Origin: Candidatus Eremiobacteria bacterium
GTDB taxonomy: Bacteria > Vulcanimicrobiota > Vulcanimicrobiia > Vulcanimicrobiales > Vulcanimicrobiaceae
Assembly: GCA_963737065.1 (NCBI GenBank)
Contig: CAVTRC010000001.1
Coordinates: 32,001 to 96,000, forward strand
Length of the DNA stretch: 64,000 nucleotides
Direction of reading: 5' to 3'
Part shown: positions 1-64,000 of the stretch, one piece after another
How positions within the stretch are numbered: position 1 is the first letter of the stretch
Layout of the letters: every line of letters begins with the position of its first letter
Notes under the pieces: generated by a model
The model's database searches: none
Told to the model about the DNA's origin: nothing
Seen by the model: the letters and a program-made list of their open reading frames with translations, nothing else
Translations under genes and position numbers: made by a program

Positions 1-252
1 TATTACGTGAGCGGCAACTTCATGAGCCGGCGCGGCGTCGAGGAAGGTTCGATCACCCTGCACGCAGCGGGCGCACCGCACGGCCCGCAACCCGGTGCCG
101 TTGAAGCGAGTCTCGGAAAAACCTCGACCGATGAAATTGCCGTCATGGTCGACACGTTCCAGCCGTTGCAACTCGCGCAAACCGCACTAGACGTGGAAGA
201 CGAGCAGTACTTCCGCTCATGGATCGAGCAACAACCCTCGTATTCACCGTAG
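1..252 (+). CDS. hmgA: homogentisate 1,2-dioxygenase, C-terminal part (5' truncated by window)
   Basis: GNFMSRRGVEEGSITLH..G.PHGPQPG...EIAVMVDTFQPL; near fahA and hppD. Confidence 0.85.
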   Translation, partial: YYVSGNFMSRRGVEEGSITLHAAGAPHGPQPGAVEASLGKTSTDEIAVMVDTFQPLQLAQTALDVEDEQYFRSWIEQQPSYSP

Positions 253-929
253 CCGCCGTCGGCATTCTGCACACGATCGTTCCGGATCATTGGGGACCGA
301 TTGTTGTTGTTGCCCGCCAGCGCGGCTGGACGGTTGCGCAAACGGCGCGTGCTGCGGCAACTGCCGGCATGGGCCACGTCACAACAACGCTGCTTCTCGG
401 TTTGATCGTCTGGTACGCAGGTTCGCTCGCCGCCGCTCAGTACGCGCGTGATGTTACGCTAATCTCCGCGATCGCGCTCGTCGCATTCGGGGTTTGGATC
501 GCATATGGCGGCTGGCGGGAAGCCCAGGCGGAGGGACATGCACATCTGCACCGCCATGCCGACGGGACGGAGCACGTTCATTGGCACGAGCATCGCCAAC
601 ACGGCGCACACGATGCGGGCGACATCATAGTTTTGCACGAACACAGTCATACCGTAGCGGGGCGCACGGCGCTGCTCTTGATTCTCGGCTCATCTCCGAT
701 GGTTGAGGGAATTCCGGCGTTTCTTGCAGCGTCGACGTATCGTCCGCACTTGCTGCTCATGATGGCGATGGTCTTCGGCGCGGCGACGATCGTGACGTAT
801 GTTACGCTATCGATTGCCGGTCTGCGCGGCGTTCAGCGACATCGGCTCGGTGTGCTGGAGAAATACGGCGAAATGCTAAGCGGAATCGTCGTGGCGCTCG
901 TCGGCGTCTATCAGTTGGCCGGCGGCTGA
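219..929 (+). CDS. His-rich Ni/Co transporter-like membrane protein (RcnA/HoxN-like)
   Basis: LHTIVPDHW motif, several TM helices, His-rich loop HAHLHRH..HVHWHEH. Confidence 0.75.
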   Translation: MDRATTLVFTVAAVGILHTIVPDHWGPIVVVARQRGWTVAQTARAAATAGMGHVTTTLLLGLIVWYAGSLAAAQYARDVTLISAIALVAFGVWIAYGGWREAQAEGHAHLHRHADGTEHVHWHEHRQHGAHDAGDIIVLHEHSHTVAGRTALLLILGSSPMVEGIPAFLAASTYRPHLLLMMAMVFGAATIVTYVTLSIAGLRGVQRHRLGVLEKYGEMLSGIVVALVGVYQLAGG

Positions 930-1399
930 TCCGGGTTGAGCGTGCGTACGAGATAGCGCACGCTCTTGCCGCGGTCTTCCAAATACGCGCGTCCTATTTC
1001 GACAAACCCCATCGATTCGTGAAACGCATCCGAGGCTGGGTTTGGCGGATCATAGTAGATCTCGGCGCATACGACCGGATATTCGTCGGCGCGAGCCTGT
1101 TTCAGCAACCGTTCGTAGAGCGCGCGCGCGATCCCGCGTCCACGTGACGATCGCGCGACGACGACGCGATCGACGTAAATGAAGCGCTCGTAGCGCCGCG
1201 CGAACCACGTGAAGTTCGGGCTGCAGTAGACCGAGCGTTCGTTGAGCGCGATCAGCATCGCATCGCGTTCGGGCGTTAACCACGCGCAATACGCGGTCGC
1301 GATCAATGCGCGCACGCCCGCATCATCGAGCGGCGAGAGCAATGCTTCCGACTCTCGATTGAGCGCAAGGAACGCCTCGACGTCCGGCATCGCCGTCAT
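911..1399 (-). CDS. GNAT family N-acetyltransferase
   Basis: YVDRVVV..SRGRGIARALY and N.ASDAFH..MGF; start overlaps upstream stop (ATGA). Confidence 0.85.
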   Translation of the reverse strand: MTAMPDVEAFLALNRESEALLSPLDDAGVRALIATAYCAWLTPERDAMLIALNERSVYCSPNFTWFARRYERFIYVDRVVVARSSRGRGIARALYERLLKQARADEYPVVCAEIYYDPPNPASDAFHESMGFVEIGRAYLEDRGKSVRYLVRTLNPDQPPAN

Positions 1400-2289
1400 G
1401 ATGACAACCGGCTCAAACGCACGGGCTTCCATTTCCACGGATCGCCCGACGTGCCGAGGATCTCGAGCGCTTCGGACATTGAGACGGAGGGAAACCGCTT
1501 CGCACGGCTGCGCGACCAGCGCTCGACGTCGCGCCAACTCACCGGCATCGATACGGGAGCACCGTCGCACGCGCGCACGGACAACGGCGGAACGATCGTC
1601 ATGCCGCGACCCACTTGTCTCGCATCGATATAGATCGTTCCCCTGGGGCGTTGCGCCACAACGCGCTCGAGCGTGAAGTACCGCGGGTCGCGTTGCGAAG
1701 CGGCGTTAGCGACCGTTTCGACAAACACGTGAACGCCCGCGTAATCGAGCTCGGGGACCAGCGGCACGATCACGTGCAACCCGCCTCGACCGGAAAGCTT
1801 TACGAGCGCGTTCGATATGCCGGCGTCATGCAGCGTCTCGCGAAGCCGCAGCGCTGCAGCGGCAACGATTTTCGGTGCAACCTCACCGACCGGGTCGAGA
1901 TCGAAGAGTGCAAAATCCGGCCGCTCGATGTGACGACGCGTCGACATCCACACGTGCAGCGTCACCATGCGCAGCTTCACGAGGTAGACGAGCGTCGCCG
2001 GTGAATCCGCGATCGCGTACGTGACGTCGCGTTCTCGGCCCGCGATGCGTGTGCGTTTCACCCAGCGCGGCGTGCCGCGCGGCGGGTCTTGCTCGAACGT
2101 ATTCGGACTGGAAATCGTCGTAAAGAACGTTTCGTAGACGATCGGCCGGTCGCGGAGATACGGCTCGAGCCAAGGCCAGACCGCCACATAGTAACGCACG
2201 ACGTCCCGTACGCGCAGATCGTCGCGCGCAAACACCAGACGTTCGTCGTCTTCGATGTCGATCGCGTGGCCGCAGATCTCATAGCGCAT
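1396..2289 (-). CDS. stand-alone LigD polymerase (NHEJ primase-polymerase) domain protein
   Basis: RPDFALFDLDP, KLSGRGGLHV, IYID..Q...G.T...P.SVRA..GAPVSMP. Confidence 0.85.
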   Translation of the reverse strand: MRYEICGHAIDIEDDERLVFARDDLRVRDVVRYYVAVWPWLEPYLRDRPIVYETFFTTISSPNTFEQDPPRGTPRWVKRTRIAGRERDVTYAIADSPATLVYLVKLRMVTLHVWMSTRRHIERPDFALFDLDPVGEVAPKIVAAAALRLRETLHDAGISNALVKLSGRGGLHVIVPLVPELDYAGVHVFVETVANAASQRDPRYFTLERVVAQRPRGTIYIDARQVGRGMTIVPPLSVRACDGAPVSMPVSWRDVERWSRSRAKRFPSVSMSEALEILGTSGDPWKWKPVRLSRLSS

Positions 2290-3558
2290 CAGCGCGCAGG
2301 TAGAATCGTTCCGCGCGCTTCGCCGAAGCCGACGCGAAAGTCACCCGCGCCGCACCAGCCGCGCAACGTCACTTCATCGCCGTCTTCGAGAAACGCGCGC
2401 GTTTCATCGCCGACGCGCAACGGCCGCGTGCCGTTCCACGTCATCTCGATCAAACTGCCGCAGGCGTCGGATCCGCTGCCGCTGATCGTTCCGGACGCGT
2501 AGAGATCGCCCGGACGAATTGCGGTACCATTGACCGTCACATGCGCGAGCTGTTGCGCCATGTTCCAATACATCTCTTTGAAGTTCGCTCGCGAGATGGT
2601 TTGCGGCGTCGAATCCTTGCGCGCGCATGCGCTGCGTGCGAAGCTCGACCGCGAGCGAAATGTCGTACGCGCAACGATCTTCCGATCGAAGATATGGCAG
2701 CGGGCTCGGTTCCTGTTCGGGACCTGCGGTGCGAAACGGCTCTAGCGCTTCGAGGGTGACGATCCACGGCGAGATCGTCGTGGCGAACGACTTTCCGAGG
2801 AACGGTCCAAGCGGCTGATATTCCCACGCTTGAATGTCGCGCGCGCTCCAATCGTTCACGAGCACGAGGCCGAAGATATGATCGCGTGCGTTCTCGATCG
2901 GGATCGGCCGTCCGAGCTCGTTTCCGGGTCCGGTAACGAATCCGACCTCCAATTCGATGTCGAGTTTCGTGCTGGGTCCGAAGACCGGCGCGTCTGCACC
3001 CGACGGCTTGCGCTGACCCGATGGGCGCACGATCGGCGTTCCGCCGACCACGATCGTGCTCGAACGTCCGTGGTAGGCGATCGGCAAATGGCGCCAGTTG
3101 GGCATCAACGCCTCGCCGTCCGGGCGAAAAATTCTTCCGAGATTCGTCGCATGTTCGAGCGACGAATAAAAATCGACGTAATCTCCGACGGTTATCGGCA
3201 ACGCCATCTTCGCGTTTGCCTGATCGACGAACACGCGCGACGAATTGAGTTCGCGCAACCGCGCGTCTGCGGCTCGGTCGTTGCGCAGAAGCGCCGCGAT
3301 ACGCAAGCGAAGTGCTTTCCACGTCCGACGTCCGAGCGCGAGCAACGGGTTCAGCCGTTCGGCTTGCAACACTCGCCCATCGCAAATGTCGTCGAGCAAC
3401 CCCGTTTCGGCAAGGGCATGGAGGTCGAGAATCTTTGTGCCGATCGCGACACCGAGGCGCGTCGGGCCGTCGCCGGCGCGAAACGCTCCGTACGGCAAGT
3501 TGTACATGGTGAAGTCGCAGCCGGCCGGAATGTCCAGCCACGATTGAACGTGTGCCAC
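2289..3558 (-). CDS. fahA: fumarylacetoacetase, split by a frameshift near 2590-2620
   Basis: NLPYG, DYVDFYSS..HATN, NDWSARDIQ.WEYQPLGPF in one frame; YWN.AQQLAH..VNG...GTISG in another. Confidence 0.9.
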
Positions 3559-3565
3559 GGGTCGG

Positions 3566-4468
3566 CTACACCCGCGGAAGAATCGAACGTTCGATCAAAT
3601 CGTCGACCGGCTCGCTGAAACTGCAACTGCCGTACGAAACGAACGCCGTCCGCGCGCGCGCGACCGCATCCGCGTCGAGTGCATCGAAATCGCGGGCATC
3701 TTCGCGTGAGAGGATCTCGACGAGCGTTGCCTCCGGCGCATTGCGATGCGCGGCGGCCGCGAGCACATTGAGAAAACCGTGCATCGCGAATCCCGTCGCG
3801 GCGTTGAAATGCCGCAGCGGATGATGAAGGCCGGCCGTAGCTTTGAACGGCACACCCGCATCGCCCGAGGCGGCAAGAAACGCCGCGAGGTCCTCGGGCG
3901 ATGGAACCGCCGACGCAACAACGCCGCCGCAGCGTAGCTTCGCACCGACGCCATAGCGCGCGAACGCGGCCATCGTCGGTACGAGCAGTTCGCTCAACCG
4001 CGCGTCGCGCGGCATCTCGACATACGTTACGAGCTCGCGCAATCCGTGGCGCTCGGCCAGCATGGCGAATTGACCGATGGCGGCTTCATGTGTTTCGCGT
4101 TGCGAGAGCAACGGCGGCAACGGCAGCTCGAGCGCTTCGATCGCGATACGCGGTTCGTGCTCGCGATAGCGCCGCAACGCGTCGAGCAGCCGCGCCGCGT
4201 TGCCGAACCACGCGCGCGGGTCCGTGCCGGCGTCAACGATCACCGAGACGGGAATTCGCGCTGCGCTCTCAGATAGCAACTCGTCGATCCGCGTCGCCGG
4301 AACGATGAAACGGCCCAGCATCCATGCGTACGGACCGGAGCGGCTCGCCTCGTACTCGGCAATCGCCGCGCGCATTTCCAGTCCGGCGGGCGGAAAAAGT
4401 CCCGCGTAGTCGATGAGGCGCTCGAACGCGGCGCGGGCTTTCGGCTGGAGCGGCGTAGACGTGCTCAT
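3566..4468 (-). CDS. conserved hypothetical protein upstream of fahA
   Basis: LIDYAGLFPPA, AKLRCGG, FKATAGLHHP, SYGSCSF.EP motifs; 7-bp gap to fahA. Confidence 0.75.
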   Translation of the reverse strand: MSTSTPLQPKARAAFERLIDYAGLFPPAGLEMRAAIAEYEASRSGPYAWMLGRFIVPATRIDELLSESAARIPVSVIVDAGTDPRAWFGNAARLLDALRRYREHEPRIAIEALELPLPPLLSQRETHEAAIGQFAMLAERHGLRELVTYVEMPRDARLSELLVPTMAAFARYGVGAKLRCGGVVASAVPSPEDLAAFLAASGDAGVPFKATAGLHHPLRHFNAATGFAMHGFLNVLAAAAHRNAPEATLVEILSREDARDFDALDADAVARARTAFVSYGSCSFSEPVDDLIERSILPRV

Positions 4469-4519
4469 GAACCGCTCTTTCGACAGGGCCCCTCTCCACG
4501 CTTCGCTAAAGCGAACGGT

Positions 4520-5635
4520 ATGAGCACGATGACGGAAGCGCGTAGCAATCCGCTGGCGCGTATCGATTGGGATTACATTGAATTTTACGTGGGCAACGCA
4601 AAGCAGGCAGCCCACTACTACATGTCGGCCTTCGGTTTCGACCAGATCGCGTATGCGGGGCCGGAAACGGGCGTCAAGAATCGCTGCAGTTACGTTCTCG
4701 AGCAGAACAAAATCCGTTTCGTGCTGACCGCGAGCCTCGTGCCCGATGACGACATCTCAAAACACGTGATGCTGCACGGCGACGGTGTGAAAGACATCGC
4801 GATTCTGGTCGATGACGCGCGCGCGGCGTTCGATAAAGCGATCGCGGGCGGCGCGCGATCCGTCGCCGCGCCCGCCGAGTCGAGCGACGAGCACGGCGGC
4901 ATCATCACGGCCACCATTGCGACCTACGGCGACACCGTCCACACGTTCGTACAGCGCGATCGTTATCGCGGGATCTTCATGCCCGGCTTCGTGGAAGAGC
5001 GGCGTTCGATTCCGGGCAGCAACAAGCCGGAATTGCAATTCATCGATCACTGCGTCGGCAACGTCGGCTGGGGCGAGATGGATGCGTGGGGCGATTTCTA
5101 CGCAAAGGTCTTCGGCTTCTCGCAACTCGTCTCGTTCGACGACAACGATATCTCGACCGAATACACCGCGCTCAAATCAAAAGTGATGACCGACCCGCGT
5201 CATCAAGTGAAGTTCCCCATCAACGAGCCGGCCGAAGGCAAAAAGAAATCGCAGATCGAGGAGTATCTGGATTTCTATCACGGTGCGGGCGTCCAGCACA
5301 TCGCGATCCGTACCGACGACATCGTCGCAACGATCGATGCGCTCAAATACAACGGCGTCGAGTTTCTCGACACGCCGGACACGTACTACGACATGCTCGA
5401 GGAGCGCGTCGGAAAGATCGATGAAGCGCTCGACGTGCTGCGTCATCGACGGATCCTCGTCGACCGCGACGATCTCGGCTACATGCTGCAGATTTTCACC
5501 AAGCCGCTCCAGGACCGCCCGACCGTTTTCTTCGAGATCATCCAACGCAAAGGCAGCCTTTCGTTCGGCAAAGGGAACTTCAAGGCGCTTTTCGTTTCGA
5601 TCGAAAAAGAACAGGAACGGCGCGGAACGCTTTAG
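4520..5635 (+). CDS. hppD: 4-hydroxyphenylpyruvate dioxygenase
   Basis: IDHCVGNV, SQIEEYL, GVQHIA, LQIFTKP, FFEIIQR, FGKGNFKALF. Confidence 0.97.
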   Translation: MSTMTEARSNPLARIDWDYIEFYVGNAKQAAHYYMSAFGFDQIAYAGPETGVKNRCSYVLEQNKIRFVLTASLVPDDDISKHVMLHGDGVKDIAILVDDARAAFDKAIAGGARSVAAPAESSDEHGGIITATIATYGDTVHTFVQRDRYRGIFMPGFVEERRSIPGSNKPELQFIDHCVGNVGWGEMDAWGDFYAKVFGFSQLVSFDDNDISTEYTALKSKVMTDPRHQVKFPINEPAEGKKKSQIEEYLDFYHGAGVQHIAIRTDDIVATIDALKYNGVEFLDTPDTYYDMLEERVGKIDEALDVLRHRRILVDRDDLGYMLQIFTKPLQDRPTVFFEIIQRKGSLSFGKGNFKALFVSIEKEQERRGTL

Positions 5636-5773
5636 TCCACGCCGTCGCTCGCCGTTCGTTCATCGCCGGCCGGTTGGCGCATGCCCCGGGCGGTCGATGT
5701 CTGCGTCGTCATACTCATCGCGTCGTACGATGGGCCGGGAAGTCGGCTGACTTCACCGAATTCAGCGGGCCGT

Positions 5774-6685
5774 ATGGGTTTGCTCGCACCGTCCGTGTCA
5801 GTCGACGCCGTTATGCTCGAGGCGCGGGCCGGTGCGCTCGGAAAGCGCTCCATCAAAACGTCGGCGAAGCTCGAAGGAATCACGCTTGCGATTCGCTGCA
5901 CCGATTTCACGACGCTCGAAGGTAAAGATTCGGAAGGGCGCGTGCGTTCGTTGTGCGCGAAAGCGGTGCGTCCGCGTCCCGGTTGGCCAAACGTGCCGAG
6001 CGTCGCGGCGGTGTGCGTGTATCCCAACCTCGTCGCGGTTGCAAAAAACGCGCTACGCGGCACGAACGTCGCCGTCGCGTCGGTAGCGACCGCGTTTCCA
6101 AGCGGACTGTCGAATGTCGAAGTGAAGCTCGCCGATACGGCGGCCGCAATCGCCGCGGGTGCGGACGAGATCGACATGGTCATCGATCGCGGCGCGTTCC
6201 TCGCGGGCCGCGAGCGAGCCGTCTACGACGAGATCGTCGGCGTCAAACAATTGTGTGGTTCGACCGGCTCAGCACGGCCCGTTCGTCTGAAAGTAATTCT
6301 AGAAACCGGCGAACTCGGAACCTACGACAATATCCGCCGCGCAAGCGACCTCGCTTTGGAAGCAGGCGCAGATTTCATCAAGACATCGACGGGCAAAGTA
6401 GGCACGAACGCAACGCCGCCGACGGCACTTGTGATGTGCGAAGCACTGCGTGATTTTGCGCGCCGGACGGGGGAGCGGCGCGGTCTCAAGGTTGCGGGCG
6501 GCGTTCGAACGACGAAACAGGCGCTCGCGTATCTCGTGATCGTCAAAGAAACGCTCGGCGACGGTTGGCTCGATCCCAAGTACTTCCGCATCGGCGCAAG
6601 TTCGCTGCTCGACGATCTGCTGATGCAATTGGAAAAGGAACAGACCGGGCACTACGCGGGAAGCGATTACATCCCAAAGGATTGA
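5774..6685 (+). CDS. deoC: deoxyribose-phosphate aldolase (start uncertain)
   Basis: AAVCVYP, GADEIDMVI, LKVILETGEL, GADFIKTSTGK, KVAGGVR, RIGASSL. Confidence 0.93.
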   Translation: MGLLAPSVSVDAVMLEARAGALGKRSIKTSAKLEGITLAIRCTDFTTLEGKDSEGRVRSLCAKAVRPRPGWPNVPSVAAVCVYPNLVAVAKNALRGTNVAVASVATAFPSGLSNVEVKLADTAAAIAAGADEIDMVIDRGAFLAGRERAVYDEIVGVKQLCGSTGSARPVRLKVILETGELGTYDNIRRASDLALEAGADFIKTSTGKVGTNATPPTALVMCEALRDFARRTGERRGLKVAGGVRTTKQALAYLVIVKETLGDGWLDPKYFRIGASSLLDDLLMQLEKEQTGHYAGSDYIPKD

Positions 6686-6710
6686 TACCGAGTCTGCAGC
6701 ACGAGGAACG

Positions 6711-8147
6711 ATGGCGGTATTTGAGTATGCTCCTGCCCCCGAGAGCGTGCGCCCGGCGATTCGCGAGCGCTACGGACTCTTTATCGACGGCAAATGGGTT
6801 TCGCCGGCAGCCGAAGGCCACTTCGATACGATCAACCCCGCGAATGAGGCGCGCCTAGCGGAAATCGCGTATGCGACACCGACCGACGTCGATCGCGCCG
6901 TTCGCGCAGCACGCAAAAGCTACGAGAAGTATTGGCGTCGTCTCAAACCGGTCGACCGCGCGAAGTATGTCTATCGGATCGCGCGTGCAATCACGGAGCG
7001 CGCGCGCGAACTCGCGGTGCTCGAAACGCTCGACGGCGGCAAACCGGTCAAAGAATCGCGCGATTTCGACGTCCCGATGGCGGCCGCACACTTCTTCTAT
7101 TATGCCGGCTGGGCCGACAAACTCGAGTACGCGTTGCGCGCCGGACGCGAGCCGGCGCCGATCGGCGTCTGCGGCCAAATCGTGCCGTGGAACTTTCCGC
7201 TCCTCATGGCCGCCTGGAAAATCGCGCCCGCCTTAGCGTGTGGCAATACGGTAGTGCTCAAACCGGCAGAAACGACACCGCTTACCGCGCTCGCGCTTGC
7301 GCAGATCATCGAAGAGTGCGATCTTCCGCCCGGCGTGGTGAACGTCGTGACCGGCGACGGCACGACCGGCGCGGCGCTCGTCGCTCATGAAGACGTCGAC
7401 AAGATCGCGTTCACCGGATCGACCGAGGTCGGTAAATCAATTGCGCGCCGGCTCGCGGCGACGGAGAAACGGTTGACGCTGGAACTTGGCGGCAAAGCGG
7501 CACACATTATCTTCGCCGATGCGCCGATGGATCAGGCGATCGAAGGCGTCGTCAACGGGATTTACTTCAATCAGGGTCACGTGTGTTGTGCCGGCTCGCG
7601 TTTACTCGTAGAGGAGCGCGCGCACGATGAAGTCGTCGTTCGTCTCACCGAGCGGCTTCAAACACTGCGCCTCGGCGATCCGCTCGACAAAAATACGGAT
7701 ATCGGAGCGATCAATTCGCGCGCGCAACTCGAAAAAATCGAGGAGCTGGTAAAGAGCGGGGTCGAGCAAGGAGCGACGCTCGTACAGCAGCGCGGCGACT
7801 TGCCCGCGCGGGGCTTCTTCTTCCCCGCGTCGTTTTTTACGAACGTTCACCCGTCGCACCGCATTGCGAGGGAAGAGATCTTCGGCCCGGTGCTGTCCAT
7901 TCTCACATTCCGGACTCCCGACGAAGCGGTCGATAAAGCAAATAATACGCCATACGGACTTTCGGCCGGTATTTGGACGGACAAGGGAAGTAAGAATATG
8001 TGGATCGCGCAGCAGTTGCGCGCCGGTGTCGTGTGGTGCAACACGTTCAACCAATTCGACCCGAGTTCGCCGTTCGGCGGGTATCGGGAATCCGGTTTCG
8101 GTCGAGAGGGCGGTCTCCACGGGCTCTACGAGTATCTTGCGCACTAA
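6711..8147 (+). CDS. aldehyde dehydrogenase (deoC-linked)
   Basis: PWNFP, FTGSTEVG, LELGGK, NQGHVCCAGSR, EEIFGPV. Confidence 0.95.
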   Translation: MAVFEYAPAPESVRPAIRERYGLFIDGKWVSPAAEGHFDTINPANEARLAEIAYATPTDVDRAVRAARKSYEKYWRRLKPVDRAKYVYRIARAITERARELAVLETLDGGKPVKESRDFDVPMAAAHFFYYAGWADKLEYALRAGREPAPIGVCGQIVPWNFPLLMAAWKIAPALACGNTVVLKPAETTPLTALALAQIIEECDLPPGVVNVVTGDGTTGAALVAHEDVDKIAFTGSTEVGKSIARRLAATEKRLTLELGGKAAHIIFADAPMDQAIEGVVNGIYFNQGHVCCAGSRLLVEERAHDEVVVRLTERLQTLRLGDPLDKNTDIGAINSRAQLEKIEELVKSGVEQGATLVQQRGDLPARGFFFPASFFTNVHPSHRIAREEIFGPVLSILTFRTPDEAVDKANNTPYGLSAGIWTDKGSKNMWIAQQLRAGVVWCNTFNQFDPSSPFGGYRESGFGREGGLHGLYEYLAH

Positions 8148-8218
8148 AGGACTCTGGCGCGCTCGCCGTTGGACGTCCCGACGGGAGGCGACCGCAGCTT
8201 CAGGGTAGGAGGTACCGC

Positions 8219-9481
8219 ATGACGACCGCGACCGTTGAAGTCGACCGCGCGCACCTATTGGACTGGTACCGGCGCAACCGCGAACGTTCCGCGAATTTGT
8301 TCGCCTTGATCGACGAGTCGGCGATGCACGAGCGGCCGATTCCCCTGCGTCATCCCTTCGTATTTTACGAAGGGCATTTACCGGTCTTCAGTTATCTGAC
8401 GCTCAACGAACGCGCACTCGGCGAGCCCGCGATCGATACGGCGCTCGAAAAATTATTCGAGCGCGGCATCGATCCCGCATCGCTCGACGCAGCGAGCGCG
8501 CATGGCCGCAGCGATTGGCCGGCGCGGGAACGCATCGAAGAATTGGGACGCATCATCGACGAGCGCGTGCAACGCGCACTCGCGTCGGCGAACCTGAGTA
8601 ACGATGCCGTTCCGCGTCTGGTCCGCGCGCAAGCCGCGTATACGATCCTCGAGCACGAGCAGATGCATCATGAAACGCTGCTCTATATCATCCATCAACT
8701 CGATCCGGCTAAGAAGGGGCGCATCGCGCAGGTTCATGTCGATCATGGACCGGTAGAAAACGAGATGCGCGACGTCGGAGCCGGAATTGCAACGCTCGGC
8801 GCCGATCCCGACGAGATTCCGTTCGGATGGGACAACGAGTTCGGGCGGACGGAAGTCGACGTGCCCGCGTTCGCGATACAACGGTATCCCGTCACGAACG
8901 CCGATTGGTTAGCCTTCGTTCGGGACGGCGGGCCGCAGCCGGCGTTTTGGGTCGCGCGCGACGGCGAGCTGTTTTTACGCGGCGTCTTCGAAGAATTGCC
9001 GCTACCGCTGTCGTGGCCCGTGTGGGTGACGAACCAACAGGCGCGCGCATACGCGCAATGGGCCGGAAAACGTCTTCCTACCGAAGCGGAGTATCATCGC
9101 GCCGCATTCGGCGCGCCGGGCGGAATTGAACGCCCGTATCCATGGGGAAAAGACGCGCCGCATCCGATGTACGGCAACTTTGACTTCGAGCGTTTCGACG
9201 CCGAACCCGTCGATGCACACCCCGCCGGCGCGAGCGCCTGGGAGATCGAAGATCTGATCGGCAACGGCTGGGAGTGGACGGCGACGGCGTTTGCGCCGTT
9301 TCCCGGCTTCGAGGCGATGGCATCCTACCCGCAATATTCCGTCGATTTCTTTGACGCGCGGCACTTCGTGATGAAAGGTGCGTCGCCCGTGACTGCACGC
9401 GAGCTGATCCGCCGTTCGTTCCGCAACTGGTTCTATGACGATTACCCGTTCGTGTACGCCAAGTTCCGCCTCGTAGAGTAG
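8219..9481 (+). CDS. non-heme iron sulfoxide synthase (EgtB/OvoA/Egt1 family; DinB plus FGE-sulfatase domains)
   Basis: RHPFVFYEGH, FERGIDP, HEQMHHETL, RLPTEAEY, GNGWEWT, RRSFRNWF; AGGAGG RBS. Confidence 0.85.
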   Translation: MTTATVEVDRAHLLDWYRRNRERSANLFALIDESAMHERPIPLRHPFVFYEGHLPVFSYLTLNERALGEPAIDTALEKLFERGIDPASLDAASAHGRSDWPARERIEELGRIIDERVQRALASANLSNDAVPRLVRAQAAYTILEHEQMHHETLLYIIHQLDPAKKGRIAQVHVDHGPVENEMRDVGAGIATLGADPDEIPFGWDNEFGRTEVDVPAFAIQRYPVTNADWLAFVRDGGPQPAFWVARDGELFLRGVFEELPLPLSWPVWVTNQQARAYAQWAGKRLPTEAEYHRAAFGAPGGIERPYPWGKDAPHPMYGNFDFERFDAEPVDAHPAGASAWEIEDLIGNGWEWTATAFAPFPGFEAMASYPQYSVDFFDARHFVMKGASPVTARELIRRSFRNWFYDDYPFVYAKFRLVE

Positions 9482-9521
9482 CACAGGGGGCCGGGCGCTT
9501 CCCGTTCCGAAGCGACGGTTG

Positions 9522-11138
9522 ATGAGACGTTGGATCCCGTCGCTTCTTCTTTGCGCGATTTTCCTCTGCGCGCCGGCCTGTACGAAACAGCGCGGCGGTC
9601 CGAGCGCACCGACCGGTGTTTTGCGCATCGCCGTTCCGATCAACCCGACGCAGCTCAACGCCATTTTGGAACAGAACTCGAACGAGAATTTCATCGACGG
9701 GCTGATCTTCAGCGAACTCGTCACGATCGACGATCACGGGCATGAAATTCCCGATCTGGCGCAAACCGTTCCAACGCTTGCGAACGGCGGCATCAGCAAA
9801 GACGGATTGACGATCACGTACCACTTGCGAACGAACGCGAAATGGCAGGACGGCGTGCCGGTAACCAGCCGCGACGTACGGTTTACGTGGCAAGCGATCA
9901 TGAACCGCGCGAACAACGTGCTCTCACATCACGGCTACGACCAGATCGCGTCGATCGATACCCCCGACGACCATACGGTCGTCATGCACATGAAGCGGCT
10001 GTTTCCACCGGCAGTCGATACGATCTTCGGCGAGAGCGATCAGCCGTATCGCATTTTGCCCGCTCATCTGCTGGCGAAGTATCCGAACCTCAACGCCGTT
10101 CCGTTCAACGCCGCACCGGTCGGCAGCGGCCCGTTCAAGTTTGCGCGCTGGGAACGCAACGATCGGATCGTGCTCGACGCGAATCCCGACTATTTTCTCG
10201 GCGCGCCGAAGCTCAAGCAAATCATCATCCGCATCGTCCCGGACTCCAATACGCAAGAATCGCTGCTGCGCACGGGCGAGGCCGACTTAGCGTATGAAGC
10301 GACGGCGTCGTTCTATAACGACATGAAGGACGACCCTCACGTCGTTCGCCAGCTGGCGAAAGCGCCGATTTGGGTCGGCATCATGTTCAACCTCGGGCGC
10401 CCGCCGCTCAATGATGCCGCCGTGCGGCGTGCCGTTGCGCTCGCAATCGACAAGAACGCGATCGTGCAGAAGTCGACGTACGGCACAGGCGTCGTTGCCG
10501 TTGCGGATCAAACCGATTTTTCGTGGGCGTATCCGGCAGGATTGCAACCGATCCCCTACGATCTCGGACGCGCGCAAACGATTCTTCAGGACGACGGGTG
10601 GACGATGGGACCCGATGGCGTCCGCCGGAAAAACGGCGAGCGCCTTTCGCTGCAGCTTGCGTTCGGGCTCGGCAGTCCATCGGTGCAAGCGATCGTAGCG
10701 CAAACGCAGCAGATGCTGCATCAAGCGGGTATCGAGGTCCAGCTCAAGGGGTACGATTACCAACTGCTCTATGCAGCGCAACAAAGCGGCGGTATCGTCA
10801 ATTCGGGCAAGTTCGATATGGGATACTATTCCTGGGTTGCCGGTGCGGACCCCGACGACTCGTCGCAGTTCCTTTGTTCGATGACGCCGCCAACCGGTAA
10901 CAACGTGATGCGCTACTGCAGCGCCCAGATGGACGCGCTGCAGCACGAAGCGCTTTCGACGTTCGACCGCGCGCGACGAAAGGCAGCGTACAGGAAGATT
11001 CAGGAGCTGATGCTCCACGATGTGCCCGGTGCCTTCATCTACGATCAACGCGAGCGGTACGTGCGCACACCCGCGCTGCAAAACTTTCTTCCCAACGGCG
11101 TCAGCGAAGGCTGGAACGCCTACCAATGGAACAGATAA
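9522..11138 (+). CDS. peptide ABC transporter substrate-binding lipoprotein (SBP family 5)
   Basis: signal peptide with Cys; PDLA, KWQDG.PVT..DV.FT, PVGSGPFK. Confidence 0.9.
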   Translation: MRRWIPSLLLCAIFLCAPACTKQRGGPSAPTGVLRIAVPINPTQLNAILEQNSNENFIDGLIFSELVTIDDHGHEIPDLAQTVPTLANGGISKDGLTITYHLRTNAKWQDGVPVTSRDVRFTWQAIMNRANNVLSHHGYDQIASIDTPDDHTVVMHMKRLFPPAVDTIFGESDQPYRILPAHLLAKYPNLNAVPFNAAPVGSGPFKFARWERNDRIVLDANPDYFLGAPKLKQIIIRIVPDSNTQESLLRTGEADLAYEATASFYNDMKDDPHVVRQLAKAPIWVGIMFNLGRPPLNDAAVRRAVALAIDKNAIVQKSTYGTGVVAVADQTDFSWAYPAGLQPIPYDLGRAQTILQDDGWTMGPDGVRRKNGERLSLQLAFGLGSPSVQAIVAQTQQMLHQAGIEVQLKGYDYQLLYAAQQSGGIVNSGKFDMGYYSWVAGADPDDSSQFLCSMTPPTGNNVMRYCSAQMDALQHEALSTFDRARRKAAYRKIQELMLHDVPGAFIYDQRERYVRTPALQNFLPNGVSEGWNAYQWNR

Positions 11139-11144
11139 CGAAGT

Positions 11145-12605
11145 ATGACTAGCTCACTGGCGACAGAAAAGAACGTTCCCGTTACGGTAGCATACGGGGA
11201 CGGCATTGGCCCGGAAATCATGGATGCGACGCTTCGCATCATTACCGACGCAGGTGCGGCGCTCGAACTCGAGCCGATCGAAATCGGGGAAGCGGTCTAT
11301 AACCGCGGATTGCAAAGCGGCATAGAACCCAAGTCGTGGGAATCGTTACGCCGTACACGGGTGTTCCTCAAAGCACCGATCACAACGCCGCAGGGCGGCG
11401 GCTTCAAAAGCCTCAACGTAACGGTTCGCAAAACGCTCGGGATGTACGCGAACGTGCGTCCCTGCGCGTCGCTTGCGCCGTACGTGGCGACGAAACATCC
11501 GAACATGGACATCGTCATCGTTCGCGAGAACGAGGAAGACGTTTACGGCGGCATCGAGCACCGCCAAACCAATCAAGTCGCGCAGTGCCTGAAGCTCATC
11601 TCGCGACCAGGCAGCAAACGGATCATTCGATATGCGTTCGAATACGCGCGCGCGAACGGGCGCAGAAAAGTTACGTGCTTCACCAAAGACAACATCATGA
11701 AGATCACGGACGGGCTGTTCCATCGCACCTTCGATGAGATCGCAAAGGAATATCCCGAGCTGGAAAGCGAGCACTGGATCGTCGACATCGGCGCGGCGAA
11801 AATGGCGGATACGCCCGAAGCGTTCGACGTGATCGTCATGCCGAATCTCTATGGCGATGTGCTCTCGGACGTGGCCGCGCAAATTACCGGCTCGGTCGGC
11901 CTCGCCGGCTCCGCAAACATCGGCGATCATTGCTCGATGTTCGAAGCGATTCACGGCTCTGCACCGCGCCGCGCGGGCCAGAACATGGCCAACCCCTCCG
12001 GCTTGCTGCACGGCGCGATGCTCATGCTCGTGCATATCGGTCAAGGCCAGATCGCCGAACGCGTACACAACGGGTGGTTGAAGACGATCGAAGACGGCAT
12101 TCACACGTACGACATCTATAAGGAGGGCGTCTCGAAACAAAAAGTCGGAACGCGCGAATTCGCCGATGCGGTCATCGCCCGCCTCGGGCAGCGTCCGTCG
12201 GAATTGAAGGCGGTCCAATACTCGAACGAAACGCGCATGGATCTTTCGATCCGCGGCGCCGGGCCACGCCCCGAAAAGAAACGCGTCGGCGTTGACGTGT
12301 TCATCGACCAGCCGAACGGGAATCCCGATCGCATCGCGGCTTCCATGCAACAGGTCGCAGTCGACGGTGCGAAGCTTACCGTCATCGCGAATCGCGGCAC
12401 GAAAGTGTGGCCGAACGGCAATCCCGACACGTACTGGAGCGATCACTGGTCGTGCCGGTTCGAGGCTGACAACGGTCGCTTCACGCAAGGTGTGGTCGCG
12501 CAACTCTTATCCGAACTGGACAAGGCGGGTTTCGACGTCATCAAAACCGAGGGACTATTCACCTTCAACGGAGAGCGCGGTTACTCGCTCGCGCAAGGAC
12601 AGTAG
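11145..12605 (+). CDS. icd: NADP-dependent isocitrate dehydrogenase
   Basis: GDGIGPEI, KAPITTPQGGGFKSLNVT, KDNIMK, NLYGD..SD, EAIHGSAP. Confidence 0.95.
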   Translation: MTSSLATEKNVPVTVAYGDGIGPEIMDATLRIITDAGAALELEPIEIGEAVYNRGLQSGIEPKSWESLRRTRVFLKAPITTPQGGGFKSLNVTVRKTLGMYANVRPCASLAPYVATKHPNMDIVIVRENEEDVYGGIEHRQTNQVAQCLKLISRPGSKRIIRYAFEYARANGRRKVTCFTKDNIMKITDGLFHRTFDEIAKEYPELESEHWIVDIGAAKMADTPEAFDVIVMPNLYGDVLSDVAAQITGSVGLAGSANIGDHCSMFEAIHGSAPRRAGQNMANPSGLLHGAMLMLVHIGQGQIAERVHNGWLKTIEDGIHTYDIYKEGVSKQKVGTREFADAVIARLGQRPSELKAVQYSNETRMDLSIRGAGPRPEKKRVGVDVFIDQPNGNPDRIAASMQQVAVDGAKLTVIANRGTKVWPNGNPDTYWSDHWSCRFEADNGRFTQGVVAQLLSELDKAGFDVIKTEGLFTFNGERGYSLAQGQ

Positions 12606-12669
12606 CGCGGCCTCATAGCTAGACAAATAAAGCGAGCGTACTCATAATGCTCAGTAAAGGAGCATTTGC

Positions 12670-13101
12670 ATGGTGCGCTCGCTCGCGTTCGCGTGTGTGG
12701 CGGTCGTTATGCTTGCTTGCTCGTCATTAGCATACGCCGACATTCACGACTCTGCGCCGGCCGACGAATACTTCGGCCCGTTGAGACAAAGCATATTGGA
12801 GATCAGAAACCGCCTCGTCGACTTCGAACGAAAGGCGGACACCGAGCTCGCAGTCGATGGTTCCCTTCGTGCCGTCGACAACGTCGAATTCGCAATCGAA
12901 GACTGGAACCGTCGCTATCCGCGCGATCCGTGGCTTGCGGGGTTCATGGATCGCATCTTGCATGTCTACGGGCGCGCGCACGCGCTCGGCACGCAAGGCG
13001 CGCAGCGCTGCCTTGCGATGCTCGAGCACGGTTTTCCGCGCACGACGCAGGCAAAAGACGCACTCGCGTACGTCGGACTGATGAAAGGCAAAGATCGATG
13101 A
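12670..13101 (+). CDS. secreted hypothetical protein
   Basis: signal peptide, AAGGAG RBS, APADEYFG motif. Confidence 0.65.
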   Translation: MVRSLAFACVAVVMLACSSLAYADIHDSAPADEYFGPLRQSILEIRNRLVDFERKADTELAVDGSLRAVDNVEFAIEDWNRRYPRDPWLAGFMDRILHVYGRAHALGTQGAQRCLAMLEHGFPRTTQAKDALAYVGLMKGKDR

Positions 13102-13128
13102 CCTTGCACTCGGTGGACCGCAACTGCG

Positions 13129-13611
13129 CTACACGATGCGCTCGTGCGTCCCGATGCCTTCCGCCTTTCCCGTCATCGCTTTACGCGCAAAGCCGGCCAG
13201 CAACGCGAGCGCGTTCTGTGTAACGTCCCAATACTCGGCCCGGTCGATCTGCACGCACAAGAGACGCAAATCGGGGTCGTCCAGTCCTTTGGGAAACCAT
13301 GCCGAAAGTTGCGGATCCCAGAGGTGACTCATCTTCTCGCGATCGTTGCTGACGCTCGCGGTTCCGGCGATCGAAATGAAGATCGAGCGTTTCGCGTCGA
13401 CATAACTGACGTTGACGCGGCAGTTCTCTTCGGATTCATACGCGGCGCTGGCGGTCTCGCTCGTAAAAAACCAAACGGTTCCGTCGTCTTGTACGCGTTC
13501 GACCATCATTGGACGGCTGTGCAACGTGCCGCCTTCGCCGACCGAGGTGAGCATCGCGATCTCTACGGAGTCGATCATGGAGTTGAGGCGTTCGACGGCG
13601 TCGCTGTTCAT
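13129..13611 (-). CDS. pyridoxamine 5'-phosphate oxidase-like general stress protein
   Basis: AMLT, LHSRPM, WFFT, AWFPKG.DDP, AEYWD. Confidence 0.85.
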   Translation of the reverse strand: MNSDAVERLNSMIDSVEIAMLTSVGEGGTLHSRPMMVERVQDDGTVWFFTSETASAAYESEENCRVNVSYVDAKRSIFISIAGTASVSNDREKMSHLWDPQLSAWFPKGLDDPDLRLLCVQIDRAEYWDVTQNALALLAGFARKAMTGKAEGIGTHERIV

Positions 13612-13689
13612 GCCGACGTTCGTACCCACGCCGAAGTCCAAAAAACACCGGAGCCGCGGTTCGTTCGCGTGCTGCGCGTGGCCGCACCG

Positions 13690-14307
13690 TCACGGGGCGG
13701 AATCGAGATGACGAATATCGTCGAGCGTGATTAGCCTCACTTCCTGCGCAGTGATGGCAATTTTCGTGATCGATGCTTGCGAGAAGGTAACGCTGACGCC
13801 CTCGCTTGGGCCGTCGGCGATGTTCGAACCGAGCACGTCGAGCACCGCATGCAGCACACCCGCATGCGTCACGATTAGGACGTCGTCGTACGACGCCCGG
13901 CGCAAATCGTCGAGAAACGACTGCACGCGCACGCGCACATCGTGAAAGCGTTCGCCACCTTCAGGCTGATAGAGCTTTGCGGCGGTTGCGCCGTGGTCCG
14001 CACACTCCGGCCACCGTCCGATGATTTCTGCCCACGTCAATCCCTCCCATTCGCCGAAGTCGAATTCGCGGATGCGGGGATCGATGTTCACCTGGAGTCG
14101 GTGGGGATCCGCAATGATCCGCGCCGTTTCGGTTGCGCGCTGCAAATCGCTCGCGTAGACCGCATCGAACGGATCGTCGCGCAGCGCACGGCAAAGTGCA
14201 CGCGCTTGCGCGCGTCCCTCTTCGGAGAGCGCAACGTCCGTGCGGCCCTGGTAGCGGTGCGAAGCGTTCCATTCCGTCGCGCCGTGGCGCACGAAGACAA
14301 TTTCTAT
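13690..14307 (-). CDS. histidine phosphatase family protein (start unclear; possible ATA start behind GAGGA)
   Basis: IVFVRHG.T.WN, ASDLQRA.ETA, E.DFGEWEG, VTHAG. Confidence 0.85.
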   Translation of the reverse strand: MEIVFVRHGATEWNASHRYQGRTDVALSEEGRAQARALCRALRDDPFDAVYASDLQRATETARIIADPHRLQVNIDPRIREFDFGEWEGLTWAEIIGRWPECADHGATAAKLYQPEGGERFHDVRVRVQSFLDDLRRASYDDVLIVTHAGVLHAVLDVLGSNIADGPSEGVSVTFSQASITKIAITAQEVRLITLDDIRHLDSAP

Positions 14308-14326
14308 CGCTAGGTCCTCTCACACG

Positions 14327-14953
14327 TTATAGTGCTTGCCGCGTCGCGTCGGTGACGAGTGTGCCGAGATGGCCGTCGACGCACTCGTCGAGTACGCGCC
14401 ACGCGCCGTTGTCCACTTCGAAGCGCGCGTACGCGCCGTTACGCACGCGCGGCTCCCAGAAATCGCAAAGCGGACGCCCCGCCGCAGCGAGTAGCGCGAG
14501 ACGCACGAGCACGTCGTGCGTGACCACGGCGATACCATCGCCGCCGCCGATGCTGCGAGCAAACGCGCGCCATCGTTCCATTACGTTCTCAAGCGACTCG
14601 CCGCCGTGAAAGTGCACGCGTTCGGGCGTTTCGCGCCACGCGCGTATCGCGTCCGGATCGTTGCGCTCGATCTCGGCGCGCAGCCGGCCTTCCCATGTTC
14701 CGTGCGAGATCTCGATCAAGCGCCGATCGATCTGCACGTCGAGTCCTAGATGCGCCGCTAATGGACTCGCCGAATCGACACAGCGCGCGAGCGGGCTCGA
14801 AATGACGGCTGCAATCGGCGCATCGCCAAGCGCGCGTGCAAGCGCCTGCGCCTGTTCTTGTCCGGTCTGCGTCAAATGCGATTCACGCTGCCCCTGATAG
14901 CGCGCTTCCCGATTCCAATCGGTCTCGCCGTGACGCGCAACATAAATGAACAT
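14327..14953 (-). CDS. histidine phosphatase, PspA-like phosphoserine phosphatase candidate
   Basis: RHGETDWN, SSPL.RC, EISHG.WEG, VTHD; directly downstream of serA. Confidence 0.85.
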   Translation of the reverse strand: MFIYVARHGETDWNREARYQGQRESHLTQTGQEQAQALARALGDAPIAAVISSPLARCVDSASPLAAHLGLDVQIDRRLIEISHGTWEGRLRAEIERNDPDAIRAWRETPERVHFHGGESLENVMERWRAFARSIGGGDGIAVVTHDVLVRLALLAAAGRPLCDFWEPRVRNGAYARFEVDNGAWRVLDECVDGHLGTLVTDATRQAL

Positions 14954-15014
14954 CTTTAGTCCTGAGCTTGTCGAAGGGACATCTTTAGCCCTGAGCTTGT
15001 CGAAGGGCCATCTT
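14951..15014. repeat. 29-bp tandem repeat (2.2 copies) with REP-like core CCTGAGCTTGTCGAAGG
   Basis: catctttagtcctgagcttgtcgaaggga / catctttagccctgagcttgtcgaagggc / catctt. Confidence 0.9.
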
Positions 15015-15036
15015 CAGCTCTGCGCGTGTCGAAGCG

Positions 15037-16632
15037 TCATACGATCGCGAGCCGCACCGACGCAATCCCCTCGACGCGCGCGATCGCATCGAGCACCGTG
15101 CGTTCGACGTCGCGATCGACCTCCAGCACCATCATTGCCTCACCGCCGGGTTCGCCGCGCGCGACTTGCATGGTGGAGATATTGACGTCCGCGTTTCCTA
15201 AGATCGTTCCGATTCGCCCGACCATGCCGGGCACGTCGCGGTGACGCGTCACAAGCATCGCGCCCGAGGGAACCGCATCGACTTCAAAGCCGTCGATCTC
15301 CACGATGCGCGGACCGTGAGGCAGCACCGTGCCGACGACCCGGTGATCATCGGCGGCAACGACGAGCGAAGCGCGAAACGGCGAACTGCTTCCTTCGCGC
15401 GCAACCGTCGCGCGCACGCCGATGTCGCGGGCGATCGCATTCGCATTGACGAGCGTAACGCGCCGATCGGTCATAAACGGTAAAACGCCGGCAAGGAGCG
15501 CCGCAAGAAACGGATCGGCGTCGAGTGCCTCGAGTTCTCCTTGTAAGACGATCGCGAGTTCATCGCGCATCGACGCGTCGAAGAGTTGGGGCAGCAACAC
15601 GCCTAACCGGTACGCGAGATCGACGAAGCCGCCCGCGCGCTCGGCGTCAGCACCCGTGAGGCTCGGCGCGTTGACCGCACCGGTGGCCGGACGCCCGCCC
15701 AGTACGTGCACGACGTCGCGCGCGAGCTCGATCGCGATGCGCTCGAGCGCCTCGTACGTCGATCCGCCTAGGTGCGGCGTCGCAATGACGCGTTCGTGCA
15801 TCATCAGCTTGCGTGACGCCGATTCCGGCGGAGGCGGTTCCTCGGGAAACACGTCGATCGCAACCGCGCGCAGATGTCCGCGTTCGAGCGCGGCGAGCAA
15901 CGCGACGCCGTCGACCACGGCGCCCCGTGCGCAATTGACGAGCACGGCATCGGCGCGCATCAGCGCGACGGCGCGCGCATCGATCATGCAGCGCGTCTGC
16001 GAAGTAAGCGGAACATGGAGCGTCACGATATCGGCGCGCGCGAGCAACTCGTCGAATTCGATCAGCTCGACGCCGAGCGCGTTTGCACGCGATGCCGGAA
16101 CGAACGGATCGAAGGCGAGCAACGTCATGCCGAACGCCGCGGCGCGAGACGCGATGTTGCTGCCGATGCGTCCGAGACCGACGATTCCGAGCGTCTTCCC
16201 GTGCAATTCGTATCCCACGAACGGCTTGCGGTCCCATATGCCGCCGTGCACGCTCGCATGCGCCTGCGGAACGTTGCGCATGGCGGCAAGCATCAACGCA
16301 AACGTTTGTTCCGTTGCCGCGAGCGTGTTCGCAGCCGGCGTATTGACGACGACGATTCCGGCCGCTGTCGCCGCGTCGACGTCAATCGCATCAACGCCCA
16401 CGCCGGCGCGCGCGACCACTTCAAGCAGCGGCGCCGACTGCAGCAGCGTTGCATCGACGCGCGTCTCCGAGCGAACGATCAACCCGCGCGCATCGCGCAA
16501 GGCCGCGTGGAGTTCGTGCGCCGGTTTTCCAACGACGGAAACGACTTCGGCACCGGCGTTACGCAGCAGTGCAAGTCCGCGCTCGTCGAACGGTTCAGCG
16601 ACCACGACGCGTCCAAGCGGTGATTCAACCAT
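15037..16632 (-). CDS. serA: D-3-phosphoglycerate dehydrogenase
   Basis: RAGVGVDAID, GLGRIG, NCARG, TPHLGGST, C-terminal ACT domain (HRDVPGMVGRIG). Confidence 0.95.
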   Translation of the reverse strand: MVESPLGRVVVAEPFDERGLALLRNAGAEVVSVVGKPAHELHAALRDARGLIVRSETRVDATLLQSAPLLEVVARAGVGVDAIDVDAATAAGIVVVNTPAANTLAATEQTFALMLAAMRNVPQAHASVHGGIWDRKPFVGYELHGKTLGIVGLGRIGSNIASRAAAFGMTLLAFDPFVPASRANALGVELIEFDELLARADIVTLHVPLTSQTRCMIDARAVALMRADAVLVNCARGAVVDGVALLAALERGHLRAVAIDVFPEEPPPPESASRKLMMHERVIATPHLGGSTYEALERIAIELARDVVHVLGGRPATGAVNAPSLTGADAERAGGFVDLAYRLGVLLPQLFDASMRDELAIVLQGELEALDADPFLAALLAGVLPFMTDRRVTLVNANAIARDIGVRATVAREGSSSPFRASLVVAADDHRVVGTVLPHGPRIVEIDGFEVDAVPSGAMLVTRHRDVPGMVGRIGTILGNADVNISTMQVARGEPGGEAMMVLEVDRDVERTVLDAIARVEGIASVRLAIV

Positions 16633-16683
16633 GGGCGCAGGTTCGCCCGAGGGCCTATCCTCTCTTGCGTCGTAGCAGCGAGT

Positions 16684-17568
16684 ATGTCCAAGAACGGTGA
16701 CGTGCGCCTTGCCGTGCGAAAGATGTACAAACTGTACATCAACGGCGCGTTCGTGCGATCGGAATCCGGACGCAGCGAACCGCTCTGGGACGGAAAAGAG
16801 TTCGGAGCGAACGTCGCGCGAGCGTCGCGTAAAGACGCACGCGATGCCGTCGTCGCGGCGCGTGCCGCACAAGCGAAGTGGTGGAACACGCCGCCGGGAA
16901 CGCGCGGATTGATTCTCTACCGGCTTGCCGAGATGATGGAAGCGCGGCGCGCGGAACTCTTGGAACGCGTGCGCGAAGGCCTGGATCTTTCCGCCGGTCA
17001 GGCCGAACGCGAAGTCACCGCATCGATCGACCGCACGGTATGGTACGCCGGGTGGTGCGATAAGTACAACGCGCTGCTTTCAACGCGCAATCCGGTCAGC
17101 GGTCCGCACTTCAATTTTTCGACGGCCGAGCCGATGGGCGTCGTCGCCGTTCTGGCGCCCGATCGTCCCGCGTTACTTGGCCTCGTTTCCGCCGTTCTTC
17201 CGCCGATCGTCGCGGGGAACACCGTCATTGTGCTCGCTTCCGAACTCGATCCCCGTACGGCGGTCGTGTTTGCCGAAGCCCTCGCAACGTGCGATCTTCC
17301 GGCGGGCGTCGCAAACGTCTTGACCGGCTATCGCAACGAAATCGCGCCGGTGCTCGCAAAGCACATGGACGTGAACGCAATCGCATTCGAGAGCGGCGAT
17401 GCGGCCTTGCGTGAATCGATCGAGCGCGAATCCGCCGAAAATGTCAAGCGCGTTCGTCTCTATCCGATGCGCACGCGCGACGAGTGGTACAGCGCGGCGG
17501 TGCAAAGCCTCGACGAGATCGCAGCGTACTGTGAAATAAAAACGATCTGGCATCCCGCCGGGGTATGA
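16684..17568 (+). CDS. short aldehyde dehydrogenase family protein (lacks catalytic domain)
   Basis: KMYKLYING.F.RSESGR, SRKDARDAV, WYAGWCDK, EPMGVV, EIKTIWHP; no ELGGK or catalytic Cys. Confidence 0.85.
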   Translation: MSKNGDVRLAVRKMYKLYINGAFVRSESGRSEPLWDGKEFGANVARASRKDARDAVVAARAAQAKWWNTPPGTRGLILYRLAEMMEARRAELLERVREGLDLSAGQAEREVTASIDRTVWYAGWCDKYNALLSTRNPVSGPHFNFSTAEPMGVVAVLAPDRPALLGLVSAVLPPIVAGNTVIVLASELDPRTAVVFAEALATCDLPAGVANVLTGYRNEIAPVLAKHMDVNAIAFESGDAALRESIERESAENVKRVRLYPMRTRDEWYSAAVQSLDEIAAYCEIKTIWHPAGV

Positions 17569-18125
17569 TCGACGACGTCCTTCTCTGGTGCCGCCGGCTA
17601 TGGGAGCGGCGGCTCGTCATGGGCACATCGGGGAATGTCAGCGTACGGCTCGATGACGGCGACCTGCTCGTTACACCGTCGCAGCGCGGCCTCGGGTATT
17701 TGGACGCGACCGATATCGTGCGCGTTGACTGCGACGGCCGGGCTCGCGACCCATCGCAGCGGCCGACAAGTGAATTGCCGCTGCACCTCGCGGCGTATCG
17801 CGGCCGCCCGGACGTGCGCGCGGTCGTCCACACCCATCCGACGATGTCGGTGGTGTGGTCAAAGACGGGCGTATTGTTTCCACGCGACACCGTCGGGGCG
17901 CGCGAGTCACTTGGGACGTGCGCGTGGACCCCGTATCGCCCGAACGGAACCCAAGCGCTAGCCGACCTGTGCGCAGCGGAGTTCGAACGAGGCATAAACC
18001 TCGTCATCATGGAGCGACATGGGGTCACCGCGATCGCGCCGACGCTCGAGGAGGCGTTCATGCAGACGGAGCTCGCCGAAGAAGCCGCGCGAATCGCGTA
18101 CTTTTCGCAAGGGAGTGCCTTCTAG
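17565..18125 (+). CDS. class II aldolase/adducin family protein
   Basis: GTSGNVSVR, PTSE..LH...Y..RPDV.AVVHTH, HG. Confidence 0.9.
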   Translation: MIDDVLLWCRRLWERRLVMGTSGNVSVRLDDGDLLVTPSQRGLGYLDATDIVRVDCDGRARDPSQRPTSELPLHLAAYRGRPDVRAVVHTHPTMSVVWSKTGVLFPRDTVGARESLGTCAWTPYRPNGTQALADLCAAEFERGINLVIMERHGVTAIAPTLEEAFMQTELAEEAARIAYFSQGSAF

Positions 18126-18147
18126 GATTGGAGAACGGCGTCGTTAC

Positions 18148-18948
18148 GTGAGTTACCGGGTGCCGATGCATCAGCGTCTTTCAAACGCGCTGAGCTATAA
18201 CGAGTTCAAGGTCTACTATCAACCCGTTGTCGATCTTCCAACGGGCTGCGTCGTCGGCGCCGAAGCGCTTTGCCGGTGGCCGACACGCGAAGGCAATTTC
18301 ACGCCGCCTGAAACCTTTATCACGCAGGCCGAAACGTCCGGATTCATCGTGCAGCTCGGCGACTGGGTATTGAAAACCGCCGTCGAGCAAGTCCGTTCGT
18401 GGCAGCAGCGATTTGCGATCGACTTGCACCTGGCGGTGAACCTCTCCGGGCGTCAGTTCCTACACCATAATTTGATGAAGTCAATCGAAGACGCGATTCA
18501 AAAGAGCCGCTACGCCGCTCGTCTCCTCGAGTTCGAGATCACCGAAAGCGTCGCGATGCACAACGCGGAGGATTCGATCGGCATCATGCGCCAGCTCAAA
18601 GCCCGGGGCATGTCACTTGCGCTCGACGACTTCGGCACGGGATATTCATCGCTCGCCTATCTCAAACGCTTTCCGATCGACAAACTGAAGATCGATAAGA
18701 CGTTCGTGCGCGACATACCCGAAGATCACAACGATCTCGCGATCGTCTCGGCCATTATCGCTATGGCGCACGCGCTCGGACTCAAAGTGCAGGCCGAAGG
18801 CGTTGAAACGCACGCGCAAGCCGAATTTTTGCGCGATTGCGGGTGTGAACTCGCGCAGGGATATCTGTTCGGACGCGCGATTCCGCCCGATGAATTTGAA
18901 GTGATGCTCACGCAATCCGACCCTTCCGCGAAGCTCGCCTCTTCGTAG
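18148..18948 (+). CDS. stand-alone EAL domain c-di-GMP phosphodiesterase (start uncertain)
   Basis: YYQP, EAL.RW, EITES, DDFGTGYSSL, KIDK, EGVET, QGY. Confidence 0.92.
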   Translation: MSYRVPMHQRLSNALSYNEFKVYYQPVVDLPTGCVVGAEALCRWPTREGNFTPPETFITQAETSGFIVQLGDWVLKTAVEQVRSWQQRFAIDLHLAVNLSGRQFLHHNLMKSIEDAIQKSRYAARLLEFEITESVAMHNAEDSIGIMRQLKARGMSLALDDFGTGYSSLAYLKRFPIDKLKIDKTFVRDIPEDHNDLAIVSAIIAMAHALGLKVQAEGVETHAQAEFLRDCGCELAQGYLFGRAIPPDEFEVMLTQSDPSAKLASS

Positions 18949-18975
18949 GACTTCGGTCGTGAACTAACAAATCAA

Positions 18976-19121
18976 CACCGCCGCGTTATGGGGCCCCTGG
19001 CGGGCGCGCAGGTGCCAACGCACCGAAGTGCCTGTTCAATCAACGGGGTTCCCAAATTGTGCGAAGCACGAGTACGGGCTGGAGGCCCGTACAAAATTCG
19101 GGAGCACACGACGTGCGGTCG
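18976..19121 (-). ncRNA. putative structured RNA, 6S RNA-like
   Basis: minus strand: ends pair (ccgc.cgt / acg..gcgg), hairpin gtacgggc-ctcca-gcccgtac, cUUCGg tetraloop, ttgggaacc and ggcacctgc segments. Confidence 0.45.
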
Positions 19122-19143
19122 CGCGTAGCGCGATCGGAATGAT

Positions 19144-19231
19144 GGAGAGGTGGTCGAGCGGTTGAAGGCACTCGCTTGGAAAGCGAGCAGACGTGATAAG
19201 CGTCTCGAGGGTTCGAATCCCTCCCTCTCCG
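19144..19231 (+). tRNA. tRNA-Ser(GGA)
   Basis: acceptor ggagagg/cctctcc, anticodon arm ctcgc-ttGGAaa-gcgag, long variable arm, GTTCGAATCC T-loop; no encoded CCA. Confidence 0.97.
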
Positions 19232-19241
19232 GATCTACACT

Positions 19242-20405
19242 ATGCGAATATCGATTCTCGATCGCTACATCGTCTCCGCAATGATCCCGCCTTTCCTCTT
19301 CGGAATCGCGGCATTTCTGATTTTCTGGGCGTTCAACATCTTCTTCATCGCGTCCGACTTCATCATCAATCAGCACGCGCCGGTGCTGTTGGTGCTGCGT
19401 TTCGTTATCTACCGGATGCCGCAATGTACGCCGATGGCGTTTCCGTTTGGGTCGCTGCTCGCCGGACTTTGGGCGATGGGGCAGTTCGTGGGGAACAACG
19501 AAATCACCGCAATGCGCGCCGCCGGCATTTCGGTGTGGCGCATTGCAGTTGGGCCCGTGGTCTTCGGCATCGTAGCGGCGGTCGCGTGTTATTTCATCAA
19601 TGAAACGATCGCTCCACAGGCGGTCGACATTTCGACGCGCAGCTTCTACCAAATCGTCTATCATGCCGACGCGCTGCCGGCCGAGCAGCAAATCTTTCGC
19701 AAAGACACCGCGACGGATACGGTCTATTACGTCACGCAGGTGATGCCCGATAACACGACGCTCACCGGCGTGCAGATTTTCAAGGCGGCGCGAATGCAGC
19801 CGTGGAGCGAAACGCTGCAAGCGAAAACCGCCACGTTGAGCAACGGCTTTATGACGTTGCGCGCTCCGGTGATCTCGCGTTACGACGCGAAAGGCAACGT
19901 CACAAAGCAGAAAACGGGCAAAGATGTCACCGTGCCGCTGCCCAGCGGTGAGACGGCGAAAGAATTCCTAAGCAGCGTGAACTCCGATTCGTGGACGATG
20001 TCGAGCGGGCGATTGCGCCAGCAGATCGACGCGCTGCAGTCGCAGGGCATCGGTGGAACGGCGCTCGGCGTACTGCGCGTCAACCTTGCGAACAAGACTG
20101 CGTGGCCGTTTGCCTGCATCGTCGGCATCTTTCTTTCGGTGCCGCTTGCCATACGTTACGGTCATCGCGGACGGTTTGCCGGAATCGGTCTCTCGATCTT
20201 CGCGCTCTTCATCTACTATCTCATGGTCTCCGCCGCGTCGTCGTTTGGACGCACGGGCTTCATTGATGCGACGCTCTCGTGCTGGTTGCCGAATATCATC
20301 ATTAGCGTTGCGACGTTCGCATTGATGTGGACCGAGGAGCCGCTCATCTCGCTGCGTCCCCGCACCGTAATGCTACGGCGTGCCTCACGACCCGTTGAAC
20401 AATAG
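19242..20405 (+). CDS. LptF/LptG family LPS export permease
   Basis: ILDRYI, NEITAMRAAGIS, 3 TM + periplasmic domain + 3 TM, WLPNII. Confidence 0.9.
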   Translation: MRISILDRYIVSAMIPPFLFGIAAFLIFWAFNIFFIASDFIINQHAPVLLVLRFVIYRMPQCTPMAFPFGSLLAGLWAMGQFVGNNEITAMRAAGISVWRIAVGPVVFGIVAAVACYFINETIAPQAVDISTRSFYQIVYHADALPAEQQIFRKDTATDTVYYVTQVMPDNTTLTGVQIFKAARMQPWSETLQAKTATLSNGFMTLRAPVISRYDAKGNVTKQKTGKDVTVPLPSGETAKEFLSSVNSDSWTMSSGRLRQQIDALQSQGIGGTALGVLRVNLANKTAWPFACIVGIFLSVPLAIRYGHRGRFAGIGLSIFALFIYYLMVSAASSFGRTGFIDATLSCWLPNIIISVATFALMWTEEPLISLRPRTVMLRRASRPVEQ

Positions 20406-20523
20406 CGACCGGTCGACGCTGTTGTTCTCCTTCATACACAACGCATAGCGATCGACTTCAGCGGGTAACACGCGGACACAATTCGCTATTATCGCCAAGC
20501 CGTTCGGCTATTGGAGTGTTGCA

Positions 20524-21558
20524 ATGGAGCAACGCGTGTTTTCGCCCGTATCGCGCCGCGGTGCATTGAAAGTCGGCGGATCGATCGTCGCAGGAGCCCT
20601 CGCCGCCTGCAGTGGCGGCTCGAGTGCTTTCAATGGTTCGCCCGACGCAGCGCCCGTCAACGGAACGGGCGCAAGCAGTGCAGGAAGCGCGGCGAACGGA
20701 GCGGGTACCCGGTATTCCGCGCAGGCGCTGTCGCGACCGGCGATCGACCTGATTGAACGCATCATCAACGCCAAAGGCACCTATGAGGACGGTGTCCTTA
20801 GCATCGAACTCGACCGCAAAGACATCGATAACGTGCGCTGGCGCGGATACTTGGTTTTGCCGTCGTTCGAAATCAACGGAACGCTCGTCTTTCAATGCGC
20901 GAGCGGTGATTCGGTCTATCTCAATGCCGACATAGCGTTGAAATCGAGCGAAGTCGATCCGTTCATCGACGCTCTCATCCGCAACGACATCATTTTCCAG
21001 GCGCATCATCAGCATTTTTACTCGATGGAACCCGACGTTTGGTTCATTCACTTTCGCAAGTACGGGGAAACGGCTCAGGTCGCACGCGCGGTCAAGAACG
21101 CGCTCGACGTGACGGCGACGCCGTTCCCGCAAGCTCCGCCCGCGCATCCAACGACTCCGCTGCCCGCGGAGGAACTCGGTGACATCCTCGGCGCGAGTCC
21201 GAACATCGGCGATAACGGCGTCGTGACGTTTGACGTACCACGCGCAAATCCGATCGTTCTCGGTGGCGCACACATCAATCCGTATCTCAATGTTGCGACG
21301 AGTATCAGCTTTCAGCCGATCGGAGGTCAGAATGCGCTCGCCTCACCGGATCCCGGAATGATTGCATCCGAGGTTCAGAAGGTCGTGGCCTATATGCGCG
21401 CGCGTCACTGGGATAGCGGCTGCCTCTACAATCAAGAAACCGACGAACAACCGCAACTTTACTTCGATCACTTCATCAAGGCTGGCAACTCGCTGCAACT
21501 CGCACATGAGGTCCGAGGAGCGCTCGATTTGATGGACATGAGGTTCGAAACGCCGTAG
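20524..21558 (+). CDS. Tat-exported lipoprotein, DUF1259-like
   Basis: SRRGALK twin-Arg and LAAC lipobox; two repeats with AHHQHF...P.VWFIHF and LYNQE..EQPQLYFDHF. Confidence 0.7.
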   Translation: MEQRVFSPVSRRGALKVGGSIVAGALAACSGGSSAFNGSPDAAPVNGTGASSAGSAANGAGTRYSAQALSRPAIDLIERIINAKGTYEDGVLSIELDRKDIDNVRWRGYLVLPSFEINGTLVFQCASGDSVYLNADIALKSSEVDPFIDALIRNDIIFQAHHQHFYSMEPDVWFIHFRKYGETAQVARAVKNALDVTATPFPQAPPAHPTTPLPAEELGDILGASPNIGDNGVVTFDVPRANPIVLGGAHINPYLNVATSISFQPIGGQNALASPDPGMIASEVQKVVAYMRARHWDSGCLYNQETDEQPQLYFDHFIKAGNSLQLAHEVRGALDLMDMRFETP

Positions 21559-21566
21559 GCGCGCGC

Positions 21567-22313
21567 CTACTCCAAAATAGCCGATTCGGCTTCGACAGTG
21601 TGCGCGAGCCAAAAATCGAACGACGCGCGCGCCTGCGCTTCCAGCATGGCGTCGCCGGGCACGATCTCGCGCTCTAGTTGATGATGCAATGTCGAACGCG
21701 CGCCGTAGTTCGTGTCCATGACGATATCTGCGCGCATCAGCGAGTCGAGCATCGGCGGTTCGAACCGCACCTTCGGCGGCAACGTGCTGATGACGATCTC
21801 CGGTGGGCTATCGTACGGCCATTCTTTTGCGTCGTAACGGTTGCACGCGCCCGCGACTTTCTGAGCGTCGCGTCCCCACACGAAGAGATACGCATCGTTC
21901 TCTTGGAACTGGCCGAGAATCGCGCGCGCCGTCGCACCGTATCCCAAAATGCCGATGCGTTTGAGCGAGATCGGCTCTTCCAGCAAATTTTCCAGCGCGT
22001 CGCGCGCGCCAATTCCGTCGGTGTTATGGCCGAGAATCTCACGACCAAAGAAAATCGAGTTGACCGCCTGCGCGCGTTCCGCTTCCTCCGTCAGCGCATC
22101 GCACGCTTTGAGCACTTCTTGTTTTAGCGGATAGGTTACATTGCAGCCCGTGTACGCGTCGAGGCGCATGCGCCGTACAACGGAAATCGCATTGATCTTC
22201 GGAACCCGAATCGCGACGTAGCTTCCGTCCATCTCCGCCTCGCGCAACAACCGCCGGTAAATTTCGGGACTCCGGCTGTGTTCGACGGGATCGCCGATGA
22301 GCGCCAACTTCAC
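21567..22313 (-). CDS. aroE: shikimate dehydrogenase
   Basis: IGDPVEHSRSP, NVTYPLK, AVNS, GHNTDGIG, GYGATARA. Confidence 0.88.
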   Translation of the reverse strand: MKLALIGDPVEHSRSPEIYRRLLREAEMDGSYVAIRVPKINAISVVRRMRLDAYTGCNVTYPLKQEVLKACDALTEEAERAQAVNSIFFGREILGHNTDGIGARDALENLLEEPISLKRIGILGYGATARAILGQFQENDAYLFVWGRDAQKVAGACNRYDAKEWPYDSPPEIVISTLPPKVRFEPPMLDSLMRADIVMDTNYGARSTLHHQLEREIVPGDAMLEAQARASFDFWLAHTVEAESAILE

Positions 22314-22795
22314 CCTTCCGGCCGCTCCGGCAACATCAGTTTTTCGAAGAATCGAAAGACTTTGGTGATCGGGAAGTCTTTAGCTTCGATCGGTTCCGTG
22401 AGAATCGTGTACAAACCGCACAGTTTACCCGAGAGCACGTCGGTAAAGAGCTGATCGCCGACGACGGCGACTTGCTTGCGCGGCAGTCCCAGCATTTTCA
22501 CCGCGCGCATCACGCCGAACGGTAGCGGTTTGAGCGCGTTCGGAATACACGGAATACGCAGTTGATTCGCGATACCGGTCACGCGGGCGGTGAAATTGTT
22601 GGAAACCATCACCATCTTGAAGCCGCGTTCGTGCGCGCGTTCGCACCACGCGAGGTGATCGGCGCACAGTTCGGTTTGCCGGAAGCCCATCAGGGTGTTG
22701 TCGAGGTCGACGATCAGCCCGCAAAACCCTAACTCCTCGAGATGCTCGTGCGGGACGTCGGCAAGACGCGATACGTAGCGGTCGGGACCCAACAT
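22310..22795 (-). CDS. yqeG: YqeG-like HAD IIIA phosphatase
   Basis: DLDNTL, SNN, KP, VGDQLFTDV; adjacent to aroE. Confidence 0.85.
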   Translation of the reverse strand: MLGPDRYVSRLADVPHEHLEELGFCGLIVDLDNTLMGFRQTELCADHLAWCERAHERGFKMVMVSNNFTARVTGIANQLRIPCIPNALKPLPFGVMRAVKMLGLPRKQVAVVGDQLFTDVLSGKLCGLYTILTEPIEAKDFPITKVFRFFEKLMLPERPEG

Positions 22796-22931
22796 GGCCT
22801 GAGCGTTCCCAGCTTATCCCCGGTATCCTCGGATTGCTCCACAGGCCGCCCGCAACGCCAGCCGCTCATCCGCAACATCTCCGCGGGATTCGCGTTCCAT
22901 CCACACCCAACCACAAGGAGCCGCGGCGCCG

Positions 22932-22979
22932 ACCCCATATCTTGTGTTTACCATCGCGGTATGCCACAATAGGTATCCC
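22932..22979 (+). promoter_or_regulatory. tandem NrdR boxes upstream of nrdJ
   Basis: accccatatcttgtgt (22932-22947; 13/16 to acaCwAtATaTwGtgt) and weaker ccacaataggtatccc 32 bp downstream. Confidence 0.7.
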
Positions 22980-23061
22980 ACGAGCACGTTTTGTGTGTTC
23001 GCCTACATCCACGCACGAGGCGAACAGGTGTTCGATGAAACGCGCGCCGAAGGAGCAACGC

Positions 23062-26000
23062 ATGAAGTTTCGCCGTCTTTATTCAGCGCCCGGCGACCCA
23101 TACGCGGGGCTTACGTTCGAGCCGCGCACATCGCGAATCGTGAATCCCGACGGATCGGTGATTTTCGAAGCGAAAGATGTGATGGTTCCCGAGGGCTGGA
23201 GCCAGGTCGCGGTCGACGTGCTTGCCCAGAAGTACTGCCGCAAGGCCGGCGTTCCAACGGCGACGACGCGCGTGCCGGAACCAGGCGTGCCGGAATGGCT
23301 GTGGCGGTCGGAAGCCGCGTCCGATTCAGCCTTCGGCGCCGAGCGCGACGCGCGCCAGGTCTTCAACCGTCTCGCCGGATGCTGGACGTATTGGGGTTGG
23401 AAGTACGGCTACTTCGATACCGAGGAAGACGCGCGCGTCTATTTCGATGAAATGGCCGCGATGCTCGCGCGCCAAATCGGCGCGCCAAATAGTCCGCAAT
23501 GGTTCAATACGGGCTTGCATTGGGCGTACGGTATTTCAGGTCCGGCGCAAGGCCACTATTTCGTCGATCCGCGCACGAATGAAGTGAGGAAATCCGCGAA
23601 TGCGTTCGAGCATCCGCAGGTTTCAGCGTGCTTCATCCTTTCGATCGAAGACGACTTGGTCAATGAAGGCGGCATCTTCGACGGCATCGTGCGCGAGGCG
23701 CGCATCTTCAAAGGCGGCTCCGGTTCCGGCGCCAACTTCTCGAAGATTCGCAGCGCCGGCGAAAAACTCACGGGCGGCGGTACGTCGAGCGGCTTGATGT
23801 CGTTCCTCAAAGTGTTCGATCGTGCCGCAGGCGCGATCAAATCCGGCGGCACGACGCGCCGCGCAGCAAAGATGGTCGTGCTCAACGCCGATCATCCCGA
23901 CATCGAAGAATTCGTCACGTGGAAAGTGCGCGAGGAACGCAAAGTCGCCGATCTCGTCATCGGTTCGCGCATTCTTGAAGAGCAACTGAACGCGATTCTC
24001 GCCGCCGCGCATGACACCCGTATTCCGGAAGCCGCGCGTCTCGACGTCGCGCTCAATCCGCATCTTCGGAGCGCGGTGCGCAAAGCGCTCGCGATGGGCG
24101 TTCCCAGCGGTGCGACGCAACAGGCGCTGGACTACGCGCGTCAGGGCTACACGCGTCTCGAAATCGAGCAATACGATACGGGTTGGGATTCCGAAGCGTA
24201 CGGAACCGTTTCGGGACAGAATTCGAACAACTCCGTGCGTTGCCGAATTCGTTCTTCAACGCGCTCGATAACGAACGACGATTGGCATCTTACGTCGCGC
24301 ACGAAGGGCAACATCGTCAAGACCATCAAAGCCGCCGATCTCTGGGAAGAAATCGGTCTTGCCGCATGGCAATGCGCCGATCCCGGACTTGCAATTCGAC
24401 GACACGATCCAAGAATGGCACACGTGCGCAAACGACGATCGGATAAACGCTACTAATCCATGCGTCACGGGTGACACGCTCATCTCAACGGCGGATGGCC
24501 CCGAACGCATAGCTGATCTGGTTGGAAAGGCTGCGTTCGTCATCGGCTCCGACGGCAAGCCGCACTTTGTCAACAAATCTTTCCAACAGGCCGAAAGACG
24601 GTCTATCGTCTAGCCACAAAGTCCGGGTACACGCTGGATCTCACGGCTGACCACAAGGTTGAAACCGCCAATCGCGGTGATGTGCCCGCGCAAGATTTGC
24701 GGCCGGGAGACCATATTGTGCTTTCCGGTTCCGGTTTCGGAAGCGTTGCGATCGATGAAAAGATCGCATTCGGAATTGGCGCGGCGGTTGCTGACGGGTG
24801 CGTTACAAATGGAAGCAACGTTGGCCTCATTATTACGATGCACGATGATGAGGAGCCGGTGCTGGCTGATATTGCGCGTGCAACTCTCGTCACAAAACCG
24901 CCGTCGACGTCCGGGCCTCGCATTTCGACAACGAACGCCCGCGTCGTAGAGCTGTTTTCGACGTACGCGGTTTTGAACGAGGGTAGCGGCGCTAAACGCT
25001 TTACGGACGCCATTTATCGCCTCGATCGCACGTCGACTGCCGCAATGCTGCGCGGACTATTTACCGCGGATGGAACGGTGGCCAACTCTGGCAAAAAGTC
25101 CCAGTACGTCTCGCTAGACTCGTGTTCGATCGAATTACTCCGCCAGGTACAGTATTTGCTGTTGTCATTCGGCATTAAATCGAAGCTGTACAGCGATCGC
25201 CGCACCACGTCATCGTCAATGTGTCCCGATGGCACAGGCAGCCTCGCCCGATACAATGTCATGCAGATGCACTCGCTTCGTGTTTCTCGCTCATCGCGCA
25301 AAACATTTGAACGAGAGATCGGCTTCCACCCGGCGTCGCACAAGGCTGCAGCATTGAAGCGCGTAAATGAGACGGTGGCGTGCTATGCAGATACGTTGTC
25401 TGATGAATTTGCGCACCTCGTTGAAATTGGAGAAGCAAACGTCTACGATTTGACTGAGCGCGATACGTCGCACTTCGTTGCAAATGGGCTACGAGTACAT
25501 AATTGTTCGGAATACATATTCATAGATGACACCGCGTGCAATTTGAGTAGCATGAACCTCGTCAAATTCGAAACGCCGCAGGGTGGATTCGACGCGACAA
25601 CGTTTCGCCGAGGCGTCCCGCATCTGGACGACGACGCTCGAAATCTCCGTGACGATGGGCCAGATGCCGTCGAAGGCGATCGCCGAGAAAAATCATGGTT
25701 ATCGCACGCTCGGCCTCGGTTACGCCAACCTCGGAACGCTCTTGATGCGCATGGGCTTGCCGTACGATTCAGAAGAAGCCTACGGCTGGTGTGCCGCAAT
25801 CAACGCGCTCATGACCGGTGCCGCGTATCGAACGTCGGCCGAAATGGCGCAACAACTCGGTCCTTTCGCGCGCTTTCGAGCAAACCGCGAACCAATGCTG
25901 CGCGTCGATTCGGAATCACCGCAACGCCGCTTACAACGGTACGCTCGGCGAGTACGAAGGTTTAACGGTAAAGCCGGTCACGTACGCTCCGACGCTTTTT

Positions 26001-29000
26001 ACGCAAGAGACGTGGGCGCTCGCACGCCGGATGTGGGACGATGCGCTATCGATCGGCGAAGTCGCCGGTTTTCGCAACGCACAGACCGTCGTTATCGCGC
26101 CGACCGGCTGCCTTGCCGGAAATTCGATGGTCATTACCGACCGCGGTCTAATGCGACTCAATCGACTTGGCAACGTCGATGGCGACAAGTGGCAAGATGT
26201 CGACTTCCGCGTTCTGACGGACGATGGCGAGCAAAAGGCGACGAAATTCTTTGTGAACGGCGTCGAGCACACTCGTCGAGTCATAACGAAGAGCGGCTAT
26301 GTCATTCAGGGAACGCCGACGCATCGCATTAAGGTGCTCGACGCAGCGACCGGCGATCTTCAATGGAAGCGCATGGCCGATGTTACGCAGAAGGACGTCG
26401 TAGCGTTGTCCATGGGCAAATTCATCGGCTCGCCCAAGGCCGTCGGCCTTCCCGATCTCAGCGAAGAGTATTGGACCGGCGACTATACGACGCGGGTACC
26501 GCGTCAAGTAAACGCGGAGTTAGCAGAGCTCATCGGCTACTTCATGGGAGATGGTTCGTTCCACAGCAAAGGCCTTCGTTTGTGCGTCTCCAACGGAGAC
26601 GATGACGTTATCACGCGACTTCAGTGCTTATCGAAGTCGTTGTTCAACATCGACGCGTCCATTGCGCGAACGACCGGCTACACTGAAGTTGCGATTACAT
26701 CGGTCCCGCTCACGCTCTGGTGGGAGGCGTGCGGCTTTAAAAAGCTGCCGCCACACCACGGCCATCGAGGTAAAGGTTACGTGCCTCGTGTTCCGGACGC
26801 TGTGCTGGCCACGAACGATCCGGCGGTTTACGGGGCGTTTGTCCGCGGTCTGTACGAAGCGGACGGAACGGTCACCGCAGGTTCGCCGACGTGGTCCACG
26901 GCCTCACGTGAGTTCGCCGACGAGGTGAAGACGCTCTTGCTGCTTCTCGGGGTGCCAACTACAACGAAGATCGGCATCTCCGGCTGGGGGCAATCCGAAA
27001 TATACTGCACCCGCGTGCTCAACATGTCGTACACGCAGAAATTCATGGACGTCGCGGGATTCATTGGTGCGCGCAAACGTCTTAGCGTGCGGTTCAACGA
27101 TACGTGGCAAGGACGCAAGCACGACAATGTTTACATCGGCGAATCAGCGTTTCGAGAACTCGTTACGAGTGGGAATGTGCCCAAGGGCGTTTTCTATAAC
27201 TCAAACAAGCGAAATCGCGGTGCCATTTCACGCCACCTTGCATCAGCGATTGTTGAACAAACCCGCAACGAAACATTGGCCTGTTCGCTCGACTTCTATT
27301 ACGACACCGTAGCAGCTAATGAAGACGGCGGCGAGCAACTGACCTACGATCTGTCGGTACCCGCGAACGTTACATACATTGCAAATGGCTTCATATCGCA
27401 TAATACGATCGGCCTCGTCATGGATTGCGATACGACCGGCATTGAACCCGACTTCGCGTTGGTCAAGTTCAAGAAACTCGCGGGCGGCGGCTATTTCAAG
27501 ATCGTTAATCAGTCGGTTGACGTTGCTTTGCATCGCCTCGGATATTCGCAAGAACAGATCAATGCGATTGAAGCGTATGCGAAGGGAACCGGTACGCTCA
27601 ACGAAGCGCCGCACATCAACCGTGCGACCTTAAAGGCAAAAGGCTTCGACGATGAGGCGGTTGCGCGCATCGAGGCTGCGACTCCCCGGCGCATTCGAGC
27701 TGCCCTTCGTCTTCAATAAATTCGTCCTCGGCGAGGAATTCTGCAAAGAGAAACTTCACCTCACTGACGAGCAACTCAACGACTTCAACTTTTCGATCCT
27801 GCGTGACGGACTTGGCTTCAACGCGTCGCAAATCGAGGAAGCGTCGGCGCACATTTGCGGCCGTATGACGCTCGAAGGTGCGCCGTATTTGAAAGACGAG
27901 CATCTTCCCGTCTTCGATTGCGCGACGCCTTGCGGCAAGCACGGCACGCGCTACATCCGGCCTCTCGCACACATCGAGATGATGGCGGCGGCGCAGCCGT
28001 TCGTCTCGGGCGCGATCTCGAAGTGCGTGGTTGGCGAAACGCTGCTGACAACAGAACAAGGCCTCATACGTATCGAGTCACTCCATCAAGGCGAGCACGA
28101 CGACTCCTTCCGCGAGCATCGCATGCGCGTCGCCTCGCTGAACGGAACCCAAACGACTGACGCGTTCTATTACGGCGGAAAGCGGGCCGTTCGCGAAGTT
28201 CGCCTACGTTCTGGGCATCGCGTCGTCGGAACCCCGAATCATCGCGTATTGACGTGCGGCGATCGTGGCCTCGAGTGGCGGTATCTTTCCGATATCAAAC
28301 CTGGCGAATACATCGCAACGCAATACGGCGATGACATGTGGTCGAATGAACCTGCTCGCTTCGATTCGTTCACCGCATCTGCCAAGTATGGCTCGCAGAA
28401 AGATCTTGTCGTTCCTGCGCAGATGAGCGAGGATCTTGGATTCTTCTTAGGCGCTTACGCCGCCGAAGGCCATACGTCGCGCTCGAATTACACCGTGACG
28501 ATCACGAACGCGATTGACTCTGTCCTCGAACGTGTTCAACAAGCGGCGCGAAACGTTTTTGGGATCGAAGGAAAGATTCTCCGTCCTGAAAATCGGTGTT
28601 CGAGCATCGTTTTTGCATCCAAGACGTTGGTCGAGTTCCTTGAATACCTCGGTGCAGGTTCGCGTGCGTCGAACAAGCGCATCCCTGACGCAGTGTTACG
28701 TTCAACGCGCGAGCACGTACTCGCGTTTCTCACCGGCCTCTTCCTTGATGCCTACGTGACGACCACCAGCATGAAGAAGTGGGCGATCTGTCTCGATTCG
28801 GCTCAATTGCTTGATGATGTACAAGCGGTTCTCACGAATCTCGGTATCGTTCACAGCCGCATAGAGAAACTAAATCGCGAAAACGGAAAAACCTACGGTG
28901 AAGTGTATGCAAGCGGTCGCCAAGCGCAAAGGCTGCTCTCGCTCGTTCAATTCCCTGAACCACTAAAACTTGCTCGCTCGTGGGCGGTACTCACCGCGAA

Positions 29001-30324
29001 CATCGCACAAAGTACGGCGGACGTCATTCCAGGCCTTGAAGGGCGCGCGCTTTACAACATGCTGCTCACGGGCCGCTCCGGCAAGTCCGGGACCGGCACG
29101 AGCGTTCGTCGTCGCTACACGAAGCTACTCGATCCGAGGACGAAGGCCGTGTCGTGGGATACCGTTCGCGAGCTCGCACGCGACATCGAATTGCCGGAAT
29201 GGCTCGACGAGATCGTCAACCGTAACCTGCACTTCAGTCCGGCCGAATCCGTTCGTGATGCCGGCGAGCGGATCGTCTATGACATTTCCGTTCCTGTCTC
29301 ACATGCGTTCGTCGGCAACGGAATCGTCAATCATAACACGATCAATCTGCCTCAATCCGCAACGATCAACGACGTCAAGGAGGCGTATCGCTACAGCTGG
29401 GAACGCATGATCAAAGCGGTTGCGCTCTATCGCGATGGTTCGAAACTCTCCCAGCCGCTTGCAGCAAGCTACGATCTCGGGGGAGAGGTCGCGCCCGAGG
29501 ACGACACGATCGCAACAGCGGCGTTCCAACAGCCGCTGCAAGTCGCCGAGAAGATCGTGTACCGCTACATCGCCAAGCGCCGCCGCATGCCGGAACGGCG
29601 CAGCGGTTACACGCAAAAGGCCGTCATCGGCGGGCACAAAGTCTACCTGCGCACCGGCGAATACGACAACGGGCAGCTCGGTGAGATCTTCATCGACATG
29701 CACAAAGAAGGCGCCGCGTTCCGTTCGCTGATGAACAACTTCGCGATTGCCGTTTCGCTCGGATTGCAGCACGGCGTGCCGCTCGAAGAATACGTCGAAG
29801 CGTTCACGTTCACGCGCTTCGAGCCGAACGGTCCGGTCGTCGGCCATCAGAACATCAAGATGGCGACGTCGCTCCTCGACTACATCTTCCGCGAACTGGC
29901 GGTGAGCTATCTAGGCCGCTACGATCTCGCGCACGTGCAACCGTCGATGGAAATGGACGCGATGGGAGTCGAGGAAACCGAAGACTACATCGCGGAAGAA
30001 CCCGGGCCGACGCAAGTGCGTCGAGCCGGAGTCGCGGAGCAGTTCCATCCGGTGTCGACGCATCTGCGTCCGGGATCGGAAGCACACGCGGGTGTCGCGA
30101 CCGATGAGCCGCCGATGCAAGCGCCGGCGATGCACGATACGGCAAGCGCGCAACCGCATGCGTCAGCGACGACGGCCGTCATGTCAAAGACGCAAGCGGT
30201 AAACGCTGCGAAAGCAAAGGGGTACACCGGAAACGCCTGTGGCGAATGCGGCCAACTGACGATGGTTCGAAACGGCGCATGTGAGAAGTGCGACAACTGC
30301 GGGGCGACGAGCGGATGTAGCTAA
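23062..30324 (+). CDS. nrdJ: vitamin B12-dependent class II ribonucleotide reductase with three inteins; about 7 single-base indels
   Basis: [59 protein letters not shown]-terminal Zn ribbon ..CGATSGCS. Confidence 0.95.
24461..25503 (+). mobile_element. intein 1 with LAGLIDADG endonuclease, at the NPCxE active-site Cys
   Basis: [10 protein letters not shown]...[19 protein letters not shown] and LRGLFTADG; 1043 nt (one A missing near 24577). Confidence 0.93.
26109..27404 (+). mobile_element. intein 2 (432 aa) with LAGLIDADG endonuclease
   Basis: [12 protein letters not shown]...[20 protein letters not shown] and [10 protein letters not shown]. Confidence 0.95.
28024..29337 (+). mobile_element. 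intein 3 (438 aa) with LAGLIDADG endonuclease
   Basis: [12 protein letters not shown]...[21 protein letters not shown] and divergent [10 protein letters not shown]. Confidence 0.95.
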
Positions 30325-30492
30325 AATGGTGTCGAATTCCATTTGATGCACCATTGTGCCGTCTGATGGGGCGCTCGTAAACGGATTGCCGGCACGCTTC
30401 GCGGTGCCCCGCATCATTCAGAAACTCTTATACGAAAAGCCCTTTTATCGACGGTTGCATCGTTTGGAACATTGTTGCATAATACGAGACAT

Positions 30493-31605
30493 ATGGATGC
30501 ACGCCATTTAGGACTCGATCTGCCCGGCGCTGCCCGTTTTGAGTTGCCGGACTACGTCACGCAGCTCGATCCTGGCGACGCCGTTTTTCAAGCGATGCTG
30601 CGAGGATGGCGAGCCCAACAGCACAGTCGTCAGCTGACCGACGACACGATCGAGGCTCGCGAACGCTACGTGGTGCGCCTACATCTATTCACAAACCAAT
30701 ACCCATGGCAGTGGCGCCCAGCCGCGCTTGAAGATTTCACATCGCACGAGTTCCGCTCCAAACAACGCGCGAAGTCGACGATTCGCGGCATGCACAACGC
30801 TATCGGGCTTTTCTGCGAATACATCACCGACATTCGGTACGATTGGGTCGCGATCTGCCGCGAGCTGTTTGACGCGACACCGATCCAGATTTGCACCGAG
30901 ATGAATACGCTCGGGCACGCGAGCGACTACGAAGGCGACCCTGAGCGACGTCCGTTCACTCGACGCGAACTGCAAGATTTCTTCGACTACATCGACGATC
31001 GCTATTTGAAGGTTCGCAAGCTCGGACGCAAGGGCGCGCTGGCACTACTCCGCGACTCAACGCTCTTTAAGAGCATCCTGGGCTGGGGTCTACGGCGTCG
31101 CGAGGCGAGCCGGCTCTCCATGAAAGACCGCCGACGCAATCCCGCTATCCCGGAATATGGCGTCTATGGTGGTCTGCACGAGCGCTACGGAAAAGCGGTG
31201 AAGGGCGGACCGCCTAAGCGGCGCCTTGTCCTGAGCATGCCGCATTTTGAGTGGGCAATTGAGGCACTCAAATACTACTGCGAAGAAGTGAGGCCGTTGC
31301 TCAATCCTGGCAATCACCCGGCAATATTCATCTCGGAACGTGCAACATACATGGATCCCGGTTGGATCGATCATCGGTTTCAAGAGTTTAGGTCCGGAGC
31401 CGGTCTCCCGGACGACCTGGATCTTCACTGTTTGCGCCATACCTACGTCACGTATCTCGCGGAAGAGAACGTCGACGGCCTGCTCATCCAAGATCAAGTC
31501 GGGCACGAATGGGGCGCCACCACGGGCATCTATACGCACGTGTCGCGTGATTTCAAGGTGAGCAAGCTCAAGGAACTGTACGGCGACCTCTACGGGCAAG
31601 CATAA
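30493..31605 (+). CDS. tyrosine recombinase/integrase
   Basis: GLRRRE (R), GKAVKG (K), HCLRH (HxxR), QVGH, GIYTH (Y): full catalytic set. Confidence 0.93.
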   Translation: MDARHLGLDLPGAARFELPDYVTQLDPGDAVFQAMLRGWRAQQHSRQLTDDTIEARERYVVRLHLFTNQYPWQWRPAALEDFTSHEFRSKQRAKSTIRGMHNAIGLFCEYITDIRYDWVAICRELFDATPIQICTEMNTLGHASDYEGDPERRPFTRRELQDFFDYIDDRYLKVRKLGRKGALALLRDSTLFKSILGWGLRRREASRLSMKDRRRNPAIPEYGVYGGLHERYGKAVKGGPPKRRLVLSMPHFEWAIEALKYYCEEVRPLLNPGNHPAIFISERATYMDPGWIDHRFQEFRSGAGLPDDLDLHCLRHTYVTYLAEENVDGLLIQDQVGHEWGATTGIYTHVSRDFKVSKLKELYGDLYGQA

Positions 31606-31949
31606 TGACGCGCAAGTTTGAAGCGCAATGGCATCTGCGAAAGCTCTTGGCGCTGAAAGGCATCTTTAACACAACGGATCTTCTACCGCTTCTGGCCGAG
31701 CGGGGCATAAACGTCTCGCGCACGCAGGCGTACCGGCTTGCAGCTGAAAAGCCAAACTACGTTTCCCTGGATCTGATCGTAGCGCTGTGCGATATTCTCG
31801 CGTGTACGCCGGCAGATTTAATTGAAAAAGTCGAGATCCGCAAAACCGTTAAGAAGGCGGTAGGTTATGAGTCGGCCGGTAAGGATCCGTCGCGCGCTCG
31901 CAACCTCAAACCAGTGCGCGCACGCATAAAAGATGCCGACAAAGACTGA
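31605..31949 (+). CDS. XRE/Cro-C1 type HTH protein
   Basis: WHLRKLLA...L...GINVSRTQAYRL...ALCDILACTPADLI; overlaps integrase stop by 1 nt. Confidence 0.85.
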   Translation: MTRKFEAQWHLRKLLALKGIFNTTDLLPLLAERGINVSRTQAYRLAAEKPNYVSLDLIVALCDILACTPADLIEKVEIRKTVKKAVGYESAGKDPSRARNLKPVRARIKDADKD

Positions 31950-34609
31950 ACGCAATCTTGCGGCGCTGCTGGACGCCGTCAGAACACTGGAACCCACGCT
32001 TTCCCGGGAGACGATTACCGCGGCGATCCGCAGCGCGACGGACCCCGCTATGCTGGGCAAGCTCGTTCGTTCGATCGCGCCGAATCCACGCGCCCTGCTC
32101 GATGCAGCCGCCGCGGCGATGCCGGCACATAGCCGGCTCGTTTGAAGAACTCCTCAAGCGCGGCGCGCGACACATCGTGCGCCCCACGTGCGGCCTGTGC
32201 GGAGAGGCGGCGCTCTTAGAATACAAATTTCAAGACCGACGGATCTGCCGAGAATGCTACACGAAGAACCTCAAAGCGGAATGCTGCATCTGTAAACGGA
32301 TGAAACAAATCTGCTCGCGCATCGATGGAAAGCCAAGGTGTGCTGCCTGTCACGTTCGCGATCCGCAAAACCACGAAATCTGCAGCATATGCAAGGCCCT
32401 CGCCTATCCACGGGTGCGCCCCAACGGCCGACCAATCTGTCAGCTCTGTTACGAAGCGCCGAAGCACGTCTGCACAAACTGCGGAAAGCATGCCCCCGCG
32501 CAGACGACGGAACCGCGAGTACTCTGCAAAGAGTGCTACGAAGTGATCGTCCTGGGAAAACCAGTGCGGGTCCTTCCACGCGCCAAGCACCGACCGATGC
32601 GCCAGCGCGTCTGTGCAACCTGCGGTGAAAGACGGCTCTGTACCAACTTCCTTGGTGATCAGCCGAAATGCGCCGATTGCGCAGGGCGCCCGAAGCTAGA
32701 ATGCGTTTCGTGCCGCAGGGAACGCCCGGTGCAGGCCATTTGGGAGATCGGTCCAGTGTGTAACACTTGCTATGACGGCAAGCGCGGTATGTGCAACCGC
32801 TGCGATCATGAAGGATTGGTTATTAAGTATCGCCACAACGCAATTTGTCACGAATGCGCCGGAAAGCCGAGTCAGTCGAAATGCGGCGGCTGTGGCCATC
32901 GTGAAGGGCTTTACGAACGCGGGCGCTGTGCTCGCTGTGTGCTCGACCGAAAGTTGACCGACTTGCTGCGGGACACGAGTGGGGAGTTCGCCAGCGAGCT
33001 GCTACCCCTAAAGAACCTACTTCTGGAACACCCGAGTCCTGAGTCGGTGCTCGGCTGGCTACGAAAGAGTCCAAAAGCGACTCACGTACTTGGAGCACTC
33101 GCCCGACGCGAATTGGAGGCGTCACATGTCGCATTCGACAATCTCGGCGGCGCGCCGTCCATTAGCTTCTTGCGATCTTTGTTGATGTCGAGCGCCGTTC
33201 TGCCGGAGCAGTCGCGTAACTTTTCGCTTCTGCTGCCATGGCTCGAACGTTTTCTCTCACGCTGCCCCGCGGCCCATCGACCCTTACTTTCAGCATTTGC
33301 GCAATGGCATGTCTTTCGACGACTACGCGACAAGGCGCGCTTTGGTGATATCACGGAGAGCTCCAACCGATGGGCCCGTGCGCGTTTGCGTTGCGCCGCC
33401 GTGTTCCTAAAATTTCTAGATAGCAAAGGTCATACCCTGAACACCTGTCAACAGGCCTTGCTTGATGAATGGCTAGCAGAGGGCTCGACGTCAGCGTACC
33501 TCGTGCGTGACTTCGTCTGCTGGGCATATCGCCGAAATCTGATGCGGCAACACGTTGTTCCGCTACGCAAAGTTAAGAAACCGGTCGACCCGATCGATGC
33601 GGATGCGCGGTGGGCGATCATTCGTCGCCTCATCACGGACGACACCATCCCCGTGGGTTTGCGCGTAGCCGGAGCATTAAACTTACTCTTTGGCCAGCAT
33701 GTGAGCAGAATCGTGCGCCTCACCGATGCCCATGTTATAAACATTGATGAAGAAACGTGCGTGGTGCTAGGCCGCGAACCAACTCCGCTTCCCCAACCCT
33801 TTGCTCGGCTGATCTTGGACCTCGTTAAAAGGCGGCGCAGTCAAAAGTGGAGTTGACCCGCTTCCGTGGAGACTTTCAATCTTACAGAGAAAGGTCTCCA
33901 TATGGCAAAGCGCCCCACCTATCCGCCGGAATTCCGGCATAGGATCCTCGAGCTGGTTCGCTCCGGTCGCAGCGTGAATTCGATTGCCGCCGAGTTCCAA
34001 GTCGCGCGGCAATCGATCGTGAACTGGCTGAAGCAAGACGACGTTGATACGGGCCGCCGCGACGGCGGTTTAACAACGGACGAACGCAAAGAACTTGCGG
34101 CACTGCGCCGTGAAAATAAGCGCTTAAAACTCGAAGCGGAAATCCTGTCAAAAGCCGCGGCCTGGTTCGCTCGGGAAACGCACGCGGTTCCGAGCAAATC
34201 TTCGGATTCATAAAGGCGTACCAGGCCAACTATACGATTACGATGCTGTGTCATGTGCTCGACGTTTCCCCGAGCGGATACTACGCGTGGTGCAACCGAT
34301 CGCCGTCGAAGCGCCGCCAAGACGACATCGTTCTCGGCGATCAGATCGATGCGTTCTATCGGAAGTCGTATGGTATTTACGGCCGTCCGCGCTTGCATGC
34401 GGATCTTCGCGAAGCCGGCATTCGGATCTCCGGAAAGCGCCTTGCGCGGTTGATGCGCGAACGCGGAATTGTCGGCGTTTCTCGGAGGAAATCCACAGTC
34501 ACGACCATACGCGATCGGGATTCGCGTCCGGCGCCTGATCTCGTTGAGCGCAATTTCCAAGCCGATGGGCCTGACCAGCTTTGGGTCGCTGACATTACGT
34601 TGTATCTTG

Positions 34610-34790
34610 GACCGACGCGGCGAACAACCGTCGCGAGGTGGGGATAGCACGGATATTACGTGAGGCAGCAACAGCCTGAGATGTAGATGTCGCACCCCAC
34701 TGCATTTTCAGCGCCGCAGGAGATCGGACGATAGCAAAGACGTTGCTCATCGAGCGAAGAGTCTGGATTTACAAGGCTGATCCGCGGGTG
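34610..34790 (+). ncRNA. bridge RNA (target- and donor-binding loops); ends approximate
   Basis: ATATTACGT 34653-61 and ATGTAG 34681-86 match the target; ACGATAGC 34728-35 and TACAAG 34770-75 match the donor junction. Confidence 0.85.
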
Positions 34791-34821
34791 GCGCGATTTC
34801 GATTTGAAATGTGGAGGCGCT

Positions 34822-35805
34822 GTGAAATTCATCGGGATTGATGTCTCTCGTGATAAGCTCGACTGCGCGGTAGTCGACGACTGTGGAACCGTTATTCAAC
34901 GATCGCGAGCATTTAAGAATAGCGCTGATGGCGTCGATGCGCTCCTGAAGTGGGTCGGAAAAATCGCCAGTAAGGGGCACGCGCGGTTTGTCATCGAGGC
35001 AACGGCAGCCTATCACGAGATGGCCTCACTGCGCCTTGCGAAGACCGGTGAATTCGTCGCAATCGTGAACCCATTTCACGTGCGTTCTTTAGCGCGCGGG
35101 CTAGCCATGCTCAGTAAGAGTGACGCGATTGATGCGCTCGTCCTTGCGCAATATGGGCGTCTTGCAAAGCTGCGCCGATGGGTACCGCCAGCTGCGCAGC
35201 TTGTTGATATTCAGGCTCTTTTGCTGCGGCTCGATGCGATTGAATCAGACCTCTTGCGTGAGCAGAATCGTCGCGAGCAGGCTGCAGCCAGAGAATCCGC
35301 GACGCTTGTGATTGGCTCGATTGACGCGAGTATCAAATTCCTAAAGCGTCAGCGGAAAAGCATCGAATTCGCGATCAGCAAATCGATTGAAACCGCTCCG
35401 GGTATCGCGGATGACGTCGAGCGCTTACGCTCGATCCCCGGCGTGGGCGAAAAGACAGCAAACCGCATGGCGACCATGCTGCGTATGCACGACTTTAAGT
35501 CGGCGCGTGAAGTGGCCGCCTTCTGCGGCCTCGTTCCGGTCGAGCATAAATCCGGAACGAGCGTCTATCGCAAGCCGCGACTCTCGAAGGCCGGCAACCC
35601 AAGAATGCGGGCGGCTCTATACATGGTTGCAGTCGTCGCCATGCGGTTGAACCCCGACGTCAAGGCGCTTTACGATCGACTCGTAGGACGCGGTAAAGCA
35701 AAAATGGCGGCTCTCGGTGCGTGCATGCGTAAGATCGTTCAGATATGTTTCGGCGTACTGAAGTCGGGAAAAACGTACGCCCCGCAGGCTGTTGTTAGAG
35801 CTTGA
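34822..35805 (+). CDS. IS110 DEDD recombinase
   Basis: IGIDVS, IEATA, KSDAIDA, SIPGVG, GLVP...SGTS; GGAGG RBS before GTG. Confidence 0.95.
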   Translation: MKFIGIDVSRDKLDCAVVDDCGTVIQRSRAFKNSADGVDALLKWVGKIASKGHARFVIEATAAYHEMASLRLAKTGEFVAIVNPFHVRSLARGLAMLSKSDAIDALVLAQYGRLAKLRRWVPPAAQLVDIQALLLRLDAIESDLLREQNRREQAAARESATLVIGSIDASIKFLKRQRKSIEFAISKSIETAPGIADDVERLRSIPGVGEKTANRMATMLRMHDFKSAREVAAFCGLVPVEHKSGTSVYRKPRLSKAGNPRMRAALYMVAVVAMRLNPDVKALYDRLVGRGKAKMAALGACMRKIVQICFGVLKSGKTYAPQAVVRA

Positions 35806-36679
35806 CTTCCCAGACGATATCTATATCCCGACCTGGGGTGGATTCGTATACCTCGCAATTGTGCTCGATGCTTACAGTCGTCGAGTCGTCGGCTGGGCAA
35901 CTGCTAATCACTTACGCACCGAACTTGTTCTGCAAGCGCTCAACTCATCAATCTATCGGCGACGGCCGGAAAACGTTATCCATCACTCGGATCAAGGCTG
36001 CCAATACACCTCAATCGCCTTCGGCCTGCGGTGTCGCGAAGCCAAGGTACGCCCGTCGATGGGTTCAGTCGGTGATGCATACGATAACGCGATGTGCGAG
36101 AGCTTCAACGCAACGCTCGAATGCGAACTACTTGCGCGAAGTTCGTTCAAAAGCCAGCGTGAAGCTGAACAAGCGATCTTCGCGTATATCGAGGGTTTCT
36201 ACAACCCGCATCGCCGGCATTCCGCAATCGGGTATCTCTCACCGAACAACTTCGAGCGCCGCATGAGTCATGCCGCTTGATGTCCAAGTCGCATTTCTCC
36301 GCGAAAGCGGGTCAACTCCAAAGCGCCCGAGGTTGGCATCAGGCGAATTCCTTTTGTTTCCGGGAAAGAACTACGGCAAGCCGACGACAACTGATGTGCT
36401 GAGTCATCGGTTGCAAAATATTGGAATCAGCGTACGTGCCGGCCGAAACGCTGCGCTGATGGAGATCGCGGCTAAGCTTCCCGCACCAGTGCTACGGGAT
36501 TTGCTCGGCATCCACATAAATGTGGCGGTAATTTGGAACCGCGCCGCAGGGCACAGCTATGCCAATTATGTCGGCGGTCTGAAGCGACAGAATGCTAAGA
36601 CTTAATCGGACAGTTGGCGAAGGTCGCATCGCATCCTGCCGCGTCACTGAGCGTGACGTCGGCGACGAAGGAGACGATC

Positions 36680-37714
36680 TTGACCACCGAACGCAAAGTC
36701 ATTCGTGCCAAAGTCGGCCTGCTCAACCTTGCAAAGCAGTTGGGGAACGTGCAGCAGGCCTGCAAGATGATGGGGTTTAGTCGCGATAGTTTCTATCGCT
36801 TCCAAGAGCTCTATGAAACCGGCGGTGAGGCCGCGCTCGCGGAAATCTCGCGCCGAAAACCGATCCTGAAGAACCGAATCGATCCAACGATCGAGGATGC
36901 GATCGTGACGCTCGCAATAGAACAGCCGGCGTTCGGCCAAGTGCGCGTCGCCAATGAACTCAAAAAACGTGCAATGACCGTTTCTCCCGCCGGCGTGCGC
37001 TGCGTTTGGCAGCGGCACGATCTTGAGACGATGAAGAAACGATTGAAAGCACTAGAAGCAAAAAGTGCACAGGAAGGTTTGGTTCTGACCGAAGCGCAGC
37101 TCGCAGCACTTGAGAAGGCGCAGAACGAGAAGGACGCGCACGGCGAGTTCGAGAGTGAATGCCCCGGTTATTGCGGCGCACAAGACACGTTCTACGTCGG
37201 CACGCTCAAAGGCGTCGGCCGTGTATATCAGCAGACCTTTGTCGACACGTATAGCAAAGTTGGATTCGCGAAGCTGTACCAGCAAAAGACGCCAATTACT
37301 GCAGCAGATCTGCTCAATGATCGGGTCATTCCATTCTTTGAAGAGCACGATATTCGCGTGAGCCGAATCCTCACTGATCGTGGAACCGAGTACTGCGGAG
37401 ACGTCCAGAAGCATCCTTACGAGTTGTACCTCGCAATCGAAGACATCGATCACACGCGCACCAAGGCAAAGAGCCCCCAAACAAACGGCATCGTTGAACG
37501 CCTTCACAAGACGATGCTTAACGAATTCTACCGCGTGGCATTCCGCAAGAAGATTTACCATACGGTCGACGAGCTGCAAGCCGATCTCGATGCATGGATG
37601 CGCGAGTACAACATAGAACGCACGCATCAAGGGCGCTGGTGTTACGGCAAGACGCCGATGCAGACATTTTTCGACAGCTTGGAACTCGCCAAGGAGAAGC
37701 TATTTGCAGCCTGA
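36680..37714 (+). CDS. IS481-family transposase (element ends not identified)
   Basis: [43 protein letters not shown]. Confidence 0.9.
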
Positions 37715-37835
37715 GTTTAGCGCCATTGGAACGATCCGACACTCAGCGACGCGATCATGCGCCAACCACGACAGACAACGAAAACCCCGAAGATTATCGA
37801 TTGCGTAGCACAGCACACTGGTACCTGCCGTGCCA

Positions 37836-38114
37836 TCAACGTTGCCGCGAGTTGCCATCAAACTCGCCAAATACCTGCTGAAGCGTTGCATATGCTCTGT
37901 CTTCGCGGGCGTATGCACGCCCAACGATCCGGCAATTAAGCAGCGCGAGCAATACTGCCGCCACGAACGCAGTGCCCACGATCACCCAATGAGGAAGCGT
38001 TTTCACCGTTACCGCCTCATAGCCAAGAATGATCAAAGCCGCATTACCAGCGAGGCTCGCTATGAATATCGAAGTCAATTGCTTCCCTTCGTTCAGCCGA
38101 TTAGCCATATTCAC
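37836..38114 (-). CDS. small two-TM hypothetical protein or fragment
   Basis: two hydrophobic stretches only; no recognised motif. Confidence 0.35.
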   Translation of the reverse strand: MNMANRLNEGKQLTSIFIASLAGNAALIILGYEAVTVKTLPHWVIVGTAFVAAVLLALLNCRIVGRAYAREDRAYATLQQVFGEFDGNSRQR

Positions 38115-38237
38115 GCAACCGAACCCCGCTCGGTAGATGCACGTGGCTTGCGAAGTCGACGTTGAAAATGGAGGCTTGATACATCCTGTTGTTGACGCCG
38201 GGTGAAAAGTGACCCACTTTGCTAGGGGATCGCCGGT

Positions 38238-40050
<1,813 letters not shown>

Positions 40051-40100
40051 CGCGACCTTGCGTTCGCGTTAGATCAGGTGGAACGGCTTAGTCAACTCTG

Positions 40101-41174
40101 TTAGGCGGCGACTTCAATACTATTCTGACTATTGCGCGCAAGTCGGTCTTGCATCGGTTGTAACCGATAAAACACAACCGTTGCCAGCTGCCGTTTGTGA
40201 GAACGCATCGCAGCTCGATGCGTCTTGCCCTCAGCTCGCTTACGCGCATAATAGAGTTGGCCCGGATGATTGCGCGTGCGGTTTTGGACCAACGCAATAA
40301 CATGGAGTAATCGATTGAGCTGACGATCACCACCGGTGTTGACACGGACGCTCGCGTTGCGACCGCTCGAACACGGAACGGGCGCCGCCCCGGCGCGCAT
40401 CGCGAAGCTCGCGGCATTGCGATACATGCAAAGATTGCCGGCATGTCCAATGATCCCGGCAGCAACGACAATGGAAACGCCTCGAAGCTCCAGCAATTCG
40501 GGCGCAAGGCGCTTAACGAAAGGGCGCAGTTGGCGTTCCAGCTGATTCACTGCAGCATTGAGCCGGCGGATTTCCGAGATCGCCTCGTCGACCTCATCAG
40601 CAAGCGCATCACCGGTATAGCTCTTACCGCGATGACCCGTTAGAAGATCTGCTGCATTCTGCAATGCAATTTCGGTGGTCATGTTCGAGGGCAGCGGTCC
40701 AATCGCCAGCCGCAATGCGGCATCCCGCAGCCGATTTACAGCCTCCGTCCGCTGTCGCACAAGTCGATCGCGGCGATCATAACGTAACCGGACTGCTTCC
40801 TGTTCATCCAGACGTTCGCAACGCCGCAAGCGATCGGATTCGCGCAGAACTGCTTCGGCAATCGCTCGAGCGTCGAGTGGATCGGATTTTCCTCTTCGGC
40901 TTGCGTGTTTGCGGTGACGTTTAGTGAACGAACCTGGAACCTCGTATACGACGGCGTTGCTTTTCAGCAGAGCATCGGCGAAGCCACGTCCGAACGAACC
41001 ACTTCCCTCAAGACCCCATTCAACGGTGCCAAACGACCGTGCTCTTTCGATCGCAGTCGCATACCCTGCGGCGTTCGTTGCAATGGTGATCTCCGAGAGC
41101 GCTTTCCCAACTCCATCAACGAATACGATGGTGTGAGAATCCTTGTGACAATCGACGCCCGCAACGACGCGCAT
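40101..41174 (-). CDS. IS110 DEDD recombinase
   Basis: AGVDCHK, LEGSG, GKSDPLDA, GAAPVPCSSG, GDRQLN; AAGGAG RBS. Confidence 0.95.
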   Translation of the reverse strand: MRVVAGVDCHKDSHTIVFVDGVGKALSEITIATNAAGYATAIERARSFGTVEWGLEGSGSFGRGFADALLKSNAVVYEVPGSFTKRHRKHASRRGKSDPLDARAIAEAVLRESDRLRRCERLDEQEAVRLRYDRRDRLVRQRTEAVNRLRDAALRLAIGPLPSNMTTEIALQNAADLLTGHRGKSYTGDALADEVDEAISEIRRLNAAVNQLERQLRPFVKRLAPELLELRGVSIVVAAGIIGHAGNLCMYRNAASFAMRAGAAPVPCSSGRNASVRVNTGGDRQLNRLLHVIALVQNRTRNHPGQLYYARKRAEGKTHRAAMRSHKRQLATVVFYRLQPMQDRLARNSQNSIEVAA

Positions 41175-41194
41175 GCGTTCTCCTTTTATGCGAG

Positions 41195-41338
41195 GTTACC
41201 GCAGACGTCGGCGATCCCTTATTGAGCATTTGCACTCGGCTTACCAGCCAAAACGCGCTGCGGAAAAGACGCGCCTGCCGGCCATTCCACCCCAAGTCAA
41301 TCCGACTGTCAATTTTGGAGCCAGAGCAGACGCACCCT
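41195..41338 (-). ncRNA. bridge RNA of second IS110; ends approximate
   Basis: minus strand AAAATTGAC and GGGGTGG match the target; TAAGCCG and ATAAGG match the donor junction. Confidence 0.85.
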
Positions 41339-41476
41339 AATCATACATATAAGGGTCAATTTTCAACCGGCGGGGTGGGTCAACTTTACTCCGGCGCTAA
41401 CACTGTCCTTTTCTTAGTTTCGCCGCGATTCGAATTTCGAAAGAGACAGATTGCGCGAATATTGCCATTGTGCAGT

Positions 41477-41700
41477 TGGAGTTGATCGATTATCGTGGAT
41501 AGTTTTTTGATCGGAGCCTACGCAGCATGTTCCCGCTCGAAGTCGATTGGCCAGAGATAGTTGAGTCGCGAGTGCGCACGGTGCGCGTTGTACCACGATT
41601 CAATGAACGTGAAGATCGCTATACGAGCCTCACTCTGCGCTTTGAATCGCCGCCTTGCGAGCAGCTCGGCATTCGAGCGTGGCAAAGAAACTCTCGCACG
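41477..41700 (-). pseudogene. IS3-family orfB 3' remnant with right IR
   Basis: ELLARRRFK.Q.EA..AIF.FIE.WYN.HR.HS similar to 36120-36280; tggagttgatc at 41477. Confidence 0.8.
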
Positions 41701-42190
41701 TCGCAGTACCTTAGGATTCGGCGGACATCGTTTCAACGTTCAAGGATAACACCGCGTGGACGAATATCAGCGCAAACGCCTCGCATGGATTCGCTTTTTG
41801 AGCAGTGGAACGATGCTGGAAAGGTCTGCCTGAAATGCGGAATCTCTCCCCCGACGCTGCGTAAATGTCTGGGAGCACCATAAGGTCCATGGGATCACCA
41901 GCTGTGCCAAGGCATTCGGCCGCTCGAGCAACTCTGGCGTCGTCGATTCCGATAGGGTAACATCGTAACCGGCCACCGCTTCGTCCTCTCGGTTAAGAAG
42001 TTCGTCGTAAAGCAAATGTTCCGAACCGAAACGCTGGCTCCTCGTCTTTACAGCATTTTAAGAGACGTCATCACTGGGCACAGTACGTCGGAATTCGAGC
42101 TAACAATATTGACGTAGAACGACCAGCAGGATTCGACACGGCTTAAACGAGCGATCCTAAATGGCTTCGTAATTCCAGGAGGATCCGTAT

Positions 42191-43789
42191 TTGAAACTGG
42201 TTCGCATTGCGCTAGTGCTCGTTTCGTCGCTAATCGTGGTTGCATGCTCACACAGTTTCGGGTCCATCTCATCCAGAACAGCGCCACAGGACGACGAGTG
42301 GGTGACGTATGGCCATGATTACGGGAATAATCGCTTTTCTACATCGCAGCAGATAAATCGGACGAATGTTAGCCAGCTCGTGCCGCGTTACGTTGCTCAG
42401 ACAGGCGTCGTTGGACCGTTTGAAGCCTCCCCCATTGTTGCGGGCGGGGTAATGTATGTGTCGACCCCATACGACGGAATTATTGCGATAAATGCAACAA
42501 CGGGGAAGAGCATTTGGCGGCGCCCACCCCTCACTGGAAATTTTCTCCAGTGTTGTGGTCCGGTAAATCGCGGCGTCGCGATTTCTGGAAATCGCGTCAT
42601 CATTGGACAACTCGACGGCGTTTTGGTTGCGTTAGACGCCAAGACCGGGATGGTTCAATGGACCGCCGAGGTAGCCGACAATACAAAGGGTTACAGTATA
42701 ACGATGGCGCCTCTGATCTATCACGACACGGTGATCGTCGGAGTGGGAGGAGGCGAATTTGGAATACGAGGCTTCTTGGCGGCCTATCATGTCCGAGATG
42801 GAAAACTCAAATGGCGATGGTATGCGACGGATTCACGTCACTGGTTTGGAACGACAGCCCGACTTCGCACCGATGAAGGGCTCGCAAGTGAAGCCGAATC
42901 CCAGCAATTACGTGCACGATTTTCGAACTCATGGCAACGCGGCGGGGGCGGGATTTGGACGTCTCCAGCCATAGACCCACAAACTCGTACGATTTTCGTG
43001 GCGACCGGCAACCCGTGGCCGATGTCGCGCGGAACATCGCGGCCCGGGGACAATCTCTATACGGATTCGATCGTCGCTCTTGATGCAGACACTGGTCGCA
43101 TGAAGTGGTACTTCCAGCAAACGCCTCACGATGTCGACGACCTCGACGCGGCGTCGCCTCCCCTGCTTTTCGATACTGTTGACACTGCTGGCCATTCGTT
43201 ACGTGCTCTGGGCGAGATCGGTAAAACCGGAATCTTCTATATTCTCGACCGCTCCAATGGCCATCTCATCCGCCAGTCGCGCCCATTGCTGCGCGGTATT
43301 ACACCCATCAATAGTCGGCAGCGCTTTGCAGGCGGAAGCACGTGGTCACCAGTCTCATTCGATCCGAGGTTAGGATACGCGATAGTGACGGTGACCGCCC
43401 GTCCTCTTGCCGAAGGAAACGTCAAGAGAGGCGCGTTTGATGCGACCGCGTGGAACGCCGCATTTGGAACCGTCTCCGCGATTTCCGTCACAAGCGGACA
43501 TGTGATATGGCAAGATTGGTTCAACGAAGGAGTTGTGGGTGGCTCATTATCGACTGCCGGCGACCTCACATTTGTTGGTGAAGGGGGCGGGTACTTTGAC
43601 GCGCTTGACACGAAAACCGGAGAACGGTTGTGGCATTTCGAAACGGGCGCCGGCGTCAACGCTCCTCCGATCACTTACACGATCGACGGGCACCAATATG
43701 TTGCTGTAGCCGTTGGTGGCAACCAGCAACTTGGGACGCAGTACGGCGATGCTATTTTTGCGTTCACGCTCTTCGACGATGGACCTTAA
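42191..43789 (+). CDS. PQQ-dependent dehydrogenase-like beta-propeller lipoprotein
   Basis: VVAC lipobox, W.TYG.DY..RFS, vicinal CCGPVNRG, GGGEFGIRG, GDNLYTDS, WYFQ.TPHD. Confidence 0.85.
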   Translation: MKLVRIALVLVSSLIVVACSHSFGSISSRTAPQDDEWVTYGHDYGNNRFSTSQQINRTNVSQLVPRYVAQTGVVGPFEASPIVAGGVMYVSTPYDGIIAINATTGKSIWRRPPLTGNFLQCCGPVNRGVAISGNRVIIGQLDGVLVALDAKTGMVQWTAEVADNTKGYSITMAPLIYHDTVIVGVGGGEFGIRGFLAAYHVRDGKLKWRWYATDSRHWFGTTARLRTDEGLASEAESQQLRARFSNSWQRGGGGIWTSPAIDPQTRTIFVATGNPWPMSRGTSRPGDNLYTDSIVALDADTGRMKWYFQQTPHDVDDLDAASPPLLFDTVDTAGHSLRALGEIGKTGIFYILDRSNGHLIRQSRPLLRGITPINSRQRFAGGSTWSPVSFDPRLGYAIVTVTARPLAEGNVKRGAFDATAWNAAFGTVSAISVTSGHVIWQDWFNEGVVGGSLSTAGDLTFVGEGGGYFDALDTKTGERLWHFETGAGVNAPPITYTIDGHQYVAVAVGGNQQLGTQYGDAIFAFTLFDDGP

Positions 43790-44477
43790 GGACTCCCGGC
43801 GAGTCGTATAGATAACCATCTATTTTCGAGCGGCGCGCGCTGCTAAGACCGGCGCGTTGAAGGATCGAGTCGATCGCGGCGTAGTCAGCTGACACCCCTT
43901 CCGGGGCAATGTCACGGAACACACCCAACTCCAGCCGTAACATGCTCATCGCGCGTTCGTCGAGGCGCGTAATTCTGTTGTAGCGGTATTCTCGTTTTGT
44001 TTTTAACTTGTCCGCTTGGATCGCCGCGACATACTGCTCGCGCGCCTTCGTATCTTGGATATTTTTCGGGTCGGTGCAGGGCGGAAGTGATCGCCCATCC
44101 GGTTCTCGGGGTGGGATTATACAACCCTGTGGGCGGTTTTTGGGGTCGAGAGGATCATAGCCCGGTTCATAGGCCTTTTCGATCACCGCAAGCACGTTCG
44201 CCCATCCTTGCACGAAGCTTCGACGGGTCGCGATGAAGTTGTTAGGTGTCAGTAACTGAACGTCGACGGAACCATCCATCGCGTCCTCTGCAGTTTCAAG
44301 ATCATCGAGCGAGTGCGACGTTTCATATCGCTGCAACGCTTGAGCAGACGAATTGACATGAGTTGACGTAAGCGCTTCTGCTGCGACCATGCGAGTATCG
44401 GCGATAGATACACCCTCGCACCACATAGACATTATCAGGAACCCAGCAATGACGCGTGGACGTGCAATAGTAATCAT
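43764..44477 (-). CDS. exported hypothetical protein
   Basis: N-terminal hydrophobic segment; 6 bp after upstream ORF. Confidence 0.65.
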   Translation of the reverse strand: MITIARPRVIAGFLIMSMWCEGVSIADTRMVAAEALTSTHVNSSAQALQRYETSHSLDDLETAEDAMDGSVDVQLLTPNNFIATRRSFVQGWANVLAVIEKAYEPGYDPLDPKNRPQGCIIPPREPDGRSLPPCTDPKNIQDTKAREQYVAAIQADKLKTKREYRYNRITRLDERAMSMLRLELGVFRDIAPEGVSADYAAIDSILQRAGLSSARRSKIDGYLYDSPGVLKVHRRRA

Positions 44478-44483
44478 CCTCAG

Positions 44484-45455
44484 TTACTGCCCTGGATAAC
44501 TTGAAGTTGGATTATTTACCGCGCTCGTTGCGCTATTATGGTCCTTCGAGAGCGTAAGTGCACCAGCGGTGTTTCCCGTCGCCTGTTGCGTTATTGTGGG
44601 TCCGAAAGTGCGCCAATTCCCAACTAGACTGTACTGCGTCGGGATAGGAGCCGTCTCTACACTATTCTGGAATTGATTGCCTGGGCACGAGCCCGAGTAA
44701 GCGTTATCGGTTCTGCTGAGCAACGTGCCACGACCGGGCACGACCGTCGTAGTCATCGGCTGCCCTGGCGCCGGTGTAAGGGGACCGCTTTGGCACCACC
44801 AGTCGCCGGGGTTTGTTGCGGTTGTCATCGCAGAGCCTTCTTGCTCGCTTACGGCCGCGAACGAGACGCTATCCGGGTACAGGTAAACGTTAGAATTAAA
44901 GCCGATGTCTGCTAAGCCTTGCGTGTGTCGAAGGAGCCCGTCGCCAAAATAATAAGCTTGCGATGGCGCGATCACCGTGACTGTCAAATCAGTTTCTTGA
45001 CACCCTTTGGTTCCGAGCCCGTACACGGCGACGTCGATTGTCCCCGGAGTATTTACATCGGTTAAGTCCCCCGCAGTTATCGTTGCAGGGGTTCTTGAGC
45101 TGCTCAGGTGATCGGTAGTCCCTGTCGGGGTCGCAATAATCATGTTCGAGCCATTCGATGAAATCTGAACCTGCTCGCCGACGCCAATCGTCGTGCGATT
45201 CTGCGGTTGAGGCTCAGTATCGACATCAGTTAACATAAGCGTGCAAGACGGATTTCCGCCGCTGCCGCCGCTTCCGCCTCCGCATTTATAATAATTACCG
45301 TCTTTATAGCACAGTGACTGCGGCGTCACGCGAAACCTGCCGCTATCCCGGCTGGTATAATCGTGCATTACCGGGACCGAAGACTGACGGCCGCCACAAG
45401 CCACTAAAGTGGAGAGCAGGCCAAGTGCGGCTATGAGCGGCGCAATGAGTCGCAT
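44484..45455 (-). CDS. hypothetical lipoprotein
   Basis: LVAC lipobox, GAGG RBS, Gly linker, RTTIGVGEQV motif. Confidence 0.7.
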   Translation of the reverse strand: MRLIAPLIAALGLLSTLVACGGRQSSVPVMHDYTSRDSGRFRVTPQSLCYKDGNYYKCGGGSGGSGGNPSCTLMLTDVDTEPQPQNRTTIGVGEQVQISSNGSNMIIATPTGTTDHLSSSRTPATITAGDLTDVNTPGTIDVAVYGLGTKGCQETDLTVTVIAPSQAYYFGDGLLRHTQGLADIGFNSNVYLYPDSVSFAAVSEQEGSAMTTATNPGDWWCQSGPLTPAPGQPMTTTVVPGRGTLLSRTDNAYSGSCPGNQFQNSVETAPIPTQYSLVGNWRTFGPTITQQATGNTAGALTLSKDHNSATSAVNNPTSSYPGQ

Positions 45456-45665
45456 TTCACAACCTCGCTAACGCCACGCCCTCGCGCGGCAAACTAGCAC
45501 ATCTACGACAGGCGCTGAGGTATCAAGGAAGCCAAGGAAATTCGTTGCGGTTTGCGCGTACGCGAAATTTATTCTACGCCCACACTTTTACACCGTGCGG
45601 TGATGATATACCTAATCGGAATGTGAGGCAAGAGGACGAACCATCTTGCTTGCTAATAAGACTTT

Positions 45666-46925
45666 AGAGTAGCCCCTTAAATCCCCGGACACGGCAAGTC
45701 TCCATCTAAGTGTTAGGAGAATGCCTGTGTTTATGCCTAGTTCGAGAGAGACCATTGACGTTATGACGTCGGTCCAGCGTCGTCGCCGCTGGTCGGCGAA
45801 CGAGAAGGTGCGTATCGTCAACGAGACCTATCAGCCCCGCGCGTCAGTTTCGGCCGTCGCCCGTCGTCACGGCATCGCGCCGAACCCGCTCTTCCAATGG
45901 CGCCGTCTTGCAGCGCAGGGGGCGATATCTGCCGTCGGTGCCAGCGAAGAGCTCGTTCTGGCCTCAGAATTTTAGTCGCTGCAACTGCAGAACGGTGAAC
46001 TCCAGCGGCTGCGCGGTGAGAAACGATGGAGAACGAGATTGTTCACGAAGCGCTCGCATTCGGCGCATCAAAAAAGTGCATATCGCACGCGCCGCCATCG
46101 TTGCCGCCCATCCACGACGAACAGCAGCGACGGTTGCGCGTCCGATTGGTACTTGTCGTTCCGTACTCACGGTTAAGCTGAAGAGCGGCAAGCGTCGTGT
46201 AAAGCGTTGCCAAGTCGCGAGCTTCTCGAAGAGATTCGTGCGGTTATCGAGGAGCGCTCCAGCTATCGATATCGTGCGTGAGCATACTTCCACGTAGGCG
46301 ACGTCTGCGCGGCGAGCTTGGACGGAATCGCAAGCGCGTGTACCGCGTAATGAAGGCGAACGGGTTGCTACTGGAACGTTCCACCAGTGATACCGGCGAA
46401 CGGCACCATGATGGAAGATCGCCGTTGCGGAAAGCAACTTGCGCTGGTACTCCGACGGCTTTTACGATTTCATGCGATACTGGCGAACGCGTGAATGTTG
46501 CATTTACGCTCGATTGTTGCGATTCGCGAAGCGATGGATGGAAATCGGCACGTCCGGTGTGATCGCGGGCGATCATATCCGCTTCTTGATGATCGCGAGC
46601 ATCAAGAAGCCATTCGTCGGTGAGACGCCCGAACACGCGATTCAATGGCTTTCGAACAACGGCTCAATGTATACGGCACGCGATACGCGCAACTGCGGTC
46701 CTATGATCGGTCTCAGTCGTCGACGCAGCGTCCGTCCGAAGCCCACAATCGATCGGGATGGCCGAAGCGTTCGTCTAGACAATGAAGCGAGATTATGTCG
46801 CTGTGCACGGAGCTCCGGACGCGATCACCGTGCTTAAGAATCTTCCTCGATCGATTGAGGAGTACAACGAAAATCAGCCGCACAAGGCTCTCGGATATCG
46901 GTCGCTAAGAAAATTCAGACGCTCA
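45666..46925 (+). pseudogene. degenerate IS3-family (IS2-like) element
   Basis: tagagtagcccc..ccggacac end; RRRRWSANEK..IV.ET..P..SVS.VARRHGI; heavily frameshifted orfB (NRKRVYRVM, QWLSNNGS.YTA). Confidence 0.8.
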
Positions 46926-46929
46926 AAGC

Positions 46930-47430
46930 TAAGTAAGATCGCCTGAACGGAATTTTACCGGCAACTCCAGCCGCACCGCGCACCTGTTTGCACGGTTTGT
47001 CCGCTCTCGCGCCAGACGGTCTCGTGATCGTATCGAAGCCGAAGGTGCGCTGAACCGTAGCGAGCCGGAACTCCGAAAGGCGATTGCTTTCGCGCAGCAC
47101 AGTTTGCGCGACTGAGCGGGCATCGTTATCGTCTGACTTTCCGCGCTGCGTGCTGGCACGTCGATTATGCTTGGTGCATACGCCGGCAACTTCGACACGA
47201 GTGCGCGGCGGCGGCCCAGTGAATCGCAAACGCATATCCGTATAGAGACGGACCCTTCGACTCCCCAAACGCAACAGCCGAGCTTCGAGCTTCCGCAACC
47301 GCGCTCTCGTAGCTCTCAGTGTTCGTCAGAAATCTTAGGCTTCCAAGAGCCTGGCCGGCGGAATCGATAAAACCGGCGGTGTTCGTAGATTTATGGCAAT
47401 AAAGCCGGCAACAACTCGCAAGTGTGCGTG
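46930..47430 (-). pseudogene. IS110 recombinase remnant related to 40101-41174
   Basis: CHKSTNT..FIDSAGQAL and TKHNRRASTQRGKSDDNDARSVAQTVLRESNRL fragments. Confidence 0.8.
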
Positions 47431-47653
47431 CGCGTTCGAAGGTGTCCACGAAACTCGAACCAGCCGAGACGTCGATCACCAAGCACTTGTTGGGCGCGCC
47501 ACGAGCGTGCCATAAGAACGACACAAGAATACGGCGTGGTTTGAATAGGTGTACCTTACCAGTAATAGCTAAATTGTCGTGGTGACGTGACGTGTGCATA
47601 ATGTGACTTAAGAGTTCGTAAATTCCTAGCCGCACAAACAAAAAAGGCCGAGG

Positions 47654-47672
47654 AAAAGCCGCCGGCTTTTTT
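47654..47672. terminator. short intrinsic terminator-like hairpin
   Basis: aaaagccg-c-cggctttttt; loop is very short. Confidence 0.35.
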
Positions 47673-48504
47673 ATTGACGGATTCTCAGGATGCGCCCGCT
47701 ATTTGGAACGTCGCGTGTACGCCATGAGCGCATCATTGGTGAAATTAACGTTTGAAACACGGCGTGTACACGTCGAAGATCGTTAGACCGATCGCGCGAC
47801 CGTAATGCGGTTCGCTGCCTCCACCTTGGATTACGGATCCCGCCGGCAAGAGGCGCTCCGCCGATCGCGCGTGATGCTTGTCGAAACCGACCGCGAGCGT
47901 GCCGTGCAGGACCGTATATATCGCGTAAATGTTATGGTTCGTATGCCACGGATAAATGAAACCCGCGGGAAAACTTCATTCGAACCAAGTTGTCGCAGAC
48001 ATCCGAGTTCCTCCCGCGAATCACCGCATAAAAGCTTCCGGTCCCTTTCCCGGTATCAGCGATCCAGTGTACCTGGTTCGGAAGCGTATACGTGGTTTGC
48101 GAGGCGGCGCCGGCTGCACGCCAAGAGCGCAGATCGCAATCGCGGCCGGCAAAGCTAAGCGAAAACGGAAACGACCCATTTTACTCCTTTTCAAATTGGC
48201 ACTTACCCCATCTCGCAAAGCACTGGAGATTTCGCGGCGCCAAGCGTGAGCAGCGCGTACGCGCTTCGGATTCGGTGCGTCACTAGCGAAAGCGTTTCTA
48301 CTTCTCGGGAGAGATAGCGGGTGGTCTCCGTTCGGTGCGCAAGCGATGAAGCCTATCAAAACTTCGCGCATCGTAATCGACAGCAGCACTGCGCCGAAGA
48401 ACGGACGGGTCTTCTCGTCGCATTCAAACGGCTCGTGCCATCCTTCTTCGTGGTCTGTGAATCACCGAAACGAAACGATGCGAACGCGTGTTGACTCGAG
48501 GATG

Positions 48505-48594
48505 ATAATGGGACTTAGGAGATGGGCATGCCGCATAATCGGACTTACAGTGATAATGTCACTAGCGCCTAGCTAAATAGCTAAAGAGCTTAAA
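48505..48594. repeat. island right-end repeats
   Basis: ATAATGGGACTTA 48505-17, ATAATCGGACTTA 48535-47, ATAATGTCACTA 48553-64, then TAGCTAAA TAGCTAAA GAGCTTAAA. Confidence 0.75.
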
Positions 48595-48600
48595 CGTCCG

Positions 48601-48676
48601 GAATCCCATTTGATGCAACGTTCTCGCCTCTGATGGGACGCTCACGAACGCATGAAGAGGCAGCGCTCGCGCTGCC
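48601..48676 (+). repeat. imperfect direct copy of island left end (30334-30408)
   Basis: gaat.ccatttgatgca...tctgatggg.cgctc...aacg followed by a ggca..tgcc hairpin in both copies. Confidence 0.8.
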
Positions 48677-48813
48677 TTTGTTTAGGCAGTGAAGGATGCA
48701 CAGAGACCGGGACAGGAAGCTGGTTCCGTCAGCAAGCCCAAACCTTGCGCGGGAGCGGCGCTCTATAGAAACCCCATAGAGTCAAACAACCGCTTCTGGA
48801 GAAAGAAAGTCGA

Positions 48814-49497
48814 GTGATTGATGTCACGAGTGCTAAGGCGCGCCGACGCTTCTATCTGGAGCGTGGGATGCGCAAACGACCGAGCGGGGGCGGCAGCAAT
48901 TTCGCATTTCTCATGGCGCTTCCAAGAACTCCACTTCCGATGAAGCCGGAAGAGATCTTCGAAGACGTCGCGTTCGTCGTGATAGGCGGTGTTGCAACGC
49001 GTGCTTACGCTCCCGAGCGTTCCACCAAAGACATTGACTTCATGGTTGAGCACGACCGTTTCCAAGATGCCACTACGCAACTGCGTACGCACGGGTTTAC
49101 CAAAGTAACCGAACTATTTTTTCCAAACACGACGCTTGGACTCCACGGCGAAGCGTGGACTAAGGATTCACTTGAGATAGACATTATGTCTAGTCCGCAG
49201 GAATGGTGCAAAAAGGCCTTCGGTGGACGAGTTGAAGACGAAACCGGACTTCGCGTTATTCCCCTGCCATATCTTGTGCTCATGAAATTCGACTCAGCAC
49301 GAGGTATCGATCAGGGCGATCTTACACGAATGCTAGGTCCGCTTGACGACGAGAAGATCGAACAAATCGTTAGAGTCGTCGAACGGTATTCCGGCGATCC
49401 CGGTGCAGGCGATGAAATCCGTCAATATGCTCTACTTGGTCGTTGGGAGCTTCAAAATAGCACTCGCAAAGCCAAACGAGGAGATGCTGCACGATGA
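48814..49497 (+). CDS. Pol-beta superfamily nucleotidyltransferase (start uncertain)
   Basis: VVIGGVA...Y...RSTKDIDF, LVLMK...R..DQGD. Confidence 0.75.
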   Translation: MIDVTSAKARRRFYLERGMRKRPSGGGSNFAFLMALPRTPLPMKPEEIFEDVAFVVIGGVATRAYAPERSTKDIDFMVEHDRFQDATTQLRTHGFTKVTELFFPNTTLGLHGEAWTKDSLEIDIMSSPQEWCKKAFGGRVEDETGLRVIPLPYLVLMKFDSARGIDQGDLTRMLGPLDDEKIEQIVRVVERYSGDPGAGDEIRQYALLGRWELQNSTRKAKRGDAAR

Positions 49498-49692
49498 TCC
49501 TTCTCTTGCGGTCACCGCGCAGTCGAACGTGCAATCATGCGACTTACCGCTCTCGGCGACCGCATTATGTTCCTTACGGCGTCTCAATAACCACGCGACC
49601 GAAATCGCACTTCCGTCTGTAAACGGTACGAGAGCCCACCGGTAAGGCGTGCGAAGGGCTGCGCGAGACCGCAAGCCAACGCCTATCACGTA

Positions 49693-49944
49693 ATGGCGAA
49701 ACAACATCTTCGCGCGGGTCCCGTTCACAGTATGCCTACGGACCTTCGCAAAGCGATCGACTCCGACTCGATTGCGAAGGAAATGTGGGCGGATATTACT
49801 CCGCTGGCACGCAATGAATGGATCTGTTGGGTTACGTCAGCGAAGAAAGACGAAACTCGGGAACGACGCATTACCGTCGGGCTTGATAAACTGCGCAAAG
49901 GTATGCGCCGACCGTGCTGCTGGCCGGGTTGCCCGCACCGATAG
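49693..49944 (+). CDS. YdeI/OmpD-associated family protein
   Basis: P.DL..A, TPLARNEWICWVTSAKK.ETR.RRI, RPCCWPGC. Confidence 0.8.
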   Translation: MAKQHLRAGPVHSMPTDLRKAIDSDSIAKEMWADITPLARNEWICWVTSAKKDETRERRITVGLDKLRKGMRRPCCWPGCPHR

Positions 49945-49950
49945 CGCGTT

Positions 49951-51172
49951 TCACCGATCGCGTACAAAAGCGATTGTACGCGGGTGCCATGCAAAGCGAT
50001 CGCTGCGTGGAACGTAGCCGTAGTAGCCGATGCCACGGTCCGGCAGGTTTGCGACGTCTCGTGTCTGCCGGGTGTCTAGATCGTATTCCCGCAGCCGATC
50101 GTGCGAAACAAACAGCAGGCGACTCGCGGTGATCCACGTCGGCCAAGACACATCCGTACCTGCTTCGCTCACGGTTACCGCGCCCTCCGGAGAACGCGCA
50201 GGCGCGAGAACCAGCCGCCGTGTGTTGTTCCAAGCATCCCATCCTGCAATCGCGCGCGGTCCTTGCCCTGCGTGAAGTTCGGCGGCGCGTACGAACGCCA
50301 CGTACTCACCACTTGGCGACCACGCCGGATCCAAATCGACGAAGCCCGGCTTGTGATTCCACGACGCGCATGCCGCGGTACGAATCGTGCAGCGGACTAA
50401 ATGCTCGGAATTGAAAATTTCACGCGTCTCGCCTGCGATCGCGGCGAACGCGCGCCCGCCGGGCGCAAAGGAGATCCAATCGCGCAGAGGATATGCGGCG
50501 ATCGGAAACAGTGCGACGACCGGCGGTGCGGTTCGCGGTAACCAAACCGCGACGTCGTGGCGAACAGCGGAGAGCGAAATCATTCCGAGAGGCACGGTGT
50601 CGGACATCAATGAGGCCGAATGCTGCGGGTCGTTCCAGAAGAGCGCGGTCGCTCCGTCACGCGCAAGTCCCGGCAAGATCCAGATCATCATCATCGCTAG
50701 CGTGCACCTGAACGGAGAGCGCGCCGTTACTCGCAAGCAGCGTCGCGGGCCCGGGCAGCCCATTGGACTGCGCCGCTCCCGCTTTCACCTGGAGTAACCA
50801 ATGCCCGTCGGTTGTCCTCTGCGTACGCGTGCACATCGGCAGCGGTTCGGGACAGTAAGGCGCCGGATCCGGCACGATCTCATCGCGACGCGCGCCAATA
50901 TCGTAAACGTGGAATGCACCGGCGGAACGGAATTGTAAGCGGCTTGCATTGTGTGAGAATGCGATCGCCGTCGCATCCGTACGCGGCGTGACGACGATCG
51001 GCGTCCGTCCGGAACGGCAGAGGATCAAACCGTTTGTGCCCGCGAACGCAATACTGCCCGGCAGATTAGACGGACATGCCGGCGACGCGTGCGCGATCTT
51101 TTGTCCCGCGCAAACGAACAGCGAAATGCCCGCCACAGCGGCAAGAACCCACATCGCCTTACCTATGCCCAT
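49951..51172 (-). CDS. exported TolB/PD40-like beta-propeller protein, frameshift near 50770
   Basis: signal peptide; AFSHN, SFAPGG, PAWSPSG, PTW repeats across two frames. Confidence 0.6.
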
Positions 51173-51392
51173 CGCTTCTCCTCGTTGACTAAAGAGCGAT
51201 GCGGTCAGGCCGGTCTGCCGTCCTGCTCATCACGACGGTATAGCAACGTCGCGATCGTCGCCGTAGCGAACTCGTCGGCAACATGCTGCCCGCCGCAAAC
51301 GACGCTCGTCGCGTACGATGTTATACGCGCAGCTTGTCGAAGAGACCACGCAACAGAAACGCCGTGTTAATTCGACAAGGAGAGCGCGGTTA

Positions 51393-53321
51393 ATGCTTAG
51401 ATCCCGATCGCTTATTGTCGCGTCGCTCGTGTTGCTAGCGGCAGTTGCGCCTCGTGCAGCCGCCGCGTTCACGCTGGCGCCGTCCGACGCGACGCAATCC
51501 GACCCGGTGATACTCGACGTCGATGCGACGCAGGCATCGCGCGGCATTCTCTTCGTGCACGAAACGATTCCCGTCAGCGCGTCGGAGTATAAACTGGTCT
51601 ATCCGAAATGGATTCCTGGCGAGCACGGCCCGACCGGACCGTTAAACGACTTAGCGGCGCTTCGCGTCAGTGCCGGCGGTAAACCGCTCGCGTGGCGCCG
51701 CGATACGATCGACATGTGGGGATTTCATGTTGCGGTGCCGCGCGGCATACGAAAGATCGATGTTGACTTCGACGTGCTGATGAACGGGCCGGACGACGTA
51801 ATGGCGTCGGGCGACGTCGCGGTCTTGAATTGGAACCGCGCCCTGCTCTATCAAGACGGCGTCAACTCGCATGAGTATTTCGTGCGTCCGTCGATCGCCT
51901 TGCCGAATGACTGGCAGTACGGAACGGCATTGCAAGGGATGCGCTCGAGCAATCGGGTCGACTTCCCGGTCACTGCGCTTAATATGCTTGTCGACTCGCC
52001 GCTCGATATGGGCCGATTCGTCAAAAAATGGACGCTTTCCGATATCAACGGGACGGATGTCGAGCTCGATGCGTTCGCGGACGCGCCGCAAGATCTCGAC
52101 GTACCCGCTAAACTGCTCGACGCATACAAGCGGGTCCCGGCCGAAGCATTTGCCCTCTATGGATCGCATCATTTCACCGCATATCATGCACTGCTGACCC
52201 TGACGAACGAGATTGGGTTCCAGGGGATCGAACATCACCAATCGAGCGACGATCGCGCTCCGGCGCAGTTCTTGACGAATCCCGACGAGTCACTTGCGAG
52301 CGGCGATCTCGTCACACATGAGTTCTCTCACTCCTGGAATGGAAAGTATCGCCGTCCCGAAGATTTGACGACGCCGAACTTCCAAGTCCCCATGCAGACG
52401 GATTTGCTCTGGGTCTACGAAGGCATGAACCAATATCTGGGCGATCTGCTCTCCTTCCGATCGGGCATTCGCCACTATAGAACGTATCCGCAATATTTGG
52501 CGATGATCTACGCCGAAATGGATACGGAGACCGGCCGCGACACGACGCCGCTCATCGATCTCACGACCGGCGCCCCATATTATTACGAAGCGGGAGGTCA
52601 GTATCACGCCATACGGCGTAGCGCGGGCGACTTCTACACCGAAGGCGAGTTGGTGTGGCTCGACGCGGACACGGTCATTCGCGAACGATCGCACGGCGCG
52701 CGATCGCTCGATACGTTCCTGCACAAGTTCACGGCGCCGGAGGTAACCGGACCGGTCACGCAAACGTACACCCGCGCCGAAGTGGAATCGCTGCTGAACT
52801 CCGTTGAGCCTTACGATTGGCACGGATTCTTCGAGAAGCGAATCTACGACGTGGCACTCCATCCGCCCACGCAAGACCTCGCTCGCGCGGGTTGGAAGTT
52901 CGTCTATACCGACAAGCCGAACGAATACATTACCGCAGATATGAGCCGCGACGATGGACCGCCGCACATCGATGCCTGGTACGATATCGGTGTCATGATG
53001 AGCGGTGAGGGCAAAGTTACCGACGTACGATACGGCTCGCCTGCGTGGCAAGCGGGGTTTGCGGTCGGCATGACGATCGACGCGATAAACCGCCAGCATT
53101 TCACCTCACGCGTGCTCGATTACGAGCTGCGCCAGGCAACGCGCACCACGGCCCCGATGACGATCGCCGTCGACATGGCGGGTTGGTTCCAAATACTCAA
53201 CCTCAATTATCATGGGGGTCCACGCTACCCGCACCTCGAGCGCGTTGCGGGCACACGGGATATGCTTGCCGACATTATGCGTCCGCACGCGGAACTTGAT
53301 GCGAGAACCCCTGCGCGGTAA
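51393..53321 (+). CDS. M61 family glycyl aminopeptidase with PDZ domain
   Basis: YPKWIPGEH, LVDSP, GIEH, HEFSHSWNGK, LWVYEG, YTEG. Confidence 0.92.
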   Translation: MLRSRSLIVASLVLLAAVAPRAAAAFTLAPSDATQSDPVILDVDATQASRGILFVHETIPVSASEYKLVYPKWIPGEHGPTGPLNDLAALRVSAGGKPLAWRRDTIDMWGFHVAVPRGIRKIDVDFDVLMNGPDDVMASGDVAVLNWNRALLYQDGVNSHEYFVRPSIALPNDWQYGTALQGMRSSNRVDFPVTALNMLVDSPLDMGRFVKKWTLSDINGTDVELDAFADAPQDLDVPAKLLDAYKRVPAEAFALYGSHHFTAYHALLTLTNEIGFQGIEHHQSSDDRAPAQFLTNPDESLASGDLVTHEFSHSWNGKYRRPEDLTTPNFQVPMQTDLLWVYEGMNQYLGDLLSFRSGIRHYRTYPQYLAMIYAEMDTETGRDTTPLIDLTTGAPYYYEAGGQYHAIRRSAGDFYTEGELVWLDADTVIRERSHGARSLDTFLHKFTAPEVTGPVTQTYTRAEVESLLNSVEPYDWHGFFEKRIYDVALHPPTQDLARAGWKFVYTDKPNEYITADMSRDDGPPHIDAWYDIGVMMSGEGKVTDVRYGSPAWQAGFAVGMTIDAINRQHFTSRVLDYELRQATRTTAPMTIAVDMAGWFQILNLNYHGGPRYPHLERVAGTRDMLADIMRPHAELDARTPAR

Positions 53322-53334
53322 CGACACCTCCAGT

Positions 53335-55152
53335 ATGGTGGCCACGCGAACGCTTCACGAAGCGCTCAACCATCACTTTGGTTTTGAGACGTTTCGTCCA
53401 TTGCAGCAAGAGATCATCGAAGCGGCGCTCTCGGGCGCCGATGTGCTCGCGCTTCTTCCGACGGGAGGCGGCAAATCGCTGTGTTACCAACTGCCGGCGG
53501 TCGTCTCGCAGCGTTTGACGCTCGTCGTCTCGCCGTTGATCGCGCTCATGAAGGATCAAGTCGATGCGCTACGCGCCAACGGCATCGCTGCGACCTTCTT
53601 GAACAGTTCGCTCGATGCAACGCAAGCGCGCCGGCGGATTGCTGCGCTCGACCGCGGGGAGTATCGTATCCTCTACGCCGCCCCAGAACGAATCGTCTTG
53701 CCCGGCTTCCTTGCCGCGCTCGACCGCTGGAATATCGAGCGCATCGCGATCGACGAAGCGCACTGCGTCAGCGAGTGGGGCCACGACTTCCGTCCCGAAT
53801 ACCGGCAGATTGCATCGCTGCGCTCGCGTTTCCCGAACGTACCGCTCATTGCCTTAACCGCCACGGCAACCGACCGCGTGCGTTCCGACATCGAGCGTTT
53901 CCTAGAGATGCGCTCGCCGCAACGGTTCATTGGGACCTTCAACCGTGCCAACCTTCGTTACCACGTCTTCGATAAGACGGACGCATCGAGGCAATTGCTT
54001 GCGTGGTGCGAAGCGCGCAAAACGGAAAGCGGCATCGTGTACGCGCAAAGCCGCCGCGCCACGGAACAACTCGCGGAGCGCTTGTCCGCGGCCGGAATCG
54101 CCGCGCTTCCGTATCACGCTGGACTCGCGGCCGATCAGCGTGCGCGCAATCAAGAGCTCTTCATTCGTGACGAAGTCCGCGTCATCTGCGCCACGATCGC
54201 GTTCGGCATGGGCATCGATAAGCCTAACGTGCGCTACGTCGTGCACTACGACATGCCGAAGTCGCTGGAAGGCTACTATCAGGAAACCGGCCGTGCGGGC
54301 CGCGACGGGCTCGAGAGCGATTGCATGATGCTCTTCTCCGGCGGCGACGCGGCAAAGCACCGGCACTTCATCCGGCAGATTACCGATGACCGTGAACGCG
54401 AGCAGGCGGGACGGCTTCTTACGCAGATGCTGGATTTTGCGTCCGCAACGCGTTGTAGACGCAAGCATTTGCTGGAATATTTCGGCGAGTGCGGTTCTCC
54501 GGAACGGTGCGAAAACTGCGACAACTGCATCTCGCCGCCTCAAACAATGGACGCGACGGAAGCTGCGCGCAAACTCCTCTCGTGCGTTTATCGCATTCGC
54601 GCGCAGGGCGGATTCGCAACCGGCGCGCACCATGTCGCCGACGTACTGGTCGGCAAACGCACCGAAAAGGTGACGGCGTGGAATCACGACCGGCTCTCGA
54701 CGTTCGGGATCGGCACGGAGTACGACCGTAAGGATTGGATCGCCATGGCTTCCGATCTCATTCGACTCGGCTGGATCGACCAAGACGTCCTGCGCAAGAC
54801 GCTCGCACTTACCCAAGCCGGCCTTACGGCCTTACGTGAATCGTGCCCGTTCTTCTTCGCAAAACGTTCTCGCGTTAAGGGCAAGAAGGCACGCGCCGTG
54901 GAGCGGTCGTCGACGAGCGTTGCGGATGACGTCCTCTTCGAACGACTGCGCAGCGTTCGGAAGTCCATTGCGGATGAAGCGGGTGTGCCGCCCTACGTGG
55001 TCTTTTCGGACGCAACGCTGCGCGAGCTCTCCTCGCGCAAGCCGTCCACGCTTACGGCGTTTCGCGCGATCATCGGTGTCGGCGACGTCAAGCTCGAGCG
55101 ATACGGCGAGCAGTTCGTTGCAGCCATTCGTTCGGGAATGCACGAAGAATGA
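53335..55152 (+). CDS. recQ: ATP-dependent DNA helicase RecQ
   Basis: PTGGGKSLCYQ, DEAHC, ATIAFGMGIDK, QETGRAGRDG, Zn/RQC and HRDC domains. Confidence 0.96.
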   Translation: MVATRTLHEALNHHFGFETFRPLQQEIIEAALSGADVLALLPTGGGKSLCYQLPAVVSQRLTLVVSPLIALMKDQVDALRANGIAATFLNSSLDATQARRRIAALDRGEYRILYAAPERIVLPGFLAALDRWNIERIAIDEAHCVSEWGHDFRPEYRQIASLRSRFPNVPLIALTATATDRVRSDIERFLEMRSPQRFIGTFNRANLRYHVFDKTDASRQLLAWCEARKTESGIVYAQSRRATEQLAERLSAAGIAALPYHAGLAADQRARNQELFIRDEVRVICATIAFGMGIDKPNVRYVVHYDMPKSLEGYYQETGRAGRDGLESDCMMLFSGGDAAKHRHFIRQITDDREREQAGRLLTQMLDFASATRCRRKHLLEYFGECGSPERCENCDNCISPPQTMDATEAARKLLSCVYRIRAQGGFATGAHHVADVLVGKRTEKVTAWNHDRLSTFGIGTEYDRKDWIAMASDLIRLGWIDQDVLRKTLALTQAGLTALRESCPFFFAKRSRVKGKKARAVERSSTSVADDVLFERLRSVRKSIADEAGVPPYVVFSDATLRELSSRKPSTLTAFRAIIGVGDVKLERYGEQFVAAIRSGMHEE

Positions 55153-55156
55153 CGCT

Positions 55157-55450
55157 ATGAAACGTACACGCAAGACGTTCCTTGCCGACGCTGCCGCGGT
55201 CGGTGCAGTGACGCTCTTAGGCGCCGCTGCAGCGCCGAAAGCTTCTCCGACCGCGTCCCCGACGCCGTCGCCGGGCGCACTTGAAGCCGCTCGCGCAATG
55301 CGCCGCTTCGACCCCAATTTGAGCGACGAGCAGATCGCCGGCATCGCGCGCGGTATCGACGAGCAGAACGCCTCCGCAGCGCGCATCCGCAAGCGCATGC
55401 CGCTCCAGAACGGCAACGAGCCGACGCCGGAATTTAGGGTCGGCTCGTGA
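55157..55450 (+). CDS. small Tat-like protein coupled to amidase
   Basis: RTRKTFL signal-like N-terminus; stop overlaps amidase start. Confidence 0.6.
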   Translation: MKRTRKTFLADAAAVGAVTLLGAAAAPKASPTASPTPSPGALEAARAMRRFDPNLSDEQIAGIARGIDEQNASAARIRKRMPLQNGNEPTPEFRVGS

Positions 55451-56841
55451 CGAATGACGACGTGGCATTTTCCGATGCTACAACGCTCGGTGAAATGATC
55501 GCGGGCAAGAAGATCAGTTCGACCGAGGTGACCCGCCTTTATCTTGCGCGTCTCGAGAAGTACGGCCCGCACTATAACGCGATCGTCACGATCCTTCACG
55601 AGCGCGCATTGCGCGAAGCGAAGACGGCTGATAGCGAGCTCGCGCGCGGGATTCGACGGAGCGCACTGCACGGTGTACCGTACGGCGTGAAAGATTTGCT
55701 TGCGGCGATCGGCGGTCCAACGACGTGGGGAGCCGCACCGTATCGCAATCAAGTATTCGATTATGATGCAACGATCCTCGAGCGGCTAAGAGCTGCGGGT
55801 TGCGTGCTTCTCGGTAAGCTCGCGATGGTCGAACTGGCAGGCGGCCTCGGATACAATGACGCCGACGCGTCGTTCACGGGTCCCGGACGGACGCCCTGGA
55901 ATCGCAACTATTGGAGCGGCGGAAGCTCGAGCGGACCGGGCGCATGCGTTGCCGCAGGACTCGTCGGCTTTGCAATTGGTTCGGAAACCAATGGTTCGAT
56001 CATGACGCCTTCGGCCATGTGCGGCGTCAGCGGACTTCGGCCGACGTTCGGCCGTGTCAGCCGCTACGGCGCGATGGCGCTGATGTGGAGTTCGGACAAA
56101 CTGGGGCCAATGGCGCGATCGGCCCGCGACACGGACGCAGTTCTGCGCCTGATCTCCGGAAGCGATCCGCGCGACTCGACAGCGCGCACGCAACCGTTTC
56201 ATACCGGCTCACGCCATCCGAAGATCGGCGTGATCGCGCGCAGCACTGAAAAATCACAGCCGGCCGTCGTTCGCAACTTCGATGAATCGTTGGGCGTTTT
56301 ACGCGAATTCGCCGACGTACGCACCGGCGTCGCGCTTCCGAACCACCCGTACGGCGCGGTGCTCGGTACGCTGCTCAATGGCGAATGCGCTTCGGCGTTT
56401 CGCGAGTTGATCGAGAGCGGGCGCTGCCGCGAACTACAGAGTAAAGACGATCGGATCGGCGGATACATACAGTATGCAAGTCTCGCCGTCGACTATGTCG
56501 ACGCAATGCGAGCGCGCACATCGATCGATCGCGACGTGCGCACCGTACTGTCGACGTATGATGCGCTTGTTTTTCCGACGCTTCCGACCGTCGCTTATCC
56601 CATCGGCATCCCGTTCGACCACGCTTACACAGAGGCGCCCGGCGCGGTCGATCCGATCACGCCGGGGAACCTCGCCGGTGTTCCGGCGCTGAGCGTGCCG
56701 AACGGATTCGGCGAGCACGGGCTGCCGACAGGCCTAGGCTTTCTCGGGAACGCTTGGGCCGAAATCGCGCTAACGGATATCGCCGCGCAGTATCAACAGC
56801 GGACCTCGTATCACACGAAGCGTCCGCCGTCGAGCACGTAG
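55447..56841 (+). CDS. amidase signature family protein (GatA-like)
   Basis: LHGVPYGVKD, GGSSSG, GSETNGSIMTPS. Confidence 0.92.
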   Translation: MTNDDVAFSDATTLGEMIAGKKISSTEVTRLYLARLEKYGPHYNAIVTILHERALREAKTADSELARGIRRSALHGVPYGVKDLLAAIGGPTTWGAAPYRNQVFDYDATILERLRAAGCVLLGKLAMVELAGGLGYNDADASFTGPGRTPWNRNYWSGGSSSGPGACVAAGLVGFAIGSETNGSIMTPSAMCGVSGLRPTFGRVSRYGAMALMWSSDKLGPMARSARDTDAVLRLISGSDPRDSTARTQPFHTGSRHPKIGVIARSTEKSQPAVVRNFDESLGVLREFADVRTGVALPNHPYGAVLGTLLNGECASAFRELIESGRCRELQSKDDRIGGYIQYASLAVDYVDAMRARTSIDRDVRTVLSTYDALVFPTLPTVAYPIGIPFDHAYTEAPGAVDPITPGNLAGVPALSVPNGFGEHGLPTGLGFLGNAWAEIALTDIAAQYQQRTSYHTKRPPSST

Positions 56842-56907
56842 CCCCGTTGTCGTGCCAATAAACCAGTTATCAAGCGAAAGTTAAGGTATCCAGTGAACAA
56901 TGCTCGT

Positions 56908-57444
56908 ATGAGAACTTCCGTCTTTTTCGCGAGCATCGCATTCGCTGCAGCCGTCGCGGCGCCCGCGTTTGCGCAAAGTCCGTCCACCGAACCGTCGCCG
57001 AATCCCCAAATGCGTCAGCAATTCCGAGCGATGCATCAGCAGTTGGACGACATTCACGCGCAAGCGCGCGCGCAGATGCTTGATGCGCTCACGCCCGCGC
57101 ACCGTCAGTTACTTGCAACGATTGCCGGCGAACTGGCCACATCCTCGACGCCGGACTATCGCGGTGCGGCAGCGCGGCTCGATGCGGCGCTTTCTTCATC
57201 AGAGAAGCAAGCGATTCTTAGCGCATCGCAATCGGCCCGCGACAAGATGCGATCGGCGATGCAAAGCGCGCGCGAGCGAATGTCGCAAAACGGCGGACCA
57301 CCGATGGGTCCCGATGAACGGATGGGACCGCCCGGAGGACCGCTTCATACGCGGCACACGCCGAGCGCCGGTGAGATTCTTCTCCGCACGGCGATGGGTG
57401 GTGTTGGTATGGACATGCATATTCGAGGCTCGATGCGACCGTAA
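56908..57444 (+). CDS. secreted helical hypothetical protein (Spy/CpxP-like)
   Basis: signal peptide APAFAQ, LTPAHR motif, Met/Gly/Pro-rich tail. Confidence 0.6.
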   Translation: MRTSVFFASIAFAAAVAAPAFAQSPSTEPSPNPQMRQQFRAMHQQLDDIHAQARAQMLDALTPAHRQLLATIAGELATSSTPDYRGAAARLDAALSSSEKQAILSASQSARDKMRSAMQSARERMSQNGGPPMGPDERMGPPGGPLHTRHTPSAGEILLRTAMGGVGMDMHIRGSMRP

Positions 57445-57465
57445 CGTTCGTGATACACTGCGCGC

Positions 57466-58743
57466 ATGAGTGTATCGGTCGATCGTTCAGCGGCGGTCGC
57501 CTCAGACAATGTCTGGGAGATGGCGCAACAGCAACTTGACGAAGTCGCGCAGCTTATTGGCCTCAGCGACGCGATTCACGAATACCTGAGGGTTCCAAAA
57601 CGTGTTCTCGAAGTCTCCGTTCCCGTCAAAATGGACAACGGCGACTTCCGCATGTACGCGGGATATCGCGTGCAGCACAACATGTCGCGCGGACCGGGGA
57701 AAGGCGGCATTCGCTTTCATCCCGACGTGACGCTCGATGAAGTCAAAGCGCTCGCGATGTGGATGACGTGGAAATGCGCGCTCGTCAACATTCCGTTCGG
57801 CGGCGCAAAAGGCGGCGTCATTTGCGATCCGAAATCGATGTCGCTGCAAGAGCTCGAAAACCTGACGCGGCGGTTCACGAGCGAAATCTCGATCATCATC
57901 GGACCCGAAAAAGACATCCCGGCACCCGACGTCTATACGACGCCGCAAATTATGGCGTGGATCATGGACACGTTCTCGATGCAGCACGGTTACTCAATCC
58001 CCGGCGTCGTTACGGGCAAGCCGCTTGCGATCGGCGGCTCGCTCGGACGCGATAAAGCAACGGCGCGGGGCTGCATGTACGTCGTCGATGAAGCGATCAA
58101 CGTGCAAGGACGCGCGGTCGAAGGTACGCGCGTCGCGATTCAAGGCTTCGGTAATGCCGGGTTGCATGCCGCCGACTTGATGAGCAAACGGGGATACGTC
58201 ATCGTCGCGGCTTCCGATTCCCGCGGCGGCGTCGCAAATCCAAAGGGACTCGACGTCACGGGACTGATCGCGCACAAAGCCGAGACGGGCTCCGTCGCGG
58301 GATTCTCGGGTGCGGAACGCGTCACGAACGCGGACGTCCTCGAATACGACTGCGATGTGCTCGTTCCAGCAGCTTTAGAAAAGGTCATCACGGCTGGGAA
58401 CGCATCGCGTATTCGCGCGAAGATCGTCGCGGAAGCAGCGAACGGGCCGACGCTGCCGGAAGCCGACGACATTCTCTTCGAACGCGGCATCACGGTCTTA
58501 CCCGATATCCTCGCGAATGCGGGCGGCGTTACGGTTTCGTACTTCGAGTGGGTGCAAGATTTACAAGAAAACTTCTGGGAAGAGAACGAAATCAACGATC
58601 GGCTCAAACGCAAGATGACCCGTGCTTTCAATGAAGCGCACGAGCAATCACGGCGTCACGGCGTCAACATGCGCAAGGGCGCGTACGCGGTCGCCGTAGA
58701 CCGCGTCGCCGAAGCAACCAAACTTCGCGGATTGTATCCGTAG
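57466..58743 (+). CDS. gdhA: Glu/Leu/Phe/Val dehydrogenase (glutamate dehydrogenase)
   Basis: GPGKGGIRF, GGAKGG, DIPAPD, QGFGNAG, EAANGP, NAGGVTVSYFEW. Confidence 0.93.
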   Translation: MSVSVDRSAAVASDNVWEMAQQQLDEVAQLIGLSDAIHEYLRVPKRVLEVSVPVKMDNGDFRMYAGYRVQHNMSRGPGKGGIRFHPDVTLDEVKALAMWMTWKCALVNIPFGGAKGGVICDPKSMSLQELENLTRRFTSEISIIIGPEKDIPAPDVYTTPQIMAWIMDTFSMQHGYSIPGVVTGKPLAIGGSLGRDKATARGCMYVVDEAINVQGRAVEGTRVAIQGFGNAGLHAADLMSKRGYVIVAASDSRGGVANPKGLDVTGLIAHKAETGSVAGFSGAERVTNADVLEYDCDVLVPAALEKVITAGNASRIRAKIVAEAANGPTLPEADDILFERGITVLPDILANAGGVTVSYFEWVQDLQENFWEENEINDRLKRKMTRAFNEAHEQSRRHGVNMRKGAYAVAVDRVAEATKLRGLYP

Positions 58744-58843
58744 CTGCGTCGAAGCCGGTCGCCCGTTGCTAAACTGCACCTTACCGCGAAGCGATGCCGC
58801 CACCAGCGGGTACACAATGCCGAGAAGGAGAGCAGCGCATAGC

Positions 58844-59452
58844 ATGACGACACAAGACAGTAACTTCGGCCGGAACTTCCAGGGCGGCGTGTACTACGAT
58901 CGCGACAGCGCCGAGAGCGCGGTGAATCGGTTGAGCAAGATGGGATATGACCGCAACGACATTAGCGTCATGGCGCGCGATCCCGAGCGCGCGCGCGCGT
59001 TTGCCGATGAAACCGGGACGAAAGCGACGGAGGGAACCATCGCCGGCGGCGTTATCGGCGGCGCACTTGGTGCGATTGTTGCCGGCCTTACCGCTACGGG
59101 AAGTATCGCAGCGATCGCCGGCACAGGCGGTGCTGCTGCTCCGCTCGTCGCCGGTCCGCTCGCCGCGGCGCTTGCCGGTTTAGGCGGCGGCGGCCTGGTC
59201 GGCGGGATCATCGGAGCGCTCGTCGGCGCAGGCATTCCCGAAGACCGCGCGCGCGAATATGAGGACGGTTTAAATCGAGGCGGTATGTTGATCGGCGTTA
59301 CGCCGCGCACCGATCACCCCGACGACGTACGTGACCTCTTCTCTGGTGCGCCCGCAACAACCAGTGAACGTGGAGATGCGGGCACCTTGTCACCCCAAAG
59401 CGCAAGCGAATATGGAGCGAGCGGCTCCACGAGCGCAAACAAAAATGTTTAG
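58844..59452 (+). CDS. Gly-zipper general stress membrane protein
   Basis: A..AV..L...GY....ISV, GxxxG tracts, GALVGAGIPE..A..YE. Confidence 0.75.
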   Translation: MTTQDSNFGRNFQGGVYYDRDSAESAVNRLSKMGYDRNDISVMARDPERARAFADETGTKATEGTIAGGVIGGALGAIVAGLTATGSIAAIAGTGGAAAPLVAGPLAAALAGLGGGGLVGGIIGALVGAGIPEDRAREYEDGLNRGGMLIGVTPRTDHPDDVRDLFSGAPATTSERGDAGTLSPQSASEYGASGSTSANKNV

Positions 59453-59760
59453 CGCTTCGCGCGCCTCGGAATACTTACATCGTCAAGTAAATGTCAAAGG
59501 TTAGTCCAATGGCGTAGCAAGGCACGGAGCCGGTTCTTACCGGCTCCGTTTTCGTTGCTGCGCGTTTCGGGTACGGGTGACGCATGGCAGAAGTGTTTGG
59601 TCATCAAGGGCAGCGCGTTCCCGAGTCGGGACAATATGAATGCGCCGAGTGCGGCCACCGCGAGCACTTCAACGCGGACGACGTCTTTCCGCAAGATCAT
59701 CATCCGCAACGGCCCTGGACGCTCTACGTGCGCGACGAGGCACCAACGCGAAAGTAGCGA

Positions 59761-60654
59761 TTACTCCGGCGCTTCGCTGAGGTGTTGAGCGTAATCGCGC
59801 GGATCGAAATACCACCCCGGCAATTGAAGCGGAAAGACCAAGTCTTTGAAATCGTAATCGACGACTTGGCCGTCGCCGTCGTACCCGCCGTACACCACAC
59901 CGTGAATGTGCGTTATCACCGGAACCGAGTGAAACATCTCAAAGTTCACCGTGAACAACACGGGATAGATCGGTCCGTTTTCGACGAAGAGTTTGTCGGT
60001 TGCAACGAGTTTGCGCAGATCGAGCGTCTTTGCATCGACCCATAGCTCACGCAGACGGTTGCGGTCGGGTTGGCGGCGCGGCTGCAGCTTCACATGTATC
60101 TGGTCGCCTTCACGATTGATCTCGGTCACGCGGTAGTCGAACTCGCCGCGCGCGCGAACGGTCGCAATGACGGGTGGAAGCGACGCTTCCGGTGTTGGAA
60201 CGAAGTTCGGCGGCAGCGTATGCAGCGGCGCCGGTTCAAAGACGTCGGCCGTCGGCGGACCAGGATCCGTCGCCTGATTGAACAGCGGCCGCTCGAATCG
60301 CATTTGGCCGATATCGCCGAGCTCCGTTTCGCGCCGCTCGAGCGCAGCGTGATCGTACGAACGATACCACACGTGGTCGGTGTAACTATTCGCGTAGTCG
60401 GGATATCCGTAGTTGGTTTCTTGCTTGCGCACGATGACGTACGTTTCGAACGGCGGCGGTGGGCGATGCGACCGGAAGCGGTTGCGGATTGCTGCCAGGA
60501 GATCGTCCGGAGACATGGACGGCGCCGGCGCAGCAGCCACCGCGTGGACGGTCTGAGCGCCCGCGTGCGCAAACGCAACGAAAAATGATACGCCGAGCAA
60601 TAGCGCGACGAGCCACGGCATCACTCGAGGGCGTGAGTTCATTCCATAAGACAT
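59761..60654 (-). CDS. secreted hypothetical protein
   Basis: signal peptide, Pro-rich linker, RLRELWVD. Confidence 0.65.
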   Translation of the reverse strand: MSYGMNSRPRVMPWLVALLLGVSFFVAFAHAGAQTVHAVAAAPAPSMSPDDLLAAIRNRFRSHRPPPPFETYVIVRKQETNYGYPDYANSYTDHVWYRSYDHAALERRETELGDIGQMRFERPLFNQATDPGPPTADVFEPAPLHTLPPNFVPTPEASLPPVIATVRARGEFDYRVTEINREGDQIHVKLQPRRQPDRNRLRELWVDAKTLDLRKLVATDKLFVENGPIYPVLFTVNFEMFHSVPVITHIHGVVYGGYDGDGQVVDYDFKDLVFPLQLPGWYFDPRDYAQHLSEAPE

Positions 60655-60734
60655 ACTTCGCTCTTCCTAACGATTCCTGAGGGTCAGGCGTTACTTTCCA
60701 TCTGGATCCGCCTTTCGGGCGTTACCGAGGTACA

Positions 60735-61373
60735 ATGAAACGCCGAATCAGCGGAATCGCCTTTGCGCTTGCACTGCTCTTTCACCCGGTCGCGGCTGCG
60801 GCTGCTACGCAACACGTAGTTTTGGCCGGGGGCTGCTTTTGGGGAATGCAGGCCGTGTTCGAATCGCTCAAGGGCGTGCAACGCGTCGTGGCGGGGTTCT
60901 CGGGCGGAGCGGGCGCGACGGCGCATTATGCGATCGTGAGCACCGGCGCGACCGGGCACGCGGAATCGGTCGACGTCACGTACGATCCGGCGCAAATCTC
61001 ATTCGAGAAACTGTTGGACGTCTATTTTCTCGTTGCGCACGATCCGACGGAATTAAACTATCAAGGCCCCGATGAAGGAACGCAATATCGCTCCGAGATC
61101 TTCTACACGTCGGACGCGCAGCGCGCCCAAGCGCAGGCGTATATCGCGTCGCTCGAGCGCCGTCATGTCTTTCACGCGCCGATCGTCACGAAGCTCGAGC
61201 CTCTCCAGGGATTCTATGCGGCCGAAGGCTACCATCAGGACTATCTCGTGCACAATCCCGACAGTCCGTACATCGTCTACAACGACATGCCGAAGCTGCG
61301 GACGCTCGAAGAGAAGTATCCATCGCTCGTCAAAGCCGACAGCGCGCCGATGAAGGTACTAGCGCGGCGCTAG
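60735..61373 (+). CDS. msrA: exported peptide-methionine (S)-S-oxide reductase
   Basis: GGCFWG, TGHAE, HDPT, QGPD.GTQYRS, AE.YHQDY. Confidence 0.95.
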
Positions 61374-62123
61374 ACGGATCGCGCCATCCAGACGAATCAC
61401 TTCGCCGTTGAGCATCTGATTCTCGATGATGTGACGCATGAGCGATGCGTATTCGGCCGGACGTCCGAGCCGCGCGGGGTAGGGCGTCTGCTTTCCGAGC
61501 GATTCACGCGCGGCTTCCGGCAATCCGGCAAGCATCGGCGTATCGAAAATGCCGGGCGCAATGGAGCAAACGCGGATCCGGCTCTGTGCGAATTCACGGG
61601 CGAGCGGCAGCGTCATGCCGATCACGCCGCCTTTTGAGGCGGAATACGCGACCTGCCCGATCTGTCCGTCGAACGCAGCGACTGACGCCGTGCAGACGAT
61701 CACGCCGCGATCTTCATCAGGTTGCGACGGCTGCTCCATCATCCGCGCTGCGGCGAGCCGGATCACATTGAACGTCCCGATCAAGTTGACCGACACGACC
61801 TTCGTGAAATGCGCGAGCGGCTGCGGGCCTTCTTTGCCCACGGCGCGTTCCGCTGTTGCAATCCCGGCGCAGTTGATCGCTCCGTGCACGCCGCCGAACG
61901 CGTTCACGGCTATCGCAATCGCGTCGGAAACCTGCGCTTCATCGGTAACATCGGCCTTGCAGAAACGAACGCGCTCACCGAGTTCGCTTGCGAGCTGCGC
62001 TCCGTGGGCGCCGATATCCAAAATTACAATGCGGCCGCCCGCACCATGCAGCTCGCGCACGCAAGCGGCTCCTAAACCGGAACTTCCACCCGTGACAAGA
62101 AATGTTTTCCCCGCGATATTCAC
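61359..62123 (-). CDS. SDR, type-2 3-hydroxyacyl-CoA dehydrogenase-like
   Basis: [32 protein letters not shown]. Confidence 0.92.
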
Positions 62124-62168
62124 TGCAGCGATTCCCCTCTGTTCACATGAATCATCGAACCGCAGCGT

Positions 62169-63011
62169 TCATCGCACGGCCGCGATCGGGACGTCGTGTC
62201 GTTCCGCCAGCTGCTCCCATTCGCGCGCGCTCCGCCGCACGAACGCGTCGCGCAACGCGTCGCGCGTCAGATTCGTAATGCCGAGCAGCGAGCGGAGACG
62301 ATCGACGAAATGTGGCTCGAGCGCCGCGACCGCTACCCATCCGTCTTCCGCCGGATAGATCGCGTACGCCGGCAGCGCGCCGCCGAGCGATCCATCGTCG
62401 CGCGTCAAGCCCTGCACGTACGGCTGCGCGAATGCACGGGCACAATCGACGATGCTTACATTCGCAAAGGTGCCTTCACCCGTGCGCGCGCGCTTCACAA
62501 GCGACGCAAGCGCGACCGACACAACGCGTTCGGCCGCGGCCATGTCGCCGACCAGTGCGCGCGGCAGCGCCGGCGGCGTAACCGTTCCGGCACGTGCCTG
62601 ATACGTTAAATCGTGCCCAGGACGATCGTCGTCCGGCGGCGCTTCGCCGGTCAGCGAAATCATCGAGAGCGCGGGATGTTGCGCATGCAGGTGTTCCCAC
62701 TGCAATCCGATGCGCTCGAGCGATCTCGCGCGCATTGCGGTCAGCACGACATCGGCTCGTTGCAGATGCGCGTCGAGCACGGCGCGCGCCCCGCGCTCGC
62801 GAAAATCGAGTTGAACGATCTCGATTCCGGTCGCCAGGCGCGCGTACCATTGCGGGGCCGCTTCGGCGAGCGGATCGCCGCGCGCCGGTTCGATTTTCGT
62901 AACGCGCGCGCCGAACTCGCGCAGCCGCGCTGCAGCAACGGGTCCCGGAATGTTGGTCGTCAGCGCAACGACATGGACGCCGTCCAACGCGCCGGCGAGA
63001 TCATGGATCAT
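62169..63011 (-). CDS. CaiB/BaiF family III CoA-transferase
   Basis: PGP.A...L..FGA.V.KIEP..GDP, GHDLTYQA. Confidence 0.88.
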   Translation of the reverse strand: MIHDLAGALDGVHVVALTTNIPGPVAAARLREFGARVTKIEPARGDPLAEAAPQWYARLATGIEIVQLDFRERGARAVLDAHLQRADVVLTAMRARSLERIGLQWEHLHAQHPALSMISLTGEAPPDDDRPGHDLTYQARAGTVTPPALPRALVGDMAAAERVVSVALASLVKRARTGEGTFANVSIVDCARAFAQPYVQGLTRDDGSLGGALPAYAIYPAEDGWVAVAALEPHFVDRLRSLLGITNLTRDALRDAFVRRSAREWEQLAERHDVPIAAVR

Positions 63012-63478
63012 CGGCTCCGTGATTCGACGCGCGCTGCACGCGACATGTAAAACGTTACCGGCAGCGCATAGAACACGATGTGCGGGATCAAGCCTTGCAC
63101 GAACGCCGGTTCCCACGGAGAGCCGGTCTTCATCGCAACGATCGACTGCATGAGCCCATCGACGACGATGCCCCACACGACTGCACCGGCAATCCAATTC
63201 TTCAACTGCCCGAGCGCGCCGAACAGATACGCGTAAAGAACGGCCCACGCGATGGAAACGATGAAGTGCACGATGAAGCCGAGCGCTGCGTACGACGGTG
63301 AGGCAAACGCGGCTTCACCCACGATCGTCGAAGCGATGAACTGCCAAATGGCGACGGGCGAACGATGCCCGGAAATTGCCAGGAATACGTCGATGACGAT
63401 CCCGCCGATAACGCCGGCGATCGCCGCGTGTCCCAAAAGTGACGTCCTGGAAATCGAGCGCGCGTTACTCGCGGCCAT
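63008..63478 (-). CDS. membrane hypothetical protein
   Basis: 4 TM segments, GFIVHF.VS..WA, HIVF. Confidence 0.7.
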   Translation of the reverse strand: MAASNARSISRTSLLGHAAIAGVIGGIVIDVFLAISGHRSPVAIWQFIASTIVGEAAFASPSYAALGFIVHFIVSIAWAVLYAYLFGALGQLKNWIAGAVVWGIVVDGLMQSIVAMKTGSPWEPAFVQGLIPHIVFYALPVTFYMSRAARVESRSR

Positions 63479-63578
63479 AATGCTTCTCCTTACGAATGGT
63501 AGCTTTACGCCGACTCTATAAACGTATTTATAGTAAGTCAATAGGCGCGCGATATAAAAAAGCGAACGACCGTTCGTC

Positions 63579-64000
63579 GTGCCCAAGCGTAAATCACCGC
63601 GGAGAAAACGAGCGTCGCGCGCCGGGTGGCCGGTTCTCCTTCTCCTCGTGATCATCGCAGTGGCGGCGGGCTGGTATCTGCTCGGACCGACGACCCATTC
63701 TCCGAACCAGCCGGTCGTCAGCGAAGAAACGGCCGAACCGACCGAGGCTGCGACCGAAACACCGCTGCCTACGGAGACGTCCGAAGCGAGTGAAACGCCG
63801 TCGGTGGTGACGACGCCGGCCGAAACGCCGAGCGCCGCCGCAACGGCAATAGCGTCCGTTCCGCCGCGCGCCGCGAATCCGAACGCGCCGAAACTCGCGC
63901 TCATCATCGACGATTGCGGTCAGTGGTTACCGACCGAACGCCGATTCATCGCATTGCCGGTTCCGCTGACGCTTTCGGTGCTACCCCACGTCCACGGCTC
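63579..64000 (+). CDS. divergent polysaccharide deacetylase (YibQ-like), 3' truncated
   Basis: TM anchor, PTE-rich linker, KLALIIDDCG...LPVPLTLSVLP; absent from ORF track because it has no stop in the window. Confidence 0.85.
   Translation, partial: MPKRKSPRRKRASRAGWPVLLLLVIIAVAAGWYLLGPTTHSPNQPVVSEETAEPTEAATETPLPTETSEASETPSVVTTPAETPSAAATAIASVPPRAANPNAPKLALIIDDCGQWLPTERRFIALPVPLTLSVLPHVHG

What the first reader, a model, noticed from the sequence alone, without database searches (positions are those of the whole stretch)
30493..36605. Integrase + HTH + zinc-ribbon-array/dead-recombinase three-gene module
Seen: three overlapping genes. The third (about 730 aa after repair) has 8 tandem units of about 30 aa, C-x2-C-x(11-15)-C-x2-C, with variable basic loops. 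A helical region follows, then a tyrosine-recombinase-like tail whose catalytic positions look substituted (LLFGQHVSRI for GLRxxE, FPG, AGRNAAL for HxLRH, DLLGIH, W near the Tyr position). Inference: an active/inactive recombinase pair where the modular Zn array selects the target, like TnsD/TniQ, so possibly a repeat-programmable integrase. I recall similar trios as uncharacterised ORFs in Actinobacteria and know of no mechanism for them.
Basis: partly seen in the sequence, partly recalled or inferred. Interest (0 to 1): 0.88.

Follow-up and report, generated by a model that had tools for sequence, protein, structure and literature searches.

The report
Integrase, HTH and dead-recombinase integration module
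A three-gene cassette (working integrase, small DNA-binding protein, and a large zinc-finger protein built on a disabled integrase fold) sits at the end of a genomic island inserted behind a ribonucleotide reductase gene; the same uncharacterised cassette is widespread on actinobacterial plasmids, and this copy is broken.

Summary
Window 30472-36605 holds three overlapping genes. They are a tyrosine integrase with an intact catalytic set, a Cro/C1-type HTH protein, and a gene of about 743 aa ("G3"). G3 is broken here by a one-base frameshift near 32141 and by an IS3-family element (33848-36320, 3-bp duplication) that carries a nested IS110.

Intact homologues have 8 Cys4 zinc units, a helical linker, and a complete tyrosine-recombinase fold (VIA Z 12-14 to XerH, XerA, Tn1549 Int, Cre). 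That fold lacks Arg-I and has Trp at the nucleophile position in 171 of 175 members.

The family is large: 1991 cluster representatives at E<=1e-30 and 240 plasmid records, mostly Actinomycetota. It has no Pfam, NCBIfam, PHROG or PADLOC model, and I found no paper on it. The gene order held in 7 of 8 plasmid regions viewed.

In this genome's bacterial family the trio lies directly after the nrdJ stop codon in 5 loci, at the left end of 18-27 kb islands.

My best reading is that Int does the chemistry and G3 is a non-catalytic DNA-binding partner. The "repeat-programmable" idea has no support. A conserved Tyr 11 residues downstream leaves a small chance that G3 is active.

The parts
30300..30324 (+). 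3' end and stop codon of nrdJ (class II ribonucleotide reductase). This is the chromosomal half of the left junction (attL); the shared core TAGCTAA(A) ends here.
   Evidence: Pfam on 27652-30324. Homology with other elements begins at the stop codon. The same junction is seen in L004, L037, L039 and L040.
30325..30471 (.). Left arm of the element. It holds a conserved motif of about 60 nt (30334-30385), a hairpin, and GTTGCAT repeats just before the int start.
   Evidence: Alignments with L001 and L004. A second copy of the motif lies at 48601-48643, the only other match in the genome at E<1e-3.
30472..31605 (+). Tyrosine integrase (377 aa), apparently intact.
   Evidence: PF00589 at 53.2 bits against a cut-off of 27.1. 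XerC/XerD-like NCBIfam hits lie below the equivalog cut-offs. R208, K241, H319, R322, H345 and Y354 are invariant in 8 of 8 relatives.
31605..31949 (+). Cro/C1-type HTH protein (114 aa). It overlaps both neighbouring genes.
   Evidence: PF13443 HTH_26, E 2.6e-14. It occupies the same position in related loci and in plasmid trios.
31933..32145 (+). G3 piece 1: the N-terminal helical domain, ended by a frameshift.
   Evidence: The 70-aa ORF matches residues 1-70 of P0002. There is an extra base in a T run near 32141.
32143..33847 (+). G3 piece 2: the 8-unit Cys4 zinc array (32171-32962), a helical linker, the core-binding domain and the first part of the catalytic-like domain.
   Evidence: AF2 model of the intact homologue. 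Fold matches.
33848..36320 (+). IS3-family insertion sequence that interrupts G3, itself interrupted at about 34.6-35.8 kb by an IS110-family element (transposase gene 34804-35805).
   Evidence: Inverted repeats 33848-33872 and 36296-36320. AAG on both sides. Pfam HTH_Tnp_1, HTH_21, rve and DEDD_Tnp_IS110.
36321..36605 (+). G3 piece 3: the end of the catalytic-like domain (FPG, GRN, LLGIH, W, Y).
   Evidence: It aligns to P0002 from about residue 637 onward and to L001 6298-6567.
48507..48586 (.). Inferred right end of the island (attR). It holds two direct repeats AAT(C/G)GGACTTA(C/G) spaced 30 nt apart, a mimic of the nrdJ 3' end, and the core TAGCTAAA twice.
   Evidence: It is colinear with the sequence upstream of int in L001.
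48587..48680 (.). Second copy of the 60-nt left-arm motif followed by a terminator-like hairpin. I read it as the remnant of an older element at the same site.
   Evidence: Remnants of the same kind lie behind nrdJ in relatives.

Best explanation
Int, HTH and G3 form one co-inherited integration and excision module of a genomic island. The island spans about 18.3 kb here (30325 to about 48586) and inserts at the stop codon of nrdJ.

Int is the only enzyme and performs strand cleavage and exchange. G3 is a pseudo-recombinase. It keeps the C-shaped DNA clamp of a tyrosine recombinase (core-binding plus catalytic-like domain) but has lost Arg-I and the beta-hairpin Lys, and has Trp where the nucleophile Tyr should be. 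I propose that it binds att DNA sequence-specifically without cutting it, and acts as the architectural or site-defining partner of Int. That would fill the role that arm-binding domains and host factors play for lambda-type integrases, because this Int has no arm-binding domain. The zinc-ribbon array would add further DNA or protein contacts. The HTH protein would be the regulator or directionality factor.

Shown: the gene anatomy, the fold, the residue losses, the conservation of the trio, the insertion site, and the decay of this copy.

Inferred: that G3 binds att DNA, that it works with Int, and what the zinc array and the HTH protein do.

In this window G3 is inactivated, so this island is probably immobile.
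For: Fold:
- The AF2 model of the intact homologue P0002 has mean pLDDT 82.9.
- Foldseek gave 22 PDB matches at E<=1e-3. All those listed are tyrosine recombinases, led by Tn1549 Int at 1.9e-5.
- VIA-align gave 98 chains at Z>=8. Examples are XerH Z 13.9 (rmsd 4.6, 255 aligned), Tn1549 Int Z 12.8 and Cre Z 11.7, over model residues about 447-719.
- A profile search of PDB sequences found XerD, E 0.006.

Active-site loss:
- The XerD alignment puts the variable position 589 opposite Arg-I. Among 183 members that position is P 64, H 27, D 15, Q 14 and R only 14.
- Position 709 is W in 171 of 175 members.
- The ends of the structural alignments place Tn1549 Y379, and by my recalled residue numbers the Tyr of Cre, lambda Int and IntI, at model residues 709-712.

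Active partner: Int keeps R, K, H, R, H and Y in 8 of 8 relatives.

Module conservation:
- Int-HTH-G3 in this order occurs in L001-L004 and L037-L040.
- It occurs in 7 of 8 plasmid regions viewed.
- The genes overlap.
- Identities of the three proteins fall together across loci.

Site:
- The trio directly follows the nrdJ stop codon in the window, L004, G090, G215 and G168.
- Relatives carry remnants there.
- The genes that flank the site in relatives reappear 18-27 kb downstream of it.
- In the two islands annotated, and among this island's ORFs of 150 aa or more, no other mobility gene apart from IS elements was found.

Precedent for an integrase fold used only for DNA binding: YopR/MrpR and SroF appear among the fold matches at Z 8.8-9.9. 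For PMC10516654 and 10.1101/2025.11.27.690993 I saw abstracts only.
Against: - No result shows that G3 binds DNA or Int.
- Tyr720, 11 residues after W709, is Y in 154 of 172 members. A low-confidence global HHalign alignment places it opposite the Int nucleophile, so a non-canonical active site is not excluded.
- pLDDT falls to 55-62 over residues 711-730.
- I had no residue-level structural superposition. The Tyr placement rests on alignment end points and partly on recalled residue numbers.
- One plasmid (S. anulatus, H30) has G3 without an annotated Int or HTH gene beside it.
- The att model is inferred from sequence comparison only. The one clean empty site for this window comes from an unpublished genome (G247).
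- The repeats I call 'arm' repeats also lie behind nrdJ in genomes without an element. I read those as remnants, but they could be native sequence.
Confidence: 0.5

Rival explanations
1. G3 is a transcriptional repressor or regulator of the element, a domesticated integrase fold like the SPbeta repressor MrpR/YopR or phi3T SroF. It would control int and cargo expression rather than take part in recombination.
For: YopR (8bpz, Z 8.8) and SroF (9rgl Z 9.9, 9rd5 Z 9.4) are among the fold matches. The catalytic residues are lost. GTTGCAT repeats lie at the int promoter region. One plasmid has G3 without an adjacent Int.
Against: G3 is the last gene of an overlapping operon that begins with int, and it is found with int in 7 of 8 plasmid regions and in all 8 related loci where tblastn found G3. 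A dedicated HTH regulator is already present. Canonical recombinases match better (Z 12-14) than the repressors do. No phage genes are nearby.
Confidence: 0.2
2. G3 is an active second recombinase with an unusual active site. Tyr720 would be the nucleophile and W709 would take the Trp/His-III role as in Cre. The module would then be a two-recombinase system like XerC/XerD or Tn554 TnpA/TnpB.
For: Y720 is Tyr in 154 of 172 members. The W-to-Y spacing of 11 is near the 9 of Cre (Cre numbers recalled). Global HHalign pairs Y720 with Int Y354. Arg-II (R679) is kept in 172 of 176 members.
Against: The Arg-I position is not conserved (R in 14 of 183), and the His-II position is mostly Arg (111 of 176). 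Position 720 is F, H, T or A in 17 of 172 members, and 15 of 176 have no Tyr anywhere in 703-725. Structural alignment end points put the nucleophile at 709-712. G3 misses the Pfam Phage_integrase model in 13 of 14 members, with one hit at E 0.016. A true long Tn554-like recombinase scores 58.7 bits.
Confidence: 0.1
3. One reading: the tandem zinc units read the target DNA unit by unit, so that the number and sequence of repeats programme the insertion site.
For: Unit number varies from 5 to 10 among 174 full-length members and falls to 2-3 in Arthrobacter. The units are basic and regularly spaced.
Against: Elements whose arrays are only about 35-58% identical to the window's share one insertion site. 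The array is no more variable than the other domains. The only fold resemblance is weak and is to tandem LIM domains, which are protein-binding modules (best E 1.6e-3; best VIA Z 2.9 of 48,161 chains). No repeated DNA array matching 8 units was seen at the att sites.
Confidence: 0.07
4. On plasmids the trio is a multimer-resolution or partition-linked system, and its position behind nrdJ in this bacterial family is a secondary use.
For: In the plasmid regions the trio lies near ParA-, ParB- or ParM-like genes.
Against: Many hosts are linear Streptomyces plasmids, where dimer resolution is not needed. The chromosomal copies sit at a fixed site at the edge of islands.
Confidence: 0.08

Closest known systems
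Tn554 transposition module (TnpA, TnpB, TnpC) and the 'Tn554-like' actinobacterial elements of Van Houdt et al. 2012 (PMC3414803; I read passages and the whole of section 10)
   Same: Three co-oriented genes: a recombinase of about 360-380 aa, a long one of 600-800 aa, and a small protein of about 115-125 aa. Insertion is site-specific. Both are frequent on actinobacterial plasmids.
   Different: The gene order differs, with the small protein in the middle here. The long Tn554-like protein of Arthrobacter FB24 plasmid 1 keeps R, HxxR and Y, has no N-terminal CxxC array, and scores above the PF00589 cut-off. The G3 profile found nothing in 3 of 4 plasmids listed in that paper, and only a broken fragment in pRHL2.
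MrpR/YopR (SPbeta) and SroF (phi3T) repressors
   Same: A tyrosine-recombinase fold without recombination chemistry, used to bind DNA. Both appear among the fold matches.
   Different: They are phage repressors of about 320 aa with no zinc array, and they are not encoded in an operon with an active integrase. What they do is taken from abstracts.
RIT (recombinase in trio) elements
   Same: Three overlapping genes with tyrosine-recombinase folds form a mobile module.
   Different: In RIT all three proteins are recombinases (PMC8138268 and PMC3414803, passages seen). Here one is a recombinase, one an HTH protein and one a pseudo-recombinase.
Lambda-type integrases with arm-binding domains and accessory factors (IHF, Xis); Xer with PepA/ArgR
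   Same: Site-specific integration next to a conserved gene end, with att sites carrying repeats outside the core. The proposed role of G3 and HTH is that of accessory or architectural factors. This comparison rests on established knowledge and is not tested here.
   Different: The accessory factor would itself be a recombinase paralogue fused to a zinc array and encoded by the element.
TnsD/TniQ target selectors
   Different: No meaningful sequence or fold match was found. TniQ reached E 0.42 in the PDB profile search and is absent from the fold lists. The recombination chemistry is also different.

Membership tests
Tyrosine recombinase / phage integrase (PF00589): G3 | Two-domain fold, core-binding plus catalytic | tested here: met
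   Foldseek E 1.9e-5 and below. VIA Z 12-14 over residues about 447-719.
Tyrosine recombinase / phage integrase (PF00589): G3 | Catalytic set Arg-I, Lys, His-II, Arg-II, His/Trp-III and Tyr | tested here: not met
   The Arg-I position is variable (R in 14 of 183). Arg-II is kept in 172 of 176. The Tyr position is W in 171 of 175. Caveat: Y720.
Tyrosine recombinase / phage integrase (PF00589): G3 | Score above Pfam's gathering cut-off | tested here: not met
   No Pfam family for the window pieces. One of 14 members hit PF00589, at E 0.016.
Tyrosine recombinase / phage integrase (PF00589): Int (30472-31605) | Pfam score above cut-off and an intact catalytic set | tested here: met
   53.2 bits against 27.1. 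R208, K241, H319, R322, H345 and Y354 are invariant in 8 of 8.
Tn554-like module | Two recombinases that both carry the catalytic motif, in the order tnpA-tnpB-tnpC | tested here: not met
   G3 lacks the motif and the small gene lies in the middle. The G3 profile misses the Tn554-like long proteins.
RIT element | Three tyrosine recombinase genes | tested here: not met
   The middle gene is an HTH_26 protein.
MrpR/YopR-SroF type integrase-fold repressors | Integrase fold without catalysis, acting as a phage master repressor | tested here: inconclusive
   The fold is shared (Z 8.8-9.9) but canonical recombinases match better. There is no phage context. Repressor activity cannot be tested here.
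TniQ/TnsD | TniQ fold (zinc ribbon plus winged helix) partnered with a Tn7-type transposase | tested here: inconclusive
   No significant sequence or fold match. No Tn7-type genes are in the island.
IS3 family (the insertion in G3) | Terminal inverted repeats, 3-bp target duplication, orfA (HTH) and orfB (rve) | tested here: met
Site-specific integrative genomic island | Fixed insertion site at a conserved gene end, integrase at one edge, direct repeats at both ends, and an empty site in relatives | tested here: met
   Five loci at the nrdJ stop. Repeat pair 30334-30376 / 48601-48643, E 7.5e-5. Empty site in G247, which is unpublished. Excision or circular forms were not observed.

The most novel reading that the evidence does not exclude
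The trio is a distinct and widespread class of accessory-guided tyrosine integrase. A pseudo-recombinase fused to a variable tandem zinc-ribbon array forms a hetero-complex with the active Int and supplies most of the site recognition, so that specificity lies in a non-catalytic subunit that could be exchanged or re-engineered.
Probability: 0.15. Interest if true: 0.85.

Novelty: new variant of a known kind. Interest (0 to 1): 0.6.

Why it matters
Tyrosine integrases are prized for inserting large DNA, but they are hard to retarget because recognition and catalysis sit in the same protein. If this module places recognition in a separate dead paralogue, it would be a natural example of split specificity.

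The module is also common. There are 1991 cluster representatives at E<=1e-30, and it occurs on Streptomyces, Rhodococcus, Arthrobacter and Mycobacterium plasmids. Yet it has no family model, and I found no paper on it.

The work also defines the nrdJ stop codon as a recurrent island insertion site in this bacterial family. The islands there carry defence-like cargo.

Tried and rejected
- Complex prediction of Int with G3 residues 345-743 gave no verdict. The score was 0.58, but one control reached 0.51. It counts neither way.
- The look-up of sequencing runs listed no run, so excision joints and expression could not be examined.
- HHalign of G3 against the Int family was too weak to give residue equivalences (probability 0.3; probability 2.0, global mode).
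- Zinc array folded alone (pLDDT 72.0): Foldseek found no match at E<=1e-3, and the best were tandem LIM domains at 1.6e-3. VIA-align against 48,161 chains had a best Z of 2.9. No fold assignment is made.
- PADLOC and PHROGs gave no family for G3 or HTH. NCBIfam gave none for G3.
- The word-based protein search returned only 19 relatives. I first read that as rarity. The exhaustive profile search corrected it.
- The genome-contig scan found 1 locus and the metagenome scan found 6.
- A search for direct repeats of the nrdJ end in G090, G215 and G168 (up to 7 mismatches in 25 nt, 40 kb each) found none. Their right ends are placed only by flank synteny.
- A search for an empty site with the window's right flank in 40 relatives found none.
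- I considered that the trio is the Tn554-like class of Van Houdt 2012 and rejected this.
- Literature: five full-text searches found no paper on this trio or on nrdJ as an attachment site. Supplements were not consulted.
- The search of earlier findings returned nothing.
Full report
**What is at the coordinates.** The window carries, on the + strand, three overlapping genes.
- A 377-aa tyrosine integrase lies at 30472-31605. It hits Pfam Phage_integrase at 53.2 bits against a cut-off of 27.1. Its XerC/XerD-like NCBIfam scores are far below the equivalog cut-offs.
- A 114-aa Cro/C1-type HTH protein lies at 31605-31949 (PF13443).
- A third gene, called G3 here, starts at the ATG at 31933.

G3 is broken twice.
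- Its first 70 codons match the N-terminus of intact homologues, and the frame then changes at an extra base in a T run near 32141.
- An IS3-family element occupies 33848-36320. It has 25-nt inverted repeats at 92% complementarity and an AAG duplication on both sides.
- An IS110-family gene at 34804-35805 splits the orfB of that IS3 element.
- The last 95 codons of G3 follow at 36321-36605.
- An IS481-like element and IS21 and IS110 genes come next.

**How large the family is.** The word-indexed search found only 19 relatives. That number reflects the search method. An exhaustive profile search of 1.84 billion cluster representatives found 8771 at E<=1e-3, 5506 at E<=1e-10 and 1991 at E<=1e-30.

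A tblastn of one Streptomyces member hit 240 of 72,556 plasmid records. The hosts included Streptomyces 106, Rhodococcus 56, Arthrobacter 19, Paenarthrobacter 11 and Mycobacterium 9.

Sources call these proteins "hypothetical protein", "integrase", "recombinase XerD", "XRE family" or "Fis family transcriptional regulator". No Pfam, NCBIfam, PHROG or PADLOC model covers G3.

**What G3 is.** The AF2 model of the intact 743-aa homologue P0002 (84% identical) has mean pLDDT 82.9 but pTM 0.36, so the domains are confident and their relative placement is not. Its layout is:
- a helical N-terminal domain (1-75);
- eight zinc units (about 85-336);
- a helical region (345-445);
- a complete tyrosine-recombinase body.

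Foldseek gave 22 PDB matches at E<=1e-3, and those listed are Tn1549 Int, XerH, XerA, Cre, lambda Int and the Brujita integrase. VIA-align gave 98 chains at Z>=8, including XerH Z 13.9 (rmsd 4.6, 255 aligned), IntI 12.9, Tn1549 Int 12.8 and Cre 11.7, all over model residues about 447-719. A sequence profile also finds XerD in the PDB (E 0.006).

**The active site is degenerate.**
- The XerD alignment puts G-Q-H-x-S-R opposite G-L-R-V-S-E, so the Arg-I position is residue 589.
- Among 183 family members position 589 is P 64, H 27, D 15, Q 14, and R only 14.
- Arg-II (R679) is kept in 172 of 176 members.
- The His-II position is Arg in 111 of 176, and the His-III position is His in 75 of 176.
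- Position 709 is Trp in 171 of 175.
- The end points of the structural alignments place Tn1549 Y379 at model residues 709-712. By residue numbers that I recall rather than computed, the nucleophiles of Cre, lambda Int and IntI fall in the same range.

One caveat matters. Tyr720, at the start of the last helix, is Tyr in 154 of 172 members (F 9, H 6, T 1, A 1), and 15 of 176 have no Tyr at all in 703-725. A low-confidence global HHalign alignment pairs Tyr720 with the Int nucleophile. Because Arg-I is also lost, I regard G3 as non-catalytic, but this is not proven.

**The zinc array.**
- Unit number ranges from 5 to 10 in 174 full-length members: 5 units in 4, 6 in 12, 7 in 17, 8 in 59, 9 in 60 and 10 in 22.
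- Arthrobacter plasmid versions of about 500 aa have 2-3 units.
- The array is not hypervariable: 42% mean identity against 40-45% for the helical-linker, core-binding and catalytic-like domains.
- Folded alone (pLDDT 72.0), it gave only weak resemblance to tandem LIM domains (best E 1.6e-3). VIA-align found nothing above Z 2.9 among 48,161 chains.

**The trio is a conserved module.**
- Int-HTH-G3 in this order is found in a Candidatus Baltobacteraceae MAG (L001; Int 92%, HTH 89%, G3 80% identical), in metagenome contigs L002-L004, and in genomes G090, G141, G215 and G168.
- The identities of the three proteins fall together across these loci.
- In G389, tblastn found Int and HTH only. In G402, tblastn found Int only. 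In both, only the profile detected shorter G3-like frames.
- Of 8 actinobacterial plasmid regions inspected, 7 show the trio. These are Rhodococcus pRaL13f, Streptomyces pFRL5 (two copies), M. gordonae p1, Gordonia pGOR1, Arthrobacter FB24 plasmid 2, Cryobacterium pA28BH2 and A. crystallopoietes pLDW-10.
- The exception is S. anulatus, where G3 stands alone in PLSDB's incomplete gene table.
- Int keeps R208, K241, H319, R322, H345 and Y354 in 8 of 8 aligned relatives.

**Where it sits and what it moves.** In the window, L004, G090, G215 and G168 the trio begins 150-190 nt after the stop codon of nrdJ. DNA homology between elements starts at that stop codon.

Within the genome, the only other significant copy of the left-arm sequence is at 48601-48643 (E 7.5e-5). 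Just upstream of that copy lie:
- two direct repeats of AATCGGACTTAC-type sequence spaced 30 nt apart;
- a stretch that mimics the nrdJ 3' end;
- the 8-nt core TAGCTAAA, present twice.

In L001 the same right-end sequence lies directly upstream of int. That is an attP-like arrangement. The nrdJ of that MAG sits on another contig and is followed only by a short remnant.

Evidence on island size:
- In G247 (unpublished; this claim rests on it) a ydeI-like gene starts 57 nt after the nrdJ stop. In the window that gene is at 49731-49943, so about 19 kb has been inserted.
- By flank synteny with G013, the islands in G215 and G168 are about 26-27 kb.

Cargo:
- G215 carries a SIR2-STAND-TPR protein and serine hydrolases.
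- G168 carries type III restriction-modification genes, a C5 methylase and ThiF/DUF6791/DUF6527 genes.
- The window island carries a PQQ dehydrogenase, several unassigned ORFs and many IS elements.
- No conjugation, replication or phage genes were recognised.

I therefore read the trio as the islands' only integration machinery.

**Traces in relatives.** The G3 profile matched 11 of 401 genomes of the phylum, the window's own included. For 29 relatives plus the window's own genome I extracted the nrdJ 3' end (41 of 61 family genomes had an nrdJ match; 30 loci were fetched).
- None of the 29 relatives has an intact int within 1.5 kb downstream.
- One (G112) has a fragment of the G3 C-terminus at the stop codon.
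- One (G017) has an Int N-terminal fragment.
- 8 of 29 loci tested (one skipped; own genome included) repeat the last 7 nt of nrdJ, with at most one mismatch, starting 1-2 nt after the stop. Control 20-nt windows further downstream did so in 19 of 1699 cases. Two of the 8 are unpublished genomes (G247, G271).
- G131, G153 and G405 show the two GGACTTAC repeats behind nrdJ without an element.

I read these as scars of repeated integration and decay. That they are native sequence cannot be excluded.

**Mechanism.** The integrase has no arm-binding domain, yet the att regions carry conserved sequence well outside the core. The element encodes only two other proteins in the operon, and both have folds of DNA-binding families, although DNA binding itself is untested.

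The most economical model has three roles. Int does the chemistry. G3 clamps specific att DNA without cutting it and shapes or selects the synapse. HTH regulates or sets direction. I hold this model at about 0.5.

The repressor precedent is MrpR/YopR and SroF, which are integrase folds used only for binding (fold matches; abstracts seen). It makes a purely regulatory role the main rival, at 0.2. An active G3 using Tyr720 is at 0.1. The programmable-array idea is at 0.07.

A complex prediction for Int with the G3 body gave no verdict. No sequencing run was listed.

**Comparison with what is known.** The nearest described systems are the three-gene Tn554 module and the "Tn554-like" actinobacterial elements of Van Houdt et al. 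2012. That paper pairs a short recombinase with an "abnormally long" one (PMC3414803, section 10 read). They are not the same family.
- The long protein of Arthrobacter FB24 plasmid 1 keeps the catalytic motifs and has no N-terminal CxxC array.
- It passes the Pfam cut-off at 58.7 bits.
- The G3 profile found nothing in pRHL3, FB24 plasmid 1 or pNL2, and only a broken fragment in pRHL2.
- RIT elements have three true recombinases (passages).
- Five full-text searches found no paper on this trio or on nrdJ as an attachment site.

**Verdict.** The finding is real and the structural reading is largely right. The "programmable" inference is unsupported. The copy in this window is a decayed member of a widespread, unnamed integration module, which I rate as a new variant of a known kind (site-specific integrative elements). 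Interest is 0.6.

Noticed in passing
window 22834-30324: The class II ribonucleotide reductase gene (nrdJ) carries three LAGLIDADG-type intein insertions. It reads as four ORFs (22834-24456, 24682-25965, 25818-27719, 27652-30324) with at least one in-frame stop and two frame changes. Relatives have open frames of 1200-2000 aa. Either the gene is decaying or the assembly has indel errors, which would also bear on the G3 frameshift.
   Followed up: partly
L049, L054, L059, L064, L065, L048, L051, L061 (nrdJ 3' ends of relatives); window 48571-48586: The last 7-8 nt of nrdJ, stop codon included, are repeated in tandem immediately after the stop in 8 of 29 loci. Control windows did so in 19 of 1699 cases. 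G247 has about six degenerate copies. Conservative site-specific recombination should not create such duplications, so their origin is unexplained. L051 and L061 are unpublished genomes.
   Followed up: partly
L096 (G405 C73), L057, L062: Units of about 110 nt lie behind nrdJ. Each consists of an element-left-end-like stretch, two GGACTTAC repeats 30 nt apart and a terminator, with no genes. They could be deletion scars or non-autonomous mini-elements.
   Followed up: partly
window 36614-41174: IS pile-up downstream of G3: an IS481-like gene (36614-37714), IS21 istB (38238-39032, minus strand) and an rve gene (39025-40050, minus strand), and a second IS110-family gene (40101-41174, minus strand).
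   Followed up: no
L039/L077 (G215) and L040/L078 (G168): The nrdJ islands carry defence-like cargo. G215 has a SIR2-STAND NTPase-TPR protein. G168 has type III restriction-modification genes, a C5 methylase and a ThiF/DUF6791 plus DUF6527 pair.
   Followed up: no
L079 (Gordonia pGOR1) 2077-3603; L045 (M. gordonae p1) 1335-5492: A glutaredoxin-like nrdH gene lies directly upstream of the trio's int in pGOR1, and about 3 kb away in the M. gordonae plasmid. Together with the nrdJ site here, this hints at a link to ribonucleotide reductase loci. Two of 8 regions may equally be chance.
   Followed up: no
L044 (Streptomyces sp. F8 pFRL5) 4404-8097 and 11059-14079: Two copies of the trio lie within 10 kb on one linear plasmid, separated by HTH and AAA-ATPase genes.
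   Followed up: no
L001 2699-2776: In the Baltobacteraceae MAG, the element's right-end sequence (two repeats plus the nrdJ-end mimic) lies directly upstream of int and behind a GNAT-GrpB gene. This is an attP-like junction, suggesting a tandem array or a non-integrated form. The contig ends 2.7 kb upstream.
   Followed up: partly

Follow-up and report, generated by a model that had tools for sequence, protein, structure and literature searches.

IS621 of E. coli, an insertion sequence of the IS110 family and the reference bridge-RNA system, carries at its left end a bridge RNA comprising a 5' hairpin and two loops, one target-binding and one donor-binding (Durrant et al. 2024, PMC11208160; Hiraizumi et al. 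2024, PMC11208158). According to the published account, pairing to both core strands is strongly preferred in this system and core mismatches are disfavoured (PMC11208160). A CT target core is highly conserved in relatives of IS621, where it is typical rather than defining. ISEc21 is directed into the second-D DDE codons of IS3-family transposase genes by a non-coding RNA that lies upstream (Siddiquee et al. 2024, PMC11187229), which agrees with the initial annotation of the present locus, where ISEc21 had been named as a precedent for IS3 targeting at another DDE residue.

Here, we describe an element within the window (the whole stretch of 64,000 nucleotides that was analysed) which is very probably an intact IS621-type member of the IS110 family, with target-loop guides matched to the D-I-T-Y-I/V codons at the first catalytic Asp of IS3 transposases. 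The range initially assigned to it, 34592..35830, consists of the element together with its target flanks, and the features discussed below are collected in Table 1.

Table 1 Features of the IS110-family element and its IS3-family host (positions in the window)
Feature	Position	Strand	Remarks
Host IS3-family element	33848..36320	+	limits via comparison of two genomic copies; orfB interrupted by insertion
IS3 terminal inverted repeats			~25 bp: TGGAGTTGACC...GGTCAACTCCA
IS3 orfA	33903-34213	+	
Left target + core, left junction	34592..34600	+	ACATTAC-GT = codons (G)AC ATT ACG T
IS110-family (IS621-type) element	34601..35822	+	1222 bp including right-hand CT core; ends conserved among relatives; two 100% identical copies
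LE start	34601-34608	+	TGTATCTT
-10 half of predicted junction promoter	34603..34608	+	TATCTT; made only by RE-LE joining
Bridge RNA 5' stem-loop	34616..34635	+	predicted fold; helix 1 with compensatory changes in 7/7 pairs
Target-binding loop module	34637..34701	+	outer stem GGUGGGG (34637-34643)/CCCCACU (34695-34701) around LTG, inner hairpin, RTG
LTG	34653..34661	+	AUAUUAC-GU (AUAUUACGU; DNA ATATTACGT); reaching 34652 (G), entire Asp codon covered
RTG	34678..34686	+	GAGAUGU-AG; ATGTAG part 34681-34686; pairs with top strand (C)T-ATATC
AU 3' of RTG	34687..34688	+	position of the IS621 A81/U82 handshake guide (PMC11208158); complementary to donor positions 6-7 (AT, 35819-35820)
Donor-binding loop module	34722..34782	+	stem GAUCGG/CUGAUC around LDG, inner hairpin 34738-34764, RDG
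LDG	34728..34735	+	ACGAUAGC (DNA ACGATAGC); opposite donor ACGATATC
RDG	34770..34776	+	UACA-AG; TACAAG 34770-34775; pairs with donor top strand CT-TGTA
Recombinase gene	34822..35805	+	GTG start, 327 aa, GGAGG at 34813-34817; DEDD RuvC-like domain + Tnp domain with catalytic Ser
-35 half of predicted junction promoter	35802..35807	+	TTGACT; overlaps recombinase stop codon
Left donor + core, right junction	35814..35822	+	ACGATAT-CT
Right target	35823..35829	+	ATATCCC = codons (T)AT ATC CC
Predicted target sequence for RE-LE donor insertion			GACATTACGTATATC

An IS110-family element at the first catalytic Asp of an IS3 transposase

The recombinase contains both the N-terminal DEDD domain and the C-terminal Tnp domain of its family (PF01548, 1.3e-22; PF02371, 1.8e-25), and its closest sequence matches in the PDB are the transposases of ISCro4 (E 5e-51, the best) and IS621 (E 7e-48). 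Residues D7, E59, D101, D104 and S255 align with the catalytic motifs of IS621 (GIDvs, iEAT, SksDaiDA, SKAG) and are invariant across 30 homologues. The ends of the element are likewise conserved among its relatives (TGTATCTT ... AGACG(A/G)TATCT); terminal inverted repeats and a target duplication are both absent, and the insertion is scarless.

The host is an IS3-family element with the Pfam domains HTH_Tnp_1, HTH_21, rve and rve_3. Both halves of the target ACATTAC-GT-ATAT named in the initial annotation are present at the element boundaries. Rejoining the orfB flanks restores GAC ATT ACG TAT ATC in frame, encoding D-I-T-Y-I within ...LWVADIT|YIPTWGG..., and the right flank enters the Pfam rve profile at its position 15. 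This places the insertion at the first DDE aspartate motif, in line with the earlier reading that the guides spell this motif of IS3.

At the sequence level, joining RE to LE creates TTGACT, a 17-nt spacer and TATCTT, so that the two halves reported initially lie at opposite ends of the linear element. TTGAC and TATCTT are conserved among relatives, and no sigma-70-like site was found upstream of the bridge RNA in the linear element.

Bridge RNA structure and guide pairing

The predicted fold of the 5' non-coding end of the element has one hairpin plus two internal loops. An alignment of 65 left ends shows compensatory changes in 31 of the 33 consensus base pairs, and 95.7% of the cells are paired, compared with 35-48% when the partners are slid; none of 500 shuffles reached the observed values. 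A search of Rfam 15 with positions 33800-36400 returned no match at E <= 1, so the bridge-RNA assignment depends on our own alignment together with published descriptions.

The guides that the initial annotation had proposed were all located within this structure, the target guides inside the gtgggg/ccccac stem. The LTG forms nine of nine pairs with the target, including the one U:G wobble noted earlier, which lies opposite C34593, while the RTG forms six of seven pairs counted from the core, with one further pair being a G:T wobble. The joined ends of the element itself (ACGATAT-CT-TGTAT) are matched by the donor-binding loop, as had been proposed for the circle junction, with the RDG paired at 6/6 positions and the LDG at 7/8; the LDG mismatch at position 7 (G/T) is common to most of the family. 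Directly after the RDG, G34776 is able to form a pair with C34598, at position 7 of the target. Protein, RNA architecture, four guides, handshake bases, junction promoter and scarless insertion all agree with the scheme published for IS621 (PMC11208160, PMC11208158), whose layout the initial annotation had drawn as a parallel.

Guides covary with flanks and donors among relatives

The left-end alignment fixes the guide positions by homology, and 63 related loci have both flanks. At the aligned positions, the guides of the window element pair with their own flanks at 12 of 12 non-core positions, a value reached by only 25 of 3906 non-cognate guide/flank pairs. Across the family, combined LTG and RTG pairing of at least 11/12 occurs at 31/63 cognate loci against 110/3906 non-cognate pairs, and all seven non-core LTG positions are paired at 40/63 cognate loci against 150/3906. 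Since non-cognate pairs rarely reach 12/12, or even 11/12, the guide match in the window exceeds chance. The donor guides covary with their donors as well: ACGAUAGC occurs with ACGATATC in the window and in L019, a relative that is 70% identical and located in a homologous IS3, ACGGUA(G/U)C occurs with ACGGTATC in other relatives, and AUGGUAUC occurs with GATGGTATC in L092 and L095.

A survey of the flanks of homologues, which had been suggested in the initial annotation, uncovered a 13-element clade (SH-aLRT 100 for its 13 rows, taken from a quick tree) whose members occupy D-x-T-Y codons in transposase genes of the IS3, IS6 and IS1595 families and, in two cases, a DUF932 gene. Pfam matches of the right flanks were to rve at six loci, DDE_Tnp_IS240 at seven, DDE_Tnp_IS1595 at one and DUF932 at one. 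The orientation relative to the target gene is sense in all 15 near-clade loci with a Pfam-matched right flank.

The insertion place reads GAY ATY ACN TAY RTN in 18 intact homologues of the host IS3 that related genomes carry. The window guides pair at 12/12 positions with 17 of these 18 sites when G:T and U:G wobbles are counted, or with 16/17 when L116, which comes from an unpublished genome (G231), is omitted. Several host genes have unoccupied sites that reach 11/12 with wobble, which means that the true specificity must be stricter than the wobble-tolerant count.

Searching genome contigs yielded three loci of relatives, no relative at E <= 1e-60 was present in 352 other genomes of the host's order, and in a sample of 401 genomes from the order of G353 (five candidates scored per genome) the only relative was in G353 itself. 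Among PLSDB plasmids, the best identity was 43%.

Core dinucleotide and proposed insertion mechanism

The target core at the window insertion is GT and the donor core is CT. The initial annotation had described this as a natural core mismatch; the difference is real, but it is not peculiar to the window copy, since core position 1 is the wobble base of the Thr codon and varies among targets. Natural target cores in the clade include GT, AT and TT, each combined with a CT donor. The left-junction core is other than CT in 7/11 near-clade loci, against CT in 52/52 more distant relatives, and all right ends among the relatives listed terminate in CT. At core position 1 the LTG reads G and the RTG reads C, a disagreement that entails one core mismatch in every target; at the window site, the AG of the RTG reads a CT core, giving a G:G mismatch against the target G.

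The left junction carries the core base of the target and the right junction the CT of the donor. IS621 is reported to cut the top strand 3' of the core (T9), with the mismatched bases after bottom-strand exchange lying 3' of the core (PMC11208158; PMC13626964). The junction pattern fits top-strand cleavage of this kind, and lends natural support to the published geometry. Resolution of a heteroduplex core with strand bias, which we also considered as the cause of the pattern, was dropped given the reported IS621 cut 3' of T9 (PMC11208158; PMC13626964).

By homology with IS621, the element would excise as a circle, whose RE-LE junction would form the promoter TTGACT-17-TATCTT and drive expression of the bridge RNA and the recombinase. 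The recombinase-RNA complex would then base-pair with the IS3 site through one loop and with the circle junction through the second, and the top strands would be exchanged 3' of the core T, resulting in a scarless insertion that splits and inactivates the IS3 transposase. From the same analogy, we infer that the element may be transcribed, form circles and be active at present.

Two copies in one genome and alternative explanations

The genome carries two copies of the element that are 100% identical over 1301 bp, and both cognate sites in this genome are occupied; no unoccupied genomic site with at most one mismatch to the guides was found. Of 68 D-x-T-[YF]-[IVLM] sites listed in this genome, none lies in a transposase-like W..D context. 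Both copies could derive from a single insertion if the composite was duplicated afterwards, leaving one documented event in this genome. Under such an account, which keeps the same element and mechanism, an IS3 already carrying the IS110 element was copied later through trans mobilisation or recombination, and the copies do not count as independent evidence that the site is targeted. The junctions are indeed identical in both composites, and the location of L019 in a homologous IS3 could mean that the composite was co-inherited. The two IS3 hosts, on the other hand, have different flanks and differ at 18 positions (a cluster of 15 plus three scattered), with 0 differences over the 1222 bp of the IS110 part; with the cluster counted as one, 4/4 events fall outside the IS110 part, which has a chance of ~0.06 and is only suggestive. 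The genome also lacks an intact copy of that IS3 able to mobilise the composite. On balance, we consider later copying of the composite possible but doubtful.

The element might instead be a stranded relic, inserted once through its bridge RNA and now immobile, either as targets are exhausted in this genome or as core-mismatched guides perform poorly. The lack of a free cognate site, the count of 0/352 in other genomes of the order at E <= 1e-60 and the disfavoured status of core mismatches in IS621 (PMC11208160) would all suit a relic, but the element has an open reading frame, has kept its catalytic residues, its two loops and both promoter halves intact, and is present in two identical copies, all of which makes this account improbable. 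That the protein or the structure of the DNA selects the site, with the complementarities at the left end being coincidental, seems hardly credible, as guides and flanks covary over 63 loci and four target classes, and the guide positions are set by a structure with 31/33 covarying pairs. Nothing specific speaks for coincidence, apart from the fact that, with a target that is in part a palindrome (TACGTA), its LTG and RTG can pair mutually, which is what the single-sequence fold shows.

Discussion

We lean towards a reading in which a monophyletic IS621-type branch acts as 'IS hunters', with bridge RNAs that would read the first-Asp D-x-T-Y codons common to the DDE transposases of IS3, IS6 and IS1595, and that would have switched between families by a few guide-base changes. 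In the window lineage, U or G stands opposite synonymous positions, and the resulting G:T and U:G wobbles would cover nearly all synonymous sites. Any base would be accepted at core position 1 (the Thr wobble base, read as G by the LTG and C by the RTG), while the CT of the donor is kept. The lineage of the element appears specialised against rival mobile elements and, if the 'IS hunter' reading is true, it provides a naturally occurring bridge recombinase whose demands on the target core are relaxed.

This would be a second, independent case, after ISEc21, of an RNA-guided IS110-type element aimed at DDE catalytic codons, from another subgroup and at another residue. Accordingly, conserved transposase codons may be a recurrent safe harbour, being multi-copy, horizontally mobile and host-harmless, with insertion disabling a competitor. 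The clade also displays natural retargeting among three IS families, with guide changes traceable base by base. Its natural insertions, which combine a CT donor with target cores GT, AT and TT, and the way LTG and RTG split the reading of the core form a test set for engineering bridge recombinases with a looser core constraint. We found no description in the literature searched of IS110-type elements at first-Asp D-x-T-Y codons or in IS6/IS1595 genes, although the target logos and supplements of Durrant et al. and Siddiquee et al. may hold cases. Three subfamily peptide motifs were absent from the ISfinder protein set (PMC11187229 Supplement 6) in an exact-string comparison, a weak check compared with a homology search, and a fourth matched unrelated IS1111-type entries only.

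Among solved structures, the ISCro4 transposase (PDB 9t56) is the nearest in protein sequence. IS4321/IS5075 resemble the present element as IS110/IS1111-type elements with a specific target inside another mobile element, but they target terminal repeats instead of catalytic codons, and are of IS1111 type with a downstream non-coding region.

The likeness to IS621 extends from the recombinase (327 aa here, a 328-residue PDB chain for IS621, with DEDD and Ser motifs in common) and the bridge RNA at the left end to donor positions 6-10, which are A-T-C-T-T in both, the AU after the RTG, corresponding to A81/U82 in IS621 (PMC11208158), and a promoter divided over the RE-LE junction, predicted here. 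The two differ in protein sequence (~40% identity, estimated by eye from the alignment), in the target, which here is a motif within the coding sequence of another IS and in IS621 a REP sequence, in the target core, which is NT here (GT in the window) and CT in IS621, and in the split reading of core position 1 by the target guides of the present element.

With ISEc21, the element shares RNA-guided insertion, predicted here, at conserved DDE-motif codons of IS3-family transposase genes, a bottom-strand match located 5' of the top-strand match, and a promoter at the circle junction, likewise predicted here (PMC11187229). The second D is targeted by ISEc21, whereas the present element targets the first. 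Transposases of the ISEc21 subgroup are reported to span 345-385 aa (ISEc21, 358), while the 327 aa found here group with IS621 and IS492 (315-330 aa; PMC11187229). Finally, the targets reported for ISEc21 in that account are IS3 members only (PMC11187229), whereas relatives of the present element are also found in IS6 and IS1595 genes.

Organisation of the nested elements

The locus consists of one insertion sequence nested inside another, an IS3-family element outside and an IS110-family element inside. The outer orfB is broken after ...LWVADIT and continues with YIPTWGGFVYLAIVLD beyond the insertion. The left junction is ACATTAC-GT followed by TGTATCTT, and the right junction is ACGATAT-CT followed by ATATCCC; rejoining the flanks yields GAC ATT ACG TAT ATC. 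All strings listed in the initial annotation were found at their places in the sequence. The recombinase likely starts at GTG 34822, six bases past GGAGG, giving a protein of 327 aa, equal in length to the database form. It matches the solved transposases of ISCro4 (E 5e-51) and IS621 (E 7e-48), with which its DEDD and Ser motifs align, and these motifs are invariant across 30 homologues.

Features of the nested locus and its surroundings (window positions unless a contig is named)
Feature	Position	Description
Outer IS3-family element	33848-36320	Limits by comparison of two genomic copies; inverted repeats ~25 bp
Outer orfA		HTH_Tnp_1 (Pfam)
Outer orfB		HTH_21, rve, rve_3 (Pfam)
Inserted element	34601-35822	1222 bp; single protein with both Pfam domains of IS110-family transposases
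Direct repeats	33845-33847, 36321-36323	AAG, 3 bp
Second IS3 copy	G000:C1:1286182-1288654	Flanked by TAC and GTG
Cys-rich ORF, upstream piece	31958-33856	632 aa; no Pfam match
Cys-rich ORF, downstream piece	36270-36605	~110 aa; no Pfam match
Transposase genes downstream	36614-37714 / 38238-40050 stretch	One with HTH_29 and rve; the other an IS21-type istB (minus strand)
ORF adjoining istB	39025-40050	341 aa

The direct repeat flanks the IS3 copy in the window; no such repeat borders the second copy, which may have been rearranged after insertion. The IS3 composite apparently splits a long Cys-rich ORF. Its surroundings are rich in insertion sequences: just downstream are a transposase that we read as IS481-like and an istB of IS21 type encoded on the minus strand.

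A predicted bridge RNA with guides to the flanking codons

Folded as a single sequence, the left end forms two long stem modules preceded by a hairpin at the 5' end, with a modest advantage over shuffles (z = -2.0), so the structural claim rests on comparison with relatives. Scans of genomes and metagenomes returned 3 and 80 loci, respectively, with protein identities of 44-74%, and the ends TGTATCTT and AGACG(G/A)TATCT are common to all relatives found. The left end was located in 66 loci, of which 65 were aligned (L047 was omitted as a near-duplicate of L048). RNAalifold produced a consensus of 33 pairs in 8 helices with compensatory changes in 31 pairs; 95.7% of cells pair on this structure, versus 35-48% when partners are slid by 1-3 columns, and 0/500 shuffles matched any observed structure measure. 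The RNA runs from a 5' hairpin through outer stem, 5' loop strand, inner hairpin and 3' loop strand, the latter series being repeated once. The IS621 bridge RNA is described with that layout (PMC11208160), and the alignment thus bears out the IS621-like architecture initially proposed. The predicted junction promoter is likewise present at the sequence level, with TTGACT, 17 nt and TATCTT formed when the right and left ends are joined; a scan of the linear, unjoined form found no sigma-70-like site upstream of the RNA. The same genome carries an unrelated second IS110-family gene (C1:2420663-2421601, L014; 34% identical) containing two in-frame TGA codons.

At homologous columns of loop 1, the 5' strand is the left flank in sense, and the right flank is complemented by the 3' strand. 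Among 63 loci having both flanks, all 7 non-core positions of the left target guide (LTG) paired in 40/63 cognate versus 150/3906 non-cognate combinations, and LTG plus right target guide (RTG) paired at 11/12 positions or more in 31/63 versus 110/3906. The target guides named in the initial annotation pair 12/12 with their own flanks, and its donor guides are confirmed in loop 2, which complements the element's own ends and covaries with the variable ones (A/G at donor position 4). Directly 3' of the RTG stands AU, complementary to donor positions 6-7, at the place of A81/U82 in IS621 (PMC11208158); directly 3' of the right donor guide stands G, complementary to target position 7, at the place of G166 (PMC11208158). 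The bases after the core-reading AG therefore fit the IS621 scheme. In the window's LTG, the third bases of the Asp and Ile codons are faced by U. In its RTG, those of the Tyr and Ile codons are faced by G, and the leading base of the Ile/Val codon by U. We infer that the recombinase tolerates G:T and U:G wobbles in target pairing.

An apparently free first core base

Core base 1 is the third position of the target's Thr codon. Left-junction cores in the near clade, the group of 13 elements in the tree below, are GT at 4 loci, CT at 4, AT at 1 and TT at 1, and the right-junction core is CT at every locus. L015 is outside these counts: its left junction (L015:121-150) is GACATCACAT-T-TGTATCTT, with an additional T that no other locus has and that may stem from slippage by 1 nt during insertion or from an indel acquired afterwards. 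Of the 11 near-clade loci, 9 have G at LTG position 8, 1 has U, 1 has A and none has C, and the RTG core reading is CT throughout; the LTG columns read CT in 46/52 loci of the remaining relatives, the far group.

IS621 is described as cutting the top strand after T9, with mismatches following bottom-strand exchange lying 3' of the core (PMC11208158; PMC13626964), from which it follows that the core stays with the left-hand partner. The observed left/right pattern is that prediction. Hence the natural mismatch initially noted between a GT target and a CT donor is real, but it matches IS621 cleavage geometry and needs no special repair story. IS621 is reported to favour strongly a CT core that is paired on both of its strands (PMC11208160), whereas near-clade targets are used with any first core base; this use is the unusual feature left over.

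The clade targets D-x-T-Y codons in several transposase families

When 69 distinct full-length proteins were placed in a quick maximum-likelihood tree, the 13 elements formed one clade (SH-aLRT 100), with the other 56 outside. Far elements with both junctions have CT at both in 52/52. They are not flanked by transposase genes, and several of their flanks resemble REP-type hairpins by eye. At L047, L048, L072, L073, L075 and L086 the left flank is a short GC-rich palindrome with the element at its 3' foot (e.g. gtcgggyt.aarcccgac-CT), and these targets appear REP-like, as reported for IS621.

Target classes from Pfam matches on flanks of the near clade and truncated loci of similar identity
Target	Loci	Codons
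IS3 (rve)	window, L018, L019, L016, L015, L020	D-[IF]-T-Y-[IV]
IS6 (DDE_Tnp_IS240)	L017, L039, L038, L025, L033, L026, L027	D-[EQ]-T-Y (L025, L033, L027, the loci with left flank)
IS1595 (DDE_Tnp_IS1595)	L028	D-E-T-Y-V-G-G
DUF932	L021	R-Y-T-Y-I-P-T

D-x-T-Y presumably contains the first catalytic Asp, as established for the rve/DDE fold. The left flanks of L023 and L034 are ...WH[IM]DET, which by eye suggests IS6 sites. In L034 (1716-1790) the IS6-type ...WHMDET is joined to a right flank that does not continue an IS6 gene, which may reflect a deletion or recombination between two element copies. No Pfam family was found on the L049 flank. L021 (307-1639) and L022, at 54-55% identity, are ~110 bp longer between stop codon and right end. 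Both are inserted in R-Y-T-Y-I-P-T codons, which in L021 belong to a DUF932 gene, and the short right flank of L022, YIPTIEVL, resembles that of L021. Starting at the Thr codon, the site is similar to that in IS3; this looks like natural off-family retargeting.

Copies and empty sites

The 3.08 Mb genome (2 contigs) holds exactly two element copies, one in each of two IS3 copies. Since the IS110 parts are identical while 18 differences separate the IS3 arms and the outer flanks also differ, two insertions are weakly favoured over one. Of these differences, 15 lie in a 52-bp orfA patch (33958-34009), which has the look of gene conversion or recombination with a diverged relative and not of point drift, and 3 are scattered. 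No free site with at most one mismatch was found in this genome, and 0/18 two-mismatch sites are occupied. A search of 352 further genomes in the order recovered no copy at E of 1e-60 or better.

IS3 elements related to the outer one are present in 33/347 genomes of the family, a tally including the unpublished G231 and G301. The 19 IS3 loci fetched contain 18 intact sites (L118 has none; a further regex match in L112 was left out as not an IS3 site), all 18 of the form GAY ATY ACN TAY RTN, with cores CT 9, GT 8 and AT 1. With 17/18 of them, pairing by the guides of the window is 12/12 if G:T and U:G are counted, but only 7-10/12 strictly; without L116, from G231, the counts are 16/17 sites and GT 7.

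Comparison with known systems

Notable at the level of the clade are a D-x-T-Y target shared by several families, guides whose placement would tolerate synonymous changes, and a first core base that appears free. Full-text literature searches turned up no account of first-Asp targeting or of IS6 or IS1595 targets; supplementary target tables may contain some. By every testable feature except the CT target core, the sequence comparisons indicate an IS621-type bridge-RNA element. Like ISEc21, it aims at IS3 catalytic codons, but it lies outside the ISEc21 cluster, belongs to another size class and targets another Asp.

Follow-up and report, generated by a model that had tools for sequence, protein, structure and literature searches.

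What brought one insertion sequence into the terminal repeat of another, and was the landing site specified by an RNA that the incoming element itself encodes? This question is raised by a stretch of 64,000 nucleotides from Candidatus Eremiobacteria (hereafter the window), in which a first-pass annotation, made from the letters alone, had recognised a second IS110 element and proposed that its bridge RNA targets the terminal repeat of an IS21 element. The analysis presented here leads us to regard this element as very probably an active or recently active insertion sequence of the IS110 group, integrated by RNA-guided recombination into L2, the inner of the two direct repeats that make up the left terminal inverted repeat in an IS21 copy. 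The coordinates used are those of the window, and the features under study, all read on the minus strand, are collected in Table 1.

Table 1. Position of the IS110-family element, its predicted RNA segments and the IS21 element that surrounds it.
Feature	Position	Strand	Remarks
Host IS21-family element, ~1.94 kb without the insert	38190..41402	-	boundary at 38190 approximate
IS21 left terminus, TGTTAGCG	41402	-	just outside L1
L1 direct repeat, AAAGTTGACCCACC	from 41387	-	24 bp upstream of L2
L2 direct repeat, AAAATTGACCC...	from 41363	-	split by the IS110 element
Target left half (L2), AAAATTGAC + CC	41353..41363	-	junction read; empty sites
IS110-family insertion sequence	40080..41352	-	1,273 bp, duplicated CC counted once; junctions read directly
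-10 half of the predicted junction promoter, TATGAT	41340..41345	-	read from sequence
Bridge RNA (predicted)	41203..41336	-	covariance model R1, 109.8 bits; basal stem of loop 2 extendable to about 41199
Target-binding loop	41270..41334	-	basal stem 41334-41320 with 41282-41270
Left target guide (LTG), CAAAAUUGAC	41317-41308	-	in the target-binding loop
Hairpin GUC-GGAUU-GAC, 3 bp	41306-41296	-	between left and right target guides
Right target guide (RTG), UGGGGUG	41294-41288	-	then core guide GA 41287-41286, handshake AU 41285-41284
Donor-binding loop	41205..41256	-	stem 41256-41247 with 41212-41205
Left donor guide, UAAGCCG	41243-41237	-	equals right end 40090-40084
Donor-loop hairpin	41233-41226	-	
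Right donor guide, AAUAAG	41223-41218	-	plus GG 41217-41216
Transposase/recombinase gene, DEDD/Ser, 357 aa	40101..41174	-	Pfam and NCBIfam matches
Right end	40080..40095	-	-35 half TTGACT 40095-40090, left-donor AAGCCGT, terminal TC 40082-40081, then C40080
Target right half (L2), ACCTG, then istA leader	40075..40079	-	junction read; empty sites
istA	40050-39025	-	NCBIfam transpos_IS21 NF033546, 297.5 bits
istB	39032-38238	-	Pfam IstB_IS21 2.3e-88
IS21 right-end repeats, unoccupied	~38205 and 38240	-	

An IS110-group element splits the inner repeat of an IS21 end

The element belongs to the IS110 group of the IS110 family and is very probably of the ordinary RNA-guided type, with a mechanism that is already known. 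Its 357-aa product matched the Pfam domains DEDD_Tnp_IS110 (PF01548, 3.6e-25) and Transposase_20 (PF02371, 2.4e-11), and the NCBIfam model NF033542, 'IS110 family RNA-guided transposase', with 159.5 bits (cut-off 140). Residues D8, E56, D98, D101, S270 and G271 were invariant across 39 homologues of this transposase; E56, D98, D101 and S270-G271 align with E60, D102, D105 and S241-G242 of IS621, D8 lying outside the local alignment. The gene is preceded by 178 nt of non-coding sequence. Only 21 nt follow its stop codon, and the matches of the RNA model R1 described below lie upstream of the gene only, neither of which is a feature of the IS1111 group. The other IS110-type transposase of the window (34804-35805) is only 21% identical to the 357-aa protein, in agreement with the first-pass annotation, which had called the two elements unrelated; near that gene (33500-37000) nothing credible was found with R1 (best E 0.17).

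The host element has the features of the IS21 family, namely istA followed by istB and an end made of direct repeats, with a spacing of 24 bp between L1 and L2; IS21 ends are described as containing two direct repeats about 23 bp apart (PMC10122671). Both junctions were read directly. On the left, AAAATTGAC (41363-41355) is followed by CC (41354-41353) and by TTATATG (from 41352), and on the right, TAAGCCGTT (40090-40082) runs into CC (40081-40080) and ACCTG (40079-40075). The element proper spans 41352-40080, and the range 40075-41362 annotated initially exceeds it by 10 nt at the left and 5 nt at the right, both of them target flank.

The sequence of the target is fixed by empty sites in related genomes together with metagenome contigs. 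Empty IS21 left ends in related genomes read AAAATTGACCCACCTGA; the empty site of genome G012 (locus L096) reads ...AGTAAAATTGACCCACCCCGCCGGTTGAAAATTGACCCACCTGA..., including ...GTTGAAAATTGACCCACCTGA..., with three C, and genomes G015, G021 and G006 contain close variants of the empty left end, likewise with three C. In two soil-metagenome contigs the match to the window reaches as far as 41353, beyond which they run on into IS21 sequence, as ACCCC... or ACCTGG.... The uninterrupted L2 is AAAATTGACCCACCTG, with three C, and the insertion duplicates two C. These empty sites, with istA and istB downstream and the terminus upstream, confirm the identification of the target as the inner repeat of the IS21 end. 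A boundary placed one base further out, which would make the left end start from CCTTATATG, give a target with two C and bring the LTG into the canonical register, was also considered and was rejected, since the four related genomes and the two metagenome contigs have three C.

The ends of the element carry the two halves of a putative promoter. When they are joined, TTGACT and TATGAT come to lie 17 nt apart, as the first-pass annotation had pointed out, and would form a -35/-10 promoter that is split in the integrated element. A sigma-70-like site upstream of the RNA and on the same strand was looked for in the integrated state and was not found. The predicted promoter on the joined ends and the lack of such a site after integration fit the IS110 pattern, in which expression is described as driven by the promoter of the circle junction (PMC11208160). 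The right-end motif TTGAC(T/A)AAG(C/A)CG.TC is kept in 14 relatives.

A compact, conserved RNA structure upstream of the transposase gene

In order to analyse the left end, relatives were collected by protein search, in which 747 of the 8,000 proteins scored reached E <= 1e-20 (best non-self match 78%), and by a metagenome scan, from which 80 loci were kept of at least 581 confirmed by tblastn. The left end of the window element was aligned with those of 19 relatives with 51-65% protein identity. The RNAalifold consensus of these 20 left ends consists of two stem-loops, each of them a large internal loop capped by a small hairpin. Compensatory changes were present in 19 of the 26 pairs. Paired cells amounted to 93.3%, against 77.3% in shuffled alignments, none of which reached the observed value (0/500), and against 29-51% when the partners were slid by 1-3 columns. 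The fold of the window RNA as a single sequence was no better than those of its shuffles (z = 0.29); this fold shows an extended CCGCAG/CUGCGG stem.

The covariance model built from the homologous left ends (R1) matched 48 places among 87 sources, the window included, all of them in the sense orientation and just upstream of the transposase gene. Within the whole window, the match listed in Table 1 was the sole one at E <= 0.01. Strong matches numbered 23 (the 20 training sequences plus L036, L002 and L003), and the weaker ones comprised L018, L039, L010 and 22 matches of 19-32 bits in relatives with 33-39% protein identity. Four actinobacterial loci, from plasmids, were also scored: R1 matched upstream of WP_330294170.1 on the Streptomyces griseorubiginosus plasmid NZ_CP107767.1 (28.1 bits, E 6.8e-7), gave E 0.058 at one other IS110 locus and matched nothing at the remaining two. 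A search of Rfam 15 over positions 39500-42000 gave no match at E <= 1, and from a pattern-based scan of the genome contigs only 2 loci emerged, both distant.

Between the end of the -10 box (41340) and the start of the first stem (41334) lie only 5 nt, too few for a 5' stem-loop. In the 18 relatives with a located left end, the RNA model begins only 14-21 nt inside it. By stem coordinates the predicted RNA would be about 130-135 nt long, from a start near 41333 to 41205 or 41199, which agrees with the compact RNA of about 145 nt proposed initially.

All four guide-like segments of the first-pass annotation were found in place: AAAATTGAC at 41316-41308, GGGGTGG at 41293-41287, TAAGCCG at 41243-41237 and ATAAGG at 41222-41217. 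AUAAGGG is the reverse complement of the CCCTTAT found at the left junction. A left guide within the hairpin (AUUGACUU, adjoining the right guide) was considered as another candidate and was rejected as probably inherited, because L017 contains the same GUC...UUGAC hairpin and has an unrelated target.

The two repeats of the IS21 end are not matched to the same extent. An L1 of the AAAATTGACCCACCCC type is a perfect fit to both target guides. In L2, the left guide fits perfectly and the right guide less well: opposite CCACCTG, the right half of L2, GGGGTGG forms five Watson-Crick pairs and one G-T pair and leaves one mismatch, and it is perfect only against the L1-type CCACCCC. The targets read …TTGACCCACCCC… in L1 and …TTGACCCACCTG… in L2.

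Guides covary with the flanks of the elements that carry them

The LTG (10 nt) matched the left flank of its own element at a mean of 7.44 of 10 positions and those of other elements at 3.36 (n = 18); for the RTG, the means were 5.0 of 6 against its own right flank and 2.4 against the others (n = 15). Permutation gave p <= 5e-5 for the left and the right target guides alike, values that overstate independence to the extent that close kin are included (L015/L031; L032/L033/L038). The left-side count drops L016 and L017, whose left end could not be located, and the left end of L029 was corrected by one base. Guides and targets thus covary among homologues on both sides, which is the point on which the initial proposal had been staked beforehand.

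The core and handshake segments behave in the same manner. At each of the 14 right ends that were located reliably, the terminal TC pairs with a fixed GA, which precedes the closing stem by three bases. In 13 of 15 elements, the two bases after this GA complement the dinucleotide that precedes TC (handshake), and they switch with the type of right end: GG with CC, GT with AC and GA with UC. In the donor loop, the core guide pairs with the left-junction dinucleotide in 17 of 18 cases, as GG:CC, GU:AC, CU:AG or GA:TC. A handshake dinucleotide was also looked for in the donor loop, by eye, and no segment with consistent complementarity to the target was seen.

Register of the left guide and the core

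In the relatives, the LTG normally covers the core, as in IS621: in 12 of 18 it ends with the same dinucleotide as stands at the left junction, and in the canonical register it matches at least 7 of 10 positions in 14 of 20. The first-pass annotation had taken left guides that stop before the core, unlike those of IS621, for a feature of the clade; this has to be withdrawn, and what remains is the window element itself, in which a displacement by one base raises the match of the LTG from 5 of 10 positions (canonical register) to 9 of 10. A similar displacement by one base was found in L023 (from 3/10 to 7/10).

The family alignment sets the donor GCCGT-TC-CTTATATG against the target AAAATTGA-CC-CACCTG. 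Read from these sequences, the first two C of the run would form the target core, and TC (40082-40081) that of the donor. The 'CC' duplication register is the same sequence one base later, and the window element alone fits both readings; for the family, a CC core is excluded by L021 and L025, whose left junction reads AC and whose right end reads TC. The CC core annotated initially holds in that it fits the duplicated bases, and gives way in the family register to a TC donor core and a target core made of the first two C.

The first core position is A at 8 of the 18 located left junctions, that of the window included, and T at the right end, and the reverse arrangement was never seen. Each 3' guide complements the core of its partner, which resembles an extra handshake base. 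IS621-type geometry leaves the one-base displacement of the LTG unaccounted for. This displacement and the A/T difference at the first core position may be a real rule of the clade, in which case only the C would be shared in the crossover, the first core position would act as a third handshake base, the left half-site would be read with a one-base bulge, and the element would also be a natural IS21 silencer; we consider this rather unlikely.

Copies in the genome and preference for IS21 repeats

The genome (3.08 Mb, 2 contigs) was searched for further copies. A second full copy (L002) was found at C1:1245641-1246929, differing from the window copy at 2 of 1,273 bases, together with a copy 3'-truncated by another IS (L003, on C2), a copy at a contig edge, a 5'-truncated copy and a 92% fragment. 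Identity among the copies of the element was at least 99.3%. L002 is located in the L2 of a different IS21 variant, the two hosts being 86% identical over 477 nt, and L003 in an L1 repeat (AGTAAAATTGAC-CC up to the junction). The left junction of L002 has one C more than that of the window copy, which reflects either a second register or a homopolymer error.

The three IS21 left termini that are exact matches in the genome all carry the element (a fourth pattern match, with two mismatches, lies outside this count). Neither of the two complete IS21 copies carries an insertion in its right-end repeats, despite the similarity of these repeats (AAAATTGACCCACT, AATTTTGACCCACC). Within this genome the element does prefer IS21 repeats, and it fills every recognisable IS21 left end. 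Of 60 related genomes, a single one was found to contain the element, at 58% identity.

The flanks of 15 relatives were surveyed by Pfam scans of ORFs of at least 85 aa. IstB or an IS21 pattern was detected in none of the 15, and other transposase domains (IS3, ISL3 or IS4/5-type) were present in seven of them (L016, L020, L023, L026, L032, L040 and L045). Judged by these 15 relatives, the clade is not specialised on IS21. The targeting of IS21 ends proposed initially stands for this genome, where two L2 variants and one L1 are occupied, and does not extend to the relatives.

Proposed mechanism and alternative explanations

According to the model that we favour, the 178-nt left end would encode a bridge RNA of about 135 nt with two stem-loops that enclose large internal loops. 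In loop 1, the 5' side (AAAAUUGAC) would have the sense of the left half of the target and pair with the bottom strand, and the 3' side (UGGGGUG-GA-AU) would be antisense to the right half of the target, to the terminal TC and, as a handshake, to the two bases before TC. Loop 2 would follow the same arrangement and, through UAAGCCG and AUAAGGG, recognise the right and the left end of the element itself. By analogy with IS621, for which excision by the same RNA has been described (PMC13626964), the element would excise as a circle whose joined ends read ...AAGCCGTTCCTTATATG...; on this circle, TTGACT-17-TATGAT would drive both the RNA and the transposase, and the DEDD/Ser recombinase with its RNA would catalyse recombination, at the C run, between the junction of the circle and IS21 repeats of the TTGACCCACC type. 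In the small shares of three soil-metagenome contig sets that were searched, no joined ends were present, a result with no bearing either way on the circle or on excision. The IS21 end would offer a harmless, multi-copy landing site. Since IstA is described as requiring two complete direct repeats at each end in vitro (PMC10122671), the split L2 probably disables the host IS21 copy.

The first-pass annotation had gone further and assigned the element to a distinct bridge clade of non-canonical geometry, with left guides that end before the core and a specialisation on IS21 ends. Such a clade would accommodate several details: AAAAUUGAC does not reach the exchange point, from which it is one base away in the family register and two in the duplication register, UAAGCCG stops short of the terminal TC, L023 shares a similar displacement, the transposase is remote from that of IS621 (E 2.4e-6) and the RNA has no 5' stem-loop. 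These details are outweighed by what the relatives present, for the canonical register is the best one in most of them, the last two LTG bases match the left-junction dinucleotide in two thirds, and the right guides include the core, as in IS621. Moreover, transposase domains of other families, and not IS21 genes, occur in the flanks surveyed. The 747 proteins at E <= 1e-20, and an RNA model that reaches relatives of 33-39% identity and an actinobacterial IS110 on a Streptomyces plasmid, are also at odds with a separate clade that parasitises IS21 ends, a claim that we do not maintain; the reading as a whole appears quite unlikely.

Two further explanations dispense with guidance by the RNA or with any preference. 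The element might have entered an IS21 copy once, by chance, and the IS21::IS110 composite might then have been duplicated or moved as a unit. The right flanks of L002 and of a further locus, L005, are nearly identical and could derive from one event, and, with the element confined to a single one of the 60 related genomes, the events sampled come from one genome. Nevertheless, the IS110 copies are almost identical inside IS21 hosts that have diverged to 86%, one copy lies in L1 and not in L2, and the loop segments of the RNA match the site of insertion, so that a single chance insertion is very improbable. Selection of the target by the protein, with the left-end repeats serving as DNA binding sites of the transposase and not as RNA guides, is scarcely credible: the guides of this element are predicted from sequence, yet the compensatory changes in the stems that flank the segments point to selection on an RNA and not on DNA sites, the strandedness (5' side same-sense, 3' side antisense) is that established for IS621 (PMC11208160), and NCBIfam assigns the protein to the RNA-guided transposase family. 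RNA-guided integration into L2 thus remains the explanation that we favour.

Comparison with known systems

IS621 is the system with which the element can be compared most directly. In the descriptions of IS621, the 5' sides of the guides are same-sense and the 3' sides pair with the top strand, the core takes part in each of the four pairings, and after the 3' guides come two bases that form the handshake (PMC11208160, PMC11208158). Like IS621, the window element combines a DEDD RuvC-like domain with a Tnp domain containing the catalytic Ser-Gly, and has its predicted RNA in the left end, upstream of the gene. The RNA would likewise fold into two pseudo-symmetric stem-loops with internal loops, whose 5' sides are same-sense and 3' sides antisense to target and donor. 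A handshake dinucleotide after the right target guide, a predicted promoter split between the ends and a dinucleotide flanking both ends complete the likeness.

The two elements differ in several respects. The protein matches that of IS621 in two local stretches only, and the RNA, about 135 nt against 177 nt, has no counterpart of the 5' stem-loop, which in IS621 is formed by nt 1-33 (PMC11208158). The element ends in TC with an invariant C, whereas IS621 has CT with a near-invariant T; in addition, the first core position is A in the target and T in the donor in most relatives, and the LTG of the window element is displaced by one base. The element is not an IS621 orthologue in the narrow sense, given TC at 14 right ends, a CC target core, an LTG that is off the core in its register and the missing 5' stem-loop. 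Both the shift of register by one base and the A/T difference depart from the rules of IS621 in ways that can be tested, and they leave the known mechanism unchanged. The compact RNA without a 5' stem-loop, together with the C-type core, could be of interest to engineers of bridge recombinases.

ISEc21, an IS110-type element with a seekRNA, also has its non-coding region upstream and a short programmable RNA with segments that match the target and the ends, but its RNA is described as shorter, 74 nt, of which 58 nt are sufficient (PMC11187229). The best annotated relatives in the plasmid collection are actinobacterial IS110-group elements, with only 34-38% identity. The IS1111-group elements found at the ends of Tn3-family transposons resemble the window element in that an insertion sequence with a DEDD transposase lands specifically in the terminal repeats of another element; by description, they differ from it in having the RNA downstream, sub-terminal inverted repeats and the 38-bp repeat of the Tn3 family as target. 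A search of the full-text literature found no description of IS21 ends as a target of IS110 elements. The locus represents a clean natural case in which the repeats that bind the transposase of one insertion sequence are the programmed target of another, a putative bridge-RNA element, and with it IS21 ends join REP sequences, attC sites and Tn21 ends among the landing sites of the family.

Core dinucleotides and 3' guides

Core positions were compared by setting columns 28-29, 52-53 and 127-128 of the left-end alignment (A3) against the element junctions. Most relatives carry AC at the left junction versus TC at the right end of the element, the only core base common to both junctions being the second, which is C except in the L032 group, where it is G. 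As GA in the right target guide pairs with TC, and GU in the right donor guide pairs with AC, each 3' guide complements the first core base of its partner.

Other copies in the source genome

The locations of the loci discussed here and below are collected in the following table.

Locations of element copies, relatives and associated genes
Feature	Location	Strand
IS110-family transposase gene, 333 aa	window 34804-35805	+
Second copy of this gene	source genome C1:1287165	
L002 left junction	source genome C1:~1246929	
L003 copy, cut	L003:2739 (source genome C2:575655)	
L004 copy, cut	L004:1050 (start of source genome C1)	
L006 fragment	source genome C1:381875-382491	
Relative with interrupted transposase gene	L040:1582-1961	
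Streptomyces plasmid IS110 matched by the RNA model	L112:1846-2387 (NZ_CP107767.1)	
L032 left junction	L032:560-600	

The copies of the studied element at L003 and L004 are cut at a near-identical point, at ~1,227-1,229 of its 1,273 bp, and the sequence that interrupts them begins TGTGTAAACCGAG... This may reflect a third IS within the 3' end of the element, or a single event that was later duplicated. Whereas the window copy has three C at its left junction, L002 has four (GACCCC/TTATATG, with a slash at the junction), and its right flank begins with GCCTG versus ACCTG in the window copy; either this is a variant target used in a different register, or it is a homopolymer-length error of the long-read assembly. 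The L006 fragment, which is riddled with stops, 90-92% identical and followed on its right flank by ACCTAGAGATCG, represents a second lineage of the element and points to an earlier invasion.

The other IS110-family transposase in the window is 21% identical to the studied one, and no RNA matching the bridge RNA covariance model (R1) was found in a search around its gene.

Relatives and IS3-family sequences

The transposase gene of the relative at L040 is interrupted, and IS3-family ORFs (HTH_Tnp_1, HTH_21, rve, rve_3) come after it within the locus. An annotated IS3 family transposase gene lies directly after the L112 element.

The relatives L032, L033 and L038 have left target guides reading GUAAAAAAAG and share the site ...ATCCTAAAAAAAG/TACAT... 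at their left junctions. At L032, the flanking ORF whose end falls at the insertion site encodes an IS3-type HTH_Tnp_1 protein. The target of these three relatives resembles the frameshift region (A7G) found in IS3-family elements, and what is seen here looks like a further instance of an IS targeting another IS.
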